DNA from: Bacillota bacterium | GTDB lineage: Bacteria; Bacillota; DULZ01 | DNA length: 64,000 nucleotides | Reading direction: 5' to 3' | Assembly (NCBI GenBank): GCA_050951405.1 | Contig: JBMNIZ010000008.1 | Coordinates: forward strand, 5,986 to 69,985 | Shown: positions 1 through 64,000 of the stretch, one piece after another | How the letters are laid out: every line of letters starts with the position of its first letter | How positions within the stretch are numbered: position 1 is the stretch's first letter | Program-made: the position numbers and the translations under genes | Notes under the pieces: generated by a model | Told to the model about the DNA's origin: nothing | The model's input: only the letters and a program-made list of their open reading frames with translations | Database searches by the model: none

Positions 1-173
1 TTGCTTTTCCTATGATATAATTTCGATAAAAGGGCCGAAAATGCCTGCAATTACTGGCTTTTTAACACTTTTGCCAAAGAATTTTTGCCCACTGCTAACT
101 ATGGACTGTTAGTGAAAATGCAAACCAAGGATCGTCCAAGGTTTGCATTTTCTAAGACTTTGTCTACAGTCTG
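1..173 (-). mobile_element. Truncated second copy (terminal ~170 bp, cut by window edge) of the IS1182-family element that is complete at 46780..48489, in opposite orientation
   Basis: nt 1-110 are ~90% identical to the reverse complement of 46861-46960; nt 113-173 mirror the IS left end (CAGACTGTAGACAAAGTCTTA...GCAAACCTTGG) found at 46780-46840. Confidence 0.6.
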
Positions 174-199
174 AAAGGTTGCCTTGCAGCAACCTTTTT
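174..199. terminator. Bidirectional stem-loop AAAGGTTGC-cttgca-GCAACCTTTTT downstream of the aldehyde oxidoreductase gene, directly abutted by the IS end
   Basis: 9-bp stem with A-run/T-run flanks, immediately 3' of the minus-strand CDS ending at 225. Confidence 0.55.
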
Positions 200-224
200 C
201 CGGTGATGATGCTCATTTATATTC

Positions 225-2999
225 TTAATTTTTTTCCAGGGCCTCTTTGATCCTGGCCGGTGTGGCCGGCAGGGTATAGATGCGCACGCCCACCGCATCG
301 TAGATGGCGTTTAGAATCGCCGGCGTGATAGGCACAGTGGCCACCTCAGATATCCCCTTGGCTCCGTAAGGCCCGGTTGGTTCAGGGTCCTCCACGATCA
401 AGACCTGGTACTCGGGGGTCTCGTCTATTTTAGGCACCCCCAGCTGGCGAAAACTGCGGGCCTTGTGGATTCCCTTTTCCACCGGGTATTCCTCGGAAAG
501 AGCATAGCCCTGGCCCATGGAGCAGCTTCCCTGAATCTGTCCTTCGATTTTTTGGGGGTTGATAGACCTGCCCACATCATGGGCGGCGATTACCTTCAAG
601 AGTTTCACCTGGCCGCTGTCCGGGTCAACCTCAACGATGGCCACTTGGGTTGTATAAGCATAAGCCGGATAGTTCCGGTATTCCTCCTTGGGCACCTTGG
701 CTCTGGCCTCTTTATCCGCCAGGGCATAAGTCTTGGGAGCCACGTAGAAATAATCAGCCCGAATGCTGTCCCCTCGGGAAGATACCTGAGAGGCTAAATC
801 AGCCAAAGAACAAACCAGCTTCCCGTCTTTCCCCCTCACTGCCCCTTCCTGCAGTTCCAGCTGGGCTGGATCAAGCCTGTAAATTTCTCCCGCATAATTC
901 AACAGTTTTTCTTTGAAAATGCGGGCTGCATGATACATGGCATTGCCGCTGATGAGGGTCTGCCTTTCTCCTACGGCACCGCCGTGCCTGGGGGTCAAAG
1001 AAGTATCTCCGGTGATAATCTCTAAAGACTGGGCCGGCAGATTGAGGGTCTCGGCGGCAATTTGAGCCATTGTGGTCCTGATCCCCTGCCCCATATCCAC
1101 TGCCGACACTCTCACCTGTATGCCGCCATCAGGTTTCAGCTCCACTATGGCCCCGGCATCATCCACCTTGCCCTTGCCCGCTCCCACATTTTTAAAGCCG
1201 CTGGCTACCCCTATGCCCAACTTTTTCCTGCTCCCCCGGTACATTTCCTGAAAGCGGGGCAAATCCTTCTCCAGGGCTGCCTTAGCCTGCTTGATGGTTT
1301 CCTTAATGGCCACACTGGCCTTGAGGATCTCACCGGAAGCGGTTTCCGAACCCACATCCAGAGCATTCTTCAGGCGGATGTGGAAACGGTCCATCCCCAA
1401 TTTCAGGGCAATTTCATCCAAAAGGCTCTCGATGGCTACCGCCGCCTGATTAATGCCAAAACCCCGGAATGCACCCGAATTGGCGTTGTTGGTAAAAACC
1501 GCCCAGCCCTCTACCCTGATATTGGGTACCACATAAGGTCCGCAGGCAAAGATACAGGCCTGATCGATGACCCTGGGGCTCAGTCCCGAATAGGGTCCCG
1601 CATCGGACAACAATTTGGCGTCCACAAAAAGCAGCTTGCCTTCTTGATCCGCTCCCACCTGGTAGTCCATGATATAAGGATGGCGCTTGGCACTCATGCG
1701 CATGGACTCTTCCCTGCTCAGGGTGAGCTTCACCGGTTTGCCGGTACAGTATGCTGCCAAAGCCGTCATGTATTCTACCGGGCCGTCGATCTTCCCGCCA
1801 AAAGCGCCCCCCAAAGGCGTAACGATGATTCTGATCCGATCTTCCGGCAAATTCAAAACCGCTTGCAGCCTTTTCTTAATCTCGAAAGGGAACTGGGTGG
1901 GCCCGTATACTGTCAGCACGCCCTTTTCATCCAGAAAACTAACGCTGGATTCAGGCTCCAGGTAAGCATGCTCCACAAAGGGTGTTTCAAAATGACCTTC
2001 CACCACAATGTGTGCCCGGGCCTTGGCCTGCTCAACATCGCCCACCTGATGGACCAAATGCTTGCAAATGTTGCCTTCCGGGTACAATTTGGCGCTGGTC
2101 TCCTGCAAGGCTTCTTGGGGAGTAAAAACTCCAGGGAGAACCTGGTAGCGAACCTTGATCAAATCCACTGCCGCCTGGGCAATCTCCTCTGTTTCTGCCA
2201 CCACCAAAGCTACAGCGTCCCCCAAAAACCTGACTTTCTCCCCGCAGAGAACGGGCTGGTCCGGTTTAATAGTACCAATGCCGTTTTCCCCCGGGATATC
2301 CTTGGCGGTCAACACCGCCGTAACGCCCGGCAGGGCCTGGGCCTCGGTGATGTCTATATCCAATATTTGCGCATGAGGATGTTCCGCCCAGAGCACTTTG
2401 ACGTGTTGGAGGCCTTCCATGTCCAGATCGTCAGCATATTGCAGTTTTCCCGTTACCTTGGCTTCCCCGTCAATATCCGGCAGGGAAGCCCCCAAGCCGC
2501 CTCCTTTTTCCTCCGGATACTGCTTGCCCTCTGCCAGCCGGCCCGCCAGCTGAACCGCTTCGATTATTTTGGTGTAACCGGTGCAGCGGCAGATGTTGTT
2601 CTTTAAGCCCTGCATGATTTGCTCCTGGCTGGGCCTGGGATGTCTGTCCAGTAAAGCCTTTGCCGCCATAATCATCCCCGGGGTGCAAAAACCGCACTGT
2701 ACAGCGCCGGCAGCTAAAAAGGCCTCTTGAATAGGATGGAACTTGCCGTCTGCCGCCAGGCTCTCGATGGTGAGCACGCTTTTACCCTCCATCTGCTTCA
2801 ACGGCAGGAGACAGGACCGTTTGGCCTCCCCGTCCACAATCACCGTACAGGCCCCGCAATGACCGGTACTACAACCGTTTTTGGTCCCCGTAAGCTTCAA
2901 TTCTTCCCGCAGGAAGGAAAGCAGGCTTTGTTTGTCTTTCGCCTTCGCTTCCACAGGCTGCCCATTGACCGTAAACCTGATCACCCTCATGAACCTCAC
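225..2999 (-). CDS. Molybdopterin-dependent aldehyde oxidoreductase, Mop-type (two N-terminal 2Fe-2S domains fused to MoCo-binding domains, no FAD subunit)
   Basis: 924 aa; 2Fe-2S motifs GCSTGHCGACTV and QCGFCTPGMIMAAKAL, CRCTGY; C-terminus GVRIYTLPATP resembles D. gigas MOP GVRIYRLPAYP. Confidence 0.8.
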   Translation of the reverse strand: MRFMRVIRFTVNGQPVEAKAKDKQSLLSFLREELKLTGTKNGCSTGHCGACTVIVDGEAKRSCLLPLKQMEGKSVLTIESLAADGKFHPIQEAFLAAGAVQCGFCTPGMIMAAKALLDRHPRPSQEQIMQGLKNNICRCTGYTKIIEAVQLAGRLAEGKQYPEEKGGGLGASLPDIDGEAKVTGKLQYADDLDMEGLQHVKVLWAEHPHAQILDIDITEAQALPGVTAVLTAKDIPGENGIGTIKPDQPVLCGEKVRFLGDAVALVVAETEEIAQAAVDLIKVRYQVLPGVFTPQEALQETSAKLYPEGNICKHLVHQVGDVEQAKARAHIVVEGHFETPFVEHAYLEPESSVSFLDEKGVLTVYGPTQFPFEIKKRLQAVLNLPEDRIRIIVTPLGGAFGGKIDGPVEYMTALAAYCTGKPVKLTLSREESMRMSAKRHPYIMDYQVGADQEGKLLFVDAKLLSDAGPYSGLSPRVIDQACIFACGPYVVPNIRVEGWAVFTNNANSGAFRGFGINQAAVAIESLLDEIALKLGMDRFHIRLKNALDVGSETASGEILKASVAIKETIKQAKAALEKDLPRFQEMYRGSRKKLGIGVASGFKNVGAGKGKVDDAGAIVELKPDGGIQVRVSAVDMGQGIRTTMAQIAAETLNLPAQSLEIITGDTSLTPRHGGAVGERQTLISGNAMYHAARIFKEKLLNYAGEIYRLDPAQLELQEGAVRGKDGKLVCSLADLASQVSSRGDSIRADYFYVAPKTYALADKEARAKVPKEEYRNYPAYAYTTQVAIVEVDPDSGQVKLLKVIAAHDVGRSINPQKIEGQIQGSCSMGQGYALSEEYPVEKGIHKARSFRQLGVPKIDETPEYQVLIVEDPEPTGPYGAKGISEVATVPITPAILNAIYDAVGVRIYTLPATPARIKEALEKN

Positions 3000-3019
3000 C
3001 AGCCTTTGGTTTTATTACC

Positions 3020-3253
3020 TTAAAAAGGCAACCGGTTTCCCTGATCCTCAACTAACCGATGATATAATTTTTCAATACCCAGCCGGGAAATCCTCCTCAA
3101 GCAGCTTGCCATTTTTGCTGTTATCCCCATGGTTTCCTCCTGTTTTTCCCCGGAAATAACAATACTCTCCTCCGGCGGCAACTTTTTAATTGTCCGCCCA
3201 AAGGAGAGTATTTTCTTCAGTGCAAATGAAATTTTTTTCTGGGCTTTTTCCAT
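3020..3253 (-). CDS. Hypothetical small protein (77 aa), directly abutting upstream flavoprotein gene
   Basis: ORF only; start adjacent to stop of 3254..4093 suggests coupling; no recognisable motif. Confidence 0.25.
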   Translation of the reverse strand: MEKAQKKISFALKKILSFGRTIKKLPPEESIVISGEKQEETMGITAKMASCLRRISRLGIEKLYHRLVEDQGNRLPF

Positions 3254-4093
3254 TTAGTATTCATTGGGAAGCTCTTTCAGCTGGGCCAGGGTAAAAACCG
3301 GCCCATCAAGGCAGACATAGCGGCTCCCCAAGTTACAGCGGCCGCACTTGCCGATACCGCATTTCATCCGCATTTCCAGGGTAGTGACGATTTGTTCCGG
3401 TTGAAAACCCATCTTATCCAGGGATTGGAGCACAAATTTGATCATAATGGGAGGACCGCAGGTTAAAGCGATGGTATTGACCGGGCTGGGATTAAGTTTT
3501 TCCAAAAAAGCCGGCACAAAACCCACATGTCCCTGCCAGTTTTCGTCTCCTGCATCCACGGTCACACTCACCTGGGTATCCTTCACCTTAGGCCAGTTCT
3601 CAAAAAGGTCTTCTTTGAAGCAGAGATCCGCAGGAGAACGGGCCCCGTAAACAATATGCAGCTTGCCGAAATCCTCCCGGTGCTCCACACAATAGTTGAT
3701 CAGAGAACGTACCGGGGCCAATCCGATACCGCCGCCGATAAAGAGAACGTCTTTTCCTTGAAAAAGATCCAGGGGAAAACAATTACCGTAAGGCCCCCGG
3801 ATGCCCACTTCCTGGCCGACTACCGCTTCATGGAGGGCTTCCGTTAAAGTGCCGACCTTTTTGATGGCAAATTCCAGGTGATTTTCGCCCTGGGAAGTAA
3901 CGGAAAACATGGCTTCCCCTACCGGCAGCAAAGAGAGCATGCCCAGCTGTCCCGGCATGGGATGAAAGGGCTTACCCTCATCGGTAGTAATATGAAAGGT
4001 CTTTACATCGGGAGTTTCCTCCACAATTTTGACAATCTTTCCGATCTTCGGCAGTAAGGGATTAGCAGAAGCTTGACCATTTGCCTTAGTCAT
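3254..4093 (-). CDS. FAD/NAD(P)-binding ferredoxin-reductase-type oxidoreductase with C-terminal 2Fe-2S (AsrB / sulfhydrogenase gamma / FloxA-like)
   Basis: 279 aa; GGGIGLAP nucleotide-binding motif; C-terminal CGIGKCGRC cluster motif; overlaps next gene by 8 nt. Confidence 0.7.
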   Translation of the reverse strand: MTKANGQASANPLLPKIGKIVKIVEETPDVKTFHITTDEGKPFHPMPGQLGMLSLLPVGEAMFSVTSQGENHLEFAIKKVGTLTEALHEAVVGQEVGIRGPYGNCFPLDLFQGKDVLFIGGGIGLAPVRSLINYCVEHREDFGKLHIVYGARSPADLCFKEDLFENWPKVKDTQVSVTVDAGDENWQGHVGFVPAFLEKLNPSPVNTIALTCGPPIMIKFVLQSLDKMGFQPEQIVTTLEMRMKCGIGKCGRCNLGSRYVCLDGPVFTLAQLKELPNEY

Positions 4094-5096
4094 GGATGGG
4101 CACCTCCCTTAACTGATTGATCACCCTGGTGATATCAAGGGTAACCGGGCACTTCACCAGGCAACGCCCGCATCCTACACAACCCCACTTCTCATACCTT
4201 TCCGGCATATACTGAAGTTTATGCAGGAAACGCTGGCGGACCCTTTCTTTCTTAGTGGGTCTGGGATTGTGCCCCCCGGCCATTAAAGTATATTCCTTGT
4301 ACATACAGGAGTCATAGCAGCGATACTTTACTCCCTTTTCGCCCCTGTTCCTGTTTAGAATATCAAAACAGTGACAGGTGGGGCAAAGATAAGTGCAAGT
4401 GCCGCAGTTGATGCATTTACGGCAAATCTCCTCCCAAACGGGGTGCTCAAACATTTTCTGCAGCTTTTCCGTTAAACCTTCAACTTCCACCTGCAAGGAG
4501 CATTCTTTCCCTTCAGGGAATTCCTGGGAAGTATCTGCCAGAAGCGATTGAGTAGCCTGGAGCAGCTTTTCCCCTTTTTCGCTCTGGGCTGAGAGAAGAA
4601 AAGCGTCGCCAGTATCAGCCATCATGATATCGGCCTGGGGCGCCCGGCCGGGATCGATTCCCCAAGAACTGCAGAAACAGCTGGGCTCCGGCTGCAGGCA
4701 GCCTAGAGATACCAAAACCGTTTCTTCCCGCTTTTTCTTGTAATAGATATCTTCAAAACCTTTGGCGAGAAAAACGTCATCCAACAATTCTATGGCTTTT
4801 ACGTCACAGGGTCTGATGCCCACAACCACCGTTGGGCCGCCGACACCATCCAGCTCCTGGACAGCAGCCTGAAGCTTCTTGGTTTCATATGCATAAAGCT
4901 CCTCTGTTTGAGGGAAAAATATTTTTTTAGGAGAAATAATAGTATTTTTATCCAGCGCCGGTTCCGTTCCTTCTTCCCAGACGGCAAACTGGGTCAGCCC
5001 ATCATTGTCAACAGGAACATAAACTGTTGCCTGCTTCTTCAGCTCCGCCAAAAATCTCGGCAAATCCTTCTTTTGCAGTTTTTTCATTGATTTCAC
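4086..5096 (-). CDS. Iron-sulfur protein with two 4Fe-4S ferredoxin motifs (AsrA / sulfhydrogenase beta / FloxB-like)
   Basis: 336 aa; CINCGTCTYLCPTCHC and CVGCGRCLVKCP motifs. Confidence 0.65.
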   Translation of the reverse strand: MKSMKKLQKKDLPRFLAELKKQATVYVPVDNDGLTQFAVWEEGTEPALDKNTIISPKKIFFPQTEELYAYETKKLQAAVQELDGVGGPTVVVGIRPCDVKAIELLDDVFLAKGFEDIYYKKKREETVLVSLGCLQPEPSCFCSSWGIDPGRAPQADIMMADTGDAFLLSAQSEKGEKLLQATQSLLADTSQEFPEGKECSLQVEVEGLTEKLQKMFEHPVWEEICRKCINCGTCTYLCPTCHCFDILNRNRGEKGVKYRCYDSCMYKEYTLMAGGHNPRPTKKERVRQRFLHKLQYMPERYEKWGCVGCGRCLVKCPVTLDITRVINQLREVPIHD

Positions 5097-5109
5097 CGCC
5101 TCCTCGACC

Positions 5110-5997
5110 TTACATGAATTCTTCCGGATCTTCGGTTTTATACAGGCCCAGAGGAGGAGTTACCTCCAAATCGAGACCGGCTTCGTACTCGCCAAACAAC
5201 TCGTTGATATCCTTGGCAATCTTGCGGTTTAACAACATGATGGGAATACCGGCTGGACAGACCCTTTCGCACTCGCCGCACTCAGTACATCTTCCCGCCA
5301 CATGAAAGGCCCGGACCAGTCCATAAAACTCATTGCCCCCTCGGTCAACGCTTCTTTCCAGCCAATCCTGACCCTGATCGAAGATACACTCCCGGCAGTT
5401 ACAGGCGGGGCACACATTGCGGCAGGCATAACAGCGAAGACAGCGATCATAATGAGAGGACCAAAACTCATAGCGGCTGTCAGGATCCATTTTTTCGATT
5501 TCCTCTACCCCGGCAAATCGATCCTTTTGTGGGGATGGCTGCACTTCCTCTCCCAACAGCACGTCGTAAATCACCGGATTGGGATGGGTGCAGTAAAGGC
5601 ACTTTTCCTCCAGAGGCAGGTCCTGAATTTTCTCCGGTCCGGCTTCTTTCGCCGCCTGAATACTCTTCATGCCCGGACAGGGAATACCGATCAAATAGAT
5701 TTTATCTCTATCCAGTTGTAAATCCTGCAGCAAACGGTTAACGCCCCGGGCATCACAACCCTTGACAAAAATAGCCGTTTTGCCTTCCTTCTGCCTATAC
5801 TCCATGAGATATTTGGCCAGATTAACCGCACAAAACTCATCCCAGATCAGACAGTCCGTATCTTCCGGTCGGGTAATGAAAACCGGCGTGGAATCATAGA
5901 AAAAAGTGCCCTTTTCCCAACCGATAATCAGATCCACTTCTTTCTTTTTAAGCAACTCTTTGGCCAGCTGCCGCATTTTTTCCGTCACTGACTTCAT
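5110..5997 (-). CDS. FrhB/FdhB-family (coenzyme F420 hydrogenase beta-like) iron-sulfur flavoprotein, FloxC-like
   Basis: 295 aa; CLRCYACRNVCPACNC and CTECGECERVCP motifs; ATGA overlap with mvhD stop. Confidence 0.6.
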   Translation of the reverse strand: MKSVTEKMRQLAKELLKKKEVDLIIGWEKGTFFYDSTPVFITRPEDTDCLIWDEFCAVNLAKYLMEYRQKEGKTAIFVKGCDARGVNRLLQDLQLDRDKIYLIGIPCPGMKSIQAAKEAGPEKIQDLPLEEKCLYCTHPNPVIYDVLLGEEVQPSPQKDRFAGVEEIEKMDPDSRYEFWSSHYDRCLRCYACRNVCPACNCRECIFDQGQDWLERSVDRGGNEFYGLVRAFHVAGRCTECGECERVCPAGIPIMLLNRKIAKDINELFGEYEAGLDLEVTPPLGLYKTEDPEEFM

Positions 5998-6431
5998 TTG
6001 GCATCCCTCAACTTCCTATTGGGTCCCAGAGGCCGGATGCGCTCCGACAAATCCGCGATTACCTGAGCGAATTTCGGTCCCTCTGATCCTGAAACCCAAC
6101 GCACTTCAAATCTTTCAGGATCCAGACCCGTGTACTCCAGCATCCGTTGCATAATCAGATAACGGCGCCGGGTGAAATAATTGCCACTACCATAGTGGCA
6201 GTCACCGGGGTGTCAGCCGGCCACTAAAACTGCATCGGCCCCCCGTTTAAAGGCCCGGAGAACAAATTGGGGATTAACCCGGCCCGAACAGGGGACGCGG
6301 ATGACGCGAACATGAGGAGGATATTGGAGACGATTCAGCCCAGCCAGGTCAGCACCCGCATAAGCGCACCAGTGACAGCAAAAGGCTATTATTTTCGGCT
6401 CCCAATTGGCTCCGTGATTTTCTAGAGACAT
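5994..6431 (-). CDS. mvhD: MvhD-like hydrogenase/heterodisulfide-reductase iron-sulfur subunit, predicted selenoprotein (in-frame TGA at 6213..6215)
   Basis: ORF track stops at TGA after ...AVLVAG. Reading through gives [20 protein letters not shown]..., matching the MvhD GCHPGDCHY motif with Sec in place of the first Cys. The frame then stays open to a TGA at 5994 (ATGA overlap with next gene). Likely start is [22 protein letters not shown] at 6431. Confidence 0.7.
6183..6215 (-). other. UGA-Sec recoding site with candidate SECIS hairpin 13 nt downstream (mRNA GCCACUA-UGG-UAGUGGC)
   Basis: Perfect 7-bp stem and 3-nt loop at the spacing typical of bacterial SECIS elements; palindrome gccactaccatagtggc on + strand 6183..6199. 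Confidence 0.55.
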
Positions 6432-8416
6432 AAAGCTTCCACCTCCGCTAAGATTTGCTGATCGGTAAAGCCTTTGACAGTGATCGCCCCGGACCGGCAG
6501 GCCACATTGCAGGCACCACAACCCTGGCAAAGACCCTTATTGACCGCAGCCACCATTCTTTCCTGCATCTTGCCTGCTACCCTTTCCTGCAAGGGAACCA
6601 GCTCAATGGCTTTGTAAGGGCAGACTCCCACGCAAATGCCGCAGCCGGCACAGATGGCGTTATCAACAGTGGCCACCATGGGGTCGGTGGGCATTTCCGT
6701 TTTGGAAAAGAGGCTGGTCACTTTTACAGCAGCAGCGCTGGCCTGGCTGACCGTATCGGGAATATCCTTCGGCCCCTGACAGGCCCCGGCCAAGAAGACC
6801 CCCGCCGTAAAGGTTTCCACCGGCCTGAGCTTGGGATGGGCTTCCTGGAACCAGCCGTCTTTATCCGTGGAGATGCTGGCCAGCTTGGCCACCTTCTCGA
6901 AACCGGCGGCCGGCACCATGGCAGTAGCCAAAACCACCAGGTCCGCCTCCACTTCCACCGGGCGGCCCAGCAGTGTATCTTCACCTTTGACCACCAGTTT
7001 GCCCTCCCGGGGATAGATTTTGGAAACCCTGACCCCGTAAATACACAGCCCCTTCCTCCACCGTCCTTTCATAGAACTCGTCATAGGCCTTGCCCGGAGT
7101 CCGGACATCCATGTAGAAGACGAAGGCCTGACCGTCGGGAATCTTCTCCAGGACCTGATGGGCGTGTTTCGCCGTATACATGCAGCAGGCCCGGGAACAG
7201 TAGCTCTTCCCTTTGGTCAGATCTCTGGAACCGGCACACTTAATGAAAGACCACTGTTTTCGGTTCCTGCCCGTCGGAAGGACGAATAATCTTCCCTCCC
7301 GTCGGGCCGGACGCACTGGCCATTCTTTCAAACTGCATCCCGCTGATCACATCGGGATACCTGCCGTAACCATATTCACCGTACGCCTCTTCCCAGGCGA
7401 AGAGATCATAACCGGTGGCGACGATGATGGCGCCGAACTTCTCATCAATGATCTCGTCCTGCTGCTCGTAATCAACGGCCCCGGCCGGGCAGAATCTTCT
7501 GGCAGATACCACAACGCCCTCTGGTAAAGAGGCGGCAGTGTTCCTTGTCAATTACCGGCACATTGGGCACGGCCTGGGGAAATGGGAGTGTAAATGGCTT
7601 TCCGCTGGCCCAAACCGCATAGTCAAATTCGCTGGGTACTTTCGCTTGGGCATTTCTCCTGGCAAAGACCGCATCCGGTGCACCTGCTTTCGTCTACCAG
7701 ACGGGCTTTCTTCCTGAATCTTGACTTGGTAAGATTGCCCACATAGCCCCCGATTTCTTCCACTTCGGAGTAGGTTAAAGTTCTAATGTTAGGGTGCTGC
7801 GCCGCAGCAACCATTTTCGGCGTGCTAATTCAGGCGGAGCAGTCCAGGGTCGGGAAGGTCTTATCCAGCCTGACCATATTCCCGCCGATGGTGGGCTCCC
7901 TTTCCACCAGAACCACCTGGTAACCGGCATCAGCCACATCGATGGCCGCCTGCATCCCGGCAATACCGGCGCCGATCACCAAGCGCCCGCCTTTCCACCG
8001 GAATGGTGGTCAGCTCCAGGGGCTCATTTTTCGCCACCTTGGCCACAGCACTGCGCACCAGGTCGATGGCCTTGGCCGTGGCTTTTTCCTTATCTTTGTG
8101 TACCCAGGCACATTGCTCCCGGATATTGGCCATTTCCATGAGGAACTGGTTAATGCCGCCACTTTCACAAGCCTTCCGAAAAGTAGTCTCATGCAAGTCT
8201 CGGGGTGCAGGATGCCACCACCACCCGGTCCAGGTCATGCTCGGCGATGGCCTGTCTTGATCAAGTCCTGGCCCGGTTCCGAACACATATATTGATAATC
8301 GGTGGCAAAGGCCACATCAGGACATTTCCGCCGCTGTCAGCCGCTACTTTTTTCACATCCACCGTGGAGGCAATGTTGGTTCCACAATGACAAACAAAAA
8401 CTCCTACCCGTTTCAC
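6422..8416 (-). pseudogene. hdrA: hdrA (heterodisulfide reductase subunit A). It carries an in-frame TGA at the conserved Cys of the FPTxDCSxC motif (probable Sec) and at least six apparent frameshifts
   Basis: GTG start with AGGAGGG RBS. N-terminus VKRVGVFVCHCGTNIA. Fragments in three frames: [84 protein letters not shown]. Also [28 protein letters not shown]...YCSRACCMY and a C-terminal double ferredoxin. Overall span ~665 codons as expected for HdrA. Confidence 0.75.
7792..7832 (-). other. UGA-Sec codon of hdrA (7830..7832) plus a downstream hairpin with a bulged U (mRNA GGUUGCUGC-GGC-GCAGCACC)
   Basis: TGA aligns with the second Cys of the DCSMCI motif of HdrA. The hairpin lies 17 nt downstream, with an 8-bp stem, a bulged U and a G-rich apical loop, as in bacterial SECIS. 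Confidence 0.5.
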
Positions 8417-8443
8417 GCTTCTTCCCTCCTCGTTGCCGGATGT

Positions 8444-9315
8444 CTAAGCAAGTCCTTTTTCTCTAAAAGAGGCAGCCCGTTCACAAAATGTTTGGGCAGA
8501 CCCTAATTCTTTCGGGCCGTAGCCAAAAGCCAGCCCCATCAATTCCGTAAAGTAGAAGATGGGCAGATCGTACTTCTCCCTGGTAAGCTGCCCTCAGTCC
8601 CTTTCTGCCTCATGTCCAGGTTCATGAAGCACAAGGGGCAGGCCACCGCAATACAATCGGCTCCATTAGCCTTGGCATCAGCAAAAATGTTGCGCAGAAG
8701 AGGTCCCGCCTCCCTGGACAGAGTAGTGGTATGCCCGGCGCCACAACACTCTACCTTGAAGGACCAGTCCACGGGCGCGGCACCCAGCATCTCCATTAGT
8801 CGATCCATGCTCTGCGGGTTTTCCGCATCATCGAAACCCGTAGTTTCCACGGGACGGACCAGCAAACAACCATAATAGCAGGCAACTTTCAAACCTGTTA
8901 AAGGCCTGACCACTTTTTCCTGGATCTGTTCCTGATCCACCCGATTAGCCAGCAAATCCAGCAAGGATAAAGTCTGGTTGGATGCCTCATAATCCATTTC
9001 AATAATGCCCGCCACTTCTTCCTGGCACTCCTTGGAATTTCGTACCGCCAATTCCACTACCCGCATCCTGTTGTAACAGGCTGCACAGGGCACGGCCACA
9101 TCCAGACCTTCTTTTTCCGCCAGGGCCAGGTTTCGAGCCGGCAAAGCAAACCCCAATAACCGGTTGGTGGCATGGGCGGCAGAGGCCCCACAGCAATTCC
9201 AATCGGGTATTTCCCACAACTCCAATCCCAGGTGTTTCGCTACCAGTTTGGTGGAAAGATTGTACTCAACACCTGTAGCCTCAAGAGAACAACCGGGGTA
9301 ATAAGCATATTTCAA
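8444..9315 (-). CDS. hdrB: hdrB (heterodisulfide reductase subunit B, two CCG domains), one apparent frameshift near 8600
   Basis: NCCGASAAH and ECCGAGHTT CCG-domain motifs. The C-terminus continues in another frame as EKYDLPIFYFTELMGLAFGYGPKELG...REKGLA, ending at TAG 8444. Confidence 0.8.
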
Positions 9316-9884
9316 CGCTTTTCACCTCCCGCAGCGCGAACCCTTTCAAAAATACGTTTAACCGCCTTCTGTCCCCCGCTTCTCTTCGGCAGAGGATGAA
9401 CTTTGCCGTTCAGCAAAAGAGGCGGCCCCAAGAGCACATCTTTAAATAATTGCCCTGACTTTAAATTAAAAAAAGCAATCAGCAAAGCTTCCTGTACCCG
9501 CCCGAAATTTTCCACCAGACTTAAAAAGGTGTCGCTGAAGATATCTACGGTTTTTACAGGTACTTTGCCTCGCCTTTTCGCTTCCATCCGCAGGGTCTCC
9601 ATCAGCTTAGGAATATCAATTCCTTTTGGGCAGCGAGCATAACAAGTGGCACAGTGGGCACAAACCCAAATGGATTTCGCTCCCAGTGCCTTTTCTCCCA
9701 GCCCCAACTGCAGCATCCGAATCACCTGATGTGGCGTGTAGTCCATGGCTGCAGACAGAGGGCATCCGGCAGAACACTTGCCGCACTGATAGCAATCCTG
9801 GACATTGACCCCACTGTCTAAACGGACCAGCTCCTTGAAACTCCGGCCCGCAGTTAAAGTGGAAGCAAGTTCCAAGTTTTCCAT
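9312..9884 (-). CDS. hdrC: hdrC (heterodisulfide reductase subunit C, two 4Fe-4S motifs)
   Basis: 190 aa; CYQCGKCSAGCP and CAHCATCYARCP. Confidence 0.85.
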   Translation of the reverse strand: MENLELASTLTAGRSFKELVRLDSGVNVQDCYQCGKCSAGCPLSAAMDYTPHQVIRMLQLGLGEKALGAKSIWVCAHCATCYARCPKGIDIPKLMETLRMEAKRRGKVPVKTVDIFSDTFLSLVENFGRVQEALLIAFFNLKSGQLFKDVLLGPPLLLNGKVHPLPKRSGGQKAVKRIFERVRAAGGEKR

Positions 9885-10111
9885 ACAATCCCCCTCTTTA
9901 CAGCAAAATAAAAGCCATTTGTAAGAAAAAGCGCAAGCTCCTTAAAAAAAATGAAAAAGCCGCCCGGCAATTTTATATATTCGTTAACCTAAGCGAAATT
10001 CCTGCCCCGTCGCATCAAATTTCGCAAAAATACCGCATCTGGATACATCTTCCTTGCTTTCCTTACTTTCAGACAGATCGGGTATATCCGACTAACTCGA
10101 ATGAAGTATAT

Positions 10112-11182
10112 ATGAAAAGACAGATGCCTTTGTCTACAGGAACAAATTGCGGAAGGGGAACCATCGATGCTCTTTCCTTTCTTATCCGGTACCGGCGGAC
10201 TGATCCTTTTCTTTTGCCGGCATGCGCTGGATCAAAAAAGGACTGGACCAGGGCCGGCCGGAGGGGACTGGAAACCGCCATCAGCCTCTACTCACCGCCA
10301 CTCCCCTAGTGGCCACCCTGACCGGTACCGTCATCACCATGCTCTTCCAGAGCAGCAGCGCCGTCACCGTCCTCACCGTGGGTCTGGTCAACTCCGGCCT
10401 CATGACTTTTGTCCAGGGGCTGGGCATCGTCCTGGGCACCAACATCGGCACGACCTTTACCGTCCAGCTGCTGGCTTTTGAGTTCGACTCTCCTGGCACC
10501 CTGGCTGCTGGTGGGCGGGCTTCTGTTACGCAGCATGGTTTACACCGGAATGACCTCTGGCAGGGCAGTAGGGAGAAACCCTCTCCGGCCTGGGACTGGT
10601 CTTTTGCGGCCTCCACCTGTTTCGTCTCTCTTTTGCACCCTCTGCAAAGCCAGCCCTCTTTTCCTGGGCTGGCTCTCTTCTCTGGGAGACAACTACTCTA
10701 TGGCCCTGGTGACCGGCCTAATGGCCACTGCCCTGCTCCAGTCCAGCACCGCCGTCACCGCCGTCACCATCGTCCTGGGCAGCCAGGGGCACCTGACCAC
10801 TGGAGACCGCTATCGCCCTCATGCTGGGATCAAATATCGGCACCTGCTCCACGGCCCTTCTTGCTTCTTTTAACGCAGCTGCCTGGAGGCCCGCCGCATC
10901 GCCATGGCCCACGTAGTCCTCAACGTCCTGGGAGCCATCATCTTCTTTCCCCTGATCGATTTCTTTGCGGACTGCCTGCGATACCTTTCCCCTCTCCTGC
11001 CCCGCCAAATCGCCCACGGCCATACCCTGTTCAACCTGTCATTTCCTCTCTCCTGGTCCTACCCTTTCTTACCCTGCTTTCGCCCGCCTCATCATCTTTT
11101 TGGTACCGGACAAAAAATAATGGCTGCCGGAATGGCCAGCCCCGTCGTGAGTTATTTTCATAGTAGACCCCCATGCCGCTAG
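10112..11182 (+). pseudogene. Na+/phosphate cotransporter (NptA / Na_Pi_cotrans family), split across three frames
   Basis: Fragments MLFQSSSAVTVLTVGLVNSGLMTFVQGLGIVLGTNIGTTFTVQLLAFE, LLQSSTAVTAVTIVLGSQG and HVVLNVLGAIIFFPLIDFFADCL lie in different frames. The 313-aa ORF has a Pro/Arg-rich out-of-frame tail. Confidence 0.55.
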
Positions 11183-11446
11183 CGCGGCACCAGCAGAGCA
11201 TGAAAAACATCCAGGGAGGGGTGGTTATTCCGGCGCAGAGCGACCTTGAGCCGAGCGGCTAACCAAGGTTAGCGAGGCCGAGGGCGGAGGCGGGCCCGAG
11301 GACAGGACGTCCGAGGCCGACCATTGAGGCAAGGATGCCGAATTGGTCGGGAAGCCCGCCGGAGCCAGAGGAAGAGCGCTACCTTGGTCCGCGAGGATCA
11401 CCGGGAGCGGCTGCCGGAATGACCAGCCCCGTCACGAGTTATTTTC
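11117..11446. repeat. Two ~40-bp direct repeats (11117-11158 and 11407-11446, 37/40 identical: GGCTGCCGGAATGRCCAGCCCCGTCRTGAGTTATTTTCA) bracketing a ~250-bp GC-rich segment
   Basis: Direct repeat read from the sequence; the intervening DNA is >65% GC with repeated CCGAGG/GAGGC motifs and small hairpins (GCTAACC-aagg-TTAGC). Confidence 0.6.
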
Positions 11447-11502
11447 AAAGCAGTAACATTTCCTGCAGTCCCATTACGCACAATTTAACCAAAACAGCCA
11501 CT

Positions 11503-12216
11503 TTAAAAAACCACCCGCTGATTGTGCGTATATACATTTAACCGGCCTCCCCGAACGGAACCAACCAGGGTCACTCCCAATTCTTCACCAAGCTGGACAG
11601 ACAAATCGCTGGGGGCGGAGCGGGAAGCCAGGACCGGCACTCCCAACTTGGCCGCCTTGACCATGATTTCCGAAGTACAGCCTGCCGGTGGTTAAGAGCA
11701 GCTTATCCGCCAGAGATATGCCGTCCAGAAAACACCGGCCCAGGATCTTATCGGCAGCATTGTGCCTGCCCACATCTTCCCGGAGAAACAAGATTCTTCT
11801 CGCTGGTGCCAAGAGCGGCGCTGTGGGAGCCCCGGGTCCGCCGGTAAAGTTCACCCATTCTCTGCATTTCTTTCATCAAAGCCAAGATTTCTTTCCCTTT
11901 AACCAGAAGAGAAGAAGTTACGGGCCGGCAGTGGGAAGAATCCGCATAATGTAAAAAGAAGTCCCTTTGCCGCAGCCGGTGGTAATATATCTTTTCAGAA
12001 AGGTCCGCCGAGCCAACAGGGAAGTATGATCCGACTGCACCCAGGCCAATCCCTTCTCCCTGTCCAGCTGCACTCGCCGCAAATGGCCCGATCAGCCAAA
12101 AAACCCTCCGCCACCAAAAAACCTACTGCCAGCTCTTCCTGATCCTGGGGAGTGCATAGAAGAGTGACAATTTCTTCTTCGTTAAAATAAATGGTCAGAG
12201 GTCTTTCGGCGATCAC
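11503..12216 (-). pseudogene. fdhD: fdhD (formate dehydrogenase accessory sulfurtransferase), frameshifted into at least three frames
   Basis: Fragments LTIYFNEEEIVTLLCTPQDQEELAVGFLVAEG, EDVGRHNAADKILG and SEIMVKAAKLGVPVLASRSAP...LGVTLVGSVRGGRLNVYTHN. No formate dehydrogenase catalytic gene nearby. Confidence 0.65.
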
Positions 12217-12394
12217 CTCTCCTGCCAGGGTTTCTTTTTTCTGTGGTTTTTTATTCCCATGGTATCGTAGATAACCTTTTCTGTAAGGCTGGACATCTGT
12301 TCCACCTCAAATAAAAATCCTTTATGGCTTTTCTTTCTATTCTAACTTAAAACAAAACAAAAAGACAAATTCATTCCAGTTTATTTAACGAAAA

Positions 12395-12604
12395 ATGCGC
12401 ACAATAAAAAAGCGGCAGCTTGCTAAGGAGGTTCAATCTTTGGCCAAATTAATGTCCGAAGAACTGCGCTGGGAGTTAGCCAAGGAATTAGGCGTGGACC
12501 ACATCGTGGCCACAGAGGGCTGGGGAGGAGTTCCTTCCCGGGAATGTGGAAATCTGGTGCGCAAAGCTATTGAACTAGCGGAGCGAAGCCTGGTGCAACG
12601 ATAG
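12395..12604 (+). CDS. Small acid-soluble spore protein, alpha/beta-type-like (divergent); start may be the TTG at 12431 behind an AAGGAGG RBS
   Basis: 69 aa; EELRWELAKELGV...PSRECGNLVRKAIELAE resembles the SASP core (EIAxEFGV...TSRANGSVGGEITKRLV); followed by a strong terminator. Confidence 0.45.
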   Translation: MRTIKKRQLAKEVQSLAKLMSEELRWELAKELGVDHIVATEGWGGVPSRECGNLVRKAIELAERSLVQR

Positions 12605-12606
12605 CT

Positions 12607-12640
12607 GCCGAAAAAAGGCCGCTTTCCGGCGGCCTTTTCC
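12607..12640. terminator. Bidirectional rho-independent terminator (AAAAAAGGCCGC-tttccg-GCGGCCTTTTCC) shared by the SASP gene (+) and the MCP / fla-che operon end (-)
   Basis: GC-rich 8-bp stem flanked by A-run and T-run. Confidence 0.7.
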
Positions 12641-12679
12641 CATTATTTTCCTTCTGGCGATAGTCTAAAAAAATCTTCT

Positions 12680-14005
12680 TTAATTTTCTGTCTGCATATG
12701 TTTGACCATATCCATTAAATCCTTGGAAAGATTGGACAGCCTGTTGACATATTCCGGTGCTCCAGATAGTTGGCGGCTATTTCCTCCACGGAAGCTGCCA
12801 GCTCCTGGGTGCTTCCTCCGGTTTGGGCGGCAATGTTTTCGATCTGCGCCATATGCTGAGCCACCTGGCGCCGCCGGCCGCCATTTGCTGGGTAGCATAA
12901 GAGACTTGTTGAATTTCCCGGCCACATCCTCAACGGATTTGATTATAGTTTCAAAAGCTCGCCCCGCCTCGGTCACCACTTGGATACCGCCGGCCGCTTC
13001 CTGGGTCCCCTGTTCCATGGATTCCACCGCTTTTTTCGTATCCTGTTGGATCTGCTGGATCATTTCCGCAATCTGCCCAGCCGCCGCTCCGGCCTGCTCA
13101 GCCAATTTTCTCACCTCTTCCGCCACCACGGCAAATCCCCGTCCTTGCTCTCCCGCCCTGGCGGCTTCAATGGCTGCATTCAAAGCCAGCAGATTGGTCT
13201 GCTCAGCAATGCTGGTGATGGTCTCCACGATTTGTCCAATTTCTATGGATCTTTCACCCAAAAGCCCCACCGTTTGAGAAGAACTGTGGACTGCCTTGCT
13301 GATCACCTTCATCTGCTCAATGGACTTGCTGATGGTCACCCCTCCCTGGGAAGCGATCTCCGCCGTCTCCCGCGAAAGATCGGATACGGCACGGGCGTTG
13401 GCCGCTATCTGCTGGATATCTTCAGACATGCGGCTGATAGTGGCAGAAATATCCTCGATACTGCCGGTCTGGTTTTCCATGCCCAGGGCTACCTGCTGAA
13501 TGGTCTGAGCGATTTGCTCAGTAGACTGGGATGATTGCTCCACATCAGCCTGCAAATTTCCGGCCATTTCCGCCACTTCCGCAGCCACCTCTCTGATTTT
13601 CAAAACAAAAGTCCTGAAGTTCTCCACCATCAAGTTAAAACCCCTGGCCAGGTCCAGCAGCTCATCATTGCTTTTACAGGCAGTTTGTACGGTCAAATCC
13701 CCTTTTTCCGCCCTTTTCATGGCCTTAACCACCTGTCCCACCGGGCCGAGAATGACTACGGACATAATGTAACCTACAAAAATAGAAAAAAGAGTGCCTC
13801 CCGTGCCGGCCACCAGAATATTTCTTTGAAAAATCCTGAAAGCCTGGTCAGCATTGCCGTGCCGGGCTGCCTCTTGCAAAAGAACGGCCACCGTGGGAAA
13901 AGTATAGCCGACGGTAGCTATCCAGATGACAACGGTCACTACTGAAAAGATGAGCACCATTTTCACTTTCAGGCTCAAGCGCATCTTTCCACCTCTTTTG
14001 TTCAT
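12680..14005 (-). CDS. Methyl-accepting chemotaxis protein; C-terminal signalling domain disrupted by apparent frameshifts
   Basis: N-terminal TM helices; highly conserved MCP core [35 protein letters not shown]. The C-terminal continuation ([29 protein letters not shown]) lies in another frame (12715..12933). Confidence 0.8.
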
Positions 14006-15075
14006 TTCTTCAGGTTGGTGATCCTTTCCACCGGACTTTCAATACTGGTAATCTTCACCCCAAAATTTTCACTGATCACCACCACTTCTCCTCTAGCGAT
14101 GGGAGTGCCGTTGACTAGAATATCCACCGGCTCCTCCGCCAGTTTCTCCAGCTCCACAATACTGCCGGGGGTAAAGTTCAGCACTTCTTTAATGGGCTTC
14201 TTTGTTTTGCCCAGGACAACCGACACTTTTAGTGGCACATCCAGGATCAAATCCAGATTCCGGGGTTTAATTCCTTCCGGCAATTCGGGCAATTCTTCTG
14301 CTGCCGGGGACAGCCCGGAATCAGGCCTGGTCTCAACCCCGGGGGAAAGCTCCTCGTTGGAAGCCGGTGCCGCCGACTGCTGGGGGACAGGCTCCTCTTC
14401 AATATTGTTCGTACCCAAAAGAAGGCCTGCTTCCTTTTTGGCCACCTCGATGGGAAGTACCTGCATAATTGAGCTGTCAAGCATAGTGCCTATTTCCATT
14501 TTAAAAGATACCACCACCAAGGCATTATCCACAGTCCAAGGGAAATCCATCTCTCCCTGAACATTGACTGCTTGAATTTTCGGGGTGGAAATCATCACTT
14601 TCGTATTAAACAGGCTGGACATGGAAGTAGCGGCAGAACCCATCATCTGGTTCATGGCTTCCGCCACGGCGCTGGAGTGCAGCTCGGTAATCTCCGCCGG
14701 TAAATTGGTGCCATCACCCCCCATCATCAAATCGGCAATGATCATGGCATCAGACACTTTCAGCACCAACAAGTTACTTCCCTGTAACCCCTCAATAAAG
14801 CCCACTTCAATGATCATCAGGGGCACTTTAAAACTGTCAATCAGCTCCTGGGGGGTCATAATCCGAACCCAGGGCGTGGTAATGCTCACCCTTTGATTTA
14901 AAAGCTGAGAAAGAGCAGTGGCAGCACTGCCCATAGAGATATTGCCTATTTCCCCGAGGGCGTCCTTTTCCATTTCATTCAGGTTAGCTGATGCCCCTCC
15001 GTCCGGTGCCAAATCGCCTCCATCCTGCCCTACCAAAAGAGCATCGATTTCTTCTTGTGACAAAAACCCGCTCAA
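14002..15075 (-). CDS. fliY: Flagellar motor switch phosphatase FliY (CheC-like N-terminal domains + FliN/SpoA C-terminal domain)
   Basis: 357 aa; C-terminus [46 protein letters not shown]. Confidence 0.9.
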
Positions 15076-16085
15076 CTCTCCCCACCTCTTTCCAGCATAC
15101 CGGTTACCTGTACAGCCAGTTTTTCCTGATAAATTCCCGGCTGCACCCGAAATTTAGGTTTATCTTCCACTGCCAGGATCATATCCTGTCCGATTTTGCT
15201 ATCCAGGGCGACTATATCTCCCACCTGGAGCCCCAAAAATTCCCTGATGGTTAACTCAGTCTCTCCTCCCAAGGCTGTCAGGGTTACCGGAGTTCTACCC
15301 AAAGCCTCCTCCACCAATTTATGGTAGTTTTCATAAGTGTCCTGAGTGGAGGAGAACCAATGACGAGCAGAGAGTTTGGAAATCACCGGTCCCAAAGTCA
15401 AAAAAGGCAAGCAGATGTTCATCATCCCTTGATGCCCGTTAATGTCGGTAGAAAAAGTAACTACGGCTACTATTTCATTGGGTGAAATAAGCCGATTCAG
15501 CTGGGGATTGGTTTCTATCCCCTGGATAGTTGTGGAAATCTGGTAAACATCACTCCAAACGTAATTCAGATTCTCCAACAGTCTCCCATATAAATGTTTC
15601 AGCACATTGGCCTCAATATCCGTTAATTCCCGCACCTTCTCCGGCATGGTGCCGGGCCCCCCGAAAAGTAGGTCGATCAAGGGAAAAACAAAATTGGCGT
15701 TGGTTTCCAGGACCGCCGAACCGGAGAGGGGCTCCATACTAAAAATGGCCATCAAGGTAGGGGTAGGAATGGATACGATAAAATCCTCAAAGGTCAATTG
15801 ATCCACGGAAAGAATCTTGATCTGAACATTGGTCCGCAAATAAACCGAAAGAGAATTGGCCACCAGCCGGGCGAAGTTTTCATGCATCAGGTAAATAGTC
15901 CGCATCTGATCCTTGGAAAACTTATTCGGCCGGCGAAAATCGTAAACCTTGGTTTTAACCTGTTCTGCCTCTCGGCGCATCTCCTCCGTATTCAGCTGCC
16001 CGGAAGTCAAAGCCTTTAAAAGCATATCAATTTCTGATTGAGACAATACTTCTTCCGCCACGAAGTCACCATCCTTCCCCGCCAT
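15072..16085 (-). CDS. fliM: Flagellar motor switch protein FliM
   Basis: 337 aa; N-terminal EVLSQSEIDMLLKAL CheY-binding motif. Confidence 0.9.
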   Translation of the reverse strand: MAGKDGDFVAEEVLSQSEIDMLLKALTSGQLNTEEMRREAEQVKTKVYDFRRPNKFSKDQMRTIYLMHENFARLVANSLSVYLRTNVQIKILSVDQLTFEDFIVSIPTPTLMAIFSMEPLSGSAVLETNANFVFPLIDLLFGGPGTMPEKVRELTDIEANVLKHLYGRLLENLNYVWSDVYQISTTIQGIETNPQLNRLISPNEIVAVVTFSTDINGHQGMMNICLPFLTLGPVISKLSARHWFSSTQDTYENYHKLVEEALGRTPVTLTALGGETELTIREFLGLQVGDIVALDSKIGQDMILAVEDKPKFRVQPGIYQEKLAVQVTGMLERGGES

Positions 16086-16104
16086 CCCAAAGCCTTTAGA
16101 CTAA

Positions 16105-16467
16105 TCAAGACAGGGCCTTTTCCACCGCTTGAATAACCCTTTCCTGCTGAAAAGGCTTGACAATAAAATCCCTGGCTCCCGCCTGAATGGCCTCCATCAC
16201 CATCATCTGCTGTCCCATGGCACTGCACATGATAATTTTGGCTTCCGGATCAATCTGGCGGATAGCCTTTACTGCCGAAATTCCGTCCATTTCCGGCATG
16301 GTAATATCCATGGTGACCAAATCAGGCTTTAACTCTTTATACAAGTTCACAGCCACCGTGCCGTTTTCCGCCTCTCCAGCCACCTCAAAGCCATGTTTGG
16401 TGAGAATATCACGGATCATCATGCGCATGAACGCAGCATCATCCACAATCAAAATCCTTTTTCCCAT
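16105..16467 (-). CDS. cheY: Chemotaxis response regulator CheY
   Basis: 120 aa single receiver domain; ILIVDDAAFMR...DITMPEMDG...KP. Confidence 0.9.
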   Translation of the reverse strand: MGKRILIVDDAAFMRMMIRDILTKHGFEVAGEAENGTVAVNLYKELKPDLVTMDITMPEMDGISAVKAIRQIDPEAKIIMCSAMGQQMMVMEAIQAGARDFIVKPFQQERVIQAVEKALS

Positions 16468-16481
16468 CCCTGCTACCTCCT

Positions 16482-17099
16482 CTATACATTTAATCCCAGT
16501 GCCTGAAAAATTTTATCCAGGGAACCTACCTCGGGCACCAGAAAAAAATGCCCATTGATGCTTACATCCTCCTCATAAAACTCCGTTTCAATGATCAAGG
16601 CCCGATCTTCGAAATATCCCCTTTCGAAAAAGGCTGTGCTCAAAACGGCCCCCAACATATCAAAGGCAAAAGCAGGCACTGAAGGTATAAAATTGATTTG
16701 AGTAAACTCAGAAAAAGCGGTCAAAAAGGAGCCGGTTAAGATATTGCCCACTTCTTTCAGGGTGGATTCTCCGATAGGATCCAGGGTCCCTTGGGACTCG
16801 CCCTCCCCACCCAAAAGCATCTGCAAGAGGCGAAAAGCGCTTTCTTCATCAACGATGAAGAGAATCACGCTGGGAGCCTCTCCGCTGACATGAAAATTAA
16901 CGCAGGCCACCCTGTCTTCTTCCTGTCCCACCAGCTGAAAAATCTCCTGAAAGTGAAGGATGCCCGCTTTGGGAATGGACATCCCCACTTTTTTGTTAAT
17001 CAATGAGGCTAAAGAGGTGGCCGCATTGCCTGCTCCAATATTACCGATTTCCTTTAACACATCCAATTGAAAACCTGTCAAATTATCCCAGCTGCTCAT
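16482..17099 (-). CDS. cheC: CheY-P phosphatase CheC
   Basis: 205 aa; DVLKEIGNIGAGNAATSLASL and TLKEVGNILTGSFLTAF duplicated CheC motifs. Confidence 0.85.
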   Translation of the reverse strand: MSSWDNLTGFQLDVLKEIGNIGAGNAATSLASLINKKVGMSIPKAGILHFQEIFQLVGQEEDRVACVNFHVSGEAPSVILFIVDEESAFRLLQMLLGGEGESQGTLDPIGESTLKEVGNILTGSFLTAFSEFTQINFIPSVPAFAFDMLGAVLSTAFFERGYFEDRALIIETEFYEEDVSINGHFFLVPEVGSLDKIFQALGLNV

Positions 17100-17150
17100 G
17101 GCACCGCTCCTTCAGGGAAGTTTTTTATCTGTCAGCTCTTTGCCTCCCGC

Positions 17151-17930
17151 TCACTTTTTCGTATCGGCGCGCCGATAAAACCAGGGGGAGATTTTTTCGT
17201 AGCCCAAGTCACGGTAACGCAACATATTCTCGGTGGCCCCGATAAACAGCACTCCTCCCGGGTTCAAAGCTTCGAAAAACTTCCGATACAAAAGATTCTG
17301 CGCCTCCATGGTGAAATAAATGGTCACATTGCGACAGACAATCAGATCATAATTTCTCCCGTACGGATCCTGCAGCAGATCATGGTATCGAAATACAACC
17401 CGGTCTCTAATCTGAGGATTGATGACATAGCCCTTACCCTCCGGCTGAAAAAATCTCTTCAGCCTGTCCCGGGATACATTTTTGAGAAACCTGGCTTCAT
17501 AATATCCCCTCCGAGCCTCTTGGAGTATCTTCCGGTCGATGTCAGTGGCTTCGATAACATGTTTCATCCCCGGGCCCAGTTCTTCTAAAATAATGGCCAG
17601 GGAATAAGGCTCCGCTCCGTTGGCACAGGCAGCGCTCCACACTTTAAGGCGCGGCTTGTCCCGGAGCAAAACCGGTAGAATCTCCGTTTCCAGAATTTCG
17701 AAAATCTCCGGATTACGAAAAAACTCGGAAACGTTGATGGTAACTTTATCCAGAAAGCGCGCCAGTTCCTCTTCATTCTCCACCAGCAGGCGCAGATACC
17801 GGCCGTAATCCTGGCACTGCCGGCCTTGCATCAAGCTATCTATTCGACGTTTCAGCTGTTTCTCCTTGTAACCTTCCAGATTTAAGCCAAATTGCCTGTA
17901 AACCCCTTTCTTAAACTCCAAAAAATCCAT
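17151..17930 (-). CDS. cheR: Chemotaxis protein methyltransferase CheR
   Basis: 259 aa; SAM-MTase motif VWSAACANGAEPYSLAI. Confidence 0.9.
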   Translation of the reverse strand: MDFLEFKKGVYRQFGLNLEGYKEKQLKRRIDSLMQGRQCQDYGRYLRLLVENEEELARFLDKVTINVSEFFRNPEIFEILETEILPVLLRDKPRLKVWSAACANGAEPYSLAIILEELGPGMKHVIEATDIDRKILQEARRGYYEARFLKNVSRDRLKRFFQPEGKGYVINPQIRDRVVFRYHDLLQDPYGRNYDLIVCRNVTIYFTMEAQNLLYRKFFEALNPGGVLFIGATENMLRYRDLGYEKISPWFYRRADTKK

Positions 17931-17943
17931 AAGCCCTCCGGTT

Positions 17944-18447
17944 CTAGATGGTAATCAACGGTCTCGCTATGCTTCTTATGTATACATCACCGCTTGACAG
18001 ATCAAAAATCATGGTGCGCCCGTAGTTTCTACCGGTATGCCGGCCTTTGAGAGGAATATTTAAAGACCGCAGTACCTGGATGGTCATTTCCACATTTCGC
18101 TGGCCGATATTGAGAGTGCTGATGCTCTTGTCGGGAAAACTGAACATCTGGGCTCCTCCGGCGATCTTGGCGGTGATGGCGTTTCTTCGGGCGCCCCGCC
18201 GCAGCATTTCTGCCAACATATCCGGTATAGCCAAATCCGCATATTTAGCCGGCTTGGATTTGTCGGAAAACTGCCTGCTGTCGGGGAGCATGATATGAGC
18301 CAGGCCCCCTATTTTTTCATAGGGATCCCACAAAGCTATTCCCACACAGGAACCCAATCCCAGGGTAATCATGCGCATCGGTTCCCTGGCCACCTTCCAA
18401 TCGGCAATACCCACCTTGATCTCCTCGATAGTCTTATCAGCTGACAT
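17944..18447 (-). CDS. cheD: Chemoreceptor glutamine deamidase CheD (start taken at internal ATG, MSADKTIEEIKVG)
   Basis: ITLGLGSCVGIALWDPYEKIGGLAHIMLP CheD signature. Confidence 0.85.
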   Translation of the reverse strand: MSADKTIEEIKVGIADWKVAREPMRMITLGLGSCVGIALWDPYEKIGGLAHIMLPDSRQFSDKSKPAKYADLAIPDMLAEMLRRGARRNAITAKIAGGAQMFSFPDKSISTLNIGQRNVEMTIQVLRSLNIPLKGRHTGRNYGRTMIFDLSSGDVYIRSIARPLITI

Positions 18448-18543
18448 TGATGCGTATCCTCCGCACAAGCTATTCTTCCTTTCCCACTCCTGCCTGCCCG
18501 GGCTGTTGGAGGGCCCGGGCATCTGTGCTAAGATAAAATGTTA

Positions 18544-19329
18544 TCACCGGCGCAGGTTATTGGCCAAGGACCACATCTCATCGGCAACTTGCAGGGTCCG
18601 GGAATTGATTTGAAAGGCCCTTTGGGCCCCAATCAGCTCCAGCAACTCTTCTGCCAGGTCCACATTGGCCAGCTCAAGAAAACCCTGCTTAATTTGGCCA
18701 TAACCATCTCTACCCGGCTCCCCTTCCCGGGGAAAGCCGCTGGCCTCAGTGGGCAGAAATAGACTCTCCCCCCTTGCTTCCAAACCGGCTGGATTGTCAA
18801 AAAGGTAGAGAGGAATAAAACCCAGCTCTTCCACCATCCCTTCCTCGTTCTTTCCCGTCACGCCGCCGGTAGGTCCCACCACAATTTCCGTAAATCCCGG
18901 TGGAATGATGACAGGCGCCGTGAGGCGATAACCCTGGGAGGTGACCAGGTTCTGATCTCCATCCAGATAAAAAGAGGCGTTTCTGGTATAAGCCCGCGAG
19001 CCATCCGGGAGCTCCACTTCAAAGAACCCGGGCCCCTGAATGGCAAAATCAAGACTCCGGCCTGTCTCTGCCAAGGAACCTTGTCCAAAGTCCCGGAGAG
19101 TTCCCCCTATCTTGACTCCGGCTCCCTGGATCACTTCTTTTCCATCGGCAGGATTCCGGTTCACAGGCAGCCCCGGTCTGGCCAGAGATTGGTAGAACAT
19201 CTCCGTAAAAGTGACCCGCTGCTTTTTGTAAGCTGCGGTATTAATGTTGGCCAGGTTATGAGCAATCACATCAATCTTATGCCCAAAGGAGGTCAGACCC
19301 GAAGCACTATTATTCAAAGAACGCAGCAA
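18544..19329 (-). CDS. flgG: Flagellar basal-body rod protein FlgG
   Basis: 261 aa; N-terminal rod motif NNLANINTAAYKK and C-terminal ELANVDLAEEL...INSRTLQ. Confidence 0.85.
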   Translation of the reverse strand: MLRSLNNSASGLTSFGHKIDVIAHNLANINTAAYKKQRVTFTEMFYQSLARPGLPVNRNPADGKEVIQGAGVKIGGTLRDFGQGSLAETGRSLDFAIQGPGFFEVELPDGSRAYTRNASFYLDGDQNLVTSQGYRLTAPVIIPPGFTEIVVGPTGGVTGKNEEGMVEELGFIPLYLFDNPAGLEARGESLFLPTEASGFPREGEPGRDGYGQIKQGFLELANVDLAEELLELIGAQRAFQINSRTLQVADEMWSLANNLRR

Positions 19330-19343
19330 TTTTCCTCACCTCC

Positions 19344-20105
19344 CTAACGAATGCTGCCCACTTCGTTGACGCTCTTACCCAGGATCTCATCCTGGGTTTG
19401 GATGGCTTTCTGATTCATTTCGTAGATTCTCATGGTGGCGATTAAATCCGTCATTTCCCGGATCACATCCACATTGGACTGCTCCAGATACCCCTGTTTC
19501 ACCACCACTTCTTCCGCCGGCCGGGGGGCTAAATCCTCCGGGGCCCGGAACAAACCCTGGCCCGTTTTCTCCAGCCGCTCCCAAGCGGGGAAATCTGCCA
19601 GTAACAGCCTTTCCACCGGCTCCCCCGCCAGTAGAATGGTTCCGTCGGCAGCAATGGTACAACCGGATTGGGCCAACTGAATCCTTCCCTCATAGCCCAG
19701 CACATAGTAGCCTTCCTCGTTTACTAAAAAACCTCCATCGTCCAGGTGAAAGGCACCGTTGCGGGAATAGCGCAGCCCGTCAGGTGTTTCTATGGTGAAA
19801 AAACCCCTGCCCTGCAGGGCCAGATCCAGCTGGCCTCCCGTATGCTGGAGTGCTCCGGCAGAAAAATCCGTCACAGAAGCATCGATCAACGGCCCATCAT
19901 GCAATGAACCAACTTGCCCCCGGTTGATTTTCCCGCCGGGCAGACGGTCGATCCTGTCCAGATAAATCTCCCGGAAACTCCTGAAAACATGGGTATCTTT
20001 CTTGTAGCCCACAGTGGCCAGATTGGCCAGGTTATTGGAGATTCTTTCCTGGTTCAACTCCTGGGCGGTCATGCCTGCGGCGGAAATATAAAGACCTCTG
20101 AGCAT
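19344..20105 (-). CDS. flgF: Flagellar basal-body rod protein FlgF/FlgG paralogue
   Basis: 253 aa; MLRGLYISAAGMTAQ...NLANLATVGYKKD. Confidence 0.8.
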   Translation of the reverse strand: MLRGLYISAAGMTAQELNQERISNNLANLATVGYKKDTHVFRSFREIYLDRIDRLPGGKINRGQVGSLHDGPLIDASVTDFSAGALQHTGGQLDLALQGRGFFTIETPDGLRYSRNGAFHLDDGGFLVNEEGYYVLGYEGRIQLAQSGCTIAADGTILLAGEPVERLLLADFPAWERLEKTGQGLFRAPEDLAPRPAEEVVVKQGYLEQSNVDVIREMTDLIATMRIYEMNQKAIQTQDEILGKSVNEVGSIR

Positions 20106-20110
20106 CAGTT

Positions 20111-20509
20111 TTACCTCCTTCCCTTAATCAGCAGAACATCGATAATCTGATCTATGCTCCAGGACGGGGATAACTCAAACTGGCCCGCCTCCAGCTGAGT
20201 GCTGACCCCCCTTTCCCGGACCCGTCTCTCAAAAGCAGATCGGTCTTGGATCAAGCCTTTTTCCACCAGCAGGGAAGCAATTTGCTGGGAACTGCTTCCC
20301 GGCGGAATAGCAACCTGAATATATTCCTTTTCCGGCTCAGGCTTTTCCCCTTTTTCGGGGGCGCCTGGGGGCGATTCCGGAATAGGGAGCACTTCTTCCC
20401 GGTAAACCATTCCTAAATTTCTGGCCATCCTTTCGATCTGGGCCTGATCCGGGAGGATTTTTCCCGGGCTGCTCCCCAGGGCAATGAGGGAGGTCAGCAC
20501 CATGCCCAT
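20111..20509 (-). CDS. Small protein with only the N-terminal (YceG/MltG LysM-like) domain, no transglycosylase catalytic domain
   Basis: 132 aa; IQVAIPPGSSSQQIASLLVEKGLIQDRSAFERRVRERGVSTQLEAGQFELSPSWSIDQIID matches the MltG N-terminal domain pattern. Confidence 0.5.
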   Translation of the reverse strand: MGMVLTSLIALGSSPGKILPDQAQIERMARNLGMVYREEVLPIPESPPGAPEKGEKPEPEKEYIQVAIPPGSSSQQIASLLVEKGLIQDRSAFERRVRERGVSTQLEAGQFELSPSWSIDQIIDVLLIKGRR

Positions 20510-20553
20510 CCCCAGGCCCGCCAGAAACTGGGCCCGCCTGGCCAGGAATTTTT

Positions 20554-20955
20554 TTAGCGCCTCAGGTTTAAGATTAATTCTATCTCACCCTTTCCTTTGC
20601 CAAACTCCCTGGCAATCTCCGTGATGGTGCGGCCCTTTTCAAAAGAGCTGATCACCGCCTGTTTAAAATCATCTTCCGCCGGCGGCAGCTTCTTTTCTTC
20701 CAGCAGCCGGGCAAAGTTTAAAGCAGGGGCCCTTTCCGCCGGTAGAAAATGCTGAGACTTGATCTCCAGAAAACTCTCGTGCAAAAGTTCCACCTGTTGC
20801 TGCAGCTCCTGCATCTTCTTCAGGACCGGTTCCAGATTCCCAGCTGCCCCCTTGTCTTCCAAATTCTCCTGGCGCTGCTGACGTACAGCTTCAGGCAGAA
20901 ACACCACCAGCAAAATCATCCCTAAAACCAAGAGCAGATAAAGCACGCTTTTCAC
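20554..20955 (-). CDS. Hypothetical membrane-anchored protein with a C-terminal helix-turn-helix-like segment (at the position of swrB in Bacillus)
   Basis: Start uncertain: GTG 20955, ATG 20919, or the ORF start 21000 taken in the track. N-terminal TM helix VLYLLLVLGMILLVVFLP. C-terminal RTITEIAREFGKGKGEIELILNL. Confidence 0.4.
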   Translation of the reverse strand: MKSVLYLLLVLGMILLVVFLPEAVRQQRQENLEDKGAAGNLEPVLKKMQELQQQVELLHESFLEIKSQHFLPAERAPALNFARLLEEKKLPPAEDDFKQAVISSFEKGRTITEIAREFGKGKGEIELILNLRR

Positions 20956-21664
20956 CTCAACTTCTCCAACTCTCCCCGTAACCGGAGAAGGGCCCGGCAT
21001 GCAGTTGGCAAACCCTGGATTCCGATACTTCCAATACTTTCCCTATTTCTTTTAAAGTCAGCTCCTCAAAATAGTAGAGGGATAGGATCAGGTAGTCCCT
21101 TTCTCCCAGCTTTTTTAAAGCCCTGGTCAGATCTCTCAGCAGCTCTTCTTCCGCATAGACCATGGCGGGATCCGGGCTGGAGACGTCCTGAATGGTGTCC
21201 AGCAGCCGCAAATTGCTTTCTGCCCCATCGACGAGAAACTTTTCCAGGGATTCCACCGCCAAACGGCTGCCCTCCGCCAAAGTTTCCTGCAGCTCTTCCA
21301 CTGACATGCCCGCCGCTGAGGCCGCTTCTTCATCGCTGACCTCCCGTCCCCATTGGCTTTCCAGCTGCTGATAAGCCCGCTCCACCTGGCGGAGCCTGTC
21401 CAGGACGGATCTGGGCGCCCAGTTATCCCGGCGTAGGGCGTCCAGAATTGCACCTTTGATGCGCCTGGAGGCATAAGTCTCGAATTTAATGCCCCTTCCC
21501 GGGTCATATTTGTCCAAGGCATCCATCAGCCCCAAAACCCCATAGCCAACTAAATCCTCCCGGTCCAGGTGGGGAGGCAGTTTCACCTTCAGTCTCCCGG
21601 CCATCTGCTTTACCAGGGGCAGATACCGGAGTATCATCTGTTCCCGGTCAAGAGCTCCGCTCAT
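20952..21664 (-). CDS. fliA: Flagellar sigma factor FliA / SigD (sigma-28); C-terminus out of frame by a 1-nt indel
   Basis: Sigma-70 regions 2-4. The track ORF ends QLHAGPFSGYGESWRS; the adjacent frame reads RALLRLRGELEKLR, the expected sigma-28 tail. Confidence 0.85.
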
Positions 21665-21673
21665 GCTGTCACC

Positions 21674-22336
21674 TCATCGTTCCATCCGGTGCTGTTCCAG
21701 CATTTTTCGGAAAATATATCTGATCAGACCATCTCTTTCCTTTTCTGTGATATCCAAGAAAACAGCGCCGGCAATAAATTTGGGCTTTTCCGACAGACTT
21801 CTTTCACAACGCCGTATCTCCGCCTTTAGCTTGAATTGACAATCCTCGTCGTCTTTTTCGATCCCGGGCAGGTTGAATTTTAACAGGATTTTACTGCCTA
21901 CTGCCAAGGGTTCCCTCAGGGCAATGGAAACCCCTCCTCCGCTAATATCAAGGATGAGCACCTTTTGTTCCAATCCGGCCCGATCCTCATCCAAAAGCAC
22001 CGCCAGCTGCGCTTTAATCACCTTCTTGAGTCTGACGTACTCCCGTAACTGTACCCTCTTGATCTCCTCAGGCTCCTTCAGCACATAATGGGGGAAGGGA
22101 GAGGTCCGGCGGGCCAGAACTTCCGATGTAAAAAGGAATTGCTCGTTCTTGCCAATAACGCGGACCTTAACCTTGGTCCCCGGAGACAGCAGCAGAACAT
22201 CCTTTTTCTCATACGGAAGAGTTACGGTGAAAAAACCCGGGCCCAGGGAAAGAATAATGCTCTTGAAGGGCTTTCCCTTTTCCTCGTCGATGATCTCCAC
22301 TTTGTTATTGATTGCCAATGCGCGTTTTTTCAGCAA
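21674..22336 (-). CDS. PilZ-domain protein (YcgR/MotI-type flagellar brake, c-di-GMP receptor) inside the flagellar operon
   Basis: 220 aa; N-terminal YcgR-like domain; C-terminal PilZ motifs RRCERS...DISGGGVS. Confidence 0.7.
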   Translation of the reverse strand: MLKKRALAINNKVEIIDEEKGKPFKSIILSLGPGFFTVTLPYEKKDVLLLSPGTKVKVRVIGKNEQFLFTSEVLARRTSPFPHYVLKEPEEIKRVQLREYVRLKKVIKAQLAVLLDEDRAGLEQKVLILDISGGGVSIALREPLAVGSKILLKFNLPGIEKDDEDCQFKLKAEIRRCERSLSEKPKFIAGAVFLDITEKERDGLIRYIFRKMLEQHRMER

Positions 22337-22350
22337 GAATAAACATCCCC

Positions 22351-23226
22351 CTAACTAAACAAACGCAACAACCGGTTCAGAAAATGGTTCATGCCGCGGG
22401 GAGATTCCACATGAATATTCAAGATAATTCCCGCCAGCCGGAAAATATCCTGGGATGCATCGGCGTGAGGATATTTGATAACAAGAGGCTCCTGTTCCTT
22501 CACAGCCTGAGCCACAGCCTTATCTTCTCTCACATAACCTAAAGATTGGACCTTGATCTGCAGGAAACGCTCCGCTGCCATTTCCAGTTTGGTCATGGTA
22601 TTCTTTGCTTCAGACCTGCTGGAAGCACGATTAACCACAATTTTGATCTGAGAATGGACGGAAAACTTGGAAAGTATTTTCATAATGCCATAAGCATCGG
22701 TAATGGCCGTGGGCTCCGGGGTAACCACCAGGAGCACCTCCTGGGCCGCGCCCAAAAAACCCAGCACATTGCGGGAAATCCCCGCTCCCGTATCGATAAG
22801 AAGATAGTCCGCCCGGTGGTGAAAGCTGCTCAGGCTCTCAATTAAACGCTTTCTCTGATAGTAGTCCATATTGGCCAGCTCCTGGACCCCGGAGCCACCT
22901 GGAATAATCAGCACATTATGGGGGCCCTCCAGGAGAATATCATCAATGTCTTTATGGCCCAAAAACACATCATACAAGGTAAAACGAGGAATCAAACCCA
23001 ATAAAATATCGATATTGGCCATTCCCAAGTCAGCATCAAATACAACCACTCTCTTTCCCTGCTGGGCGATGGCTATGGCCAAATTGAGCACCAGGCTGGT
23101 CTTGCCTACCCCTCCTTTACCGCTGGCCACCGCCAGGATCCGGGGGCCGGCGGTGGTTTGCTCCTTCTTTTGCTGAAGAGGGAAGCGGCGGGCCAATTCC
23201 CTAAGCCCCAATGCCTGATCAGACAC
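22351..23226 (-). CDS. flhG: Flagellar number regulator FlhG (MinD-like ATPase, YlxH)
   Basis: Deviant Walker A GKGGVGKTSLVLNLA. Confidence 0.9.
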   Translation of the reverse strand: MSDQALGLRELARRFPLQQKKEQTTAGPRILAVASGKGGVGKTSLVLNLAIAIAQQGKRVVVFDADLGMANIDILLGLIPRFTLYDVFLGHKDIDDILLEGPHNVLIIPGGSGVQELANMDYYQRKRLIESLSSFHHRADYLLIDTGAGISRNVLGFLGAAQEVLLVVTPEPTAITDAYGIMKILSKFSVHSQIKIVVNRASSRSEAKNTMTKLEMAAERFLQIKVQSLGYVREDKAVAQAVKEQEPLVIKYPHADASQDIFRLAGIILNIHVESPRGMNHFLNRLLRLFS

Positions 23227-24278
23227 TAGTCCATCGCCCCCAAAATCATTTTTGCCAACTTCTGCGGATTGGCCGCCATAATATCTTCCGGAACATTTTG
23301 GCCTGTGGTCAAATAAGCCACAGCCCGGCCTGTTTCCTCCACCACATTTAAGATAGTGCCTAAAGAGCGTGTTTCATCCGCTTTGGTGAAAATCAACTGA
23401 TTATATTCGGTCACTTGAAAATCCCTCACCGCCTGCAGCAGGTCGCTGCTCTTGGTGGAGCAACTTAAAACCAAAAAAGTCAACCGGCGGGGAATAACCC
23501 GCAAAAACTCCTGTAATTCTCCCAACTGCTTGGTATTGCTCCAAGGTCTGCCGGCCGTGTCCACGAAAATCGCGTCTTTGTCCTGGTGACGGGGCAGCAC
23601 CTCCGCCAGTTCTTCGGGGGTCATCACCACTTCCAAAGGCACATTGAGAATCTCTGCATAAATGCGCAGTTGATCAATGGCGCCAATGCGGTAGGTATCG
23701 GTGGTAATGATGGCAATGTTTTTATGCTGAAAAAGAGCCGCCTCGGCAGCTAGTTTGGCCAAGGTTGTGGTTTTACCCACCCCGGTAGGGCCCACAAAAC
23801 AATAGACCTTCACATCCGGGTCCAGTTCCGGCTCTTTAAACAAACTGGCAATGCGCTGTCCAAGAATCTCTTTGATGGAAGGATCATTATGGTCCGGTGA
23901 CAATTCTTCCATGTTTTCCAGGAGTTTTCCCACCAGTCCATGGTTGATGTCCAATTTCAAAAGCAGTTCCTGCCAGCGGTTCAGGCTCTCCAGCAGATTT
24001 GCCTGTTCCTCCCCTTGACCGGGCCGAACCTGCAAGCCCTTGATCAGCCGTTTTAATTCTCCCACTTCCTGCCGCAGATCAACGGCCAACTGTTGGGTCC
24101 CTGCAGATGGGTACTCCACCGCCGCTGTTACTTCCAGCTTTTTCGGCTGGAAAAGTCCCCTCCAACCGCCGGTGCGCACCTTCCGGCTGGATACGATAAC
24201 CGCGTCCGGACCCAGGTCTCTCCTGATCATTTCAACGGCTTCCGGCATATCTTTAGCTAAATAGCGTTTTATTTTCAC
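23226..24278 (-). CDS. flhF: Flagellar biosynthesis GTPase FlhF (SRP-type)
   Basis: GPTGVGKTTTLAKLAA, DTAGR SRP-GTPase motifs. Confidence 0.9.
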   Translation of the reverse strand: MKIKRYLAKDMPEAVEMIRRDLGPDAVIVSSRKVRTGGWRGLFQPKKLEVTAAVEYPSAGTQQLAVDLRQEVGELKRLIKGLQVRPGQGEEQANLLESLNRWQELLLKLDINHGLVGKLLENMEELSPDHNDPSIKEILGQRIASLFKEPELDPDVKVYCFVGPTGVGKTTTLAKLAAEAALFQHKNIAIITTDTYRIGAIDQLRIYAEILNVPLEVVMTPEELAEVLPRHQDKDAIFVDTAGRPWSNTKQLGELQEFLRVIPRRLTFLVLSCSTKSSDLLQAVRDFQVTEYNQLIFTKADETRSLGTILNVVEETGRAVAYLTTGQNVPEDIMAANPQKLAKMILGAMD

Positions 24279-26359
24279 GTCACCACCACCGTCCCCACAG
24301 ATTCAACCTCCAGTTCAGGAAGCAGCTCCCCATAGGCCAAAACCGTCAACTGGGGCAGGAATCTTTCCGTCAATCGCCGGAAGAGAAGACGCGCCCTGGA
24401 AGAGCAAAGAACCACCGGCTGCTGCCCTTCCATGGCCAGTTTCTCCACCAAAGGCGTCAGCCTGTCGAAAACCTTCTGGGACATTTCCGGGCTGAGAGCC
24501 GGGTAGTTCCCGTTCTGGGTTTTCTGGGCTCCATCCACCAACATCTGCTCCAATTGGGGATGGAGGGTGATCACCTTCAATTTCCCCTGGGGACCGGCAT
24601 AAAGCCTGCTGATAGTCCTCTTCAAGGATTGGCGCACATTCTCCGTCAAGTAATCCGGGTCTTTGGTCACCCGGGCCGTATCGGCCAGCACCTCCAGAAT
24701 AGTCACCAGGTTCCGAATAGGTATGCGCTCCGCCAGCAAATTCTGAAGTATTCTCTGCACTTCTCCATAGGTTAACAACTCCGGCACCAGTTCCTCCACC
24801 ACCGCCGGATTGGTCTCTTTCAACTTATCCAGCATATCCTTGACTCCCTGTCTTCCCAGGAGTTCCGCCGCATGAGACTTGATAAATTCCGTTAAATGGG
24901 TGATCAAAACTGTAGCAGCATCCACGACAGTAAAGCCCTGAATTTCCGCCTTCTCCTTTTCAGACGCCGTCACCCACCAAGCGGGCAAACCAAAAGTGGG
25001 TTCCCGGGTCTCTATTCCCTCCAGTCCTTCCCCTGTGCCGGCCGGATTCATAGCCAACCAGTAACCGGGTATAATTTCCCCCTTGGCGGCTTCCGTCCCA
25101 TGGATCTTAAAACAGTATTGGTTGGGGCCCAGCTGGAGATTATCCCGGATTCTAATGGGACGAACAAAAATACCCAGGTCAGAAGCGCACTGCCGGCGGA
25201 CTGCCGCCAGCCGATCCAACAGATTCCCTCCTTGTTCCTCATCGGTAAGGGGAATCAGGTTGTAGCCAATCTCAATTTCCAAAGGATCCACTTGGAGAAG
25301 ATTTAATACATTTTCCGGCTGCCTCTGCTGCCGGCGGCTTTCCTCCAGCATCCGGGCCTGTTCCCTGGTCTCTTCGCTCAACTTTTCTCCCCGCAAGACA
25401 TAGGCCACATAGCCGGTGGCCGCTGCCAGGATTAAAAAAGGCAAAGTAGGCAGCCCGGGTACAAGTCCCAAAACCAAGAGCAACACCGCCGCCAAGGCAA
25501 TCACCCGGGGAAAAGCGGTAAGTTGGGACGACAGATCCTCCCCCAAACTGGACCCTGATTCAGCTCTGGTCACCAGAATGCCGGTGCCGGTGGAAACCAT
25601 CAGAGCGGGGATCTGGTTTACCAAACCATCACCTACGGTTAAAACCGTATAAAGCCTTAGGGCTTCCATGACAGTTCTGTCCTGCTGCCAAACACCGATA
25701 ATAAAACCACCGCAAATATTGATAATAATGATCACAATGCCCGCGATGGCATCGCCCCGGACAAACTTGCTGGCCCCGTCCATGGCGCCGAAAAAGTCGG
25801 CCTCTCTCTGGAGGCGCTTCCTCCTTTCCCGGGCCTCATCCTCGGTGATCAGGCCCCCGTTCAAGTCGGCGTCGATGCTCATCTGTTTCCCCGGCATGGC
25901 ATCCAGGGTGAAACGGGCCGCCACCTCCGCCACCCGTCCGGCCCCGTTGGTGATCACCACGAACTGGATGACCGTAATAATGAAGAAAATAATCAGACCC
26001 ACCACATAATTACCGCCCACCACGAAATCTCCAAAGGACTGGATCACTTTTCCCGCATGGGCTTTCGTCAGGATCAACCTGGTGGAAGAAATATTCAGAG
26101 CCAGCCGGTAAAAGGTCACCACCAGCAGAAGGGCTGGAAATACAGAAAACTGCAGGGGCTCCGTGGTGAACATGGTCGTCAAAAGGATGATCAGACCAAA
26201 AGTCAGGCTGAAGGTGAGAAGGATATCCAACAGCTGAGCTGGCAACGGAATGATAATGATAAAAACAATGCCGATAATGACAGCTGCAATCAGCAAATCA
26301 CTGTAGCCCGTCAAACGTCGAAAAGAAGAGAAAATACTCTGAGAGCCCGGCGCCGCCAT
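24275..26359 (-). CDS. flhA: Flagellar export apparatus protein FlhA
   Basis: 694 aa; N-terminal TM domain and FHIPEP motifs. Confidence 0.95.
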   Translation of the reverse strand: MAAPGSQSIFSSFRRLTGYSDLLIAAVIIGIVFIIIIPLPAQLLDILLTFSLTFGLIILLTTMFTTEPLQFSVFPALLLVVTFYRLALNISSTRLILTKAHAGKVIQSFGDFVVGGNYVVGLIIFFIITVIQFVVITNGAGRVAEVAARFTLDAMPGKQMSIDADLNGGLITEDEARERRKRLQREADFFGAMDGASKFVRGDAIAGIVIIIINICGGFIIGVWQQDRTVMEALRLYTVLTVGDGLVNQIPALMVSTGTGILVTRAESGSSLGEDLSSQLTAFPRVIALAAVLLLVLGLVPGLPTLPFLILAAATGYVAYVLRGEKLSEETREQARMLEESRRQQRQPENVLNLLQVDPLEIEIGYNLIPLTDEEQGGNLLDRLAAVRRQCASDLGIFVRPIRIRDNLQLGPNQYCFKIHGTEAAKGEIIPGYWLAMNPAGTGEGLEGIETREPTFGLPAWWVTASEKEKAEIQGFTVVDAATVLITHLTEFIKSHAAELLGRQGVKDMLDKLKETNPAVVEELVPELLTYGEVQRILQNLLAERIPIRNLVTILEVLADTARVTKDPDYLTENVRQSLKRTISRLYAGPQGKLKVITLHPQLEQMLVDGAQKTQNGNYPALSPEMSQKVFDRLTPLVEKLAMEGQQPVVLCSSRARLLFRRLTERFLPQLTVLAYGELLPELEVESVGTVVVT

Positions 26360-26383
26360 CCTCCTTCACCTCCTGTTCACAAA

Positions 26384-27487
26384 TCAGATCTTTTGCCTGT
26401 CCTTTCTTCCCATCCTATAGAGCATAGCCAGGATCTCCGCCACTGCCTGGTATAGTTCCGGGGGGATTTCTTGTCCGATGTCCACCTTGTCAAAGATGAA
26501 ACGGGCCACCGGCTTATCTTCCACAATGGGGACCGCATTCTCCTTGGCCACCGCCACAATGCGGTTGGCCACAGCACCCGCTCCTTTCGCCAAAACCAAG
26601 GGAGCCGCATCTTCACCTTCTCGATAACGTAAAGCCACGGCTAAATGGGTGGGGTTGGTGATGACTACGGTAGCTTCCGGCACCCTTTGCATCATCCGGT
26701 GCATGGCCAGCTTCCTCTGTTTTTCCCTGAGCTTAGCCTTGAGAAAGGGGTCTCCTTCCGTCTGTTTGAGTTCCTCCTTCACTTCCTGTTTGCTCATGCG
26801 GATGCTTTTTTCAAATTCCCGCCTTTGATAAATATAATCCAGAACCGCAATCAGCAAAAAAGCGGAAGTTGCCCCCAGTCCCACCTGGAAAATAAGTGCC
26901 GATACCACCTCAAAGCTATCAAAAAGACTCAGGTCCACCAGGAAAAGCAGTTTTTCCAAATCACCTTTCACCATCTGATAGCCCACAATCCCCACAATGA
27001 CGATTTTTAAAAGAGACTTCAGGAACTCCACCGCCGCCCGGCGAGAAAAAATCCTTTTCATCCCTTGCAAAGGATTGATATTTCCCAGCCGCGGCTCCAC
27101 TGCTTCCGAACTAATCCGGAATCCCACCTGCCCATAATTGGCCAGCAAACCGATCGCTACTGCTCCCACAAAAACCGGCCCCATTAAACGGAAGAAAAAT
27201 ACGGTCAAATCCAAGAAAATTCTCCGCAAACCGTTGATGCTTAAAGGCCTGGGCAGCCATTCCTGCAGCAAATAAGTCATCAAATGACGAATCTGCTCAC
27301 TAAAATAATGGCGCAGGAAAAAAACAAGGACGACCAAGGTCAGCAAAACCAGAGCTCCGTTTAAATCGGTGCTTTTTGCCACCTGCCCCTTTTTCCGGGC
27401 CTCCCGCCGGCGGTAAGGGGTGGCTTCCTCGGTTTTCTCTTCCGCGGCAAAAAGCTGTAAATCAATGTAAAAAAGTTCCTCTCCCAT
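26384..27487 (-). CDS. flhB: Flagellar export apparatus protein FlhB
   Basis: 367 aa; AAEEKTEEATPYRRREARKKGQVAKS; NPTH autocleavage motif (VVITNPTHLAVAL). Confidence 0.9.
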   Translation of the reverse strand: MGEELFYIDLQLFAAEEKTEEATPYRRREARKKGQVAKSTDLNGALVLLTLVVLVFFLRHYFSEQIRHLMTYLLQEWLPRPLSINGLRRIFLDLTVFFFRLMGPVFVGAVAIGLLANYGQVGFRISSEAVEPRLGNINPLQGMKRIFSRRAAVEFLKSLLKIVIVGIVGYQMVKGDLEKLLFLVDLSLFDSFEVVSALIFQVGLGATSAFLLIAVLDYIYQRREFEKSIRMSKQEVKEELKQTEGDPFLKAKLREKQRKLAMHRMMQRVPEATVVITNPTHLAVALRYREGEDAAPLVLAKGAGAVANRIVAVAKENAVPIVEDKPVARFIFDKVDIGQEIPPELYQAVAEILAMLYRMGRKDRQKI

Positions 27488-28254
27488 CAGCGGAAACTCC
27501 CCATGATCAGGTGCAAATCCCTTTCCATTAAGCTGACAATATTGCTGAAAGCCAAAGCTACGATGGGCATGATCACTGCTAAAACCAGAAGTCCCACACC
27601 GATCTTCAAAGGGAAACCCAAAATAAACACATTCAACTGGGGAACGGTCCTGGCCACCAGCCCCAGGGACAAGTCGCTGATGAGCAGCACCGCCATCACC
27701 GGCGCCACAATCTTCAAAGCCAGGAGAAACATCCCACTAAAAACTGTCACTATTTGCTGCACGATCACTCCCTGAAAACGGACGCCTCCCGGCGGGACCA
27801 GTTCATAGCTCTGGGCCAGGGCCAAAAGAAGACTGTGATGGCCGTCAATGGTGAGCAAAAGAAGCACTCCCACCAGATTGAAAAAATTGCCCAGGAGAGT
27901 GGAGTGCATCTGGCTGGTGGGGTCCACCAAGCCGGACATGCCAAAGCCGATCTGCAAATCTAAAAGCTGCCCGGCGATTCTGATCCCCGTAAACACCATA
28001 TTGGCCGTTATTCCCAAGGCCAAGCCCAGCAAAGTCTCCGCCGCCAGCATTAAGCCGAAGAAAATAATGTCCACTTCCGGCGTGAGCCAGTCCGGACTGC
28101 TGACAAAAGGCGAAATCAAGACGGCCAGACCAAACCCTGTACCGATCTTCGCCAAAGGCGGGATGCTCCGGTTGGAAAACAAAGGGGCTGCCGCGATAAA
28201 AGCGGTAATCCTGGTGAAAACCAGAAGAAAAACCAGCCAGCGCGCATAATCCAC
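27487..28254 (-). CDS. fliR: Flagellar export apparatus protein FliR (GTG start at 28254)
   Basis: Polytopic membrane protein; the ORF as listed overlaps fliQ, and an internal GTG with a GGGGGAGA RBS sits just after the fliQ stop. Confidence 0.85.
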   Translation of the reverse strand: MDYARWLVFLLVFTRITAFIAAAPLFSNRSIPPLAKIGTGFGLAVLISPFVSSPDWLTPEVDIIFFGLMLAAETLLGLALGITANMVFTGIRIAGQLLDLQIGFGMSGLVDPTSQMHSTLLGNFFNLVGVLLLLTIDGHHSLLLALAQSYELVPPGGVRFQGVIVQQIVTVFSGMFLLALKIVAPVMAVLLISDLSLGLVARTVPQLNVFILGFPLKIGVGLLVLAVIMPIVALAFSNIVSLMERDLHLIMGSFR

Positions 28255-28271
28255 TCCAGGTCTCCCCCCCT

Positions 28272-28541
28272 CTAGCCAATGAGGCTGCTCAAACTGCCGA
28301 AAAGATTGTTGGTAAAATCCATCAAGGTGGTAAGCATCCAAGAGCCAAACAAAATTAAAGACAGCAAAACCGCTACGATTTTCGGCACAAAAGTCAGAGT
28401 CTGTTCCTGGATCTGAGTTGTGGCCTGAAAAATACTGATCACCAATCCAACCAGGAGACCCAATCCTAAAGCAGGCGCCGCCAACAACAAGGCCAGCACC
28501 AGAGCTTCCCTGGCCAGGTTAACCACAAATTCTTGCGACAT
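28272..28541 (-). CDS. fliQ: Flagellar export apparatus protein FliQ
   Basis: 89 aa, two TM helices, MSQEFVVNLAREAL. Confidence 0.85.
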   Translation of the reverse strand: MSQEFVVNLAREALVLALLLAAPALGLGLLVGLVISIFQATTQIQEQTLTFVPKIVAVLLSLILFGSWMLTTLMDFTNNLFGSLSSLIG

Positions 28542-28650
28542 GGGGTTCCCTCCCATCCGGATCAGCCTCTACCACAATTCTCCAGCTTCCTACAAAAAAC
28601 CTGCTTAGTTCGCAGTTTCACTCATTTCAGCTCCCCTGCTTGATTAACTT

Positions 28651-29427
28651 TCACTGGGCAAAACTCTCCAAGAGGGATTTGACCACCAGGTACCAGCCGT
28701 CCACCATCACAAAAAGCATCAGCTTAAAAGGCAAAGAGATGATAATGGGCGGCACCATAAACATCCCCATGGACATCAGGGTACTGGCCACCACCACATC
28801 GATCACCAAAAAAGGGATGAAAATGATAAATCCCATCTGAAAAGCAGTCTTTAACTCGCTGATCACAAAAGCGGGCACCAGCACCGTCAAAGGTATATCC
28901 TCTTTCGTCTCCGGGCGCTCCATCTGCGACATGTGCACAAACAGAGCCAGGTCTTTTTCCCGGGTGTGCCGGAACATGAACTCCTTGAGGGGCGCAGCGG
29001 CATTTGCCAGCGCCACCTCCTGGGAGATGGTGCCGGCCAAATAGGGATCGAGGGCTTCCGCCTTCAGCTCCTGGTAAACGGGAGCCATGATAAAAAAGGT
29101 GAGAAAAAGAGCCAGGCCGATGAGCACCTGATTGGGAGGGGTCTGCTGGGTGGCCAGGGCATTTCTGACAAAGCTCAAAACAATGACAATCCGGGTAAAA
29201 GAGGTCATCAGGATCAAAATGGCCGGTGCCAAAGCCAGAATCGTGAGGATGACCAACAGCCTTAAAGTGCTTACCACTTCTTCCGGACTGTCCGACTGGG
29301 AAATCTGCAGGTCCACATTGGGTAATGGTACCGGCTGGGCCCCGGCCTGCTGCGGAAAGGAAAACAGCAGCAAAATCACCAGCCCAAGGGAGATCAAAAG
29401 AGCAGTTCTCCTAATCATCTCTTTCAT
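28651..29427 (-). CDS. fliP: Flagellar export apparatus protein FliP
   Basis: 258 aa with signal peptide; FliP family conserved TM segments. Confidence 0.9.
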   Translation of the reverse strand: MKEMIRRTALLISLGLVILLLFSFPQQAGAQPVPLPNVDLQISQSDSPEEVVSTLRLLVILTILALAPAILILMTSFTRIVIVLSFVRNALATQQTPPNQVLIGLALFLTFFIMAPVYQELKAEALDPYLAGTISQEVALANAAAPLKEFMFRHTREKDLALFVHMSQMERPETKEDIPLTVLVPAFVISELKTAFQMGFIIFIPFLVIDVVVASTLMSMGMFMVPPIIISLPFKLMLFVMVDGWYLVVKSLLESFAQ

Positions 29428-29779
29428 TCCCTACTCCCTTGGCGTCGCCGACTCGCTTCCGCCCCTGCCATAGACGGAAAAGGGCTGCCCTTTCGCCCTC
29501 GAGGACGGATGCCGTTTCCCTGTAGTCAGTCAATTCCCGCAGCAAAGTAATCTCCCGTTCAGTAACTCCCAGCAAATAATAGCGCCCGGACACCTGGACA
29601 ATGCACAGGCAGGCTTTGGGACCCAGGGAGAGCCTTTCCAGCAAGCGCATATTCTTGGAGGCCGCCGTCAGATAGCCTCCTTTTTTCGCTCCAAACCGGA
29701 TACTCCAATAGGCTAAGCCGATTACTAGAGGTAAAAAGATTGCCAACCGCAGCAGAGCCTTCCAGAATTCCCATTCCAA
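29411..29779 (-). CDS. fliO: Flagellar biosynthesis protein FliO/FliZ
   Basis: 122 aa, single TM, position between fliN and fliP. Confidence 0.7.
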   Translation of the reverse strand: MEWEFWKALLRLAIFLPLVIGLAYWSIRFGAKKGGYLTAASKNMRLLERLSLGPKACLCIVQVSGRYYLLGVTEREITLLRELTDYRETASVLEGERAALFRLWQGRKRVGDAKGVGNERDD

Positions 29780-29793
29780 AATTTCTTTTCCCC

Positions 29794-30182
29794 CTATTCG
29801 CTCTTCTTCCCGGTTTCCTTCTCATTCAGCAAACCGGTGATGCGCACGCCGAATACCTCGTTAATAACCACCACTTCACCCCGGGCAAAGGGGACATCGT
29901 TCAGGTGCACTTCCACCGGTTCTCCCGCCAGCTTATCCAGCTGGATCACCGAACCCTCTTCCAGCTCCAAAATCTCCTTCACCGTAAGCCTGGTGGAACC
30001 CAACTCCACCCCCAAGGTCAACTGGACATCGGCCAGATTGCCCAATCCGCCGCCAACCGGCCGTCCCGGCGGCACCGGCTCCAAGGGTTGAAATTTCACG
30101 CTGGATACCACAGGTCTTTTTTCATCATGGAGGGCTGCAAACATTTTGGCGATTTCTTTTTCGGACAGAGAAGCTGATACCA
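29794..30182 (-). CDS. fliN: Flagellar motor switch protein FliN (SpoA domain only)
   Basis: C-terminal [51 protein letters not shown]; start taken as MVSASL after fliL stop. Confidence 0.85.
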
Positions 30183-30199
30183 TTTTCTTCCCCCTAAAC

Positions 30200-30646
30200 T
30201 CATTGAATGATAAATTCCTCAAAATAGATGGCGGCAATTTCCCCTTCATCAAGCAGATCATTAATGGCATTCACCAATTCTCTTCGAAGGACATCTTTCT
30301 CCGCCAGCTCTGCCACCTCTTTACCGGAAAGAAGATTGATAATGGTATCCCTTAATCGGTATTCCTTGGACTTCAGTTCGGAAACAAGCCCTTTCTTGTT
30401 CACTTCGATGGTGATCTGCACCCGCAAATAACGGCGGAAATTGCTGTCGGCCAGGTTTACGGTAAAAGGTCTCAGGGAAAGTTGGTAGACGGGCAACTGC
30501 TTTGTTTCTTCCGCCCCTGCCGCCTGCTGCCGGGCAAAGAAGTAGACTCCCACGCCGGTGCCCACCGCTACCAAGATCAGAATCAAAGCCAAAGCCAACC
30601 AGAAGCCCAGCCAGTTTTTCGGTTTCGCCGCCGCCTGTTCACTCAA
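30200..30646 (-). CDS. fliL: Flagellar basal-body-associated protein FliL
   Basis: 148 aa, single N-terminal TM helix, FliL family. Confidence 0.8.
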   Translation of the reverse strand: MSEQAAAKPKNWLGFWLALALILILVAVGTGVGVYFFARQQAAGAEETKQLPVYQLSLRPFTVNLADSNFRRYLRVQITIEVNKKGLVSELKSKEYRLRDTIINLLSGKEVAELAEKDVLRRELVNAINDLLDEGEIAAIYFEEFIIQ

Positions 30647-31397
30647 CTAGAATCACCTCTTCCTTCTGCATTTCCCTGGCCTGGATCACCATGACCACCC
30701 GCCGGTTCAACTGCATGTTCTCTTCCGTATCATTAGGAGCAACCGGCTTATACTCTCCATAACCCACAGTATAAAACTGATAAGGATCCAGATTATGCCG
30801 ATCAATAAAATACCTGACTACTCTGCTGGCTCTGGCCCCAGATAGCTCCCAGTTACTGGGAAACTGAATTGTATTGATGGCTCTGTTATCCGTATGTCCC
30901 TCCACGGCAATTTTAAAGGGCAGGCGGGCAAACAGTTCCGCCAGGGGATCGAGGATTTGGCGCGCTTCGGGTTTTAAATCCGCCTTAGCCGTATCAAAAA
31001 GCACCAGATCCTGAATATCCAGGGCCACTCCCGCCTCCTCGTAGCGCAGTTCCACCTGATCTTCCAATCCCGTTTCCACCAGATATTCCTGGACCATTTC
31101 AAATACTTCCATCACCGTATAATCGGGCGCCACGGGCAAAGGCTGCTCCCCGGTCTGGGAATCTTCGATGGGGGTAGGGGTGTCTTCCGGCTTATTCCGA
31201 TCCAGAGGCGTATCTCCCCAATCCAAAATACCCACCCCTTTGAAGGAAGCCAGGAAAGCCTGAAACTTTATGGTATCAATGACGGAAAGAGAATAGAGAA
31301 GGACAAAAAAGACCAGGATCAAGGTCATTAAATCGGAAAAAGTGACCATCCAGTGAGGAGCTCCCTCCTGGCCCTTCTTTTCCCTCGGCTTACGCAT
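30639..31397 (-). CDS. motB: Flagellar stator protein MotB (OmpA-like peptidoglycan-binding C-terminus)
   Basis: N-terminal TM with conserved Asp (TFSDLMTLIL); OmpA-like C-terminus NRRVVMV. Confidence 0.85.
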   Translation of the reverse strand: MRKPREKKGQEGAPHWMVTFSDLMTLILVFFVLLYSLSVIDTIKFQAFLASFKGVGILDWGDTPLDRNKPEDTPTPIEDSQTGEQPLPVAPDYTVMEVFEMVQEYLVETGLEDQVELRYEEAGVALDIQDLVLFDTAKADLKPEARQILDPLAELFARLPFKIAVEGHTDNRAINTIQFPSNWELSGARASRVVRYFIDRHNLDPYQFYTVGYGEYKPVAPNDTEENMQLNRRVVMVIQAREMQKEEVILVE

Positions 31398-32193
31398 CTA
31401 TTCTCACCCCTTCCGCCTCCACTGCGGCTAATTCTTTCCTCGGCTCGGGAGGCAGGAAGGATTTCAGCTTTTCTTCTAAAATACGGGGGTTCATCCCCGA
31501 TTGGATGGAAATGATCCCTTCCAGGATAATGGATTTCAGCAAAACTTCTTCCTGGCTCCTCAACTCCAGTTTGCCGGCCAGGGGAATAAAAACCAGGTTG
31601 GCCATGATTGCCCCGTAAAAAGTGGTGATCAAGGCTACGGACATGCCCGGACCTAAGGAGCTGGGATCTTCCAGGTGAGCCAACATCTGGATCAGCCCGA
31701 TCAAAGTTCCGATCATGCCGAAGGCCGGGGACAGAGCTCCCCAGGTTCGAAACACACCGGCCCCCGTCTCATGCCTCTGCCTCATGTACTCAATATCCGT
31801 TTCCAAAATGTCACGGATCAATTCCGGGTCCAGGGCATCCACCATCATTTGCACTCCTTTCTGGAAAAAGGGATCATCCAAACGATCCATGTCATCTTCC
31901 AGAGCCAAGAGCCCCTCCCGGCGGGCCTTTCTTGCCAATTCCGAAAACATGGCGATCAATTCCCTGGGATCCATCAGCTGAGTAGTGAAAGCCTGTTTGG
32001 TTGTCTTCAGGACATTCTTTACCTGCTGGATATCGTAATGGATCAGAAGAGCTGCCGTGGAACCGCCCACAGTGATCATCACCGAGGGCAAGTTCCAAAA
32101 CATCCCCGCATGACCACCTTGAGCGATGGAAAACACTATTAAAAAAGTCCCGGCAATAATGCCAAAGATGGTCATCAAGTCCGCCTTGCGCAA
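31390..32193 (-). CDS. motA: Flagellar stator protein MotA
   Basis: 267 aa, four TM helices, MotA/TolQ/ExbB family. Confidence 0.9.
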   Translation of the reverse strand: MRKADLMTIFGIIAGTFLIVFSIAQGGHAGMFWNLPSVMITVGGSTAALLIHYDIQQVKNVLKTTKQAFTTQLMDPRELIAMFSELARKARREGLLALEDDMDRLDDPFFQKGVQMMVDALDPELIRDILETDIEYMRQRHETGAGVFRTWGALSPAFGMIGTLIGLIQMLAHLEDPSSLGPGMSVALITTFYGAIMANLVFIPLAGKLELRSQEEVLLKSIILEGIISIQSGMNPRILEEKLKSFLPPEPRKELAAVEAEGVRIDA

Positions 32194-32206
32194 ATACGCT
32201 CACCTC

Positions 32207-32407
32207 TCACTGCTTCTGCTGCCACCGTCCGGAGCATTTAATTCGGTAGGCAATCACTGCTTCAATGATTTCTTCCATAGTCTCCCGGACCATCAGTTTC
32301 TTACCGTTAGTCAAGGTAATTATGGTTTCAGGAACATTTTCCACCCTCTCAATGTGGTCCGCATTGATGGCGATCTTCCGATTGTCCAAGGTAGATACTT
32401 TAATCAT
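32207..32407 (-). CDS. flbD: Flagellar protein FlbD
   Basis: MIKVSTLDNRKIAINADHIERVENVPETIITLTNGKKLMVRETMEEII matches the FlbD family. Confidence 0.8.
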   Translation of the reverse strand: MIKVSTLDNRKIAINADHIERVENVPETIITLTNGKKLMVRETMEEIIEAVIAYRIKCSGRWQQKQ

Positions 32408-32528
32408 GACAAGCCACCCGTTAGTTATTTTTCATCAGCCGCCCGTGACGAAAAAGAACCCTTTCTCACGAGCGGCTGAAAAAGCTTGAACTGTAGAAAA
32501 CCGGGTTTAGGGAAAAAGCCCCTTCCCG

Positions 32529-33368
32529 CTACCTTTTCAGATTGACCAGCTCCTGCAGCATCTCATCGGAAACGGTGATCGTGCGAGCGTTGGCCTGAAA
32601 ACCCCTCTGGGTGATAATCATTTCCGTAAATTCCTGGGCCAGCTCCACATTGGACATTTCCAAGGCGCTGGGGATAATGGTGCCTCGGCCCTCTGTCCCC
32701 GGTTCACCGCCAGCGTCATTTGCTCCTCCCGGCTCCTGGCCGGCCGCAAAATCATAGCGGTAGAGATTTTCCCCCACTTTCAAAAGACCCGACGGGTTGG
32801 GGAATTTGGCGATGGCGATGGGATCATCAAGGACCACACTCTCCCCGGTATCACCGTCGATGTAAGAAACAAAGCCCATGGTATCGATGTGAAAGCTCCT
32901 GGCAGTGCTGGGGATGGAAATCCGCTCCCCGGCAGTATTCATCACATATAAGCCATTGGCCGGGTTCACCAGGTAGTCATTTCCGTCATCGGAGGGAACA
33001 AAGCGGAAAGCCCCCGCCCGGGTGAAATAGGCTCCCTCGTCCGCAGGATCCTCCTTCAAAACAAAAAAACCGTCTCCCTGAATCATCAGGTCATCCGCCT
33101 TGCCTGTGGGCTGGGGCGCCCCTTGGGTATGGATCACATCAATGGTAGCCAGGGAAATGCCGAGACCGATCTGCTGAGGGTTAGTACCGCCCCTTATCTC
33201 GGAACCCATGGTACCTCCCCTGAGAGTTTGGTAGAAAATATCCTGAAATGTGGCCCGGCTCCTTTTAAAACCGGGAGTGTTCACATTGGCGATATTATCT
33301 CCGATCACATCCATCCGCATCTGGTGGGTACGGAGTCCCGCCACTGCGGCATACATGGAACGCATCAT
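32529..33368 (-). CDS. flgE: Flagellar hook protein FlgE (short form, 279 aa)
   Basis: N-terminal GLRTHQMRMDVIGDNIANVNTPGFKRSR and C-terminal ELAQEFTEMIITQRGFQANARTITVSDEMLQELVNLKR rod/hook motifs. Confidence 0.8.
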   Translation of the reverse strand: MMRSMYAAVAGLRTHQMRMDVIGDNIANVNTPGFKRSRATFQDIFYQTLRGGTMGSEIRGGTNPQQIGLGISLATIDVIHTQGAPQPTGKADDLMIQGDGFFVLKEDPADEGAYFTRAGAFRFVPSDDGNDYLVNPANGLYVMNTAGERISIPSTARSFHIDTMGFVSYIDGDTGESVVLDDPIAIAKFPNPSGLLKVGENLYRYDFAAGQEPGGANDAGGEPGTEGRGTIIPSALEMSNVELAQEFTEMIITQRGFQANARTITVSDEMLQELVNLKR

Positions 33369-33463
33369 CAGAAACGACCTCCTTCATCAGGAATCTGCCG
33401 CACCATTTTTGCTGGCTGCCTCCGTCCTTCAGCAGCCGGAAGGCCCCCTCAATGAGGTCCGGC

Positions 33464-33868
33464 CTAAACAATAATGGCGCTGTCGATATTGGTGAAAAGA
33501 TTATTCTTGATGGATTGCCCATCCAGGGCTGTCACCACCGTACGATTTTTTACACTGACAATAAAGGCCAGCTCATCCAGCAGCACCAGGGATTCCCGGC
33601 AGCCTTTTGAGGCTGCTTTTTCAATACCGCCCTCAATCCGGGCCAGGCCTTCCGCTGACAAAACAATACCCCTGGACTTGATCCTTTCCACCGCATGACG
33701 GGAAAAATGCAGGGATTGGCTTTCCTGGAGCTTTTCCTGCAGGAGTTCCTGAAAAGCTTTTCCGGGCGTCCGGCCCGTTCCAGGGGCTTTCTGCTGTCCG
33801 GGCAGCCCTTGTGGCGACACCGGGTACCTTAAATCAACCTTCTGCACCAAGCCGGCTCTCCTCCTCAC
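33464..33868 (-). CDS. Flagellar operon protein of unknown function (TIGR02530-like), between flgD and flgE
   Basis: 134 aa; FSRHAVERIKSRGIVLSAEGLARIEGGIEKAASKGCRESLVLLDELAFIVSVKNRTVVT. Confidence 0.5.
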   Translation of the reverse strand: MRRRAGLVQKVDLRYPVSPQGLPGQQKAPGTGRTPGKAFQELLQEKLQESQSLHFSRHAVERIKSRGIVLSAEGLARIEGGIEKAASKGCRESLVLLDELAFIVSVKNRTVVTALDGQSIKNNLFTNIDSAIIV

Positions 33869-34277
33869 TTGCCCACCGAACTTTGACGGCAGTGATCAAC
33901 TGTAAGTCTCTTTCCTCCCCGTCAATCAGCAGGACAAGCTGTCCCTCCAAAAACTTCACTCCTGTCACAATTCCTTCAACCAGATTTCCGTCTCCGTCAA
34001 TTCCTTCGATTTCTCGCCCCAGGAAAGATAAAGCCTGGCTCCAGAGAAGATTATCCTGCATGACCTCCAAATGCCTGCTGATATTATGCAGCTGCTCCAA
34101 AGAACTGAACTGGGCCATCTGGGCAATGAACTCCGTATCCTTCACCGGTTCCAGGGGGTTTTGGTTTTTGAACTGGGAAACCAAAATTTGCAGGAACTCA
34201 TCCTTGCCCAGTTCCCTGGGGGCCGTCCCTTGGGTATAACCCAAGCTTCCTCCCCCGCCAACGGCTGAAACGCTCAC
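33834..34277 (-). CDS. flgD: Flagellar hook capping protein FlgD
   Basis: KDEFLQILVSQFKNQNPLEPVKDTEFIAQMAQFSSLEQL. Confidence 0.85.
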   Translation of the reverse strand: MSVSAVGGGGSLGYTQGTAPRELGKDEFLQILVSQFKNQNPLEPVKDTEFIAQMAQFSSLEQLHNISRHLEVMQDNLLWSQALSFLGREIEGIDGDGNLVEGIVTGVKFLEGQLVLLIDGEERDLQLITAVKVRWASEEESRLGAEG

Positions 34278-34290
34278 GGGCGCTCACCTC

Positions 34291-35394
34291 CTAAGCATGG
34301 TAGTCGATGCTCCCGGCGGAAAACTTCCCCCCAGCAAAAGAAGCGGGATCTTCCTGCTCCCCGGCCGGCTTGGCCTGCCAGAAGAGCGGCGGTCTGCCTG
34401 ACCACTGCTTATCCTCCTGCCGGCTGAAGGCCCCGGAATGACCTACTTCCACTTGCAGCTGATCCAACTTCAAGCCTTGTTCTTCCAAGGTTTGCCTCAA
34501 GTTGAACAGATTGCCGTCTAAAAGCCTGCCCAACTGCTGGTTTTCCACCAGGAAGCGAGCCGTTAAAACCCCTTCCGTCAAAGTCAAACGTATTTCCAGC
34601 CGCCCCAGATACTCCGGTTTCAATTTGATTTCCACTTGGCTCTTCTGCCCCAGGGATTTCAATTTACCCGACCGGACCAGCTGATCCGCCACTTGCCGGA
34701 AAGATAGGGCTTCGGGAAACGGGCTTTCCCCCTTGCCGCTGACCATGGCTCCTGGGCTTTCCGCCCACATTCTACTTTCTGCCGGAAAAGAGAAAGAATT
34801 ATCCCCTTGTTTCCCTTCTCCCCCTGTACTGATCGGCAGCTTTTCCCCGGCCTTCTCCAGGGGCGGAGGACAGTGGGCATTGTTCGCCGGAAGCACCCCG
34901 GAGGAACCGGATACCAGCCGGACCGGGCCTAAAACAACCTCCTCAGCCGGCTTCTCCCCCTTCCCGACAGGCGGAGCAAGCATCCCTTCCGGGAGATTCA
35001 CCTTGGAAGCTTTTCCGCCGGCAGTCAGGGCTACTCTTCCCTCAGCCGGGCTTTTATCTTGGGACGGGGGAAGGAACTCACTCTCCCCACCAGGAGAAGC
35101 TTCCAGGCTTCCTGCCGGAGGGATTTCTCCTACCGGCGGCAAAAATCCCTGAGCCAGGACAGGAAAAAGCAGCAGGGCCTCTTCTTCCCCTTCTTCTCCC
35201 GCAAATCCAGGGAAAACCGCCCCTTCCGCCGACTGAAAAGGCATCTCCCTTATCCCGGGACTTCCCTGGAGGAGGGCTGCCAGGAAAAAACTGAAATTCT
35301 TCCCTTCTCCCGCCGAAAAAATTTGTTTCTGAGCGGCGGCTCCCGTCAGGAAAGAAGCAATCAGACCCAGCTGCCCGTTCATTTCCACAGACAC
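34291..35394 (-). CDS. fliK: Flagellar hook-length control protein FliK
   Basis: Pro/Gly-rich middle; C-terminal Flg_hook domain KPEYLGRLEIRLTLTEGVLTARFLVENQQ. Confidence 0.75.
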   Translation of the reverse strand: MSVEMNGQLGLIASFLTGAAAQKQIFSAGEGKNFSFFLAALLQGSPGIREMPFQSAEGAVFPGFAGEEGEEEALLLFPVLAQGFLPPVGEIPPAGSLEASPGGESEFLPPSQDKSPAEGRVALTAGGKASKVNLPEGMLAPPVGKGEKPAEEVVLGPVRLVSGSSGVLPANNAHCPPPLEKAGEKLPISTGGEGKQGDNSFSFPAESRMWAESPGAMVSGKGESPFPEALSFRQVADQLVRSGKLKSLGQKSQVEIKLKPEYLGRLEIRLTLTEGVLTARFLVENQQLGRLLDGNLFNLRQTLEEQGLKLDQLQVEVGHSGAFSRQEDKQWSGRPPLFWQAKPAGEQEDPASFAGGKFSAGSIDYHA

Positions 35395-35487
35395 TTCCTC
35401 ACCTCCTTTCCCTGCATCTGATCTCTTGTCATCTTCTTATCAACCCCTTTCACCACAAAAATCCTGAAATAGACTGGCCAAACTATT

Positions 35488-35931
35488 TCAGAGAAGATCC
35501 TCTTTGCTTCGATAGCGCGACAGGGCCAGATCGTCCAGCATCAGCTGTTCCCGGCGGTTTTCCTCGTAAAGATACTGGCCGTATTTTTTTTCTTTAAGCT
35601 TTTCTAACATGTGCAGCTCCTGCCTGGCCTTTTCCAGTTGGGAACGACAGACCGCCACCTTTTTCTCCGCCTGGAGAACCCGGCTGGTCTGCACCTGAAT
35701 TCGCTCCTCCAGGGACCGGCAGTATTGTTCTCCCATCACCATCCGGTCCAGATCCAATTTGCCGCAAGGAACAGGAACCAGATTTTCTGCCAACTGATTT
35801 TGGTAATTCTCCAGGATTTCTTCCTCTCGCCGGCAGAGCTGCAGCGCGCCGGCCAGTCTTTCTTTCGCCTGGTTTTCCTTCGCCTGGCGAAAGTTGAGGA
35901 CCGCCTGCAGTGAAAAACTGAACCGGGCCAA
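35488..35931 (-). CDS. fliJ: Flagellar export protein FliJ
   Basis: 147 aa coiled-coil, position after fliI. Confidence 0.8.
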   Translation of the reverse strand: MARFSFSLQAVLNFRQAKENQAKERLAGALQLCRREEEILENYQNQLAENLVPVPCGKLDLDRMVMGEQYCRSLEERIQVQTSRVLQAEKKVAVCRSQLEKARQELHMLEKLKEKKYGQYLYEENRREQLMLDDLALSRYRSKEDLL

Positions 35932-35951
35932 TTGCTTCCTCCTCCCTGCGT

Positions 35952-37256
35952 TTAGGCGAAAATTTCTTTCAGCTTCAGGATCGTATCATGATAGTCCCAG
36001 CGTTCATGAATCCCTTGCTTGAGAAAATCCATGATCAGAGGATAAACCTCTATCGCCCGATCCACCTCCGGGCTGCTGCCCTTTTGGTAAGCTCCGATAT
36101 TAATCAGATCTTCCACCCGCCGGTATTCGGCCAGGTTCTCCCGCAAAAGAGCCGCCAATCGTTGCTGCTCTTCCTCGGTAATCTCCACCATTAAACGGCT
36201 CACGCTCTGTAAAACGTCAATGGCCGGATAATGATTTCTTGCCGCCAAATCCCGGGAAAGAACGATATGCCCGTCCAGGATTCCCCGCACCGCATCGGCA
36301 ATGGGCTCGTTCAGATCGTCACCATCCACCAGCACGGTATAAAGGCCGGTAATGGAGCCTCTTTCCCCGTTGCCGGCTCTTTCCAAAAGTTTGGGCAAGA
36401 GAGCGAAGACGGAAGGGGTGTAACCCTTCGTAGCCGGCGGCTCTCCCACGGCCAAACCCACTTCTCGCTGGGCCATGGCAAAGCGGGTGATAGAATCCAT
36501 CATCAGCATGACTTTTTTCCCCTGATCTCGGAAGTATTCGGCAATGGCGGTGGCCACAAAAGCCCCTTTGATGCGCACCAAGGCCGGCTGATCGGAAGTG
36601 GCCGCCACCACCACTGACCGGGCCAAGCCCTCCGGGCCCAGGTCCTTTTCCAAAAACTCCAGCACTTCCCGGCCTCTTTCCCCGATGAGAGCGATCACGT
36701 TCACATCGGCACTGCTGTTCCTGGCAATCATCCCCAAAAGAGTGCTCTTACCCACCCCGCTGCCTGAGAAAATGCCCAGCCGCTGACCGCTGCCGCAAGT
36801 AAAGAGGGCGTCAATGGCTTTTACTCCGGTGGCCAGGACCTGGGTAATCCTCTTTCTTTTCAGGGGATTAAGGGGTGAATTCATCACCGGCACCCACTTC
36901 CCGGGAACGTCTTCCTGGTCCCCTTGGAGAGGCCTCCCCAAGCCGTCCAATACTTTGCCCAAAAGTCCGGGGCCTACTTTCACCCGGTGGCTTTCCCCTG
37001 CCGCCTGTACTTCACAGCCGGGAGACACCCCGTCTAAAGAACCCAGAGGCATGAGCAGGGTGCGTTTCTTCCGGAAACCCACCACTTCCGCTTCTGTGGC
37101 TAGCCTTCCCGGCACCAGGATGTGGCAGATTTCCCCGATGGAGGCGCTCAATCCCGTTACCTCCACGATCAGCCCGATGACTTGCGCCACCTTGCCCGAA
37201 ATGCGCACCGGATTAAAATCCTCCAGCATTCGCCTGTATTTACTGATTTCCAACAT
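35952..37256 (-). CDS. fliI: Flagellum-specific ATPase FliI
   Basis: Walker A GSGVGKSTLLGMIARN; F1/T3SS ATPase family. Confidence 0.95.
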   Translation of the reverse strand: MLEISKYRRMLEDFNPVRISGKVAQVIGLIVEVTGLSASIGEICHILVPGRLATEAEVVGFRKKRTLLMPLGSLDGVSPGCEVQAAGESHRVKVGPGLLGKVLDGLGRPLQGDQEDVPGKWVPVMNSPLNPLKRKRITQVLATGVKAIDALFTCGSGQRLGIFSGSGVGKSTLLGMIARNSSADVNVIALIGERGREVLEFLEKDLGPEGLARSVVVAATSDQPALVRIKGAFVATAIAEYFRDQGKKVMLMMDSITRFAMAQREVGLAVGEPPATKGYTPSVFALLPKLLERAGNGERGSITGLYTVLVDGDDLNEPIADAVRGILDGHIVLSRDLAARNHYPAIDVLQSVSRLMVEITEEEQQRLAALLRENLAEYRRVEDLINIGAYQKGSSPEVDRAIEVYPLIMDFLKQGIHERWDYHDTILKLKEIFA

Positions 37257-37980
37257 TCTCTTCCCCGCCCAAAAGCAGCTTTTTTAATTGGGCCAACTGC
37301 CCTTCCAGGGTGGCATCATAATAGCCCGTATCCGTTTCCACCCGGCAGCCGCCGGGGCTGATCTTCTTATCGGCCACCATCTGCAAACCCGCCCCTTCCG
37401 GAAGACAGTCTCGCAGCTCCTTCCAGGCATTTTTCAGGAATTCCACATCCTGCGGGTGAGCATAAATCAAATAGGTCTCCCCTGCCCTGGCCTCCTCCAG
37501 CACCTGCCTGGCCAGATTAAAAACAGTTTCCGGGGCCAGGGATACCTGCTTTTGCAAGATCTTTTCCGCCAGCAGCAGGGAGAGTTCGATTAAACGGGGC
37601 TCTGCTTCCTCCAGCAATTCCCGGTAAACCCGGCGGGCCTCTTCCAGGGTGGACCGGGCTTCATCCTCCAGAATCCGGGCTTTTCTCCGGGCTTCTTCCA
37701 TCCCCTGCCGGTAACCGATTTCCATCCCTTCCCGGCGGGCTTCTTCCACATAGGAAGCCCTCTTCCGCCGGGCTTCCTCCAAGATGGCTTCCCCCTGCTG
37801 CCTGGCTTCCTGTAAAATGGCCTCTTTTTCCTGCTGGATCAACTTTTTCTCCGCCTCAGACAGCAAGGCCGCCCCGGCTGCGGAGGGAGAAAAATCCCGG
37901 CGGATTTCCACTTCCACCGGTTCCCTCTCCAAACGGGCCTCCCGGATAATTTTTTTCCTCTGCTTAGATAATAATGGCAT
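37240..37980 (-). CDS. fliH: Flagellar assembly protein FliH
   Basis: Glu/Ala/Arg-rich coiled N-terminus, FliH C-terminal domain; ATG at 37980. Confidence 0.8.
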   Translation of the reverse strand: MPLLSKQRKKIIREARLEREPVEVEIRRDFSPSAAGAALLSEAEKKLIQQEKEAILQEARQQGEAILEEARRKRASYVEEARREGMEIGYRQGMEEARRKARILEDEARSTLEEARRVYRELLEEAEPRLIELSLLLAEKILQKQVSLAPETVFNLARQVLEEARAGETYLIYAHPQDVEFLKNAWKELRDCLPEGAGLQMVADKKISPGGCRVETDTGYYDATLEGQLAQLKKLLLGGEENVGNQ

Positions 37981-38983
37981 CTTCGCCACCTCTGGAAATT
38001 ACAATCTCTCCCGCTTCGTCCAAGCGGCGGATAATCTGGACTATGCGCTGCTGGGCTTCTTCCACCTCCCTCAGCCGGATGGGCCCCAGGAATTCGATGT
38101 CTTCCCTGAGCATTTCCGCCGCCCTTTGCGACATATTCTTATAGATGCGGGCAGCCACCTCTTGACTGGAACCTTTAATGGCCAAAGCCAAATCCTTGCT
38201 GTCCACTTCCCGGAGAATTCTTCTAATAGAAGTGTCATCAAGGGTGATAATATCTTCAAAGACAAAGAGCCTTTTGCGCACTTCTTCCGCCAGCTCCTGG
38301 TCATCCTTTTCCATGGTCTCCAAAATCACTTTTTCCGTGCTGCGGTCCACCCGGTTGAGAATATCCACCAAGGTCTTCACTCCGCCTACGGAAGTAAAGT
38401 CCTGGTCCATTAAGGAGGAGAGTTTGCTTTCCAAAACGTTCTCCACTTCCCGGACCACTTCCGGGGAGGCCCTCTCCATCAGGGCAATCCGGCGGGCAAT
38501 ATCCGCCTGCATCTCATGGGGCAGGCCGCTTAAGACGATGGAAGCTTGCTCCGGCTCCAGGTAGGCCAGAATCAAAGCAATGGTCTGGGGATGCTCGTTG
38601 TATATAAAATTGACCAGCTGTTTGGGATCCGCTTTGCGCACCATGGAAAAGGGGCGAATTTTGGAGCTCTCCGTCAACCTCCGGATAATCTCCGCCGCCT
38701 TGGCCGGACCCACGCTTTTCTCCAGAATCTCCCGAGCGTAATTGATTCCCCCGTGCATCAGGTATTGCTGGGCTTCATAGAGCTGCAGGAACTCCTCGAT
38801 TACGGCAGTCTTGGCTTCACTGCTGACGGTGGACATATTGGCAATCTGGTAAGTTACTCTTTCAATCTCCGTTTCCGGCAAGTACCGAAGAAGCTTGGCC
38901 GATAATTCAGGTCCCACCATGATCAAAAAAGTTGCTGCTTTTTCCAGACCGGACATTTCCCTAGCGCGCACCAACAGCTCCAC
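37964..38983 (-). CDS. fliG: Flagellar motor switch protein FliG
   Basis: 339 aa, FliG family throughout. Confidence 0.95.
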   Translation of the reverse strand: MELLVRAREMSGLEKAATFLIMVGPELSAKLLRYLPETEIERVTYQIANMSTVSSEAKTAVIEEFLQLYEAQQYLMHGGINYAREILEKSVGPAKAAEIIRRLTESSKIRPFSMVRKADPKQLVNFIYNEHPQTIALILAYLEPEQASIVLSGLPHEMQADIARRIALMERASPEVVREVENVLESKLSSLMDQDFTSVGGVKTLVDILNRVDRSTEKVILETMEKDDQELAEEVRKRLFVFEDIITLDDTSIRRILREVDSKDLALAIKGSSQEVAARIYKNMSQRAAEMLREDIEFLGPIRLREVEEAQQRIVQIIRRLDEAGEIVISRGGEDAIII

Positions 38984-38986
38984 TCC

Positions 38987-40504
38987 TTATTCCTCTGATA
39001 ACCAGGTTCTTAAAAGCTGCACCGCTTCTTCCGGCTTTTCCCGGGCGATATCGGTAATTTTCTTCTGCCTTTCCTTATGAATTTTTTCTTCCTCGGTCAA
39101 TTCAGGCACAATTTGTCTGACGGGAACAGGCGTCTCCACAGCAGGGATCTCCTCCTGCTGGGGAGCCTTTCCTCTCCGGAACAGCAAGAGCAAAACAATC
39201 AGCAGAAGAGCCAGCCCTATGAGAGAAGCGGCCAACCAGGACCAGGGGAAACGGCCTTCCTCCGGCTCCCGATCCATTTCCTCGGGAATCGCTTCCGGCC
39301 GGGCGTCAAAAGGCATGCTCACCACGGAAATCTGGTCCCCGCGCAGGGCGTCAAAACCGATGGCCGTTTGGACGATCTGGGTAATCCGCTCTGTTTCTTC
39401 ATTGGATAAAAGCCCGTCCACCACCACCGCCGTGGAGAGCCTGGTCAAACGACCGGGAGCTTGGATCACCCTCCGTTCGATCTGATCCACCAGATAGTTG
39501 GTGATGATGTCGGTTCTTGAATATGTCTCACCTGCCTGGCCCGTTTCCGGGTAATAGGGGAGACCGATATTGCCTTCAATTCCGGCGGGCCCTTGCGCCC
39601 CGCCGCCACCGGTGCTCTCCTCCTGGGATTCCTGCTGGCTTAAAATGGAGCCTTCACCATATTCCACGACGGATTCCTCTACCGCATCAAAATCCAGCTC
39701 GGCGGTAACCATGGCCACCGCCCGGTTTGGCCCCAAGATCCTTTCCAGCATATCCTGGATCCGCCGCTCCAAGTCCCTCTCAAAAGACCGGCGGATCTCC
39801 TCCTGGGTCATCTTTTGCCAGGCCGGAGACCGGTCCCCGCCGGTGACCACCCCGTCGCTTAACACCACCCCGCTGCTGTCGATGACTTTCACATTTTCCG
39901 GAGGGAGATTTTCCACACTGGAGGAGACTAAATAAATAATGCCTTCGATTTGGGCCGGTTTCAGGCTGGCCAAGGGCTTGAGTTTGATGGTTACCGCTGC
40001 TGAAGCGGGCCTATCCTCGGAAACAAAGACGCTTCTTTCCGGCAGCACCAGGTGCACCCGGGCCCTCTCAATCTCTTCCAGCTGGACGATGGTCCGCCTC
40101 AGCTCTTCCTGCAGGGCCCTCTGGTAATCCAAACGCCTCTCAAAATCGGTAACCCCCAGTTTGCTTTTGTCAAAAAGCTCGAAACCCAGTCCCGTGTCGG
40201 TCAGCACGCCCTCCCCGGCCAGTTGGATGCGAATATCATAAACCTGGCTTTTCGGTACTAAAATGCTAGTCCCTTCAGCAGCCAGGCGGTACGGAATGCC
40301 GTTTTCCTTGAGCTTCTCCACCACAGCGCTGGCATTTTTCGGGTCCAGTTCAGTGAATAAAGGAGTATATTCCTCCCTGGTCAACCAAGGAACAAAAAAA
40401 GCCAGCGCCAGCAAAGAAGCTGCAGCCATTACTACGATTATTAATTTGCGAGAAGCCGGAAGCTCTTGCCATTTCCCCCAAACTTGCTTAACCATTCCTT
40501 CCAA
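38987..40504 (-). CDS. fliF: Flagellar MS-ring protein FliF
   Basis: 505 aa, two TM segments flanking the periplasmic ring domain. Confidence 0.95.
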   Translation of the reverse strand: MEGMVKQVWGKWQELPASRKLIIVVMAAASLLALAFFVPWLTREEYTPLFTELDPKNASAVVEKLKENGIPYRLAAEGTSILVPKSQVYDIRIQLAGEGVLTDTGLGFELFDKSKLGVTDFERRLDYQRALQEELRRTIVQLEEIERARVHLVLPERSVFVSEDRPASAAVTIKLKPLASLKPAQIEGIIYLVSSSVENLPPENVKVIDSSGVVLSDGVVTGGDRSPAWQKMTQEEIRRSFERDLERRIQDMLERILGPNRAVAMVTAELDFDAVEESVVEYGEGSILSQQESQEESTGGGGAQGPAGIEGNIGLPYYPETGQAGETYSRTDIITNYLVDQIERRVIQAPGRLTRLSTAVVVDGLLSNEETERITQIVQTAIGFDALRGDQISVVSMPFDARPEAIPEEMDREPEEGRFPWSWLAASLIGLALLLIVLLLLFRRGKAPQQEEIPAVETPVPVRQIVPELTEEEKIHKERQKKITDIAREKPEEAVQLLRTWLSEE

Positions 40505-40548
40505 TTTCCCACCTTAAGGTTCCTTTGGGCTGAAGTCCGTCTCTTGGT

Positions 40549-40839
40549 TCAAATCTGCATCCTGGAGATTTCCTGGTAGGCTTCTACCAATTTATTGCGT
40601 ATCTGTACAGTCATCTGCAGGGCCAGGTTGGCTTTCTCCGCCGCGATCATCACTTGATGCAAATCTTCCACTTCGCCCACCAAGAACTGATTAGTTAAAA
40701 GATCCGCTTCTTTTTGCAGCTGATTCACTTCCTGGAGCTTCTCATTGAGCACTTGGGCAAAAGAAGCAGCTCCCTCTTTTTTTTCTCCCCTAACTTGGAA
40801 CAATCCCAAAGGCTGGGGGACCAGCATGGATACTTTCAT
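40549..40839 (-). CDS. fliE: Flagellar hook-basal body protein FliE
   Basis: 96 aa; FliE family C-terminus MTVQIRNKLVEAYQEI. Confidence 0.85.
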   Translation of the reverse strand: MKVSMLVPQPLGLFQVRGEKKEGAASFAQVLNEKLQEVNQLQKEADLLTNQFLVGEVEDLHQVMIAAEKANLALQMTVQIRNKLVEAYQEISRMQI

Positions 40840-40852
40840 CGCTGCCCACCTC

Positions 40853-41278
40853 CTAAGCTCGCCCGATCTCCAGAGCTTTTAGGGCCATGGTCTTTGCCGC
40901 ATTCAGGGCGGTAACGTTGGCTTCATAGGCCCTGCTGGCCGTGATCAGATCCACCATTTCATTCACCACATTGATATTGGGATAGGCCACATAACCCTCT
41001 TCATTGGCATCAGGATGGGAAGGGTCATATACCAGGCGGGGAGGAGAATCATCTCGGACGATTTCCGCCACCGCCACTCCCCGGCCCCGAAAGCTGCCGG
41101 GACGCCCCAGCACCCTTTCCAGCCTTTCGGCGAAAACCGCCGTATGACGCCGGTAAGGGCCTCCTTCAGCTGTTCTGGTGGTGCTGACGTTGGCCAGATT
41201 GCTGGAGATCAAATCCAAACGCAGGCGCTCCGCCGTCATGCCGGAAGCGCTGATGGTCATTGACTTGAACAAGCCCAT
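40853..41278 (-). CDS. flgC: Flagellar basal-body rod protein FlgC
   Basis: ISASGMTAERLRLDLISSNLANVSTT. Confidence 0.9.
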   Translation of the reverse strand: MGLFKSMTISASGMTAERLRLDLISSNLANVSTTRTAEGGPYRRHTAVFAERLERVLGRPGSFRGRGVAVAEIVRDDSPPRLVYDPSHPDANEEGYVAYPNINVVNEMVDLITASRAYEANVTALNAAKTMALKALEIGRA

Positions 41279-41280
41279 CT

Positions 41281-41694
41281 CTATCTTCTCCCTTCATTGA
41301 TCACATACCTGAGCAAGCTCAATTTGCTGTTCAGCCGCGTGGCTGCCGCACTGTACATGAGAGTATTTATCGCCAATTCCGCCATTTCCGCATCTATGTC
41401 CACATTGTTGCCGTCCGCCCGCATGCCGGGGGAATCATCTTTTTCCACCCGGGGTCTAATCGTGGCCAGGCTGCGGTCCCTGCCCAGATGACCCGGGTGA
41501 GTTTTTCTCAGGCCCAGGCTCTTTTCCATCCCCAGGGCCGCCTTCAGTTCATCTTCAAAAGCCACATAGGACCTTTTATAGCCGGGAGTGTTGATGTTGG
41601 CAATGTTGTGAGCGGCTACCCTCTGTCGCAGCCCGGCTGCATCCAGGGCTTTCTCCAGGGCCCCTGTCGTCATATCCCTAAAAAAACCAGACAC
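41281..41694 (-). CDS. flgB: Flagellar basal-body rod protein FlgB (GTG start with AAAGGAGG RBS)
   Basis: AAHNIANINTPGYKR rod motif. Confidence 0.9.
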   Translation of the reverse strand: MSGFFRDMTTGALEKALDAAGLRQRVAAHNIANINTPGYKRSYVAFEDELKAALGMEKSLGLRKTHPGHLGRDRSLATIRPRVEKDDSPGMRADGNNVDIDAEMAELAINTLMYSAAATRLNSKLSLLRYVINEGRR

Positions 41695-41699
41695 CGAAC

Positions 41700-41900
41700 C
41701 GACCTCCTTTTTCCAGGTGAGGGGATCTGTTTATTTAACAAATACTAACAATAACATTATTTAGCTATGTCTATTTCAACAATTAACCCTAAATTCCTCT
41801 AACTTTCGCCAAATTTATGGTAAATTATAGTCCTATTTCCATTTTAGGACGTCCCAGTTTTCACCATTTTTCCCCATCTCCCCTTTAGGCGCATCTTTCC
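41700..41900 (-). promoter_or_regulatory. AT-rich promoter region of the main fla/che operon; candidate elements TTGAAA (41779..41774) and TATAAT (41829..41824)
   Basis: 200-nt AT-rich gap between the fliS terminator and flgB; element assignment tentative. Confidence 0.3.
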
Positions 41901-41902
41901 CC

Positions 41903-41935
41903 AAAAAAAAGCGCCGGTTTTCCAGCGCTTTTTTG
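41903..41935. terminator. Rho-independent terminator after fliS (CAAAAAAGCGCTGGAAAACCGGCGCTTTTTTTT on the minus strand)
   Basis: GC stem followed by T-run on the transcribed strand. Confidence 0.7.
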
Positions 41936-41948
41936 ACAGATTCCTTCT

Positions 41949-42401
41949 TTATTTGGCTGACCGGGCTTCGGCACTGCCATTTTCCCTGTCCACTGCCTCC
42001 ACCCAGGTATCCCTTAGCTCCTTGATCAATTCTTTTACTTCCACGATGATTTCCGGATCTTTTTTCAGATTGGCTTCCACCGAACGCCGGTAGAGATAAT
42101 CGTAGAGCAAAAAAAGGCTCTCTCCGATGTCTCCCGTCTCCCGGTTCACATTGGACATGAGCTCTGCCAAAATAGACTGGGCTTTCAGCAGCAGCCGGTG
42201 CGTTTCTTCCACTTTCTTTTGGCGGCAGGCTGTTTCTCCCTGGGTCAAAAAACGAATGGCCCCGTCATAAAGCATGGTCACCAGTTTTTCCGGCCCTGCC
42301 GTCTGCACCTGGTTTTGCTGATAAGTCTGATAGGCACGCCCGTAGGCTCCTTGGTACACTCCGTCCCTCTCCCTTCCCCGCATTTCCTCTTCTTTCCTCA
42401 A
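41949..42401 (-). CDS. fliS: Flagellin-specific chaperone FliS
   Basis: LVTMLYDGAIRFL...LYDYLYRR FliS motifs. Confidence 0.85.
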   Translation of the reverse strand: MRKEEEMRGRERDGVYQGAYGRAYQTYQQNQVQTAGPEKLVTMLYDGAIRFLTQGETACRQKKVEETHRLLLKAQSILAELMSNVNRETGDIGESLFLLYDYLYRRSVEANLKKDPEIIVEVKELIKELRDTWVEAVDRENGSAEARSAK

Positions 42402-42778
42402 ATCTTTTCATCCAGCACCAATCCCCGGCTTTCCACCGCCTGGCGGAAAATCCTTCTGGCTGCCGCCAAAGTCAACTGGCGCAGCACTTTTCCCTCTTTG
42501 ATGCTGCGGACCTCCACCAGCCATTTTCCCTGGGATTTCACCAGGAAAAAGCGCAAGGGGTGCCCTTCTTTCTCCAGACCCTGGTTGACCTCCTGCAGGA
42601 ATTCCTCCAGCTCCTCTTCAGTGGCCTCCCGGAACCATTCTCGCTTTTTGAGGCCCTCCTCCCGGTCGGCCACCCGGATTTCCCGAGAACCCCGCACCAC
42701 TCTTTTGGCGGTTTGGTCCTTAAGATTCTGTAAAAGTATGGGGTCAATGCCGGGGATTTTAATCAACATTATTTCCAC
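42398..42778 (-). CDS. FlaG-like paralogue (second copy), function unknown
   Basis: 126 aa; C-terminus FFLVKSQGKWLVEVRSIKEGKVLRQL...GLVLDEKI parallels FlaG (44930..45289) C-terminus VKVFDRESGELIREIP...GIMVDERI. Confidence 0.45.
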   Translation of the reverse strand: MEIMLIKIPGIDPILLQNLKDQTAKRVVRGSREIRVADREEGLKKREWFREATEEELEEFLQEVNQGLEKEGHPLRFFLVKSQGKWLVEVRSIKEGKVLRQLTLAAARRIFRQAVESRGLVLDEKI

Positions 42779-42787
42779 CCCGCCGGC

Positions 42788-43198
42788 TTATTTTTTTTGA
42801 TCCAGAAAAACTCCTTCCGGCACAATGGCTGCCGCCTGGTATGCACCCAAGCTTCTTCTGCTCTGCTGCAGGGCGGCAAGCTTTTCAGCTATCTCCGATC
42901 TCTGCCGCAGCAGCTCCAAAATGAGTTCCCGATGCAGCTCCTGGATGGCCGCTAAAAGTTCCTGCTGCTCTTCGTGCCAGGCCTGGCCTTTTTCCTCTCC
43001 CCCATGGGGAAAAGCCCTTCTTCTTTCTTCCAGGCGGTCCACTTGCTCCATCAAACGATCCGTCTCCGCCAGTAATTGGCTGAACAAGTCCATCTTCCCC
43101 TGCCGGAAAGCCTCCTTCTGCTTTTCCAGGCTTAAGAGCATTTCCTGCAAGAGGGCGTTTTTTTCTTCCTGCAGCCTTTTTCCCTCATTTTTCGTCAT
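42788..43198 (-). CDS. Coiled-coil protein, possible FliT/FlgN-like export chaperone
   Basis: 136 aa, heptad-rich, located between fliD and fliS. Confidence 0.35.
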   Translation of the reverse strand: MTKNEGKRLQEEKNALLQEMLLSLEKQKEAFRQGKMDLFSQLLAETDRLMEQVDRLEERRRAFPHGGEEKGQAWHEEQQELLAAIQELHRELILELLRQRSEIAEKLAALQQSRRSLGAYQAAAIVPEGVFLDQKK

Positions 43199-43213
43199 AA
43201 AGGCTTCTCCCCA

Positions 43214-44881
43214 TTACCGACCCGGCCAGCCGCCCAGCTGCATGGACAGCCACATGGCCTGGGCATTCATCTGGTTGATGGCTTTTTCCAAGGCCGCAAA
43301 TTGGGCCCAGTAGCGGTTTTCCGCCCGGATCAGCCTTTCGTTCATCCGGTCAATTCTTTCATCCAGCCGGTTCAGATCCCGGTCCAGCAGGCTGATGCTG
43401 CCCTGCTCCGCCACAAAGTCGATGAGCATGCGGGAATCCACGTTCCGCAGCAGGGGGGCGTCGTTCCCGGGCCCCGCCTTGCTGATGACCTGTTTCATCC
43501 CCTGGATGATATCCTCGTAGATCCGGCTCACTAAACCAGTCTGCCGGCGCCTTTCCGCCGATTCAGTCAGGGACCGGTCCGGCTGGCTGAAAAGGAGCTC
43601 CAACAGGGCGCCGGGATTCTCCCGGATCGCTTCTTTCAGCTTATCTTCTTTAATGATAAGTTTGCCGCCCCGGGAACCGCTCACATAACCCTCCGTTTCG
43701 ATCCCGAACTCCGTTAAGCGATAAAGCCCGGAAGAGCCCTGCACTTCTTCATAAAGCCCTGATCTCACCCTCTGCAGGATCTGGCTCAGGATGGGGTCAT
43801 TCCACAAGAGGCCGCTTTTTGCCTTTTCTTCCCATAATTCGATTTCCCTTTCCGACATGGCCTCTTTCTGCTCCCGGGTCAAAGAGGGATAGTCGGGATG
43901 CCTTTTTTCTTGCAGCTGCTGGTTGATCTTGTCCACCAGCTCGTTATAGCGGTTGACGAATTCTGTTATTTTTCCGTAAACGGCTTCCACATCTGTGTCC
44001 ACGATGATCTGGGTGCTGCCTAAAGACTTGATTTGCACATTGATATTATTGATCTGAAACTGGTTGTGGCTGAATCGCAATCCTACCGCCGCGCCAAAGT
44101 CCACCAGGGCATCCCTGCCTCCGTATTGGACCCGGTCCGCCAGCCACTTCTGCTCCCCTTCCTCCAGGTATTGGAGCTTGAGCAGGTTGCCGGCGCCGGT
44201 GATAAAGCCCACTCCTGCAACAAGGCTGCTGTTTTCCTCAATCCGGATGGTATTTTCCGCTCCGGTTTCCTCCGTCTGGAGAAAAAATCGGTCCAAAGCC
44301 GCATCATAGATGGCCCTGACTCCGATTTTGCTTTGATTGATCTCCCGCACCAGCTCTTCCAGCTGCACCGCGCTCAAACCGCTTTTATTGATGGTCACGG
44401 AACCCTTATTGGTGGTAATGGTGAAGTTGATGACATCATCATCATTCAGGCCAAACTGTTCAGCCAGACTTTTCCCTTCGCCCAAGGAAATTTTATCGCT
44501 GCTGGCCGCGGACCAGTTGGCGGCCAGCTCCCGCACCACCAGCCGGTAACTGCCGGCGGCCGCATCGGCCCTGGCGCTGACTTCCACCACTGAGCTGTCC
44601 GCCGCCGTGGCTTTCTTCACCCAGGGCAGGCTGCTCACCGACTGCTGCAGCAGGGCGCCGCCGGAGGAAACCCGAGTCAAGCCCAGTTCCTTTCTGGTCT
44701 CCAGGATAAAAGCAGCCAAAGCTCTATTGATCTCCTGATAGGCTTCCTGTCGCCAGCTGTGCAGGGTTTTTTCCTGTTCCAGCTTGTCCACTCTCATTCT
44801 TTCAATCCGCATCAGGTCCTTGACGATGGCCTCCAGGTCCATACCCGTGGCCAATCCGCCCACCCTTAAATTGCCCGCCAA
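43214..44881 (-). CDS. fliD: Flagellar filament cap protein FliD
   Basis: 555 aa; N-terminal GLATGMDLEAIVKDLM and FliD C-terminal domain. Confidence 0.9.
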   Translation of the reverse strand: MAGNLRVGGLATGMDLEAIVKDLMRIERMRVDKLEQEKTLHSWRQEAYQEINRALAAFILETRKELGLTRVSSGGALLQQSVSSLPWVKKATAADSSVVEVSARADAAAGSYRLVVRELAANWSAASSDKISLGEGKSLAEQFGLNDDDVINFTITTNKGSVTINKSGLSAVQLEELVREINQSKIGVRAIYDAALDRFFLQTEETGAENTIRIEENSSLVAGVGFITGAGNLLKLQYLEEGEQKWLADRVQYGGRDALVDFGAAVGLRFSHNQFQINNINVQIKSLGSTQIIVDTDVEAVYGKITEFVNRYNELVDKINQQLQEKRHPDYPSLTREQKEAMSEREIELWEEKAKSGLLWNDPILSQILQRVRSGLYEEVQGSSGLYRLTEFGIETEGYVSGSRGGKLIIKEDKLKEAIRENPGALLELLFSQPDRSLTESAERRRQTGLVSRIYEDIIQGMKQVISKAGPGNDAPLLRNVDSRMLIDFVAEQGSISLLDRDLNRLDERIDRMNERLIRAENRYWAQFAALEKAINQMNAQAMWLSMQLGGWPGR

Positions 44882-44929
44882 AGCTAAACACCCTCTTTTT
44901 GTTCCGTGATTGCTCTTTATGCTAATTCT

Positions 44930-45289
44930 CTAGATCCTTTCATCCACCATGATCCCGGCCAGCTCCCAGAGCTTGGCCACCATGTCCAGCAGTTTTTCCG
45001 GTGGGATTTCCCGGATCAGTTCCCCGCTTTCCCGGTCAAAAACCTTCACCATGATCTCGTGGGTGGCCTCATGGATGGAAAATTCAAAACGGGTGAAAGT
45101 CCCTTCCAAAGATTTGTTGGCATGTTCAATGGCCCGGATGATCTCTCTTTCGCTGGGGGGCTTCTCTCCGGCTGTGCTTTCCCTCTTTTGGGCCCTTTCC
45201 GCTACTTTCAGATTTTTCTCGCCGGCAGCAGCCTTCAGCCGGGACTGGTCCATGCCCATGCTTCCGGTAGTGACAGGATTGATCTGCAT
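44930..45289 (-). CDS. flaG: Flagellar protein FlaG
   Basis: 119 aa; FlaG family C-terminus. Confidence 0.8.
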   Translation of the reverse strand: MQINPVTTGSMGMDQSRLKAAAGEKNLKVAERAQKRESTAGEKPPSEREIIRAIEHANKSLEGTFTRFEFSIHEATHEIMVKVFDRESGELIREIPPEKLLDMVAKLWELAGIMVDERI

Positions 45290-45326
45290 TTACCTCCCCC
45301 CTTACCTCAGGGTCTTTCTATCAACT

Positions 45327-45355
45327 ATATCGGCAGTTTTCCTGCGAAACTTTAG
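45327..45355 (-). promoter_or_regulatory. Sigma-28 (SigD/FliA) promoter for flaG-fliD-...-fliS: TAAA-N16-GCCGATAT
   Basis: Minus-strand CTAAAGTTTCGCAGGAAAACTGCCGATATAG ~35 nt upstream of the flaG RBS. Confidence 0.6.
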
Positions 45356-45463
45356 CATGTAAGCGTTGGAAAAAACCTTTTCCTCATCAAGCCGTGGTTT
45401 GACAAAAAAATCAGGTGGAAACCGGATGCCATTTCCCTTCCACAAAATAAAAACGACCAGGCC

Positions 45464-45490
45464 TAAAGTTTCCAGCCCGTCAGCCGATAA
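45464..45490 (+). promoter_or_regulatory. Sigma-28 promoter for flagellin: TAAA-N15-GCCGATAA
   Basis: CTAAAGTTTCCAGCCCGTCAGCCGATAAT ~95 nt upstream of fliC start; leader contains several GGA motifs. Confidence 0.7.
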
Positions 45491-45585
45491 TATTAAATGA
45501 GAAGTGAAATCCTTCCCGCGGCCGCAAAGAAGGATGAACTTAAAGGCAAGGAAGCCAAAATTAATTTCAAGGAGGAATGGGAAAA

Positions 45586-46743
45586 TTGATTATCAATCAC
45601 AACATTTCTGCTCTAAACACCTATCGCCAACTATCGTCAAACAACGTACTGCAAAACAAGAGCTTGGAAAAGCTCTCCTCGGGTTTTCGCATCAACCGGG
45701 CCGGGGATGATGCGGCTGGTCTGGCCATCTCGGAAAAAATGCGGGGGCAGATCAGAGGCTTAAACCAAGCCTCCAGAAACGCCCAGGATGGGATTTCCCT
45801 CATCCAAACTGCAGAAGGCGCATTAAATGAAACTCATGCCATCCTGCAGAGAATGAGGGAGCTGGCAGTACAAGCATCTACCGATACCAATACCAACGAG
45901 GACAGAGCGGAGATTCAAAAAGAAATTGACCAATTGGCCACGGAAATTACCAGAATCGCGGATACTACTCAATTTAACACCATGAATCTGTTAAATGGGG
46001 ACTTCAAGGGCAAAGTATTTCATATCGGCGCCAACGCACAGCAGAATGCTTCCATTGAAATAGCCGGCATGAGGGCTTACGAATTAGGGGTTGGAACCGA
46101 AGGCTCTGATGGATCGGGAGCAGCTGCGTCAGGCACCATTCAAGAAATCACCATTACCGCCAATAGTGTAGGCTCACAATATAACAAAACAATAAAAATT
46201 GAACAAGGCACAGGTAATAATGCTGAAACAGCGATAACAGAAACTGATGACGAAATAATCATTACATTAGGAACGGATTCGGAGGGCGCCCCATTAACAG
46301 TAACGCAAGATGAGATAGTTAATTTAATCAACGGGCTTGGCACCTACACGGCTACAACTACCAATCCAACCGGTTCAATTACGACAGGTGAGGCCCAAAT
46401 AAGCGGTGGCATAGATGCCGGTGAGCCGGTACCTGCCAAAGGTATTGATGTGTCTACCCAAGCTGCGGCCGATGCGGCAATTTCCATCATCGATACGGCG
46501 ATAAGCACTGTTTCCTCCGAGCGCGCCAAGCTGGGTGCTATGCAAAACCGCTTGGAGCATACCATTGCCAACCTGACCACTGCCGCCGAAAACCTGCAGG
46601 CTTCCGAATCCAGAATCAGGGATGTGGACATGGCCAAAGAAATGATGGAGTTCACCAAGATGAACATCCTCAGCCAAGCGGCCACGGCCATGCTGGCCCA
46701 GGCCAACCAGCAGCCCCAGATGGTCCTGCAGCTGCTCCGGTAA
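45586..46743 (+). CDS. fliC: Flagellin (TTG start giving MIINHNISALNT; the ORF track starts 9 nt earlier at ATG 45577)
   Basis: Conserved N- and C-terminal D0/D1 domains; AGGAGG 10 nt upstream of the TTG; central region 46140-46340 is AT-rich and Thr-rich. Confidence 0.9.
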   Translation: MIINHNISALNTYRQLSSNNVLQNKSLEKLSSGFRINRAGDDAAGLAISEKMRGQIRGLNQASRNAQDGISLIQTAEGALNETHAILQRMRELAVQASTDTNTNEDRAEIQKEIDQLATEITRIADTTQFNTMNLLNGDFKGKVFHIGANAQQNASIEIAGMRAYELGVGTEGSDGSGAAASGTIQEITITANSVGSQYNKTIKIEQGTGNNAETAITETDDEIIITLGTDSEGAPLTVTQDEIVNLINGLGTYTATTTNPTGSITTGEAQISGGIDAGEPVPAKGIDVSTQAAADAAISIIDTAISTVSSERAKLGAMQNRLEHTIANLTTAAENLQASESRIRDVDMAKEMMEFTKMNILSQAATAMLAQANQQPQMVLQLLR

Positions 46744-46756
46744 CTCTGCCGCAAAA

Positions 46757-46779
46757 AGAGCCGGGAATTCCCCGGCTCT
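46757..46779. repeat. 23-bp palindrome AGAGCCGGGAATTCCCCGGCTCT (fliC terminator stem); left copy of the IS target-site duplication
   Basis: Identical 23-mer recurs at 48490..48512 on the other side of the IS, there followed by the terminator T-run. Confidence 0.7.
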
Positions 46780-48489
46780 CAGACTGTAGACAAAGTCTTA
46801 TGAAATGCAAACCTTGGCCGATCCTTGGTTTGCATTTTCATTTATACATTCCATAATTGCCGTGCGCAAAAAATCTTTGGCAAAAGTGTAAAAAAGCCAG
46901 TAATTGCAGGCATTTTCAGCCCTTTTAACGAAATTATATTATGGGAAAAACCAATACCGCCGGGGTGATGAAAATGCTTGCGAAAAAAGACCGTGAAGCT
47001 GTTAACCAAATGGAAATTGTTTGCATAGACAGCCTGGTTCCGGAAAACCATCTGCTTAGAGCCGTCCAGGAGAGTATTGACTTTCAGCTTCATCTATGAT
47101 GAAGTGAAAGACCTGTATTCAGAAAACCATGGCCGTCCCAGTGTAGATCCGGTTGTTCTAATTAAGCTGTTGATCCTGCAGGCACTCTATGGCATCCGTT
47201 CCATGCGGCAGACCATAGAAGAGGTAAAGGTAAACGTCGCTTACCGCTGGTTTCTGGGATATGGCTTGCAGGAGCAGATCCCTCACTTCTCTACCTTTGG
47301 CAAGAATTACGTGAGACGGTTTCAGGAAAGCGACATTTTTGAAAAAATCTTTGCGCGTGTTCTCGAAGGAAGCCATCAACTGCGGGTTTCTCAACACCAG
47401 CGCCATTTTCATTGATGCCACTCATGTCAAAGCCAGCGCCAATAAGAAGAAGTACATCAAAAAGATGGTCAGGCATCGTGTACATAAATACAAGCGTGAT
47501 TTGCTTTATGAAATTAACGAGGATCGGAAAGCCCATGGCAAGGAACCGTTTGCTGATGATGAGGACGGAGGCAATGATTCCGGAGATGAAGGAGGCACCC
47601 CGGCTGACAGCGGCAAGGAACGAGAAGTCATAGAAAGTACAACAGATCCGGAAAGCGGCATGTTCTACAAGAGTGAAAAAGAGAAATGCTTTGCCTATAC
47701 TGTAACCGTTGCCTGTGATCAGAACAACTTTGTCCTGGGATTAAAAGCAGCTCCCGGCAATGTTCACGACAGCCAGGTTTTCTCCGATGTCTTCCAGCCA
47801 GTCATTGAGACAGCACCCCGAAATCGAGTCTGTAGTTCCAGGATTCCGGATACAAAACCCCGGCCATCTGCCGGGAGATAGTCGAAGCCGGCAAAGACCC
47901 CATCATGCCCTACAAGCGCCCCATGACAAAGAAAGGCTATTTCAGAAAACATGAATTTGTTTATGACGAATACTACGACTGCTACATTTGCCCCAATAAC
48001 CAGATCTTAAAGTACAGCACCACCAACCGCAACGGTTACCGCGAATACAAAAGTGATCCCAAGGTCTGCATCGGCTGTGAGCATAGAAAGAAGTGTACAC
48101 AGAGCAAAAACTTTACCAAAGTGGTTACCCGTCATGTATGGCAGTCCTATACAGAAATAGCCGAAGACCTCAGGCATACCGAACGGGGAAAAGAACTTTA
48201 TCGTAAGCGCGGCGAGACAATTGAGCGTGTCTTTGCCGATGCGAAAGAAAAACACGGGATGCGTTTCACGCAGCTCCGGGGCTTGAGAAAAGTACAACAC
48301 TATCTCACGCTTCTTTTTGCATGCATGAATCTGAAAAAGCTGGCCATGTGGAAGCGGAAACAACGGACATTACCGCCCACAACCTCCCCGCAGCAGGGAG
48401 GTACTCTCTAACATTTCAGCTATTTTATGTTTAAAAGTAAAATGGCCTCTAGGTTTTGCTTCCTAAAGGCCATTTTTGTCTACAGTCTG
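46780..48489 (+). mobile_element. IS1182-family insertion sequence (1710 bp) inserted in the fliC / SLH-gene bidirectional terminator
   Basis: 15-bp terminal inverted repeats CAGACTGTAGACAAA; flanked by 23-bp direct duplication; internal DDE transposase with IS1182-type N-terminus (LVPENHLLRAVQESIDFSFIYDEV) and C-terminus (ERVFADAKEKHGMRFTQLRGLRKV). Confidence 0.75.
46941..48411 (+). pseudogene. IS1182-family transposase, interrupted by at least four frameshifts
   Basis: Continuous homology in alternating frames (46941-, 47077-, 47339-, 47905-); breaks near 47085, 47400, 47830 and 47890. Confidence 0.7.
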
Positions 48490-48512
48490 AGAGCCGGGAA
48501 TTCCCCGGCTCT
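48490..48512. repeat. Right copy of 23-bp palindromic target-site duplication, followed by the T-run of the original terminator
   Basis: AGAGCCGGGAATTCCCCGGCTCT + TTTTTCTTTTC. Confidence 0.7.
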
Positions 48513-48709
48513 TTTTCTTTTCTCTTTTTTCTCCTTTCTCCCGTCATTGTATTTTTATTGTCATAATGCTCCTGGAAGCCTAAACTATGGCGATGGATGG
48601 AAGCTTCCAATCACCGGTTTTTTCACAAAAATCACAACACCGCTCACATCCCGCCTCATTTCCCTTCATGGAAATGATCCTGGATGGACGGAGAAAGATT
48701 CCTTTTTGC

Positions 48710-50230
48710 TTACCGGAAATGGAGGAGGCGGTCCCGGTACTCACTTTTCATCTCCCGCTGCATGTAGTTGATAAAGCGCTGGAGAAAAACGGCGGCCTCG
48801 GCCCGGGACATGGTTTCTCCCGGAAGAACCCGGCCGAAAGCGTCACCGCTGACCAGCCCCATTTCCGCAGCCACATAAATGGCGTCCCTGGCCCAGTAAG
48901 GGATCTCCTGATCATCCCGGAAAGGGGTGGGGCTGGGGTTAAAGGGAGCCAAGCCTTCAAAACCCAGGGCCCGGATCAGGGCGGTGATGGCCTGGGCCCT
49001 GGTCAAGACTCCACCGGGATCAAAACTGCCCGGCCTGGTCCCTTTGATCACACCCGCCTGGCTGACCGCCTTTATTTCCTGATAATAGGGATGATCCACC
49101 CTCACATCCACAAAAAGCGAAATCTCCTTCTCTTCCTCCCGGTTGAATCGGTCAAAGGGATTGAGCGCAGTTTGCCGGCTCTCTTTGGCTGTCTCCATGC
49201 CCGTCAGGCGGGCCAAAGCCCGGGCAAATTCGCCTCGAGTCATGGGCAAGCGGGGTCCAAAGTACTCCCCCCGGGCCGGAAAGGCTTCCAAACTGGCCAG
49301 CTCCAAGATGGGCCCTTCCGCCCAGTGCCCGGAAATATCCCTGAAGAGAGGTACCGGCAGCCTCCTCTGGCTGGGCAGGGTGGTCAAGCGGGTGCTCCCG
49401 CTGACCTGTTTCCTGCTCCGGCCCTTCTCTAGGAAACCTTCTGCATCAAAGCGGGGCAAATTGGCCTCATAGCGCAGAATGCCCTCTTCCTGGATGCTTT
49501 CCAAGTAGCCCCCGGCAAAACTGATGGGAGTGGGTTCATTGGGCTGGTACGATAGCTCCCGGGAACGGTTAACGGAAATGTGGAGCTGGAAAGTACCCGA
49601 CCACTCCTGGGGATATCTTTCCTTATCTTTGATCAGATCCCCGGTAAAGCGGATAATCCCATCCACCCTCTGGGTTTCGGTGCTCCCCCAGGCATGGTCA
49701 TAGCCCACCGTATCCCCCCAGGTCTCCACCACAACAGTGGCCTGATCCTTGCCCAAAACATAAGTCTTCCGCCCGGACCAGTTCCCGCTGAAATAGGCCA
49801 CCGCCGGCTGGTGATCAACCAGAGTGGATTTGGAAAACTGGTAATCCTTCAGGGTGTAGCGATCCTTCCCTACGGTCACGGTTTCGCTGATCCGGTCCAC
49901 CGAAGTCACATAGACAGTCTGCTTGTCCTCCATTTTCTTCTCTTCACTGCTGCTGAAGGAAACAGTACGATTTAATTTAATGGAACCGGTACTGTCGCTG
50001 AGCTTGTAACTCAAGTTGGTCTGATAGCCCCCTCCCCGGCCGGCCCGCTGGCTTTTCTGCACGGTACCGGTCAGGATCACCGGCTCTCCGGTGAGAAAAG
50101 TCAGCTCTCGGTATTCCCTTTCGTTGGAGATGCCTTCTTCCAGATGGAGCAGGTATTCTGTTCCCAAGGCAGGCCCGGCCCCAAGCCAGAACAGGAGCAA
50201 ACTGCAGAAAAAAATTACCGCTTTTCTCAT
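48710..50230 (-). CDS. Secreted cell-wall protein with three C-terminal S-layer-homology (SLH) domains
   Basis: 506 aa; signal peptide MRKAVIFFCSLLLFWLGAGPALG; SLH repeats FRDISGHWAEGPI..., FVDVRVDHPYYQEIKAVSQAGVIKG..., FRDDQEIPYWARDAIYVAAEMGLVSG... Confidence 0.75.
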   Translation of the reverse strand: MRKAVIFFCSLLLFWLGAGPALGTEYLLHLEEGISNEREYRELTFLTGEPVILTGTVQKSQRAGRGGGYQTNLSYKLSDSTGSIKLNRTVSFSSSEEKKMEDKQTVYVTSVDRISETVTVGKDRYTLKDYQFSKSTLVDHQPAVAYFSGNWSGRKTYVLGKDQATVVVETWGDTVGYDHAWGSTETQRVDGIIRFTGDLIKDKERYPQEWSGTFQLHISVNRSRELSYQPNEPTPISFAGGYLESIQEEGILRYEANLPRFDAEGFLEKGRSRKQVSGSTRLTTLPSQRRLPVPLFRDISGHWAEGPILELASLEAFPARGEYFGPRLPMTRGEFARALARLTGMETAKESRQTALNPFDRFNREEEKEISLFVDVRVDHPYYQEIKAVSQAGVIKGTRPGSFDPGGVLTRAQAITALIRALGFEGLAPFNPSPTPFRDDQEIPYWARDAIYVAAEMGLVSGDAFGRVLPGETMSRAEAAVFLQRFINYMQREMKSEYRDRLLHFR

Positions 50231-50281
50231 GGCGAAACCTCCAGAGAATTCATTCCCACCCCGAAATCCCGATCAAAACCA

Positions 50282-52795
50282 TTAATAAGCTATCTTGAAC
50301 ACCAAATAAGCTGTCGTCAGGTCGTGAACAAAGTAAACTGTATCCCCCGGCTGCAGCTCTTCCGCCCGGATGAAAGAATGATCGTCAAAGACCAGGGCTT
50401 TCTCCAAATCCAAGACCAAATCGTCCGGGTTGGGAGTCCAGCGTTGATAGCCCTCGCTCCAGTCTTGAATTCGCTCCAGCCTGACCGTAGCGGTAACAGG
50501 GTCCGCTTCTTTCACCCGGCCGATGCTGGTCTTCATTACCGCCGCAAGGTTCCGGTGGAGGGACAAGGCCAGGATGTTCCCTTCCTCATCGGTGATCGCC
50601 AGCACATACCGCCTTTTATATTCCTCGCTCCAGCGGCTTTCAGCCAGATCCTCAGGGGAGATGAAACGGGCTGTTCGCACCGCATCCAGAATAAGGCCGG
50701 CCCTGGTCAGGACAAGCTGCTGGGTCCGGCGGCTTCGCGCCACCCGTTCCCATTGATTGTTTTGCAGATAATCGGCAGAGCTGATTTCCAGGGATGATTT
50801 TTCCACCCGATCCAGGCGGCCCCGGTAGACTTGCCAAGCCTTGGGAAGAAAATTCCGGGAAAGCATGATGAGAACGGATTCCCCGCCGGAAATCCTCTCC
50901 CCTTCCAGAAAAAGGTGTTCTCCTTGGTTGAAGTCAGCCGGATCCACCAGCTTACCGTCTTTGACAGCGATAGTCCCGGCTCTGAAGGAAAATATTTCTT
51001 CCCGATCGGACAGGGTTAACTGCTGCAAGGGCCAGGAAATCCGGTCAATAAAACCGTTGTAGCTTTCAGCCGGCCCCTCCCCCACTTTGAGCTTCAGCCC
51101 CTGGGGACTGCCGTAAACGGAAGAGAGGGCCAGATAGACTTCCGCACCTAACCGGCTTTTCCGCAATTCCTCCAGGGTCAGCTCTTTTTCTCCCAGGTAT
51201 AATTCCGCTCCCGGCGCCAATTCGATCAATTCCAAGTCCCGGCGGGGATACCAAAGACCGTAAAAATATTCCTCGGGGCCGCTCAGGCTGAGCCTTGATC
51301 CTTCCGGATAAACCCCTTCCAGGCGGCCCCTGACCAGTAAGTCCACCGCCCCTAGGGAAGGAGATACTATAATTCTCGCCAGCTCTCCCCTATCCAGGTC
51401 CGCTATCTCCAATTTCACCCGGTCCCCGACGTTCAGATCATCCAATCCCCGGATCCGACCCTCTCTTACCACTTGGGTGCCGGCCGTCAGCCGGTAGACT
51501 TTTTCCTGGCCGTTTTCCAAAAGATATAAGCGGTCCCCGTCCAGGGACTTGACCCGGCCGGTCTTCACCCCGGAACGGGCTGCGGCATAACCGGGCAAGA
51601 GGGAACCCAGGGTCCCTTCCACCGCCACTACCGCATTATCCTGGACCTTGACCCGGATTTCCTGCCCCACAAGCAGATCTTCCAGCCCTGCCGGGCGCCC
51701 GTCGATGGTCACGGAAAGGCGGGCATTAAGGGGAAGGATTCTCTCCCGCCCGGAGGAGATTTCCTTAAAAAAGAGAGTTTTTTGATCGGCACTGATGCCG
51801 GACAGCAGTCCCTCCAGCCAACCGCTTGCGGCCGGGAAAACAGCGGCAAAAGCAACCGAACCGGTTGGATCGAGGAAAAGCTCCAGCCGGTCGCCGGTTT
51901 TCAAAGCAGAAGCCCGGCTCAAACCTCCGTTTTTCAGGACCGGAAAACCGGCTCCCTCCGGAAAGAGAACCCGGATATATTCCAGTCCGTCTAATTCCAC
52001 TTCCAACTCCGTCCAACTGCCGGCCTGCCAAAAACTGCGCTGTCCCAGCACTCGGCCGGAAAGAAAATCCCAGCCCCGCCTGGGCCCGGCCAGAGGAGAA
52101 ATTCGATCTAAAATAGCCGACATTTCTCCCCGGGTCAGATGGCCCCGCGGGTGAAAAGTACCGTCCCGGTAACCGCTCATGATCTTTTGCTGGAGGAGGG
52201 GCTCAATGGCCGTTATATAGCTGGGCTTAAAATCCTGCCAGTCGGAAAAAGAATAGACGGACCGGATCCGGTCTCCATAAACCGGCGGGATCTCCAGGGC
52301 CCGAGCAAGCCAGAAGGCCGCCTCCTGGCGCTGGGCGGGCTTGGTCCTGTTCTGATCAAAAGCCCCCTGTTCTTCCGGTAAAATGATCCCCCGATTTTTG
52401 GCCACTTGAATGTAGCCCAAGGACCAAAGTCCGGCGGCGCTAGCGGGCGGCTGCGGCAACCCTGCTCCTATCAACTCGCCGGCTCTCTGGGCTTCCGCCT
52501 CCAGGCCGGCAATCCGCAGGACCAGGGCCAGGGCCTCTTCTTTGGTCAAAAGGCCGTTGGGCTGGAATTTACCGCCCCCCACACCCTGAATCACTCCCTG
52601 GGCGGCCATCCGATAAATGGGAGCAGCGGCCCAGTGGCCTTTGATGTCCTGGAAATCCATCTGGCGGTAAAGCTGGGCGGCATAGGGAGCCTCCCGGTAA
52701 ACGGGAATCTCCGCCCCCCAGGCGCCGGAAAAGACCGGCAAAAGCAGCAGGAAGATGTTGATGATGAAGACAGTGAAGATGGCTTTTCTTTTCAT
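50282..52795 (-). CDS. Cell-wall protein with three N-terminal SLH domains and a large C-terminal beta-rich domain
   Basis: Signal peptide MKRKAIFTVFIINIFLLLLPVFSGAWGAE; SLH repeats FQDIKGHWAAAPIYRMAAQGVIQG..., ...WSLGYIQVAKNRGII..., FSDWQDFKPSYITAIEPLLQQKIMSGYRDGTFHP... Confidence 0.75.
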   Translation of the reverse strand: MKRKAIFTVFIINIFLLLLPVFSGAWGAEIPVYREAPYAAQLYRQMDFQDIKGHWAAAPIYRMAAQGVIQGVGGGKFQPNGLLTKEEALALVLRIAGLEAEAQRAGELIGAGLPQPPASAAGLWSLGYIQVAKNRGIILPEEQGAFDQNRTKPAQRQEAAFWLARALEIPPVYGDRIRSVYSFSDWQDFKPSYITAIEPLLQQKIMSGYRDGTFHPRGHLTRGEMSAILDRISPLAGPRRGWDFLSGRVLGQRSFWQAGSWTELEVELDGLEYIRVLFPEGAGFPVLKNGGLSRASALKTGDRLELFLDPTGSVAFAAVFPAASGWLEGLLSGISADQKTLFFKEISSGRERILPLNARLSVTIDGRPAGLEDLLVGQEIRVKVQDNAVVAVEGTLGSLLPGYAAARSGVKTGRVKSLDGDRLYLLENGQEKVYRLTAGTQVVREGRIRGLDDLNVGDRVKLEIADLDRGELARIIVSPSLGAVDLLVRGRLEGVYPEGSRLSLSGPEEYFYGLWYPRRDLELIELAPGAELYLGEKELTLEELRKSRLGAEVYLALSSVYGSPQGLKLKVGEGPAESYNGFIDRISWPLQQLTLSDREEIFSFRAGTIAVKDGKLVDPADFNQGEHLFLEGERISGGESVLIMLSRNFLPKAWQVYRGRLDRVEKSSLEISSADYLQNNQWERVARSRRTQQLVLTRAGLILDAVRTARFISPEDLAESRWSEEYKRRYVLAITDEEGNILALSLHRNLAAVMKTSIGRVKEADPVTATVRLERIQDWSEGYQRWTPNPDDLVLDLEKALVFDDHSFIRAEELQPGDTVYFVHDLTTAYLVFKIAY

Positions 52796-53007
52796 GGGCC
52801 TTTTCGCCTCCAATTTGCGGTTACCAAAACCCTATCGGGGAGCGATGCGGTCATCGCCCCTTGCGGGCAAGGACGGAACCCTGCCCCTACAAATTTTTAC
52901 GTAATTTGCGGGATCCATGTAGGGGCCGGCGCCCACGCCGGCTCGCTTTAGGACCCGAAAGGATGCCCCCAAATTCCCACGACTGTATTCCCACATCCGA
53001 CGAACGT

Positions 53008-55296
53008 TCATTGGGCTACCAACATCACCCAAATGGGGCGCATGGTTTTCAGGGTTAAACGGGGCAGGTACCGGTCCTTGACCGCAGCCGCCGCTTCCCA
53101 CCGGCCTGCGTCATCATTGTATAGATAAAGAACTGCCTTTTCTCCCGGGCCCATCAAAGACGGCGCATAATCCATGGACAGGGTGATTTCCTGGTAGAAC
53201 AGCCCCTGGGGCAGGATTTCCTTGTCTTCGAACAGCTGCCAGCCCACGCTGTAAACCGGGCTGATGATCCGGCTGCCCCGGGGCAGCTTTTTCAAAGCCC
53301 TTTCCGCCTCCGCCTGTCCCAGGTCCCGGATCAGGATTTCCCCATAGGCGGAGGAACTGCCGGTCAAGACCGGCAAGAGGCTGTAAGGAGGCACTTCCAA
53401 CACCAGCTTGCCGGTATCGATGGTGAAAGACCAGACCGCCTGCTGCAAAGCATCCCGGCTGATCCGCACCGTCTTCAACGGTATTTTTTGGTAAGCAGGA
53501 GGAGTGAAGTCCACCTGATAAGCGGCCAAGGCCAAGGCCCGGGCAGAGGAAATCACCGCCGTCAACCGTCCCGTCTCGGACTGGACCAGCATCTCTTCCG
53601 GCTCCAGCTGGGGAACTGCCTTTTCGCCCCTGTCCGTCCTGGCATTGTCTTCATAGCTGAAATCTGAAACTCCCAGCTCATTGACCGCCCTCACCTTGAA
53701 ATAATAACGAGTGTTGGGCTGAAGACCCGTGGCATAATAAACTGTCCGGATGGTCTGGTCCAGGAAACGATAAGGGCCGCTGCGGGAATCGCTGATATAA
53801 ATTTCATAGTAATTGGCGAACTCCACCGGGGGCCACTGAATCTTAATAGTCTCGTGGTCCGCCCGGTCCGTCTCCAGCCAGTCCGGTGCCTCCGGCGCCA
53901 TACGGGGGCGCAGATAGAGAAAACCCTGGGGCAGGGCGGCCCAACCCCCGTCGGGGTTTCTCACCCTTACTTCCTGCCAACCCGGTTCACCGGGAGGAGT
54001 AAGAAAAGTCAGGGTCTGGGCATCCTGGACCTGCACCTCCTGGGCCGGCCTGCCTCCCACGAAAACAAGAGCGCCTTCTTGCAATCTTTCGCCCCGCAGG
54101 GTGACTCTCGTCCTTCCCGTACTTTCACCCCGATCGGGATCCAGGCCGTAGATGACGGGAAGTTCTATAGCATAGTAAGTAAATCCTTTCGCCAAAGTGG
54201 CCGCTCCCTGATCCGGGTTGATGACGGTGACATCTTTGGGGCCTTCCTCTCCTGGAGGCGTCAGGGCTCTAATGGTTTGATAATTCTCCACCACCACTTC
54301 CCTGGCGGGCACTCCGCCAATGTAGACCAGGGCCCCCGGCCGGAAATCGTTCCCGCTGATGGTAATAGCCGTTTCCCCCACTGCAGGACCTTTGTTTGGT
54401 TCCACCCGAAAAATCTGCGGCTCGCTGTCAGGCTCTTCATAGGTAAAAGCGGCGGTCAATGTATGGGTTCCCCCGTCGTAATTGGTCACTGTGACATCTT
54501 TCGGTCCGGGGGAGTGGGGCGGGATTTTCGCCCGGATGGTGTTCCCATCGATGACTTCCACGGACAAGGCCGTAATCCCGCCAAAATAGACCTCCGCCTG
54601 GTCACGAAAATCTTCACCGATGATCGTGACGATGATATGACCGATCACAGGCCCCCGGGAAGGCGATAGTTCCTTGACTACCGGCCGGCTGTCAGGAAGC
54701 CGGTAACGAAAGCCCTGTTTCAGCAAGGCTTCGGCTCCATCCGGGTTGACCAGTCTCACATCAAAGTAGCCGGTCCTCTCCTGGGCCGGTACTTTGACCC
54801 AAACCCGCTCCTGGCTTTCCACCCGCAGGTCTTGAGCCGGTACTTCCACCTCACCGAAGAAAACCCTGGCCCCTTCCCGGAAATCTTCTCCCAAGAGATA
54901 AGCCTCCGTACCGGCCACCCCTTGGCTGGGGTTGATGGAGACGATTTTTGGATTGGAAGTAACGTAGGTAAAAGCGTTTTTCAGAGTAAAGCTGCCCAAA
55001 TGTTCTCCGGTATTCATCACGGTCACATCGGCGGGGCCTTCCCTCCCCGGCGGGGTGATCACCCTGAGCTCCTTGTAACTGAGGAGCTCCACCGCTGGAG
55101 CCGGGATCCCGTTGAAAAACACCTTGATTCCTTCCCGGAAATCCTTACCGTGGATCACTACCGGAGTCCCCCCGTCCACCGGCCCCCGATCCGGTTCCAG
55201 GGAGAAAACCACCGGTTCGCTTTGGGGGGCCAAATATTCCACTCCCTGGGGCAGATGGGCGTTTCCCCCCGTCATCGTTGACCACGATAAGGTCAA
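53008..55296 (-). CDS. C-terminal part of a giant IPT/TIG-repeat surface protein (IPT repeats, then a fibronectin type III domain and a C-terminal domain); out of frame with 55145..58858 at a poly-C tract
   Basis: Repeats of ~85 aa with PxxGPxxGGTxVTIxGxxF signature. FN3-like YYEIYISDSRSGPYRF...TRYYFKVRAVNELG. Its N-terminus (NAHLPQGVEYLAPQSEP) continues the repeat that the upstream ORF ends in. Confidence 0.7.
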   Translation of the reverse strand: MTLSWSTMTGGNAHLPQGVEYLAPQSEPVVFSLEPDRGPVDGGTPVVIHGKDFREGIKVFFNGIPAPAVELLSYKELRVITPPGREGPADVTVMNTGEHLGSFTLKNAFTYVTSNPKIVSINPSQGVAGTEAYLLGEDFREGARVFFGEVEVPAQDLRVESQERVWVKVPAQERTGYFDVRLVNPDGAEALLKQGFRYRLPDSRPVVKELSPSRGPVIGHIIVTIIGEDFRDQAEVYFGGITALSVEVIDGNTIRAKIPPHSPGPKDVTVTNYDGGTHTLTAAFTYEEPDSEPQIFRVEPNKGPAVGETAITISGNDFRPGALVYIGGVPAREVVVENYQTIRALTPPGEEGPKDVTVINPDQGAATLAKGFTYYAIELPVIYGLDPDRGESTGRTRVTLRGERLQEGALVFVGGRPAQEVQVQDAQTLTFLTPPGEPGWQEVRVRNPDGGWAALPQGFLYLRPRMAPEAPDWLETDRADHETIKIQWPPVEFANYYEIYISDSRSGPYRFLDQTIRTVYYATGLQPNTRYYFKVRAVNELGVSDFSYEDNARTDRGEKAVPQLEPEEMLVQSETGRLTAVISSARALALAAYQVDFTPPAYQKIPLKTVRISRDALQQAVWSFTIDTGKLVLEVPPYSLLPVLTGSSSAYGEILIRDLGQAEAERALKKLPRGSRIISPVYSVGWQLFEDKEILPQGLFYQEITLSMDYAPSLMGPGEKAVLYLYNDDAGRWEAAAAVKDRYLPRLTLKTMRPIWVMLVAQ

Positions 55297-58200
55297 CTTT
55301 GCCCGGTGGGTGGGGAGGAGTGACGGCGATGATTTTTCCTTCGCTCAGCAAATCCACTTGCGGGGAAGCCAGACCGTCAAAGTAAACTTTTACTCCTTCC
55401 CGGAAATCCGCACCCAAGATGGTCACCGGCTGTCCTCCCGCAGCGGGAACCTGAGTGGGATCCACTTGAAAAATCTGGGGCTTGCTGGCAGGATGTTTAT
55501 AATTAAAAGCTTTGGGTAAGATGGCCGTCCCCCCGTCGGGATTGATCACCCGCACATCGGCGGGACCCACCTCCCCAGGGGGAGTAGTGGCATAAATCTT
55601 GTCATGGTATACCTGCAAGTCAAAGGCCTCTTCATCGCCGATAAAGACCCGGGCTCCAGGCCAAAAGTCGCTGCCGGTAATCACCACCCGGGTTCCTCCC
55701 GCCTTGGGCCCTAATTCCGGGAAAATACCCGTAATCCTGGGCTTGGTCAAAGGATCTTTATACTCAAAAGCTTCCGGCGCCACCGCTGTTCCCGTATCCT
55801 CCAGGTTGCTGACCGTCACATCCACCCGTCCCGGAGGATGGGGAGGAGCAGTGACCCGGATCTCCTCCGGGCTGATGACTTTGACACTTTCCGCCCTTTC
55901 CCAGCCAAAGTGAACCACGGCATCGGGAGCAAAGCCCTCCCCCCGGATAAAGACCTCTGTACCTCCCTTGGTCTCCCCGCTGTCAGGAAAAACTCGATGA
56001 ATGACTACCTCCTGCCGGGGTTCTTGATATAAGAAGCCCTCCCAGGAGGCGCTGCCCCCGTCCACATTCTCCACCCGAACTGTTACTTCCCCGGCCGCTC
56101 CTGCCGGCAGCCGGGCCTTGATCAGGTTCTCATGGAAAACCTGGCAGTCGGCCGCACTGCTACCAAAGACGACGGAAGCTCCCGGGTAAAACTGGCTCCC
56201 GGTAATGGTGATGATGTTGCCCCCACCAGTGGAGCCTTTGGCGGGAGACAGCTTCTCGATGGTGGGATTGGAATAATAGAAAAAAGCGTTCTCCAAAGTG
56301 GCGCTCTTGCCGATGGGGCTGACCACCGTCACCGGCTGGTAACCCGGTAATCCCGGAGGGGATACAACCTTAATCCTGGTCTCATCTTCCACCACCACTT
56401 CAGCGGCGGGCACTTCCCCAATGAAAACCGCGGAACCGGCCACAAAATTCATTCCTAAAATAAGGAAGGCGGTGCCGCCGATCACCGGCCCCCGGGCCGG
56501 GTCTCCATTCTCCAGGATAACCCGGTCAATGATTGGGTCCACGCTGGGTATGAGATATTGAAAACCATTTCGGTAAATATATTCCCCATACCGGTTTGCC
56601 ACCACCACATTTTTCCAGCCTGGGGTGAATCTGGGGGTAACGGCGGTCAAGGCCGTGCCGAAGGAATCCGCTTCCAATTCCACTTCCGTGGCCTCATAGC
56701 GAATGATGTTTTCCGGATTGGAGGCATCTTCCAGGTAAATCCAGATCAGGGTATCCTCATCGAAGTTGGCACCGGTAATCCTAATCCTGGTTCCCCCGGC
56801 CACCGGACCGAATTCCGGAGTTACACTGGTAATGATCATGCTCGTTCCCCGGTAAACGAAACCGTTTTTCAAAATGGCCTGCCCCAAGTCCTGGTTGATG
56901 ACGATCACATCCACCGGACCGGCTACGGAAGCAGGAGGCGTGACCGCCCTGATGGAGCCGGTTTCCACGCTCTGGACCTGGGCCTGGTTGGCCGGATCAA
57001 TTTTACCCAAGTAGACCTTCAAGCCGCTGCGAAAATCGACCCCTTCGATTCTGATGATGCTGCCGCCGGCCAGGGGACCGGTATTGTCTCCCGTCTCTTC
57101 ATTGAAAACTCTATCCACCCGGGGCTGACTTTCGGGAATCCTGTAAATAAAGCCTCCCGGCAGGGTATATCTTTCCAGGGAAATCACTTCTCCCTGGCCA
57201 TCCAAGCGCCTGATTTCGATCATCACATCCTGGGCCGTTTCCAGCTCTCCCTCTTCCACATAACCTCCCGGGGTAACGGCGGTAATGGTGTTCGTGTCCA
57301 AAACTTCCACTTCCCCGGCCTCGTTGCCGCCGATGAAGAGCCCCACTTGTGCCTGCTGGGGAACTTCCTCCGGCAGGGGGAAATTAACTCCGAACACAGT
57401 GATGGGAGTCCCTCCCTCCACCGTCCCCCGATCGGGAGTGACGCTGGTAATGCGGACCATTTTTTCCGGGATTTTATAGGTGAAGCCGTCAGGCACGGTC
57501 ACTGTACCCCCGTCAGGGTTGGTGATGGTGACATCCTTGGGGCCGGCAGTATGTTCGGGGCTGATGACCACCATCTGAGTGGGGGCCACGAAAGGTTCTC
57601 CGTCCACGTCCTTTTTAATTTCGGCTGTCTTATTGCCGATTTTTACCACCGGCAGAGAACCGTCAACGGCTATCCGAAAATCTTCCCCCCGGATGGTCAC
57701 TTCCGTTCCCCCTTTCGTGCTGCCCACATTGGGAGTGATTTCATGAACCTGGGGCTGGCTCTTCCCGGTAGTAAAAGTAAAACCGCCCACTACCGTCACT
57801 CCTTGTTCAGGGTCAGCGGGATTTCGCACCGTGACATCGGCTGGACCTAAATTGCCTTCGATAATTTTTACCAGCAGAGTACCTTCGGCTATTTTGGTAG
57901 CATCAACAATTTCCACCGGAAACCCGCCGATGAGCACCTGGGGCTGATGGTATTGTTCAGGATCAAAAATCTTGTCAAAATTAGTGCCCTTGATGGTGAT
58001 CAGATCGCCCACCCAGCCATAGTTGGGAGTGATGCTGGAAATGCTGGGCATGATAATATAGCGAAAAGCACCGGGCAGGGTATCCTGGGCTCCATCGGGA
58101 TTGATGACGGTTACGTCTTTGATCTCCTCCACAGTGCCCGGAGGCACCACGGCCTTGATTTCCCTTTCATGGATGTAGGTGACGCCGCCGGCAAAATTGG

Positions 58201-58858
58201 CTCCCACCCTCACTTGGGCAGCCCGGTCAAACTGGTTCCCCTCTTTGCCGGTAATGGTAATCACCGTTCCACCGGCGCCTTTTTGCGGGACCACGCTTTC
58301 CAAAAGAACGGTGCTTTTTTCGTAGGCAAAAGCACCTTCCAAGGAAAAACTACCCCCGTCCGGATTCACCACCTGGACGGTTTTTGCCCCCAGGCTCCCT
58401 CCCGGGGTCACCGCCCTGACCTGACCGGCATTCAGCCATAAAACAGACCGGGCCGCTTTGCCGTCGATATAAACTTGAATTCCCGGCTGGAACTGTTCTC
58501 CCAGCAATTCTATCTCTGTGCCTCCCACCGAACTGCCCCGGGGAGGATTAACGCTGTCAATCCGGGGAGAGCTAAAAAAAGCATAGCTCTCCGCCAAGAC
58601 TGCCCACTGACCGTCCGGATTTTCCACCCGCACATCAACAGGGCTCCCCTGGGAAGGATGGGGAGGCGTTTTGACCAAGATTTTATCTTTTTGCACCTCT
58701 ATCACTTCGCCGGCCAAACCGCCAAAAGTTACCTTGGTTTCGCCGACGGATCCCACAACAAAATTACTTCCGTAAATGGTGACGAGAGTGCCTCCGCTGC
58801 TGGGGCCCCGCTGAGGACTCAAGCCGTTCAAAACCGGTACCGGCCCTTCCTGGGCCAA
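55145..58858 (-). CDS. N-terminal part of the giant IPT/TIG-repeat surface protein (at least 13 IPT repeats). The likely true start is TTG 58936, which gives a lipoprotein-type signal peptide interrupted by an in-frame TGA at 58874..58876
   Basis: Upstream in frame: GGAGAGAGGG-TTG MRKKFTAIVLIFSFLLGCFP-TGA-IIGSSLAQEGPVPV. The joined 53008..58936 reading frame is ~1,975 codons. Confidence 0.7.
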   Translation of the reverse strand: MAQEGPVPVLNGLSPQRGPSSGGTLVTIYGSNFVVGSVGETKVTFGGLAGEVIEVQKDKILVKTPPHPSQGSPVDVRVENPDGQWAVLAESYAFFSSPRIDSVNPPRGSSVGGTEIELLGEQFQPGIQVYIDGKAARSVLWLNAGQVRAVTPGGSLGAKTVQVVNPDGGSFSLEGAFAYEKSTVLLESVVPQKGAGGTVITITGKEGNQFDRAAQVRVGANFAGGVTYIHEREIKAVVPPGTVEEIKDVTVINPDGAQDTLPGAFRYIIMPSISSITPNYGWVGDLITIKGTNFDKIFDPEQYHQPQVLIGGFPVEIVDATKIAEGTLLVKIIEGNLGPADVTVRNPADPEQGVTVVGGFTFTTGKSQPQVHEITPNVGSTKGGTEVTIRGEDFRIAVDGSLPVVKIGNKTAEIKKDVDGEPFVAPTQMVVISPEHTAGPKDVTITNPDGGTVTVPDGFTYKIPEKMVRITSVTPDRGTVEGGTPITVFGVNFPLPEEVPQQAQVGLFIGGNEAGEVEVLDTNTITAVTPGGYVEEGELETAQDVMIEIRRLDGQGEVISLERYTLPGGFIYRIPESQPRVDRVFNEETGDNTGPLAGGSIIRIEGVDFRSGLKVYLGKIDPANQAQVQSVETGSIRAVTPPASVAGPVDVIVINQDLGQAILKNGFVYRGTSMIITSVTPEFGPVAGGTRIRITGANFDEDTLIWIYLEDASNPENIIRYEATEVELEADSFGTALTAVTPRFTPGWKNVVVANRYGEYIYRNGFQYLIPSVDPIIDRVILENGDPARGPVIGGTAFLILGMNFVAGSAVFIGEVPAAEVVVEDETRIKVVSPPGLPGYQPVTVVSPIGKSATLENAFFYYSNPTIEKLSPAKGSTGGGNIITITGSQFYPGASVVFGSSAADCQVFHENLIKARLPAGAAGEVTVRVENVDGGSASWEGFLYQEPRQEVVIHRVFPDSGETKGGTEVFIRGEGFAPDAVVHFGWERAESVKVISPEEIRVTAPPHPPGRVDVTVSNLEDTGTAVAPEAFEYKDPLTKPRITGIFPELGPKAGGTRVVITGSDFWPGARVFIGDEEAFDLQVYHDKIYATTPPGEVGPADVRVINPDGGTAILPKAFNYKHPASKPQIFQVDPTQVPAAGGQPVTILGADFREGVKVYFDGLASPQVDLLSEGKIIAVTPPHPPGKVDLIVVNDDGGKRPSAPGSGIFGPPKRTGGFLPGTGSGAGGRGDSGSDPR

Positions 58859-58962
58859 AGAACTACCGATTATTCAAGGGAAACATCCCAACAGAAAAGA
58901 AAAAATCAAGACTATTGCTGTAAACTTTTTTCTCAAAACCCTCTCTCCTTCCCAAACCCAGA

Positions 58963-59003
58963 AAACTGCTACCCCCAAACCCTTGCTGGCGGGTAGCAGT
59001 TTA
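58963..59003. terminator. Rho-independent terminator after csrA (AAACTGCTACCC...GGGTAGCAGTTTT), overlapping the csrA stop
   Basis: 10-bp stem, T-run on the transcribed (minus) strand. Confidence 0.65.
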
Positions 59004-59252
59004 CCGGCCCTGATTCCCTTCCCCGGCCGGCGGGCGCAAACTTTCCAATCCCGCCAGCAATTGGGGGCTGATTCCCGCCGACTCCTGGTTTTGCCTTTTG
59101 ATGGCCTCATAAACCTCCAGGCGGTGTACGGAAACATGGGCAGGGGCTTCGATGCCTATTTTCACCTTGTCTCCCTCAACAGAGATCACGGTCAAAAAAA
59201 TGTCTTCTCCAATGATCAAAGTTTCCTTGGGTTTTCGCGTTAAAACCAGCAT
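59001..59252 (-). CDS. csrA: Carbon storage regulator CsrA (flagellin translation repressor)
   Basis: MLVLTRKPKETLIIGEDIFLTVISVEGDKVKIGIEAPAHVSVHR. Confidence 0.9.
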   Translation of the reverse strand: MLVLTRKPKETLIIGEDIFLTVISVEGDKVKIGIEAPAHVSVHRLEVYEAIKRQNQESAGISPQLLAGLESLRPPAGEGNQGR

Positions 59253-59255
59253 TTT

Positions 59256-59720
59256 CTATCCCCCTGCCCCGCCGGCCTGGGAGCCCTGATTGGTAAAAAG
59301 CAAGTGTTTCGTGTGGTAATCGGTTCCGTAGAGGATATACTGCTCACCCCGACGGCTGGCCAGGTTAATCACCAAAGGTCCGATTAAATTGGCGGTCATA
59401 TCTCGCACATCAGCGGAAGGAACGGTGACAATCACATAGACTGCCACCTGCTCCCTTTTTTCAACGGCCAACTTCTTCCTGATCTCTTCATCCAATTCCA
59501 CGGTATAAGAGGGAAAGAAAAGAAATGGATCGGTGAGAAGAAAAGCCACTTCCCCGTCCTCAACAGACTGCAGCCAGTAAAAAGCCGGGTTGTTTTCCAG
59601 GGGAAGCACCAGGTAATCCTTCAGGTGCTCAAAGCCAAAAAGACCTCCGGCAAAATGAATGAGGTCTTCTTTCTCATATGCCAACAGGCCGAAACGGCTT
59701 GTTTCGATCTGCAATTGCAA
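59256..59720 (-). CDS. fliW: Flagellar assembly factor FliW (CsrA antagonist)
   Basis: 154 aa, FliW family; immediately upstream of csrA. Confidence 0.9.
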   Translation of the reverse strand: MQLQIETSRFGLLAYEKEDLIHFAGGLFGFEHLKDYLVLPLENNPAFYWLQSVEDGEVAFLLTDPFLFFPSYTVELDEEIRKKLAVEKREQVAVYVIVTVPSADVRDMTANLIGPLVINLASRRGEQYILYGTDYHTKHLLFTNQGSQAGGAGG

Positions 59721-59735
59721 CCCCTCCCCTCTGCC

Positions 59736-60629
59736 CTATCTGAGAAAGTCCAGCAGGGACGGCTGCATCACCTTGGCCCCGGTCAACAGGGCCGCCTGGT
59801 AAACATATGCCTGCATGGAATAATGCATGGTTATTTCCGCCAGGTCAATATCTTCCAGTTTGGATAAAAGTTCCGTCACATTCACCTGGTTTTCCTCTGC
59901 CCGGGCAATGGCCAGTTCCATGCGGCGGCTTTTAGCCCCCAGGACCGCTCTCTGGGAAAGATTGTGATCAATTTGCTTTTCAATATCCTCAATGGTGGAC
60001 TGGATAGCATGGGTATCATCGTTTTCCAGGGAATTTTTGAGAGCGATCAGGGCTTCAAAGGTAAGGCTGACCCCGCCAACCACATCAAAGGCTTTTTCCC
60101 CGTCAAGATTGATGTCGATGGTGACGCCGGGCGAAACCTCCCACTGCAAGCTTTCATTGTTGCCCGTATAGACCACACTGTCACCCATGCGCTGAAAGGG
60201 AAGATCGGTAGTTTTCGTGCCGGCAAAAATATAACGGCCGGCGTAACTGGAATTGGCCACCTGGATCAGGTGGTCAATGAGCTGATCCACTTCCTGGGCG
60301 ATGGCCTCCCGGGACTGTTGGGGCAGGGTGTCATTGGCCCCGTAAACAGCCAATTCCCGGGCTCTCTGGAGGATTTCATTGGCATTGTCCAGAGCCGTAT
60401 CACAGAAATCCAGCCAGCTTTTTGCATCTTTCATGTTCTTAATATGCTGCTCTTGTTCCGTGAAAGTGCTCCTGATGGTGAGAGCCTGGGTCACCCGGAT
60501 GGGGTCGTCGGAGGGACGGGAGACAACTTTTCCCGATGACATCTGATCCTGGGATCGTTGGAGTATGGATAAATTACGATTGAGATTTTGCAGTACCGTG
60601 TTGACAAGCATTTTATTGGTGACTCGCAT
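59736..60629 (-). CDS. flgL: Flagellar hook-associated protein 3 FlgL
   Basis: Flagellin-like N- and C-termini (MRVTNKML..., ...MHYSMQAYVYQAALLTGAKVMQPSLLDFLR). Confidence 0.85.
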   Translation of the reverse strand: MRVTNKMLVNTVLQNLNRNLSILQRSQDQMSSGKVVSRPSDDPIRVTQALTIRSTFTEQEQHIKNMKDAKSWLDFCDTALDNANEILQRARELAVYGANDTLPQQSREAIAQEVDQLIDHLIQVANSSYAGRYIFAGTKTTDLPFQRMGDSVVYTGNNESLQWEVSPGVTIDINLDGEKAFDVVGGVSLTFEALIALKNSLENDDTHAIQSTIEDIEKQIDHNLSQRAVLGAKSRRMELAIARAEENQVNVTELLSKLEDIDLAEITMHYSMQAYVYQAALLTGAKVMQPSLLDFLR

Positions 60630-60640
60630 GCTCTTCCCTC

Positions 60641-62131
60641 CTATCTCTTGATGCTGAGAATGGTCTGAATGATTTCGTCCAGGGTCATGATCACCCTGGC
60701 TGCAGCCTGATAGGCTCTCTGATACTGGAGCAGGTAGGCCATTTCTTCATCCAAGGAAACGCCGGAAACAGTTTCTTTCCGGTTTTCCAACTGGTTGACC
60801 AGGGCTTCCTGGTTGGTAGTCATCCGGCCGGCCTCATGGGCGGCTACTCCGATCCGGGAAATCAAGTCATTGTAATAACGATCGATGGTGGTGTTTTTCA
60901 ATTTTTCTCCGTCGCTGATGACGGCGTTTTTCAGCTGAGCGATCCGCAAGGCCACTTCACCGTTACCTTTGTTATCCGGATCAGCCGAAGCACGGATCCT
61001 GCTCACATCCTCCTTGATCAGATCATGAACGTCTAAATCGGCGGCGCCGCTGCCGACGAAAAACTGATCCACTTCCTGCTGGCCGTTTAAATCCCAACCC
61101 TCCTGGTGCAATTTATTCAGTTCCCTCATCAAGTCCCGGGCCAATCCGTCAATATCCTCCAAATAAGACATGGCCAGGTCCCTGGCCGCCATCAGACCGA
61201 ACATCTCTCCGTCAGTAATGGCCACTGAATTCCCCAGGAGAGGAGGGCTGCTGCTTCCGTCTTCCACCCACTTGAAGTCATTATCCGCGCTGGAATAAGC
61301 GATTTCCCGGACATTAACGGGCTGGTTCACATCCAGCAACAAATGCTCCGCCTCTTTGCTTTTCCCCAGGTAAATCCTGATCTGCCCGTCGGGAACCCGG
61401 ATAATGGCACCTCCGGTGGTGGGGCGGTCCACCAGGTTTTCTTCAATGGTAAAATCCACCAACTTGGCCAGTTCATCCAAAAGCAGGTCCCTTTGGTCCA
61501 TCAGATCATTGGGAGAATCACCGGCTAGAACAATATTGGCGATCTGTTTATTTAAACCGTCGATTTGCCGGGCCAGGGTATTCACCTGCCCGGCCTTAAT
61601 GCCCGCCACCGTTTCCAGATCGGTGCGGATATCATCCATTTGGCGGTAGGTATGGCGAAAAGCTTCTGCCAAAGCAATGGAGGTCTCCCGCGCCGTAGTC
61701 CGGATGGGGGAGTTTTCCGCATTTTTGCTCAGTTCCTGCCAGGCAGTCCAGAACTGGTTAAAAAGAGCGCTGAGCCCGGTCTCGGAGGGCTCCATGAATA
61801 CCGTTTCCACTCTTTTTAAAACTTCTTCCCTCTGTTCCCACTGGCCCATAGAGCCCAGCTCCATCCGGATCTGATAATCTAAAAACTTATCCCGGATCCG
61901 GCGGATTTCATTCACATCCACTCCCGTACCCAGCTGCCCTGCACCCCCGGGCCTGTTTAAAGAAGGCACGGGAAAAGGCGCAGAGGCTTCCATGATCACC
62001 TGCTGGCGAGTATAACCGGGAGTATTGGCATTCGCTATATTATGCGCGGAAGTATTCATCGCCTTTTGCTGGGCGAAAAGGCCCCTTAAAGCCGTGTTAA
62101 AACCGAAGAAAGTACCTGACACTCGTTCCAC
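60641..62131 (-). CDS. flgK: Flagellar hook-associated protein 1 FlgK
   Basis: 496 aa; NIANANTPGYTRQ rod-type N-terminus, C-terminal LLQYQRAYQAAARVIMTLDEII. Confidence 0.9.
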   Translation of the reverse strand: MERVSGTFFGFNTALRGLFAQQKAMNTSAHNIANANTPGYTRQQVIMEASAPFPVPSLNRPGGAGQLGTGVDVNEIRRIRDKFLDYQIRMELGSMGQWEQREEVLKRVETVFMEPSETGLSALFNQFWTAWQELSKNAENSPIRTTARETSIALAEAFRHTYRQMDDIRTDLETVAGIKAGQVNTLARQIDGLNKQIANIVLAGDSPNDLMDQRDLLLDELAKLVDFTIEENLVDRPTTGGAIIRVPDGQIRIYLGKSKEAEHLLLDVNQPVNVREIAYSSADNDFKWVEDGSSSPPLLGNSVAITDGEMFGLMAARDLAMSYLEDIDGLARDLMRELNKLHQEGWDLNGQQEVDQFFVGSGAADLDVHDLIKEDVSRIRASADPDNKGNGEVALRIAQLKNAVISDGEKLKNTTIDRYYNDLISRIGVAAHEAGRMTTNQEALVNQLENRKETVSGVSLDEEMAYLLQYQRAYQAAARVIMTLDEIIQTILSIKR

Positions 62132-62142
62132 CTCGCCTGCTC

Positions 62143-62592
62143 TTAAACACTCTTATCGATGACAGCCTTGATGGTGGTCTTGGCTTCCAGGCTGCCATCG
62201 GGTTGGTAAACAGCTTGCCCTCCCCCCAGGGCATTCATCACTTTCTGCACATAAGCAAGGGACTGCTTGATCAAAAGGCTGTTCAATTCGTTCAATTCCT
62301 GCAATTCCCGGAAATTTTTCCGCAAGATCTCAGCCAGTTTCGTAAAGCTTTCCGGTAAATCCGGCTGCTGCTTGATCAATTCCTCCAGGCTGGCCTTCGG
62401 CTCCAAGCCCAAGATATTCTGGAGTTTTTCCAGGCTGGCCAGCCGTTTTTGCTCCAGAGCCTTTAGCTTTTCACCGCAAAACTGCTGTTTTTGGGTAATC
62501 TCCAGCAAGCGCCCGAAATCATCGTTGGTGAGGGCTTCCAGCTCCTCTTGACCCCAGCGCAGTAGCTCTTCCACCAAGCGGTTTTGCTCCAT
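62143..62592 (-). CDS. flgN: FlgN-like flagellar export chaperone (start assigned at internal ATG after flgM)
   Basis: Coiled-coil 149 aa between flgM and flgK. Confidence 0.55.
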   Translation of the reverse strand: MEQNRLVEELLRWGQEELEALTNDDFGRLLEITQKQQFCGEKLKALEQKRLASLEKLQNILGLEPKASLEELIKQQPDLPESFTKLAEILRKNFRELQELNELNSLLIKQSLAYVQKVMNALGGGQAVYQPDGSLEAKTTIKAVIDKSV

Positions 62593-62638
62593 CAAAATTT
62601 CTTCTAAAAGGGATAACTCCGCACGCACTTTTTTCACC

Positions 62639-62935
62639 TTATTCCTTTTCAGCTCGCAGGGCATCCAGTATTTTTTGCGCCAAATGCTCCGGTGCCACCC
62701 GGTAAGTCTGGTCCGCCAGCTGCTTTTTGATTTCTGCAATTAAAGCCTCGCGCACTTCCGGCAATTCTTCCACGGCCCGGGCCAATTCCCGGACCTTTTG
62801 CGCCTGTGCGGAAAGTTCCACTTTATCCCCGGCGTAGGATCTGATCTCCTTTTTTTCCTGACTTGCTTGGGAGGCCTGGTAAATCTTGAAAGGATTAACC
62901 GGCGGTTGTCCGGTTATTTTCATTATTTCCACCAC
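62639..62935 (-). CDS. flgM: Anti-sigma-28 factor FlgM
   Basis: 98 aa; C-terminal VREALIAEIKKQLADQTYRVAPEHLAQKIL. Confidence 0.8.
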   Translation of the reverse strand: MVEIMKITGQPPVNPFKIYQASQASQEKKEIRSYAGDKVELSAQAQKVRELARAVEELPEVREALIAEIKKQLADQTYRVAPEHLAQKILDALRAEKE

Positions 62936-62957
62936 CCTACCTGACCTTCTAAGAATA

Positions 62958-62986
62958 ATATCGGCAAAAGAGGCAACATACTTTAG
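62958..62986 (-). promoter_or_regulatory. Sigma-28 promoter for flgM-flgN-flgK-flgL-fliW-csrA: TAAA-N16-GCCGATAT
   Basis: Minus-strand CTAAAGTATGTTGCCTCTTTTGCCGATATTAT, ~25 nt upstream of flgM. Confidence 0.6.
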
Positions 62987-62999
62987 AGGCCCCTCCCTT

Positions 63000-64000
63000 T
63001 TATCCGATTAAAGAAGAAATTTCCTCCCCCATTTTCGCCAGAGGAACAACCTTGTCCACCACTCCCGCTTCCGCCGCCGCCCTGGGCATGCCATAAACAA
63101 TACAGGAATCCTCATCCTGAGCCAGAACATAGCCGGCAGCATTTTTTACTGCCCGCAAACCGCGCACTCCATCATTGCCCATGCCGGTAAGAATGACTGC
63201 CAGAACCTTTGGCCCGTAAATCCTGGCCGCCGAAAGGCACAACACATCCATAGAAGGTTTGAAAGGGGTGGGGAGAGGAGATTGGCTGGACAAACGCACC
63301 CTGACTTCCCTGTTCTGCCTTGCCAATTCCATCTGCCAGCCGGCAGGGGCCAGCAAAGCCCGTCCCGGGAGGACCGGATCCCCTTCCTCCGCTTCTTTAC
63401 AGGGAAGCTTGCCGATGTCGTTCAATCTTTGAGCCAGGCTACGGGTAAAACCCGGCGGCATATGCTGGACGATGAGGACCGCCGCCTTTAGATCCTTGGG
63501 CAAGCTCTTGAAAATCTCCGCCAGAGCGGCGGGACCTCCGGTAGAAGTGCCGATCACAATCGCCTCAAAATCTTTGGGTAAAGTCCCGGCAGCCGGCAGG
63601 GGATAAAGCACTGCCGGAGAGAGGCTCCTCGGAATGCGGATTTTTGCCGCCGGCACCCCGGCCGCCATCCTCACCTTGGCCGGTAATTCCTCGGCCAGCA
63701 GGATTAGGTCCTGTCTTTTCTCAGGTTTGGCTACAAAATCTACGGCGCCCAGTTCCAGTGCTTTCAAAGTGGTCTGGGCGCCTTTCGCAGTTAAGCCGCT
63801 GACCATGACGACAGGCAGCGGATTGGACCCCATGATTTCCTGTAATGTTTCCAGCCCATCCATACCGGGCATCTCCACATCCAGGGTGATGACATCAGGT
63901 TTGAAGCGCTGGATTTTTTCCAAAGCATCCTTGCCGTCCCGAGCAAAGCCCACCACCTGGATGGCGGGATCCTTTTCCAGCATGGCGGTAATAACCCGCC
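63000..64000 (-). CDS. cheB: Chemotaxis methylesterase CheB, N-terminally truncated by the window edge
   Basis: Receiver-domain remnant (DVEMPGMDG) + methylesterase catalytic domain (HMPPGFTRSLAQRLN, GMGNDG). Confidence 0.9.
   Translation of the reverse strand, partial: RVITAMLEKDPAIQVVGFARDGKDALEKIQRFKPDVITLDVEMPGMDGLETLQEIMGSNPLPVVMVSGLTAKGAQTTLKALELGAVDFVAKPEKRQDLILLAEELPAKVRMAAGVPAAKIRIPRSLSPAVLYPLPAAGTLPKDFEAIVIGTSTGGPAALAEIFKSLPKDLKAAVLIVQHMPPGFTRSLAQRLNDIGKLPCKEAEEGDPVLPGRALLAPAGWQMELARQNREVRVRLSSQSPLPTPFKPSMDVLCLSAARIYGPKVLAVILTGMGNDGVRGLRAVKNAAGYVLAQDEDSCIVYGMPRAAAEAGVVDKVVPLAKMGEEISSLIG

Follow-up and report, generated by a model that had tools for sequence, protein, structure and literature searches.

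An hdrCBA-flxDCBA locus of an uncultured Bacillota bacterium, with an assembly artefact in hdrB and hdrA and a molybdenum hydroxylase gene next to it

Our best explanation taken as a whole, in which we place high confidence, is that the locus at one end of the window (the entire 64,000-nucleotide stretch of DNA analysed) is a canonical, already described hdrCBA-flxDCBA (FlxABCD-HdrABC) operon, hosted by an uncultured anaerobic-digester Clostridia/Bacillota bacterium. The genes are the following:

9312..9884, minus strand: hdrC, 2x[4Fe-4S] subunit of 190 aa, intact
8413..9315, minus strand: hdrB, nominally 903 nt, that is 900 nt plus three inserted bases (8587, 8576 and 8504)
6422..8416, minus strand: hdrA, nominally 1995 nt, 15 of them inserted in 13 events (1980 nt without these)
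5994..6431, minus strand: flxD, the mvhD homologue, 145 aa, intact save for an in-frame TGA
5110..5997, minus strand: flxC, FeS protein of 295 aa combining an N-terminal domain like that of FrhB/FdhB with a ferredoxin domain (2x CX2CX2CX3C)
4086..5096, minus strand: flxB, 336 aa from GTG 5096, homologue of the sulfhydrogenase beta subunit and AsrA
3254..4093, minus strand: flxA, FAD/NAD(P)-binding protein of 279 aa with a C-terminal [2Fe-2S] domain
3020..3253, minus strand: spacer with a 77-aa ORF (234 nt) between flxA and the Mop gene, probably non-coding
225..2999, minus strand: Mop-type molybdenum hydroxylase with two [2Fe-2S] domains and a Moco domain, lacking an FAD domain (Pfam)

Read from 9884 to 225, the order is hdrC, hdrB, hdrA, mvhD (flxD), flxC, flxB, flxA, the spacer ORF and Mop. 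ORFs and family profiles confirmed this content and order, which the original prediction had already given. There are stop/start overlaps of TTGA between hdrC and hdrB and, as had been noticed before, of ATGA between mvhD and flxC and of 8 nt between flxB and flxA; hdrA and mvhD overlap by 10 nt. Of 80 related loci (Bacillota, Actinomycetota and Desulfovibrio MAGs), nearly all keep the seven-gene order, and hdrCBA-flxDCBA is itself the published name of the cluster (PMC12125255), so that the "reverse gene order" once thought to set this locus apart is no difference.

Family assignments agree with this identification. HdrC, which is 100% identical to its counterparts in L002 and L007, matches Pfam Fer4_8/Fer4_17 and NCBIfam CoB_CoM_SS_C (1.5e-20), and FlxD matches Pfam FlpD (PF02662, 5.9e-55) and VhuD (2.5e-41). 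FlxC shares 69% identity with the protein of Zhaonella formicivorans, the closest named isolate. It had been called an FrhB-like flavoprotein, and the first half of this name stands, as the N-terminal and ferredoxin parts of FrhB/FdhB are kept; the flavoprotein half probably does not, as FlxC is without the ~115-residue middle part of FdhB/ElpB, which we take to hold the FAD/F420 site there. FlxB, for which other gene callers choose ATG 5087 (333 aa), matches Pfam Fer4_22, PDB 9nez_B (1.5e-48) and, under their cut-offs, ShyB (1.9e-59) and AsrA (6.3e-54). FlxA, presumably the NAD(P)H entry site, matches Pfam NAD_binding_1, DHODB_Fe-S_bind and FAD_binding_6, and PDB 9nez_C (1.7e-51). Families and conserved order together support the proposal of a FloxABCD-HdrABC-type, NAD(P)H-linked and presumably electron-bifurcating module.

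In the window as assembled, both hdrB and hdrA have broken reading frames, and this is an assembly artefact and no pseudogene. Three 1-nt insertions make the hdrB ORF end early at 8539, after 258 aa; intact HdrB, with 299 aa and two CCG domains, is found in L002, L007 and L008. Three-frame translation, alignment with clean contigs and tblastn showed that the HdrA-like peptide shifts frame at 13 insertion events from 8416 to ~7030, so hdrA is not the single frame interrupted by UGA alone that had been described. The intact allele encodes 659 aa with Sec as residue 194, and clean HdrA matches NCBIfam HdrA2 over its full length (1.3e-253). The frameshifts in both genes had escaped the first reading of the sequence. 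They lie in a single tract:

6773..8799, no strand: tract of the assembly artefact, in which two alleles are blended by base priority; it is the cause of all the frameshifts and of the raised G+C

Compared with the clean allele, the tract (8799 to 6773) contains 16 insertion events (18 nt), no deletions and ~110-119 substitutions, the direction of which is uniform: 119 go upward in the order A<T<C<G and none downward. The three independent assemblies L002, L007 and L008 are otherwise 100% identical, flanks of the tract included, and carry intact hdrB and hdrA. Both parental alleles of the tract are intact; one is identical to these three assemblies and the other is like L090, which need not be the exact second parent. 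At 246 of the 266 sites that differ between the alleles the window has the higher base, with A/T sites giving T in 10/10 cases and C/G sites giving G in 15/17, while four SNP sites and a few bases unique to the window depart from the rule. All 16 insertion events sit at adjacent SNPs where the bases of both alleles interleave. The consensus was made by picking bases from two diverged alleles in a fixed priority; at times the bases of both were kept, and this produced the frameshifts.

One could instead take hdrA and hdrB for true pseudogenes, or for products of localised hypermutation or GC-biased gene conversion, the module being dead in this strain; the 16 frameshifting events and the premature hdrB stop of the window point that way, as does a second public long contig (L001/L091), in which the hdrA-mvhD tract is likewise scrambled. 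We consider this very unlikely, since it is the identity of a base, read on one fixed strand, that decides the choice, whichever allele supplies it, and we know of no biological process that picks bases in this manner. Moreover, the inserted bases are an interleaving of two intact alleles. Neutral decay would have had no time to act, because the flanks match intact versions at 100% identity. Outside hdr, a second tract, compared with the clean allele only, has the same mainly upward bias (81 substitutions up, 7 down) in the same orientation, the reverse complement of the window, in a gene of the opposite strand. A neighbouring tract with classical homopolymer deletions, an ordinary sequencing error, shows that the assembly is error-prone. 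A different objection concerns the genes at 3254..5997, which could belong to an AsrAB-type anaerobic sulfite reductase or to the electron-transfer half of a sulfhydrogenase and not to Flx. Indeed, FlxA and FlxB find their PDB matches in the gamma and beta subunits of sulfhydrogenase I, and the NCBIfam matches include AsrB (5.6e-63), AsrA, ShyB (sulfhydrogenase 2 beta) and HydB/HydG (sulfhydrogenase 1 beta/gamma). However, every such NCBIfam score is under its curated cut-off (AsrA 183 vs 323 bits, AsrB 212 vs 289 bits), and among the window ORFs neither asrC nor genes for hydrogenase large or small subunits adjoin the flx genes, so the AsrABC set with a nearby asrC, named beforehand as the outcome that would speak against Flx, was not found. 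The three genes are locked into the seven-gene cluster with mvhD and hdrABC across the 80 loci, and Flx is defined precisely as Pyrococcus-hydrogenase-like subunits without the catalytic subunit (PMC10084766), which makes the Asr or sulfhydrogenase assignment extremely improbable.

The assignment as Flx leaves the Mop gene to be placed. Both this gene and the small ORF before it are present as predicted, Mop having 924 aa from 2999 or, more likely, 921 aa from ATG 2990, with GGTGAGG just upstream. The 77-aa ORF has no family match (Pfam/NCBIfam) and no homologue outside the source organism, and the spacer has no Rfam match. Past Mop lies a mobile element, whose palindromic repeat sequence is also found within the window downstream of Mop:

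1..199, no strand: left end of an IS element (DDE transposase, 41-nt terminal inverted repeats), beginning 26 nt past the Mop stop

In the closest relatives, genes for a PHP-domain protein and an Na/Ca exchanger come straight after flxA; here both are found beyond Mop and the IS. Mop has been added in this lineage between flxA and these conserved neighbours and is no ancestral member of the operon. It had been suggested that aldehyde oxidation could feed the module. Mop would then be a functional partner that oxidises an aldehyde or another substrate, and its electrons would enter Flx-Hdr by way of the FeS clusters of FlxB and FlxC, so that an aldehyde would drive bifurcation or confurcation. 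In favour of this, Mop shares the strand of the operon and follows after a 260-nt spacer in which nothing like a terminator was found, so that it may be transcribed together with the operon; the adjacency is retained in five contigs of the source organism, and Flx-Hdr is tied to ethanol/acetaldehyde metabolism and adjoins adh in Desulfovibrio (PMC10084766). Against this, none of the 80 related loci has a Mop homologue within 10 kb of flx-hdr; Mop adjoins flxA only in the source organism, which weakens the aldehyde-feeding idea. Of the Mop homologues, the three closest ones examined (64-69% identity) each have a different, unrelated gene neighbourhood that contains neither flx nor hdr. Mop also misses both NCBIfam equivalog cut-offs (aldehyde oxidoreductase, 610 vs 1100; Se-dependent XDH, 761 vs 830), and we regard the partnership as unlikely.

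The enzyme itself resembles the aldehyde oxidoreductases of D. gigas and D. desulfuricans (MOP/MOD; 1VLB, 1SIJ, 1DGJ), which like Mop are single polypeptides of ~910-920 aa that comprise a pair of [2Fe-2S] domains and a molybdopterin domain but no FAD domain. The top PDB matches are these Desulfovibrio enzymes (1dgj, 3e-128; 1sij, 1e-125), aligned end to end, and the Glu of the Mop GISEV segment aligns with that of the MOP GVGEM segment, which we take to be the catalytic Glu869. At 432.9 bits the enzymes are no more than moderately close relatives, and Mop scores higher on the Se-dependent XDH model than on the aldehyde oxidoreductase model, both under cut-off.

As for the operon, FlxABCD-HdrABC is known from Desulfovibrio (Nitratidesulfovibrio) vulgaris Hildenborough, Bilophila wadsworthia, Syntrophomonas and other anaerobes. 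As published, this system shares all seven genes with the present locus, arranged alike on a single strand: an FAD/NAD(P) and [2Fe-2S] FlxA, FeS subunits FlxB and FlxC, FlxD as MvhD homologue, a flavin/FeS HdrA, a CCG-domain HdrB and a 2x[4Fe-4S] HdrC, all without a hydrogenase catalytic subunit. Here, in contrast, the cluster belongs to an uncultured Clostridia/Bacillota lineage of anaerobic digesters, no adh adjoins it, the Mop-type molybdoenzyme and the IS follow flxA, and HdrA and FlxD carry UGA (Sec), just as roughly half of the relatives do. FlxB and FlxA show clear homology to the beta and gamma subunits of Pyrococcus furiosus sulfhydrogenase I (PDB 9NEZ) and to AsrAB, forming the same NAD(P)H-FAD-[2Fe-2S]-[4Fe-4S] electron-transfer pair, which is wired here to MvhD-HdrABC and not to a hydrogenase or AsrC catalytic partner. 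In the methanogen complexes Fdh-Hdr-Fmd (7BKB) and Elp-Hdr (8RVU), FlxC is, in sequence and fold, the closest relative of FdhB/ElpB (the missing middle part apart), FlxD corresponds to MvhD/ElpC, and homology of HdrABC extends over the full length. The path from a donor arm through the MvhD [2Fe-2S] to the bifurcating HdrA FAD is probably the same, but the donor here would be NAD(P)H via FlxA and FlxB in place of F420H2, formate or H2, and the disulfide would not be CoM-S-S-CoB.

From homology to these solved and genetically studied relatives, with function taken from D. vulgaris genetics and analogy, we infer an electron path, bifurcation, substrates and direction. The FAD of FlxA would take a hydride from NAD(P)H, and single electrons would leave through its [2Fe-2S] cluster and travel by way of FlxB and FlxC, both FeS subunits, to the [2Fe-2S] cluster that FlxD carries. 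FlxD would dock on HdrA as MvhD/ElpC does in the Mvh-Hdr, Fdh-Hdr and Elp-Hdr complexes of methanogens. Bifurcation would follow at the flavin of HdrA, with one electron sent uphill to ferredoxin and the second going downhill, first to HdrC and then to the clusters in the CCG domains of HdrB, for disulfide reduction (DsrC in Desulfovibrio), and the complex may also operate in reverse. The arm architecture ElpB to ElpC(MvhD) to HdrA FAD has been described (PMC12350162). In D. vulgaris, ethanol oxidation requires the Flx-Hdr complex, the Flx subunits of which have their homologues in the soluble hydrogenase of Pyrococcus but include no catalytic subunit, and NADH has been proposed as reductant of ferredoxin and DsrC (PMC10084766; PMC6687939).

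The in-frame UGA codons of hdrA and mvhD, also seen in the original prediction, are the following:

7830..7832, minus strand: in-frame TGA of hdrA, probable selenocysteine codon in the motif C-S-A-U
6213..6215, minus strand: in-frame TGA of mvhD, probable selenocysteine codon in VAG-U-HPGDCHY

A hairpin lies 20-41 nt downstream of the hdrA TGA, and an 8-bp hairpin (6200..6182) begins 12 nt downstream of that of mvhD. The aligned codon is TGA in 31/66 related loci and TGT/TGC in 35/66 for HdrA, and TGA in 36/76 and TGT/TGC in 40/76 for MvhD. As both TGAs align with TGT/TGC in homologues and each is followed by a hairpin, HdrA and FlxD are probably selenoproteins with UGA at a Cys position. The HdrA CxxU and FrhD/MvhD selenoprotein families are already known and among the commonest in bacteria (PMC1794560). 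Selenocysteine had been proposed as a distinguishing feature of this locus, yet it is not unusual, as about half of the related loci carry TGA at both positions.

The locus between positions 9884 and 225 of the window is an already known operon, one more hdrCBA-flxDCBA, whose host is an uncultured digester Clostridia lineage. The gene order and the selenocysteine codons, which had been taken for peculiarities, are common among related loci, and the Mop-type molybdoenzyme gene, taken for a partner, is a lineage-specific neighbour. The gene content and the co-directional run on the minus strand were as originally predicted, as revealed by the ORF list, translations and family scans:

Genes of the locus (window coordinates)
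9884..9312, minus strand: hdrC, 190 aa, with a 2x[4Fe-4S] domain in the family scan
start at 9315, minus strand: hdrB, with two CCG domains
end at 6422, minus strand: HdrA-like region, matching HdrA2 over its full length in the intact allele (1.3e-253)
6431..5994, minus strand: MvhD homologue (FlxD), matching PF02662 FlpD (5.9e-55) and VhuD (2.5e-41)
5997..5110, minus strand: FlxC, 295 aa, with two ferredoxin-type cluster motifs
5096..4086, minus strand: FlxB, 336 aa, with Fer4_22
4093..3254, minus strand: FlxA, 279 aa, with FAD- and NAD-binding domains and a DHODB-type [2Fe-2S] domain
3253..3020, minus strand: ORF of 77 aa, from the ORF list and its translation
2999..225, minus strand: Mop-type molybdoenzyme (Mop), 924 aa, or 921 aa from the ATG at 2990 used by other gene callers

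The predicted overlaps between genes were also found: TTGA joins hdrC to hdrB and ATGA joins mvhD to flxC, flxB and flxA share 8 nt, and hdrA and mvhD share 10 nt. In the organism's intact allele (contigs L007 and L008), the HdrA2 match extends across residues 3-657, HdrB shows both CCG domains and HdrC is present. FlxA matched NAD_binding_1 and DHODB_Fe-S_bind in Pfam, with a weak FAD_binding_6, and neither the ORF inventory nor the family scans revealed a catalytic subunit of a hydrogenase in the cluster.

The name hdrCBA-flxDCBA is that of a published operon encoding FlxABCD-HdrABC (PMC12125255), and the Syntrophomonas clusters go by the name flxABCD-hdrABC (PMC6687939). We collected 80 related loci by a profile search with the 295-aa FlxC in one-genome-per-species collections; their sources were Moorellales, Peptococcaceae, Syntrophomonadaceae, Lachnospiraceae/Oscillospiraceae, Coriobacteriia/Eggerthellaceae and Desulfovibrio MAGs; the best match among the GTDB loci had 71% identity, the species itself being absent there. 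Results of tblastn with all nine window proteins showed hdrC-hdrB-hdrA-mvhD-flxC-flxB-flxA on one strand in nearly all of those loci that were long enough to reveal it, and the Desulfovibrio/Desulfovibrionaceae MAG loci (L029, L030) and the Syntrophomonas loci carry the same cluster as the window. The order had been described as reversed; it is not, because it is the published one and the one found in related loci. The window therefore shares with FlxABCD-HdrABC seven co-directional genes in the same order with tight or overlapping junctions, an FlxA with FAD/NAD(P) and [2Fe-2S] sites, iron-sulfur proteins FlxB and FlxC, an MvhD homologue as FlxD, and HdrABC; it departs from it in that not all seven genes are intact as read. 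An AsrABC anaerobic sulfite reductase with asrC nearby, the alternative that the original prediction had itself put forward, does not apply and was ruled out, because the NCBIfam scores lie below the cut-offs (AsrA 183.4 against 323.15; AsrB 212.5 against 288.6) and no asrC, encoding the sirohaem subunit, is adjacent in the ORF list, where the spacer ORF and then Mop come next.

Some loci of the family show other neighbours. In eight of them (L030, L038, L041, L042, L052, L062, L065, L072) a weak HdrB-like match (33-38% identity) lies upstream of hdrC and not between hdrC and hdrA, which could mean another CCG protein or a variant of the arrangement. About ten Syntrophomonadaceae loci (L037, L043-L046, L048, L054, L063 and others) have, after flxA and on its strand, a gene for a protein of ~895 aa, a different lineage-specific neighbour of the operon; the N-terminal half of this protein looks, by eye, like a class-III aminotransferase. 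Upstream of the operon in the window, annotations on neighbouring contigs, which reach to about position 16350, name an MCP, CheC/FliM, FliM and a response regulator; beyond that point only dense minus-strand ORFs were observed, and none of what was seen in 12680-64000 relates to the redox operon.

FlxABCD-HdrABC is common across anaerobes, its Flx subunits resemble those of the Pyrococcus soluble hydrogenase without the catalytic subunit, and D. vulgaris cannot oxidise ethanol without it. [quoted passage not shown] In agreement with this likeness, FlxA matched the gamma subunit (9nez_C, 1.7e-51) and FlxB the beta subunit (9nez_B, 1.5e-48) of P. furiosus sulfhydrogenase I.

The fold of FlxC, which contains two invariant CX2CX2CX3C motifs, resembles that of FdhB, and the protein is nearest, by sequence and fold searches, to FdhB/ElpB of the methanogen Fdh-Hdr-Fmd and Elp-Hdr complexes (sequence matches 7bkb_E, 8rvu_E and 9t1s_M), the subunit that leads into MvhD/ElpC. 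A Foldseek comparison of its AlphaFold model, confident over the N-terminal 170 residues and poor in the FeS domain, gave E 1.9e-13 and TMq 0.64. The profile alignment covers only residues ~26-135 and ~250-381 of FdhB/ElpB, and FlxC lacks the middle part (~115 residues), which we take to be the FAD/F420 site of the FrhB/FdhB family. The prediction of an FrhB-like flavoprotein thus keeps its first half, given the likeness in sequence and fold, and loses its second, unsupported because FlxC is without the presumed flavin part; FlxC is most likely an FeS-only connector. In ElpB itself, F420H2 reduces FAD and electrons move onward through a [4Fe-4S] chain (PMC12350162).

By homology to 9nez, 7bkb and 8rvu, we infer that NAD(P)H would reduce the FAD of FlxA and that electrons would then pass to its [2Fe-2S] cluster, cross the FeS clusters of FlxB and then FlxC, and reach the [2Fe-2S] cluster of FlxD and from there the bifurcating FAD of HdrA. 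One electron would leave for ferredoxin via the ferredoxin domains of HdrA, and the other would travel through HdrC and the non-cubane clusters of HdrB to a disulfide. Bifurcation by Flx-Hdr complexes, that of D. vulgaris included, is only proposed.

The selenocysteine versions of HdrA and MvhD had been presented as a peculiarity of the locus. The sites themselves stand up: in-frame TGA codons lie at 7832..7830 in hdrA (motif C-S-A-U) and at 6215..6213 in mvhD (VAG-U-HPGDCHY), at a Cys position, with hairpins at suitable distances after the UGA (20 nt for hdrA and 12 nt for mvhD). Among related loci, TGA is common, with 31 loci against 35 with TGT/TGC at the HdrA site and 36 against 40 at the MvhD site, and HdrA (CxxU) and FrhD/MvhD are established, common families of bacterial selenoproteins (PMC9312934; PMC1794560). 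The feature is real but ordinary.

We then considered Mop. Its Pfam domains are Fer2, Fer2_2, Ald_Xan_dh_C, MoCoBD_1 and MoCoBD_2, without FAD_binding_5, and its best solved relatives, the Desulfovibrio aldehyde oxidoreductases, align end-to-end (1dgj, 3e-128; 1sij, 1.3e-125). It shares with D. gigas MOP a single chain with 2x[2Fe-2S] and a Moco-binding domain and no FAD domain, and the Glu of its GISEV segment aligns with that of the MOP segment GVGEM, presumably the catalytic residue; the end-to-end alignment and the aligned Glu therefore indicate a Mop-type architecture. The aldehyde oxidoreductase model NF045668 gave 610 bits with a cut-off of 1100, below equivalog level. Selenium-dependent xanthine dehydrogenase came closer, with 760.8 for TIGR03311 and a best stretch covering model positions 2-680 of 848, and was rejected as it misses the curated cut-off of 830.45. 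The close homologues (55-69% identity) are all unnamed proteins of uncultured organisms.

The proposal that Mop feeds aldehyde electrons into the module rested on linkage, and of the 80 loci not one showed, by tblastn, a Mop homologue within 10 kb of flx-hdr. The closest relatives (L011-L013, L015-L017, L020, L022) have a PHP-domain and/or Na/Ca-exchanger gene immediately behind flxA, and the same genes sit beyond Mop and a transposase in this organism; the three closest Mop homologues examined lie in unrelated contexts. Mop is thus a lineage-specific, non-conserved neighbour of flx-hdr, and a dedicated functional coupling of the two is unlikely on this comparative evidence. The flxA-Mop interval has no terminator-like site, so that Mop may be co-transcribed with the operon; a promoter/terminator scan performed no better than on shuffled sequence and gave no operon boundaries. 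That Mop is co-transcribed with hdrCBA-flxDCBA and passes electrons from aldehydes (or N-heterocycles) into the Flx FeS chain is, in our view, very improbable; if true, it would turn a generic NADH-linked bifurcating complex into a substrate-specific one in one digester lineage.

The 77-aa ORF between flxA and Mop matched no family, is without homologues in other organisms and was treated as spacer; the 45-aa ORF that lies ahead of one Mop homologue is unrelated to it. An Rfam scan of 1..12800 at E<=1 returned nothing, including any riboswitch (e.g. Moco) in this spacer. An IS element bounded by terminal inverted repeats of 41 nt starts 26 nt past the Mop stop codon, and window 1..199 is its left end; the element at 12792-14543 of the public contig L091 encodes a DDE_Tnp_1/DUF772 transposase of 505 aa. 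Its palindromic repeat end could pass for a terminator.

As to the genes that are not intact, hdrA had been read as a single frame with one UGA, which is not the case: three-frame translation and tblastn showed that its peptide moves among three frames from 8416 to ~7030, with frame changes at 13 events, and hdrB is cut short at 258 aa. Public contigs from this organism were obtained by exact-protein look-ups (L002, ENA MEGAHIT; L007, JGI; L008, NCBI MAG GCA_012512425.1; L006, Logan). Outside 8799..6773 they match the window at 100% identity, and they encode an intact HdrB of 299 aa and an HdrA of 659 aa that is likewise intact, split by the Sec TGA only. Compared with this clean allele, the tract has about 110-119 substitutions, all of them upward in the ranking A<T<C<G on the minus strand and none downward, and 16 insertion events (18 bases), none in a homopolymer, with no deletions. 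Third positions hold 74 of the 108 in-codon substitutions and only 30% of the A/T sites; random error does not produce such a bias, so the substitutions must derive from a real second allele.

Such an allele was found by a search with the intact HdrA protein, which led to a 95%-identical fragment (P0230) on L090, an intact contig from a short-read assembly of an anaerobic digester covering window 8780..6120. Aligned to the clean allele without gaps, it departs from it at 326 positions, 266 of them within the tract, and at 246 of these 266 the window has the higher-ranking base, taken 105 times from L090 and 141 times from the clean allele; 16 sites have the lower base and adjoin an inserted base, and 4 fit neither. 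The ranking holds also at A/T polymorphisms (T in 10/10) and, mostly, at C/G polymorphisms (G in 15/17). Every insertion retains adjacent polymorphic bases of both alleles, as where CTTGG (clean) and GCTGG (L090) give GCTTGG in the window, and downstream of 6773 the window follows the clean allele at 60/60 polymorphic sites. The tract is a deterministic consensus or merging artefact from two intact alleles, which explains its raised G+C (0.57); its frameshifts are therefore no argument against the organism's locus belonging to Flx-Hdr. Exact-protein look-ups with the truncated HdrB and the HdrA C-terminal ORF specific to the window had no match, and a window-specific 38-mer was absent among JGI metagenome contigs.

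When an assembler or polisher merges two diverged alleles at each base in this way, the false frameshifts, the raised G+C and the seemingly directional third-position AT->GC pattern could easily suggest a pseudogene, hypermutation or gene conversion with a bias. We rejected neutral decay of a pseudogene, and likewise a diversity-generating retroelement or adenine-deaminase-type hypermutation, considering that the bases follow a priority on a fixed strand, that the insertions come from interleaving of the two alleles and that the flanks match intact versions exactly. GC-biased gene conversion is rejected on the same grounds, the priority holding even at A/T and C/G polymorphisms. The contig L001 as second parent was also discarded, having none of the insertions and the window variant at only 25/119 sites. 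In annotating this contig or the related JGI contig Ga0534105_01100, hdrA, hdrB and fdhD are best regarded as intact genes damaged by consensus, a practical lesson on merged-allele tracts that outweighs the biological importance of the locus.

We also observed a second corrupted tract, at 12917..10004, by comparison with the clean contigs L007 and L001. It begins with seven 1-nt homopolymer deletions (12917..11952), typical of long-read error, and from 11853 to 10004 its substitutions are mostly upward (81, against 7 downward, in 10000..11125) and are accompanied by 35 inserted bases. The upward pattern crosses a gene on the opposite strand, a GC-rich extra segment of 313 nt (11122..11434) has weak homology to L013 and L022, and the tract breaks up fdhD and changes a Na/Pi cotransporter gene. 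The public 129-kb contig L001/L091 (JGI 3300053716 Ga0534105_01100), with the same flanks as the window, has a divergent tract of its own (~20%) at ~5680-8190 that covers hdrA, mvhD and the beginning of flxC. This tract changes frame repeatedly, is biased to third positions and contains both insertions and deletions; probably it, too, is a mixed-allele consensus at this conserved gene. Finally, the short contig L004 (JGI 3300062814) differs from the window at 33 positions in the equivalent of 6216-7152, which group together in mvhD and at the hdrA 3' end; it could represent either a third allele or one more merged consensus.

Follow-up and report, generated by a model that had tools for sequence, protein, structure and literature searches.

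A predicted selenocysteine codon within the mvhD/flxD gene of a Flx-Hdr type module from an uncultured Clostridia/Bacillota lineage

The stretch of DNA analysed here (64,000 nucleotides; hereafter, the window) carries an mvhD-like gene whose open reading frame is closed, after ...AVLVAG, by a TGA at 6215..6213, with the same frame continuing beyond it. This raises the question of whether the TGA ends the protein, is an error of sequencing or assembly, or is decoded as an amino acid. Our comparisons indicate that the in-frame TGA is almost certainly a selenocysteine (Sec) codon equipped with its own mRNA hairpin. We therefore regard mvhD as a probable genuine selenoprotein gene (at a probability of roughly 0.9), predicted to encode a 145-aa MvhD/FlxD-type [2Fe-2S] adaptor with a UGA-encoded Sec at residue 73. 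The elements of the gene are as follows.

5994..6431, minus strand: read-through coding sequence of mvhD/flxD, giving 145 aa with Sec at residue 73 (translation, PF02662, PDB 5ODC match)
6213..6215, minus strand: UGA predicted to encode selenocysteine, in place of the first Cys of G-C-H-P-G-D-C-H-Y
6182..6200, minus strand: predicted bacterial SECIS hairpin, U-GCCACUA / UGG loop / UAGUGGC-A (fold, bSECIS scan, homologues)
6439..6446, minus strand: Shine-Dalgarno-like GGAGGTGG within the 3' end of hdrA (read from the sequence)

The ATG of mvhD (6431..6429) is separated by a 7-nt spacer from the upstream GGAGGTGG. Past the internal TGA, the frame remains open for 72 codons and closes at a TGA (5996..5994) that overlaps the flxC ATG (5997..5995) as ATGA. 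These positions agree with the sequence-only reading of this DNA, which had ended the open reading frame at 6213..6215, continued the frame for ~70 codons and let its stop overlap the next ATG. With the TGA translated as Cys, the read-through product covers the whole Pfam FlpD/MvhD model PF02662 (1-123 of 123, 185 bits against a cut-off of 22.3 bits, E = 6e-55) and aligns without gaps over ~131 residues to MvhD of the MvhAGD-HdrABC complex (PDB 5ODC chain D, E = 2.9e-52), sharing all conserved Cys residues; the alignment to the MvhD family that had been proposed as a check thus supports a full-length domain. The sixth and weakest PDB match was 9sfi_K. Sec would occupy the G-U-H-P-G-D-C position, and Cys is kept in the N-terminal CxxC. 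Gene callers split mvhD in every assembly examined: the public record NLC37772.1 is a 72-aa product, and N-terminal mvhD fragments of 69-72 aa form a cluster of 7 members. The earlier suggestion of a selenoprotein split by the ORF caller is supported by the concordance of domain, Cys/Sec alignment, hairpin and purifying selection. Its proposed mass shift of 63 Da has to be corrected, as this value is Sec minus Ser; relative to Cys, the shift would be about +47.9 Da (80Se versus 32S).

The perfect hairpin that had been noticed 13 nt downstream of the TGA, at SECIS spacing, is present as described. It begins 13 nt after the TGA with GCCACUA (6199..6193), followed by the loop UGG (6192..6190) and UAGUGGC (6189..6183); a flanking U6200-A6182 pair lengthens the stem to 8 bp, and 20 nt separate the UGA from the apical loop. 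The hairpin fits the bSECIS model of PMC13188914 in all four respects, with a 3-nt loop carrying G in the second position, an 8-bp stem, a 20-nt spacing and an energy of -10.1 kcal/mol or lower (bare hairpin, -10.1). A simple implementation of this published model, run on the 2045 TGA trinucleotides of the window, was passed by 4.7% of them, the mvhD hairpin ranking 31st at -10.1 kcal/mol, and the fold of the 76-nt mvhD region was not statistically unusual when compared with shuffles (z = -1.38). In a search of the whole window at Rfam gathering thresholds no match was obtained, none of the 4227 families fitting the mvhD element, and permissive E-values over 5900-8000 returned chance matches only, to miRNA and IRES models. 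By itself, the hairpin is weak evidence; it goes beyond chance because of the comparison with homologues.

As a control for this comparison, we used 82 Cys-type homologues, from a search of genome contigs with the Cys-substituted protein that returned Cys-type loci only. At the position of Sec73, within G-C-H-P-G-D-C-H-Y, the codon was TGC or TGT in 82/82, among loci returned by six peptide patterns including CHPGDCHY and all possessing an intact CHPGDCHY; this agrees with the claim that the TGA falls on the first Cys of the MvhD signature. In metagenomes, the pattern GGN-TGA-CAY-CCN-GGN-GAY-TGY-CAY-TA occurs in at least 120 stretches, with the TGA at exactly the mvhD codon. Eighty loci were fetched, giving 81 TGA sites; at 74 of these the frame is open for 40 codons or more in both directions, and 70 of the 74 are distinct and have an MvhD-like translation (median, 76 codons per side). 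The synteny is conserved among these 80 TGA-type loci: an hdrA homologue was found in 61, flxC in 64, and FlxC, FlxB and FlxA together in 29.

The two sets differ sharply in the sequence that follows the codon. Of the 70 Sec-type sequences, 94% have a local hairpin at +13..+40 that reaches -5 kcal/mol or better, as against 1-2% of the 82 Cys-type sequences, at similar G+C content; the Mann-Whitney p of ~1e-25 overstates the evidence, because the sets are of unlike phylogenetic composition and the sequences within them are not independent of one another. TGA-type homologues use two alternative hairpin solutions, UGCCACUA/UAGUGGCA and CAUUACC/GGUAAU, which are mutually exclusive, lie on the same C-H-Y-x-x-G-N codons and are kept by synonymous codon choice: CAT-TAC is accompanied by GGT in 48/48 cases, and CAC-TAY mostly by AGT-GGC, whereas the same codons vary freely in Cys-type genes. 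Moreover, relative to the nearest TGA-type relatives, mvhD shows pN of ~0.24 and pS of ~0.75-0.85 downstream of the UGA, similar to the upstream half; the downstream part is thus under purifying selection.

The same locus that encodes mvhD contains a second candidate Sec codon, in the gene immediately upstream.

6422..8416, minus strand: hdrA, heterodisulfide reductase A-like flavoprotein (three-frame translation, comparison with L081-L083, NCBIfam HdrA2)
7830..7832, minus strand: another predicted Sec codon, this one in hdrA, at the CxxU site known for HdrA
7795..7809, minus strand: hairpin UGCUGC / GGC / GCAGCA after the hdrA UGA (fold)

For these comparisons we used four independent assemblies, namely L081 (JGI), L082 (ENA), L083 (NCBI GCA_012512425.1, contig JAAZEG010000039.1) and L084, a strain variant. 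In the window, about 18 single-base insertions, absent from other assemblies, divide hdrA into about 8 frame segments, while in L081-L083 the gene is intact, with 659 aa and one in-frame TGA. In the present assembly, the broken frame of this obligate partner of MvhD counts against the selenoprotein reading. The insertion-only differences lie in two patches, 6773-8799 (roughly 18 single-base insertions) and 10000-12750 (35 or more), both of which exclude mvhD, and the frame breaks are probably an assembly artefact. A real hdrA pseudogene is unlikely, with substitutions that are mostly synonymous, third-position and transition-biased, and with indels that are all insertions lacking from the three other assemblies. 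The gene scores 844 bits against NCBIfam HdrA2, below the curated cut-off of the model (1100 bits). The Sec site, FPTLDCSA-U, is found at 7832..7830 of the window and in L083 (residue 194 of 659), beside the FAD domain; CxxU is listed as the HdrA selenoprotein motif (PMC13188914), and M. maripaludis HdrA has Sec197 (PMC13518236). The loop of the hdrA hairpin begins 26 nt past the UGA, two further G-C pairs lengthen the stem, and the fold reaches -11.8 to -11.9 kcal/mol in the L083 and window copies. When the window was scanned for TGAs between long open frames, only mvhD was prominent; the hdrA site is masked by the frameshifts.

Could the mvhD TGA nevertheless be a real stop, created by a TGY-to-TGA nonsense mutation that cut the protein to 72 aa and left a pseudogene or split gene with a decaying downstream frame? 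A single base change turns TGC or TGT into TGA, the public annotation does contain the 72-aa product, and hdrA of the window is also disrupted. However, divergent homologues, at least 120 of them, have the same TGA with an open frame in both halves, pN/pS after it is ~0.3, the TGA-specific hairpin is maintained through synonymous covariation, the downstream stop still overlaps the ATG of the next gene, and the hdrA disruption is missing from three other assemblies, so that we give a real stop only a very slight chance. An error for TGC or TGT has next to no probability. The error-like, insertion-only patches of the window would speak for it, but mvhD lies outside them, and its region is base-for-base equal in L081, L082 and L083; L084 differs by 16 substitutions just upstream of the TGA, of which 14 are synonymous, and yet keeps it. 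The TGA is thus identical in all four assemblies, the strain variant included, where the sequence-only reading had named TGC or TGT on resequencing as the outcome that would speak against recoding.

A different matter is whether the UGA is read without selenium, either by near-cognate insertion of Cys or Trp, or following a recent loss of the Sec machinery that left the gene non-functional or leaky. ARAGORN detected no tRNA, and hence no tRNA-Sec, over the 64-kb window, and selA, selB and selD were not among the window ORFs scanned with Pfam/NCBIfam, a scan that covered the window outside the flagellar/chemotaxis stretch at 14-42 kb. With none of these genes found, Sec decoding by the source organism is assumed here. 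Furthermore, loss of selenoproteins is documented among sister Clostridia genomes (PMC1794560). On the other side, two adjacent genes hold canonical Sec codons with intact hairpins, these codons are retained in several strains, the N-terminal mvhD fragments form the 7-member cluster, and the adjoining 924-aa Mo hydroxylase is nearest to the Se-dependent XDH family. We consider decoding without selenium improbable, though somewhat less so than a real stop. A reassigned genetic code was ruled out, as UGA ends many long ORFs of the window, mvhD included. Selenocysteine insertion is therefore the reading that we retain for mvhD.

The genes on either side of mvhD and hdrA place the predicted selenoprotein in a defined context.

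9312..9884, minus strand: hdrC, two [4Fe-4S] motifs (Pfam Fer4_8 and Fer4_17; JGI name, heterodisulfide reductase subunit C)
8539..9315, minus strand: hdrB, CCG domains (Pfam CCG); its TTG start overlaps the hdrC stop
5110..5997, minus strand: FlxC-like iron-sulfur protein, 295 aa (Pfam Fer4 families)
4086..5096, minus strand: FlxB-like iron-sulfur protein, 336 aa (Pfam Fer4_22), resembling AsrA and sulfhydrogenase beta
3254..4093, minus strand: FlxA-like NAD(P)H/FAD/[2Fe-2S] oxidoreductase, 279 aa (NAD_binding_1, DHODB_Fe-S_bind, FAD_binding_6; NCBIfam AsrB-like)

The 3' end of hdrB is frameshifted in the window; its true end lies near 8413, and the protein has 299 aa in L081-L083. The FlxB-like protein matches NCBIfam ShyB and AsrA, both below cut-off. 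Seven consecutive minus-strand genes (3254..9884) thus follow the order hdrCBA-mvhD(flxD)-flxCBA, which by domain content is a predicted Flx-Hdr type module, and since stop and start codons overlap, we read them as one operon. The rest of the window holds flagellar, chemotaxis and S-layer genes. The 924-aa Mo hydroxylase encoded nearby, being closest to the Se-dependent XDH family, is a hint of selenium use.

The Flx-Hdr system of Desulfovibrio vulgaris, FlxABCD-HdrABC, is described, in what PMC4759654 relates of Ramos et al. (2015), as an NADH dehydrogenase/heterodisulfide reductase. Compared by domain content with this locus and with Dred_0137-0148 and Dred_1325-1330 of D. reducens, the window has the same domain types clustered (HdrC, HdrB, HdrA, an MvhD-like FlxD, two FeS proteins and an FAD/NAD(P)-binding [2Fe-2S] protein) but differs in their order, which is hdrCBA-flxDCBA here. 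In D. reducens locus I, consecutive tags denote HdrA, a 'pseudogene' (Dred_0138), two FeS proteins and an FAD/NAD(P) oxidoreductase (PMC4759654). MvhD is a [2Fe-2S] adaptor from which the bifurcating FAD of HdrA receives electrons (PMC6019823, PMC13518236); unlike MvhAGD-HdrABC, the cluster of the window is without the hydrogenase subunits MvhA/G, and its input module is Flx-like. BamF, from the class II benzoyl-CoA reductase of Geobacter metallireducens, is likewise a [2Fe-2S] adaptor homologous to MvhD; it sits on a bifurcating subunit resembling HdrA and contains selenocysteine, at residue 19 (bioRxiv 10.64898/2026.04.10.717634). It is more than 100 aa longer than the MvhD studied here, and its Sec is at another site, near the N terminus; judging from the residue number, Sec19 would lie within the N-terminal Cys motif.

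A selenoprotein pair of MvhD/FrhD and HdrA was reported in 2006 from Clostridia and Deltaproteobacteria (PMC1794560, PMC2702500), the clostridial cases including Desulfotomaculum reducens, Moorella, Syntrophomonas and Carboxydothermus (PMC1794560). Catalogued hosts of Sec-containing FrhD/MvhD/VhuD are D. reducens, Moorella thermoacetica, Syntrophomonas wolfei, Carboxydothermus hydrogenoformans and Syntrophobacter fumaroxidans, and mvhD1/2/3/5 of Desulfobacterium autotrophicum belong to the same family (PMC1794560, PMC2702500, PMC13188914). The window gene resembles these members in its domain, in the UGA replacing a conserved Cys, in the in-ORF bacterial SECIS hairpin and in its position directly 3' of a Sec-containing hdrA (PMC1794560, PMC2702500, PMC13188914). 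In contrast to them, it was recovered in a MAG of an uncultured Clostridia/Bacillota organism and is annotated by NCBI as a 72-aa fragment; moreover, a review lists CxxU, the N-terminal site, whereas here Sec is at G-U-H-P-G-D-C and CxxC retains Cys. In archaea, which include the source of the related VhuD (Methanococcus maripaludis), Sec insertion relies on a 3'-UTR SECIS, unlike the in-ORF bacterial hairpin of the window mvhD. The archaeal VhuD presumably carries its Sec at the equivalent of our residue-73 site.

We propose that hdrC-hdrB-hdrA-mvhD-flxC-flxB-flxA would be transcribed as a single minus-strand operon. At the UGA (6215..6213), the hairpin (6200..6182), with its UGG loop 20 nt downstream, would recruit SelB with Sec-tRNA(Sec); after insertion of Sec, the ribosome would translate 72 more codons and reach the UGA overlapping the flxC start. 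As its homologues MvhD, BamF and FlxD suggest, the product may dock on HdrA and carry electrons one by one between the FlxABC module, which oxidises NAD(P)H, and the bifurcating HdrA flavin. More speculative extensions can be added, to which, taken jointly, we assign a low probability. UGA73 could gate the whole Flx input module according to selenium supply: since the mvhD stop overlaps the flxC ATG, flxCBA would be reached by translational coupling only if Sec73 is inserted, and without enough selenium the Hdr complex would be deprived of its NAD(P)H input branch. The two SECIS architectures may have separate origins, marking independent Cys-to-Sec conversions, or may reflect co-evolution with different SelB lineages. 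Finally, Sec73 might be a direct ligand of the [2Fe-2S] cluster or adjacent to it; the cited MvhD/Hdr literature was found to contain no statement on the ligands of this cluster.

Since the MvhD family has been known to include selenoproteins in anaerobic bacteria since the mid-2000s, our result corrects an annotation and is no discovery; the window mvhD is a new, mis-annotated example of a known selenoprotein family, and it leaves the knowledge of selenoproteins and Hdr complexes unchanged. Nevertheless, two in-ORF SECIS solutions on one conserved peptide, almost absent from Cys-type genes, may aid selenoprotein predictors. As mvhD is split in annotation, metabolic reconstructions of this Clostridia lineage miss both an intact Flx-Hdr electron-bifurcation module and its predicted dependence on selenium.

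The mvhD gene (flxD) lies on the reverse strand and, as the sequence-only reading had described, its frame runs from the ATG into an in-frame TGA, beyond which it stays open for another 72 codons until a second TGA (5996..5994), which overlaps the following gene's ATG. The hairpin which that reading had placed shortly after the first TGA is likewise present:

6431 (-): start ATG of mvhD, read from the sequence
6215..6213 (-): in-frame TGA, codon 73 of mvhD, from sequence and translation
6199..6183 (-): hairpin GCCACUA-UGG-UAGUGGC, 13 nt after the TGA

The ATG is preceded on its 5' side by GGAGGTGG, with a 7-nt spacer. When the TGA is read as Cys, the resulting 145-aa product covers the whole FlpD/MvhD profile of Pfam (PF02662, 1-123/123, 185 bits), and its alignment with MvhD from the crystal structure PDB 5ODC is free of gaps (E = 2.9e-52).

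Our case for a predicted selenocysteine (Sec) codon in mvhD stands on the comparison of homologues. In the Cys-type set, obtained by a genome search (80 loci, 82 sites), this codon is TGC or TGT at 82/82 sites, within the motif G-C-H-P-G-D-C-H-Y. Metagenomes were scanned with the TGA-type pattern GGN-TGA-CAY-CCN-GGN-GAY-TGY-CAY-TA, which at least 120 stretches match; 80 of the matching loci were fetched, and these gave 70 distinct sequences whose frames stay open before and after the TGA (with a median length of 76 codons either way) and whose translations are unmistakably MvhD. Compared with its closest TGA-type relatives, the gene shows a pN of ~0.24 and a pS of ~0.75-0.85 after the TGA (upstream half: ~0.16 and ~0.8); the low pN relative to pS therefore indicates that the part past the TGA is translated in this frame. 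Moreover, 94% of TGA-type but only 1-2% of Cys-type sequences, at similar G+C, have a local hairpin at +13 to +40 whose energy is -5 kcal/mol or lower; the p-value (Mann-Whitney, ~1e-25) is indicative only, as the sets differ phylogenetically and their members are not independent.

The TGA-type hairpins follow two mutually exclusive designs that occupy one place (+13..+40), over the same C-H-Y-x-x-G-N codons, and are offset from each other by 2-3 nt: UGCCACUA/UAGUGGCA, the type found in the window (~22 sequences), and CAUUACC/GGUAAU (~48 sequences). Among TGA-type sequences, His-Tyr CAT-TAC is paired with Gly GGT in 48/48 cases and CAC-TAY goes mostly with AGT-GGC, whereas the Cys-type set shows all four His-Tyr codon combinations (28, 27, 14 and 13) and a freely varying Gly codon. 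Synonymous codon choice keeps each design in place. One Cys-type gene from a Bacillota MAG (L004:1746) has, where a SECIS would lie, the hairpin GCCAUUAUACGAGUGGU with an energy of -6.2 kcal/mol; no more than one or two genes of the Cys type attain -5 kcal/mol locally, and this one may have been left behind by a reversion from Sec to Cys.

The mvhD hairpin by itself is not strong evidence. A flanking U-A pair lengthens its stem to 8 bp. The fold of the 76-nt region is only 1.4 sd better than shuffles. When published bacterial SECIS (bSECIS) constraints were coded and run on every one of the window's 2045 TGA trinucleotides, 4.7% satisfied them, with the hairpin of mvhD in 31st place (-10.1 kcal/mol). 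It is on the homologue comparison that we regard the TGA as a predicted Sec codon, as the sequence-only reading proposed, with a probability of about 0.9.

If the TGA were a sequencing error, TGC or TGT would be expected in other assemblies; instead, TGA stands in all four contigs compared. Three independent ones (L081, JGI; L082, ENA; L083, NCBI GCA_012512425.1) are base-for-base identical to the window across mvhD, and a strain variant, L084, keeps both the TGA and the hairpin, so we reject such an error. The exact protein of the gene after mvhD is also encoded on JGI, ENA, NCBI and Logan contigs. In L084 (730-1167, against window 6216-6295), 16 substitutions fall within 80 nt upstream of the UGA (14 synonymous, the others K62Q and A67G), and the 220 nt that follow it contain no substitution, a clustering that suggests a recombination mosaic within mvhD. 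Additionally, TGA is the ordinary stop of many long ORFs in the window, which therefore uses the standard genetic code.

Across hdrA and the 3' end of hdrB (6773..8799) the window has no single readable frame: relative to L081-L083 there are ~18 single-base insertions and no deletions, breaking the frame ~8 times. A second patch (~10000..12750) covers an Na/Pi cotransporter (10222-11163, +) and an FdhD-like region (~11.3-12.1 kb). Both patches show ~5% substitutions plus single-base indels against the same contigs, and outside them identity to other assemblies is ~100%, the first patch having flanks with no difference at all. The 106 substitutions of the first patch (72 at third codon positions; 72 synonymous and 34 nonsynonymous; 84 transitions and 22 transversions) look like real strain divergence, while the indels, all insertions in the window among those listed up to 11011, do not look biological. 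Separately, ~380 nt of the window (11123-11502) correspond to only ~72 nt in L081. The simplest interpretation would be an artefact of assembly, in which unpolished long-read sequence (or a chimeric assembly) covers a strain-variable segment. We consider it unlikely that hdrA is a biological pseudogene, given the insertion-only indels and an hdrA intact in three independent assemblies. Neither patch touches mvhD.

In L083, the intact hdrA encodes 659 aa with a single in-frame TGA at CxxU, the known Sec site of HdrA (PMC13188914), which is Sec197 in M. maripaludis (PMC13518236). There, the loop of the hairpin GG.UUGCUGC-GGC-GCAGCA.CC begins 26 nt past the UGA. Taken together, TGA and hairpin make hdrA and mvhD two neighbouring predicted selenoprotein genes. 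Where the motif was found among the 80 TGA-type mvhD loci, it has TGA in 19 and Cys in 9. The surrounding features are:

9884..9312 (-): hdrC, upstream of mvhD with hdrB and hdrA
7832..7830 (-): in-frame TGA of hdrA, CxxU site, common to the window and L083
7809..7795 (-): hairpin UGCUGC-GGC-GCAGCA, downstream of the hdrA TGA
first gene downstream of mvhD (-): FlxC-like FeS protein, 295 aa (Pfam)
downstream of FlxC-like (-): FlxB-like Fer4_22 protein, 336 aa, resembling AsrA and sulfhydrogenase beta (Pfam, NCBIfam)
downstream of FlxB-like (-): FlxA-like NAD(P)/FAD/[2Fe-2S] protein, 279 aa, resembling AsrB (Pfam, NCBIfam)

In domain content, these genes correspond to a predicted FlxABCD-HdrABC module (Ramos et al., 2015, cited in PMC4759654), with mvhD as FlxD. 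In one D. reducens locus, consecutive locus tags cover HdrA, a "pseudogene", a pair of FeS proteins and an oxidoreductase of the FAD/NAD(P) type (PMC4759654). Of the 80 TGA-type loci, 64 have an FlxC-like homologue, 61 hdrA and 29 all of flxCBA, the last count being bounded by how far the contigs extend. The junctions are TTGA at hdrC/hdrB, 10 nt shared by the end of hdrA and the start of the mvhD ORF, and ATGA at mvhD/flxC; flxB and flxA overlap by 8 nt. From hdrC to flxA the genes would form a single, translationally coupled operon.

At UGA73, following the established bacterial mechanism, the downstream hairpin would recruit SelB-GTP-Sec-tRNA(Sec) and selenocysteine would be inserted. By homology, the product would be a [2Fe-2S] adaptor seated on HdrA, passing single electrons between the input module, here presumably NAD(P)H-dependent FlxABC-like proteins, and the bifurcating FAD. 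MvhD, VhuD and BamF are such adaptors (PMC6019823; PMC13518236; bioRxiv 10.64898/2026.04.10.717634). The Sec of BamF, discussed as a possible selenenylsulfide partner beside the cluster (bioRxiv 10.64898/2026.04.10.717634), occupies another, N-terminal Cys position (Sec19) than residue 73 of the mvhD product.

The tRNA scan of the 64-kb window found none, and no further convincing gene with an in-frame TGA was seen in it. Beside the operon, a Mo hydroxylase (225-2999, -; 924 aa, N-terminal [2Fe-2S] domains) has as its best NCBIfam match TIGR03311, selenium-dependent xanthine dehydrogenase (761 bits, just below the cut-off of 830), and may represent a second, cofactor-type use of selenium. The remainder holds chemoreceptor, flagellar and chemotaxis, S-layer and TIG-repeat genes; amid the flagellar genes, four large surface-type proteins stand in a row (48710-58858, -), two with SLH domains (506 and 843 aa) and two with TIG/IPT repeats (711 and 1237 aa, the latter with 11 TIG repeats).

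FrhD/MvhD/VhuD (PF02662) is among the experimentally supported selenoprotein families (PMC9312934; PMC13188914). A 2006 comparative study listed FrhD and HdrA selenoproteins in Syntrophomonas wolfei, Carboxydothermus hydrogenoformans, Desulfotomaculum reducens, Moorella thermoacetica and many Deltaproteobacteria, with 8 FrhD and 7 HdrA in Syntrophobacter fumaroxidans (PMC1794560), and four Sec-mvhD genes occur in Desulfobacterium autotrophicum (PMC2702500). The present gene shows these features of the family: the domain, the Cys/Sec pair, TGA-bearing orthologues, a bSECIS and an hdrA neighbour. NCBI record NLC37772.1, a 72-aa "hydrogenase iron-sulfur subunit" of an uncultured Clostridia bacterium, is this same gene, and other samples contribute further fragments, 69-72 aa long, to its cluster. 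Judged by its sequence, mvhD is a mis-annotated predicted member of an already known selenoprotein family. Such a finding is of an ordinary kind in this field and is useful for correcting the annotation.

What the first reader, a model, noticed from the sequence alone, without database searches (positions are those of the whole stretch)
6400..14010. About 7.6 kb block with a strikingly high density of frameshifts, while ~30 kb of adjacent flagellar genes are intact
hdrA needs at least six frame changes, three of them within 200 nt near its N-terminus. hdrB needs one. The NptA-like transporter is spread over three frames, fdhD over three, and the MCP C-terminus over at least two. Protein motifs are otherwise superbly conserved and there are no internal stops apart from the shifts. 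That pattern fits homopolymer-type indel errors in a low-coverage patch better than old pseudogenes. However, the clustering is non-random: only the fliA C-terminus, the IS transposase and the IPT poly-C junction show shifts elsewhere. Either outcome matters: local assembly quality, or a block of recently inactivated energy-metabolism genes including two selenoproteins.
Basis: seen in the sequence. Interest (0 to 1): 0.55.

Follow-up and report, generated by a model that had tools for sequence, protein, structure and literature searches.

The report
Chimeric two-haplotype consensus, not pseudogenes
The cluster of frameshifts is real in this sequence, but it is an assembly artefact: in two ~2-kb stretches the contig is a base-by-base merge of two related bacterial lineages, and the same genes are intact in seven independent assemblies of the same organism.

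Summary
There are 48 indel events in window 6773-12917, against 2 in about 51 kb of comparable flank. The interpretation needs changing.

The window comes from a 129.7-kb MAG contig (Bacillota). Seven independent assemblies of the same population (H1) match it 100% outside the block. They carry intact hdrA (Sec), hdrB, Na/Pi transporter, fdhD and MCP genes.

Inside the block there are two sharply bounded patches, 6773-8799 and 10004-11853. They carry 248 mostly synonymous substitutions and 41 indel events, 39 of them insertions and none homopolymer-type.

Nearly every deviant base is the allele of a second public lineage about 12% divergent (H3: GCA_012841435.1; also LSQX01).
- At each H1/H3 mismatch the window carries the higher-ranked base, C>G>A>T on the + strand. 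There are no violations at 146 sites where H1 ranks higher.
- Bases always beat gaps.
- The frameshifts sit where both alleles were kept.
- A simulated "union" of H1 and H3 reproduces the 2,131-nt patch 1 with 16-17 edits, against 125 to H1.

A third zone, 11952-12917, has seven homopolymer deletions only.

Verdict: computational chimera plus low-depth errors. These are not pseudogenes, and the feature is not biologically novel.

The parts
5988..6425 (-). mvhD/FlpD-like gene with an in-frame Sec codon (TGA at 6213-6215). It lies outside the damaged patches and is identical to H1.
   Evidence: Pfam PF02662 on the H1 orthologue. The TGA is conserved in H1 and H3, and H3 is annotated as 145 aa with read-through. 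There are no differences to L007/L008 here. A hairpin lies downstream of the UGA; this is only suggestive.
6422..8416 (-). hdrA (660 codons in H1, Sec TGA at 7830-7832), broken by 13 insertion events totalling 15 nt.
   Evidence: The H1 orthologue is intact apart from the Sec codon. Pfam FAD and 4Fe-4S domains.
6773..8799 (.). Patch 1: a column-wise merge of haplotype H1 with an H3-like haplotype. It carries 109 substitutions and 16 insertions. Its edges are sharp: the left edge lies between 6707 and 6773, the right edge between 8799 and 8836.
   Evidence: 105 of 109 substitutions equal the H3 allele and only 3 are private. Base ranking is G>C>T>A in the gene orientation, with 0 of 146 violations. 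A simulated union consensus lies 16-17 edits from the window, against 125 to H1 and 158 to H3. Edges.
8413..9315 (-). hdrB. Only its 3' end (8504, 8576, 8587) is hit, by three 1-nt insertions. NCBI calls a truncated 258-aa product.
   Evidence: The WIN-specific residues equal those of H3 HdrB (HHX51400.1).
9312..9884 (-). hdrC: intact and identical to H1. It lies in the clean interval 8800-10003 between the two patches.
   Evidence: At 0 of 68 sites where H3 has the higher-ranked base does the window take it.
10004..11853 (.). Patch 2: a merge of H1 with an H2/H3-like haplotype. It covers the intergenic region, the Na/Pi transporter, the 313-nt insertion and the 3' half of fdhD. It carries 139 substitutions and about 25 indel events.
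   Evidence: Three-way alignments with LSQX01144019.1 and DUUQ01000120.1. The best of 24 rankings is C>G>A>T on the + strand, the complement of the patch 1 ranking. 8 of 12 insertions are exact junctions of one haplotype with the other, with homologous bases duplicated.
10168..11121 (+). Na/Pi cotransporter gene (309 aa in H1), broken by 14 insertion events (24 nt).
11122..11434 (.). 313-nt GC-rich segment flanked by ~39-nt direct repeats. It is absent from H1 and DUUQ01000120, and its first ~205 nt (as far as that contig reaches) are present in LSQX01144019. It was carried into the contig because bases win over gaps.
   Evidence: Strong predicted fold, z = -3.97.
11503..12296 (-). fdhD (264 aa in H1). 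Two merge-type insertions (11678, 11795) and three homopolymer deletions (11952, 12087, 12241).
11952..12917 (.). Zone 3: seven single-base homopolymer contractions (11952, 12087, 12241, 12396, 12747, 12873, 12917) with no substitutions. This is a classical low-depth long-read error pattern.
   Evidence: The window equals H1 at all 287 H1/H3 differences in this zone.
12680..14005 (-). MCP gene (442 aa in H1). Three 1-nt deletions sum to -3, so an ORF of 441 aa stays open with a scrambled segment between 12747 and 12917.

Best explanation
The block is a computational chimera. The organism's real sequence here is haplotype H1, with every gene intact.

In two stretches of about 2 kb, the consensus step that built this 129.7-kb MAG contig combined two equally weighted sequences. 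One was H1. The other was a haplotype about 12% divergent (ALT), close to GCA_012841435.1 and the LSQX01 lineage. The merge followed three rules:
- Where the two disagreed, the output took one base by a fixed order: C>G>A>T on the window + strand.
- Where the pairwise alignment put a gap in either sequence, the base was kept.
- Mismatches aligned as staggered gaps therefore left both alleles in the output.

The result is longer than either parent and is frameshifted at the points where it switches between haplotypes. It is also GC-enriched (0.56 against 0.51 and 0.50).

An adjoining 1-kb stretch (11952-12917) has only homopolymer contractions, as expected from one or very few long reads.

Shown: the genes are intact elsewhere; the deviant alleles come from H3/H2; the ranking rule holds; a simulation reproduces the patch.

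Inferred: the depth was exactly two sequences or two equal weights, and which software or data type produced the tie-break. It is also inferred that ALT is either a co-resident recombinant strain or short contigs or reads of a sister species.
For: 1. Independent assemblies. Seven assemblies from JGI, ENA and Logan samples (L007-L013) differ from each other by 0-3 SNPs. They equal the window at every position of 288-6772 and 12918-20216, apart from three isolated SNPs (1243, 2741, 17454), and have all the genes intact.

2. The substitutions are real alleles, not read errors. In patch 1, 74 of 109 are synonymous against 30 +/- 4.5 expected. In patch 2, 57 of 93 against 24 +/- 4.2. The amino-acid changes are conservative.

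3. The alleles have a traceable source. In patch 1, 105 of 109 substitutions equal DUUQ01000386.1 and only 3 are private to the window. The window switches parent 105 times over 272 informative sites.

4. The choice follows a rule. The window never takes the H3 base when H1's ranks higher (0 of 146). It takes the H3 base at 105 of 126 sites where H3's ranks higher. Outside the patches it takes it at 0 of 151 and 0 of 68 such sites.

5. The ranking includes C over G and A over T on the + strand and is the same in both patches. It therefore depends on strand and on how the sequence is represented.

6. Indel pattern. 39 of the 41 indel events in the patches are insertions; the two deletions (4 and 6 nt) lie in the poorly alignable intergenic stretch 11477-11501. 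Of 26 single-base insertions, 22 are non-homopolymer. Most are exact junctions of one parent with the other, with 1-2 homologous bases duplicated.

7. Simulation. H1 and H3 were aligned with cheap gaps, with base over gap and rank GCTA. The result is 2,130-2,134 nt long and 16-17 edits from the 2,131-nt window patch. Other rankings give 25 to 248 edits. For the Na/Pi gene the distance falls from 82 edits to 31.

8. The 313-nt "insertion" matches another lineage's sequence over the ~205 nt that its contig (L014) covers.

9. Published background: long-read metagenome assemblers are known to collapse related strains into a single consensus (PMC8302730).
Against: - No reads or depth data are available, so the claim of two equal inputs is inferred from the tie-like behaviour.
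- I cannot name a program that uses this base order.
- In patch 2 the simulation leaves 31 edits per 0.9 kb, because neither public relative is the exact second parent.
- The seven homopolymer deletions next to patch 2 are not produced by the union rule. They need a second cause (low depth).
- A sister contig from another JGI sample (L006) has a different kind of damaged patch at the same locus. The locus may therefore be genuinely polymorphic, so some biology (strain variation) probably underlies the artefact.
Confidence: 0.9

Rival explanations
1. Plain long-read indel noise (homopolymer-type) in a low-coverage stretch.
For: Seven events at 11952-12917 are 1-nt homopolymer contractions with no substitutions. 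The contig and its sister contig L006 carry sporadic single-base indels elsewhere, at 20996 and 55265 in the window and at 13110, 17455, 21309 and 21854 in L006. Residual homopolymer indels are the known failure mode of nanopore assemblies (PMC9262707).
Against: - 41 of the 48 events are not of this type. 39 of them are insertions and most are non-homopolymer.
- They co-occur with 248 substitutions that are 2.4-fold enriched for synonymous changes.
- Those substitutions equal the alleles of another lineage.
- Random read error cannot produce H3's alleles or a fixed base hierarchy.
Confidence: 0.06
2. Genuine, recently inactivated genes: a real strain whose hdrA, hdrB, Na/Pi transporter, fdhD and MCP genes decayed after importing divergent DNA.
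For: - The deviant alleles are real natural alleles.
- Related lineages are natural mosaics at this locus. LSQX01086254 is H1-identical over 8150-9500 but diverges elsewhere.
- L006 also has a divergent, broken hdrA region.
Against: - About 40 insertions against two intergenic deletions, and only 3 private substitutions in 2 kb. This is the opposite of neutral decay, where substitutions outnumber indels and bacterial indels are mostly deletions (the latter from general knowledge).
- 105 parent switches in 2 kb.
- A deterministic, strand-specific base hierarchy.
- Inserted bases duplicate the other parent's allele.
- Seven other assemblies are intact.
Confidence: 0.02
3. A real recombinant molecule shaped by heteroduplex formation between H1 and H3-like DNA, followed by extremely GC-biased short-patch mismatch repair.
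For: The fine-scale mosaic prefers the G/C allele at 226 of 245 S/W sites in patch 1. The patch borders are sharp and the patches are tract-like at about 2 kb.
Against: - The bias is absolute rather than statistical (0 of 146).
- The hierarchy also orders C over G and A over T in a strand-specific way. GC-biased repair would not impose that order (inference from general knowledge).
- Repair does not duplicate both alleles side by side.
Confidence: 0.01

Closest known systems
Strain-collapsed (strain-oblivious) consensus in long-read or merged metagenome assemblies
   Same: Two related haplotypes are represented by one contig. The flanks are perfect and the variable segment is a blend. The resulting gene calls are fragmented. 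Flye is documented to collapse strains into consensus contigs (PMC8302730).
   Different: The blended haplotypes are about 12% divergent, far more than typical conspecific strains. The blend is limited to two ~2-kb tracts. It follows a deterministic base order (C>G>A>T) and a base-over-gap rule, which points to exact ties between two inputs rather than majority voting over many reads.
Residual homopolymer indels of nanopore or low-pass long-read assemblies
   Same: Seven 1-nt homopolymer contractions at 11952-12917, plus isolated ones at 20996 and 55265. They cause frameshifts in otherwise perfect genes.
   Different: This explains only 7 of the 48 events in the block. The other 41 lie in the patches: 39 are insertions, most are non-homopolymer, and they are tied to allele switches.
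HdrABC-MvhD/FlpD heterodisulfide-reductase-type gene cluster with selenocysteine-containing HdrA and MvhD
   Same: The underlying genes are ordinary members. Pfam hits are CCG (HdrB), 4Fe-4S (HdrC, HdrA), FAD-binding (HdrA) and FlpD. In-frame TGA codons lie in the FPTLDCSAU and VAGUHPGDCHY motifs and are conserved in H1 and H3.
   Different: Nothing unusual once the artefact is removed. Function was not tested.

Membership tests
Chimeric / collapsed-haplotype consensus artefact | The same locus is intact and invariant in independent assemblies of the same population. | tested here: met
   L007-L013 differ by 0-3 SNPs from each other, and all genes are full length.
Chimeric / collapsed-haplotype consensus artefact | Deviant bases are traceable to a second existing haplotype, with almost no private changes. 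| tested here: met
   Patch 1: 105 of 109 substitutions equal DUUQ01000386.1, with 3 private. Patch 2: alleles come from LSQX01144019 and DUUQ01000120.
Chimeric / collapsed-haplotype consensus artefact | Indels sit at switches between haplotypes and retain both alleles. | tested here: met
   8 of 12 events in patch 2 and 12 of 16 in patch 1 are exact prefix/suffix junctions with duplicated homologous bases (11 of the 16 join H1 to H3). The rest lie in complex variable contexts.
Chimeric / collapsed-haplotype consensus artefact | A simple merge rule applied to the two parents reproduces the sequence. | tested here: met
   The union consensus lies 16-17 edits from the 2,131-nt patch 1, and the same ranking is best of 24 in both patches.
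Chimeric / collapsed-haplotype consensus artefact | Reads fall into two in-frame classes, and no read carries the merged sequence. | not testable with these tools
   No read data are available.
Genuine pseudogene block | Disabling mutations are reproducible in independent samples of the lineage. | tested here: not met
   None of the 48 events occurs in L007-L013.
Genuine pseudogene block | Relaxed selection: substitutions spread evenly over codon positions, indels mixed or mainly deletions. | tested here: not met
   Codon position 3 carries 74 of 109 and 53 of 93 substitutions. 39 insertion events against 2 deletions in the dense patches, both deletions in the intergenic stretch 11477-11501.
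Homopolymer-type long-read indel error | Indels lie in homopolymer runs and have no associated substitutions. | tested here: inconclusive
   Met for the 7 events at 11952-12917. Not met for the 41 events in the patches.
Selenoprotein HdrA / MvhD | An in-frame TGA at the conserved Cys position, conserved across lineages. | tested here: met
   The TGA is present in the window, H1 and H3 at both sites. The downstream hairpins are only suggestive, with z = -0.04 and -1.24.

The most novel reading that the evidence does not exclude
The mosaic could be a physical DNA molecule. A heteroduplex between H1 and DNA from a relative about 12% divergent would have been resolved mismatch by mismatch, with an essentially absolute preference for G/C. 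That would be an extreme bacterial form of GC-biased gene conversion, and it would also disrupt the genes.

A milder and much more likely biological residue is this: the source community contains a recombinant strain with the H1 backbone and two ~2-kb tracts imported from an H3-like lineage. The assembler then blended that strain with H1.
Probability: 0.01. Interest if true: 0.8.

Novelty: not a real feature. Interest (0 to 1): 0.12.

Why it matters
The biology is ordinary. The organism almost certainly has a working hdrABC-mvhD cluster (with two selenoproteins), Na/Pi transporter, fdhD and MCP.

The practical value is quality control.
- A public MAG contig contains about 4 kb of sequence that exists in no organism. 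It is annotated with truncated or missing proteins; for example, HdrB is called at 258 aa instead of 299.
- Metabolic reconstructions or pseudogene counts based on this contig would wrongly score a loss of heterodisulfide-reductase-type energy metabolism.
- The artefact has a simple signature that can be searched for in other assemblies:
  - sharp-edged patches;
  - insertions only, no deletions;
  - a GC rise;
  - one-directional substitutions that follow a fixed base order.
- The artefact also shows that at least three lineages with mosaic relationships at this locus occur in these habitats.

Tried and rejected
- **Genome-contig scan with HdrC.** The best relative was 57% identical, so it gave no orthologous locus.
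- **Metagenome-contig scan with the corrected HdrA.** The best hit was 73%. That collection lacks the relevant samples, so the scan was wasted.
- **Rfam gathering scan of the window.** No hits.
- **L006 as donor of the window's alternative alleles in patch 1.** Rejected. At L006/H1 differences the window follows H1 in about 90% of cases. L006's own patch has a symmetric substitution spectrum and both insertions and deletions.
- **LSQX01086254 (L015) as donor for patch 1.** Rejected. It is nearly identical to H1 over 8150-8800, where the window deviates.
- **Random sequencing error as the source of the substitutions.** Rejected by the synonymous enrichment.
- **An ancestral-like third lineage as the explanation for the mosaic.** Rejected, for three reasons:
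  - only 3 private changes;
  - an absolute, strand-specific base hierarchy;
  - GC above both parents.
- **Exact-protein look-ups for window:55145-58858 and window:50282-52813.** Neither protein is on record.
- **Literature search for the sample and assembly identifiers.** Nothing found.


Full report
**What the sequence is.** Exact-sequence look-ups place the window on a 129,697-bp contig of an NCBI MAG labelled "Bacillota bacterium". HdrC, a truncated 258-aa HdrB and FlhA correspond to MGI6552492, MGI6552491 and MGI6552512.

The HdrC protein was used to fetch every contig that encodes it. This gave eight loci from JGI, ENA and Logan assemblies.
- In L007, L008, L009, L010 and L011 all genes of the block are full length, or run off the end of a short contig: MCP 442 aa, FdhD 264 aa, Na/Pi cotransporter 309 aa and HdrB 299 aa.
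- HdrA is split only at its selenocysteine codon (193 + 460 aa). FlpD/MvhD is called up to its own Sec codon.
- Pfam confirms the gene identities.

**Checking the observation.** A multiple alignment was made of the window (reverse strand, 1-20300) with these loci. The seven assemblies L007-L013, called H1 here, differ from each other by 0-3 SNPs. The window is identical to them outside three zones.

- **Patch 1 (6773-8799).** It covers most of hdrA and the 3' end of hdrB. It has 109 substitutions and 16 insertion events.
- **Patch 2 (10004-11853).** It covers the intergenic region, the Na/Pi transporter gene, a 313-nt insertion and the 3' half of fdhD. It has 139 substitutions and about 25 indel events.
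- **Zone 3 (11952-12917).** It has seven single-base deletions, all homopolymer contractions, and no substitutions.
- **Clean interval (8800-10003).** hdrC and the 5' two-thirds of hdrB lie here and are untouched.

Further look-ups covered 14.3-45.8 kb and 48.4-60.2 kb. They show only two other indels in the window: 20996 (fliA 3' end) and 55265 (a G/C run inside a 1,949-aa TIG-domain gene). The total is 48 events in 6.1 kb against 2 in 51 kb, P = 3e-44.

**The substitutions are not read errors.**
- They are strongly enriched for synonymous, third-position changes. Randomisations kept substitution type and reference base. Patch 1 has 74 of 109 synonymous against 30 +/- 4.5 expected; patch 2 has 57 of 93 against 24 +/- 4.2.
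- After removing the inserted columns, the encoded proteins differ from H1 only by conservative replacements.
- These are therefore alleles that have passed through selection in some real lineage.

**Where the alleles come from.**
- A protein search with the corrected Na/Pi transporter found H1 (92%) and one other close lineage, P0023 (84%). At most positions where the window differs from H1 it agrees with P0023.
- The P0023 contig is LSQX01144019.1 (L014). It also contains the first ~205 nt of the 313-nt "insertion", up to where that contig ends.
- For patch 1, the HdrB cluster members showed that the window's seven or eight private residues are those of HHX51400.1.
- The contigs of that MAG (GCA_012841435.1) are DUUQ01000386.1 (L096) and DUUQ01000120.1 (L105), fetched. 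This lineage, H3, is about 12% divergent from H1 across the whole locus.
- In patch 1, 105 of 109 window substitutions equal the H3 base and only 3 are private. Outside the patches the window follows H1 at every H1/H3 difference.

**The merge rule.** Within patch 1 the window switches between H1 and H3 alleles 105 times over 272 informative sites. This is far too often for natural recombination. The choice is also not random.

| Mismatch class (hdr coding orientation) | Window base | Count | Exceptions |
|---|---|---|---|
| {A,G} | G | 80 | 6 |
| {C,T} | C | 104 | 8 |
| {A,C} | C | 24 | 3 |
| {G,T} | G | 18 | 2 |
| {C,G} | G | 15 | 2 |
| {A,T} | T | 10 | 0 |

- This gives the ranking G>C>T>A in the hdr coding orientation, which is C>G>A>T on the window + strand.
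- All 21 exceptions keep the H1 base. That is expected if the true second parent equals H1 at those sites.
- There is no case in 146 where a lower-ranked H3 base replaced a higher-ranked H1 base.
- Patch 2, analysed on the + strand with two imperfect stand-ins for the second parent, gives C>G>A>T as the best of all 24 rankings.
- The rule raises GC to 0.561, against 0.514 for H1 and 0.505 for H3.
- The patch borders are sharp. The window takes the H3 base at 0 of 151, 105 of 126 and 0 of 68 eligible sites in the left flank, patch 1 and the inter-patch interval respectively.

**How the frameshifts arise.**
- 39 of the 41 indel events in the two patches are insertions; the two deletions (4 and 6 nt) are in the poorly alignable intergenic stretch 11477-11501. 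Of 26 single-base insertions, 22 are not homopolymer extensions.
- Locally the window reads as a prefix of one parent joined to a suffix of the other, with one or two homologous positions present twice.
- Example at 8197: H1 has AGA-TTGCAT, H3 has AGACTT-CAT and the window has AGACTTGCAT.
- Example at 10141: H2 has ACAGG|CAAATT, H1 has ATGAA|CAAATT and the window has ACAGG+AA+CAAATT.
- This holds by strict matching for 8 of 12 events in patch 2 and 12 of 16 in patch 1, 11 of the latter joining H1 to H3.
- This is the expected result when two sequences are aligned with cheap gaps and every gap is filled with the base from the other sequence.
- I simulated it. H1 and H3 were aligned globally (match 3, mismatch -5, gap -4, or unit costs). 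Base was taken over gap, and the higher-ranked base was taken at mismatches.
- The product is 2,130-2,134 nt long and 16-17 edits from the window's 2,131-nt segment. The window is 125 edits from H1 and 158 from H3. Other rankings give 25-248 edits.
- For the Na/Pi gene the distance falls from 82 to 31 edits. The remainder reflects that neither public relative is the exact second parent.

**Interpretation.** The two patches are a computational union of two sequences, not a sequence that exists in a cell.
- Ties at every mismatch imply two equally weighted inputs. These could be one read or contig of each haplotype, or two equal read classes.
- The strand-specific order (C over G, A over T) points to a tie-break in software rather than to chemistry or repair.
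- Which program did this is unknown. An argmax over counts stored in the order A,T,C,G with "last wins" would give this ranking in the hdr orientation; that is my inference only.
- Zone 3, with homopolymer contractions only, fits very low long-read depth.
- Collapse of related strains into one consensus is a documented behaviour of long-read metagenome assemblers (PMC8302730).

**What biology remains.**
- The second parent is a real lineage. It is H3-like in 6773-8799 and indistinguishable from H1 in 8800-10003. It is H2/H3-like, with the 313-nt element, in 10004-11853.
- It may be a co-resident recombinant strain. Alternatively it may be two ~2-kb fragments of a sister species that were pulled into the consensus.
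- Natural mosaicism does exist here. LSQX01086254 is H1-identical over 8150-9500 but diverges at 9500-9700 and upstream of hdrC.
- A sister contig of almost the same length from another JGI sample (L006, 129,376 bp) has its own damaged patch, equivalent to window 5742-8546. That patch is about 19% divergent, has a symmetric spectrum and carries 17 insertion and 19 deletion events. It does not derive from H3.
- The hdrA-mvhD region is therefore repeatedly troublesome, which suggests real population heterogeneity at this locus. Reads would be needed to show it.

**Rivals.**
- Genuine pseudogenes are excluded for practical purposes. The evidence is the intact copies elsewhere, the near-total lack of deletions and private substitutions, and the deterministic mosaic.
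- Pure homopolymer noise explains only 7 of the 48 events.
- A real molecule made by GC-biased heteroduplex repair cannot explain the C>G and A>T ordering or the side-by-side retention of both alleles.

**Verdict.** The feature is not real biology and its interest is low, apart from its use as a quality-control signature for public MAGs.

Noticed in passing
window 11122-11434: A 313-nt GC-rich segment flanked by ~39-nt direct repeats (GGCTGCCGGAATGRCCAGCCCCGTCRYGAGTTATTTTCA; the repeat itself contains a terminator-like hairpin). It lies between the convergent Na/Pi and fdhD genes. It is absent from H1 and DUUQ01000120, which have one repeat copy. Its first ~205 nt are present in LSQX01144019, as far as that contig reaches. 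It is predicted to fold strongly (z = -3.97) and could be a small MITE-like insertion in the second lineage.
   Followed up: partly
window 46847-48449: The IS (DDE_Tnp_1) copy differs from the intact 505-aa copy on L106 by 89 substitutions and 10 indels. All 10 are insertions in the window, and the transposase is split into 180- and 168-aa ORFs. This looks like the same union-type artefact, here between diverged IS copies. The C-over-T bias is 29:6, but other mismatch classes are less clear in this two-way comparison.
   Followed up: partly
window 55265: One extra G in a G/C run splits a TIG/IPT-domain surface protein into ORFs 53008-55296 and 55145-58858. The protein is 1,949 aa and intact in L106 and L107. 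L108 lacks the same extra G and has a second 1-nt difference at 54128 that splits its own copy (1,615 + 350 aa). This could be read error or genuine tract-length variation.
   Followed up: partly
window 20996: A single-base deletion relative to L099 and L100 in the 3' end of fliA (235 aa against 237 aa). It is the only other indel found in 14.3-45.8 kb.
   Followed up: yes
L006 11450-14300 (equivalent to window 5742-8546): The sister 129,376-bp JGI contig has its own damaged patch over the start of the next gene, mvhD, hdrA and the end of hdrB. It is about 19% divergent, mostly synonymous (327 of 534), with a symmetric substitution spectrum and 17 insertion plus 19 deletion events. It is not derived from H3. 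The same contig also has isolated 1-nt indels that break its CheR, PilZ and FliA genes.
   Followed up: partly
L015 (LSQX01086254.1) against window 8150-10200: This lineage is identical or nearly identical to H1 over hdrB and most of hdrC. It diverges in 9500-9700 and upstream of hdrC, and its Na/Pi gene (L014) is about 17% divergent. This is evidence of natural recombination mosaics among the related lineages.
   Followed up: partly
window 7830-7832 and 6213-6215 (minus strand): In-frame TGA (Sec) codons in hdrA (FPTLDCSAU) and mvhD (VAGUHPGDCHY), conserved in H1 and H3. mvhD has a clear hairpin starting about 10 nt after the UGA. For hdrA the predicted fold is not better than shuffled sequence.
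   Followed up: partly
window 12680-14005: The three 1-nt deletions in the MCP gene sum to -3. A 441-aa ORF therefore survives and would pass automatic annotation, although about 57 codons (12747-12917) are read out of frame.
   Followed up: yes
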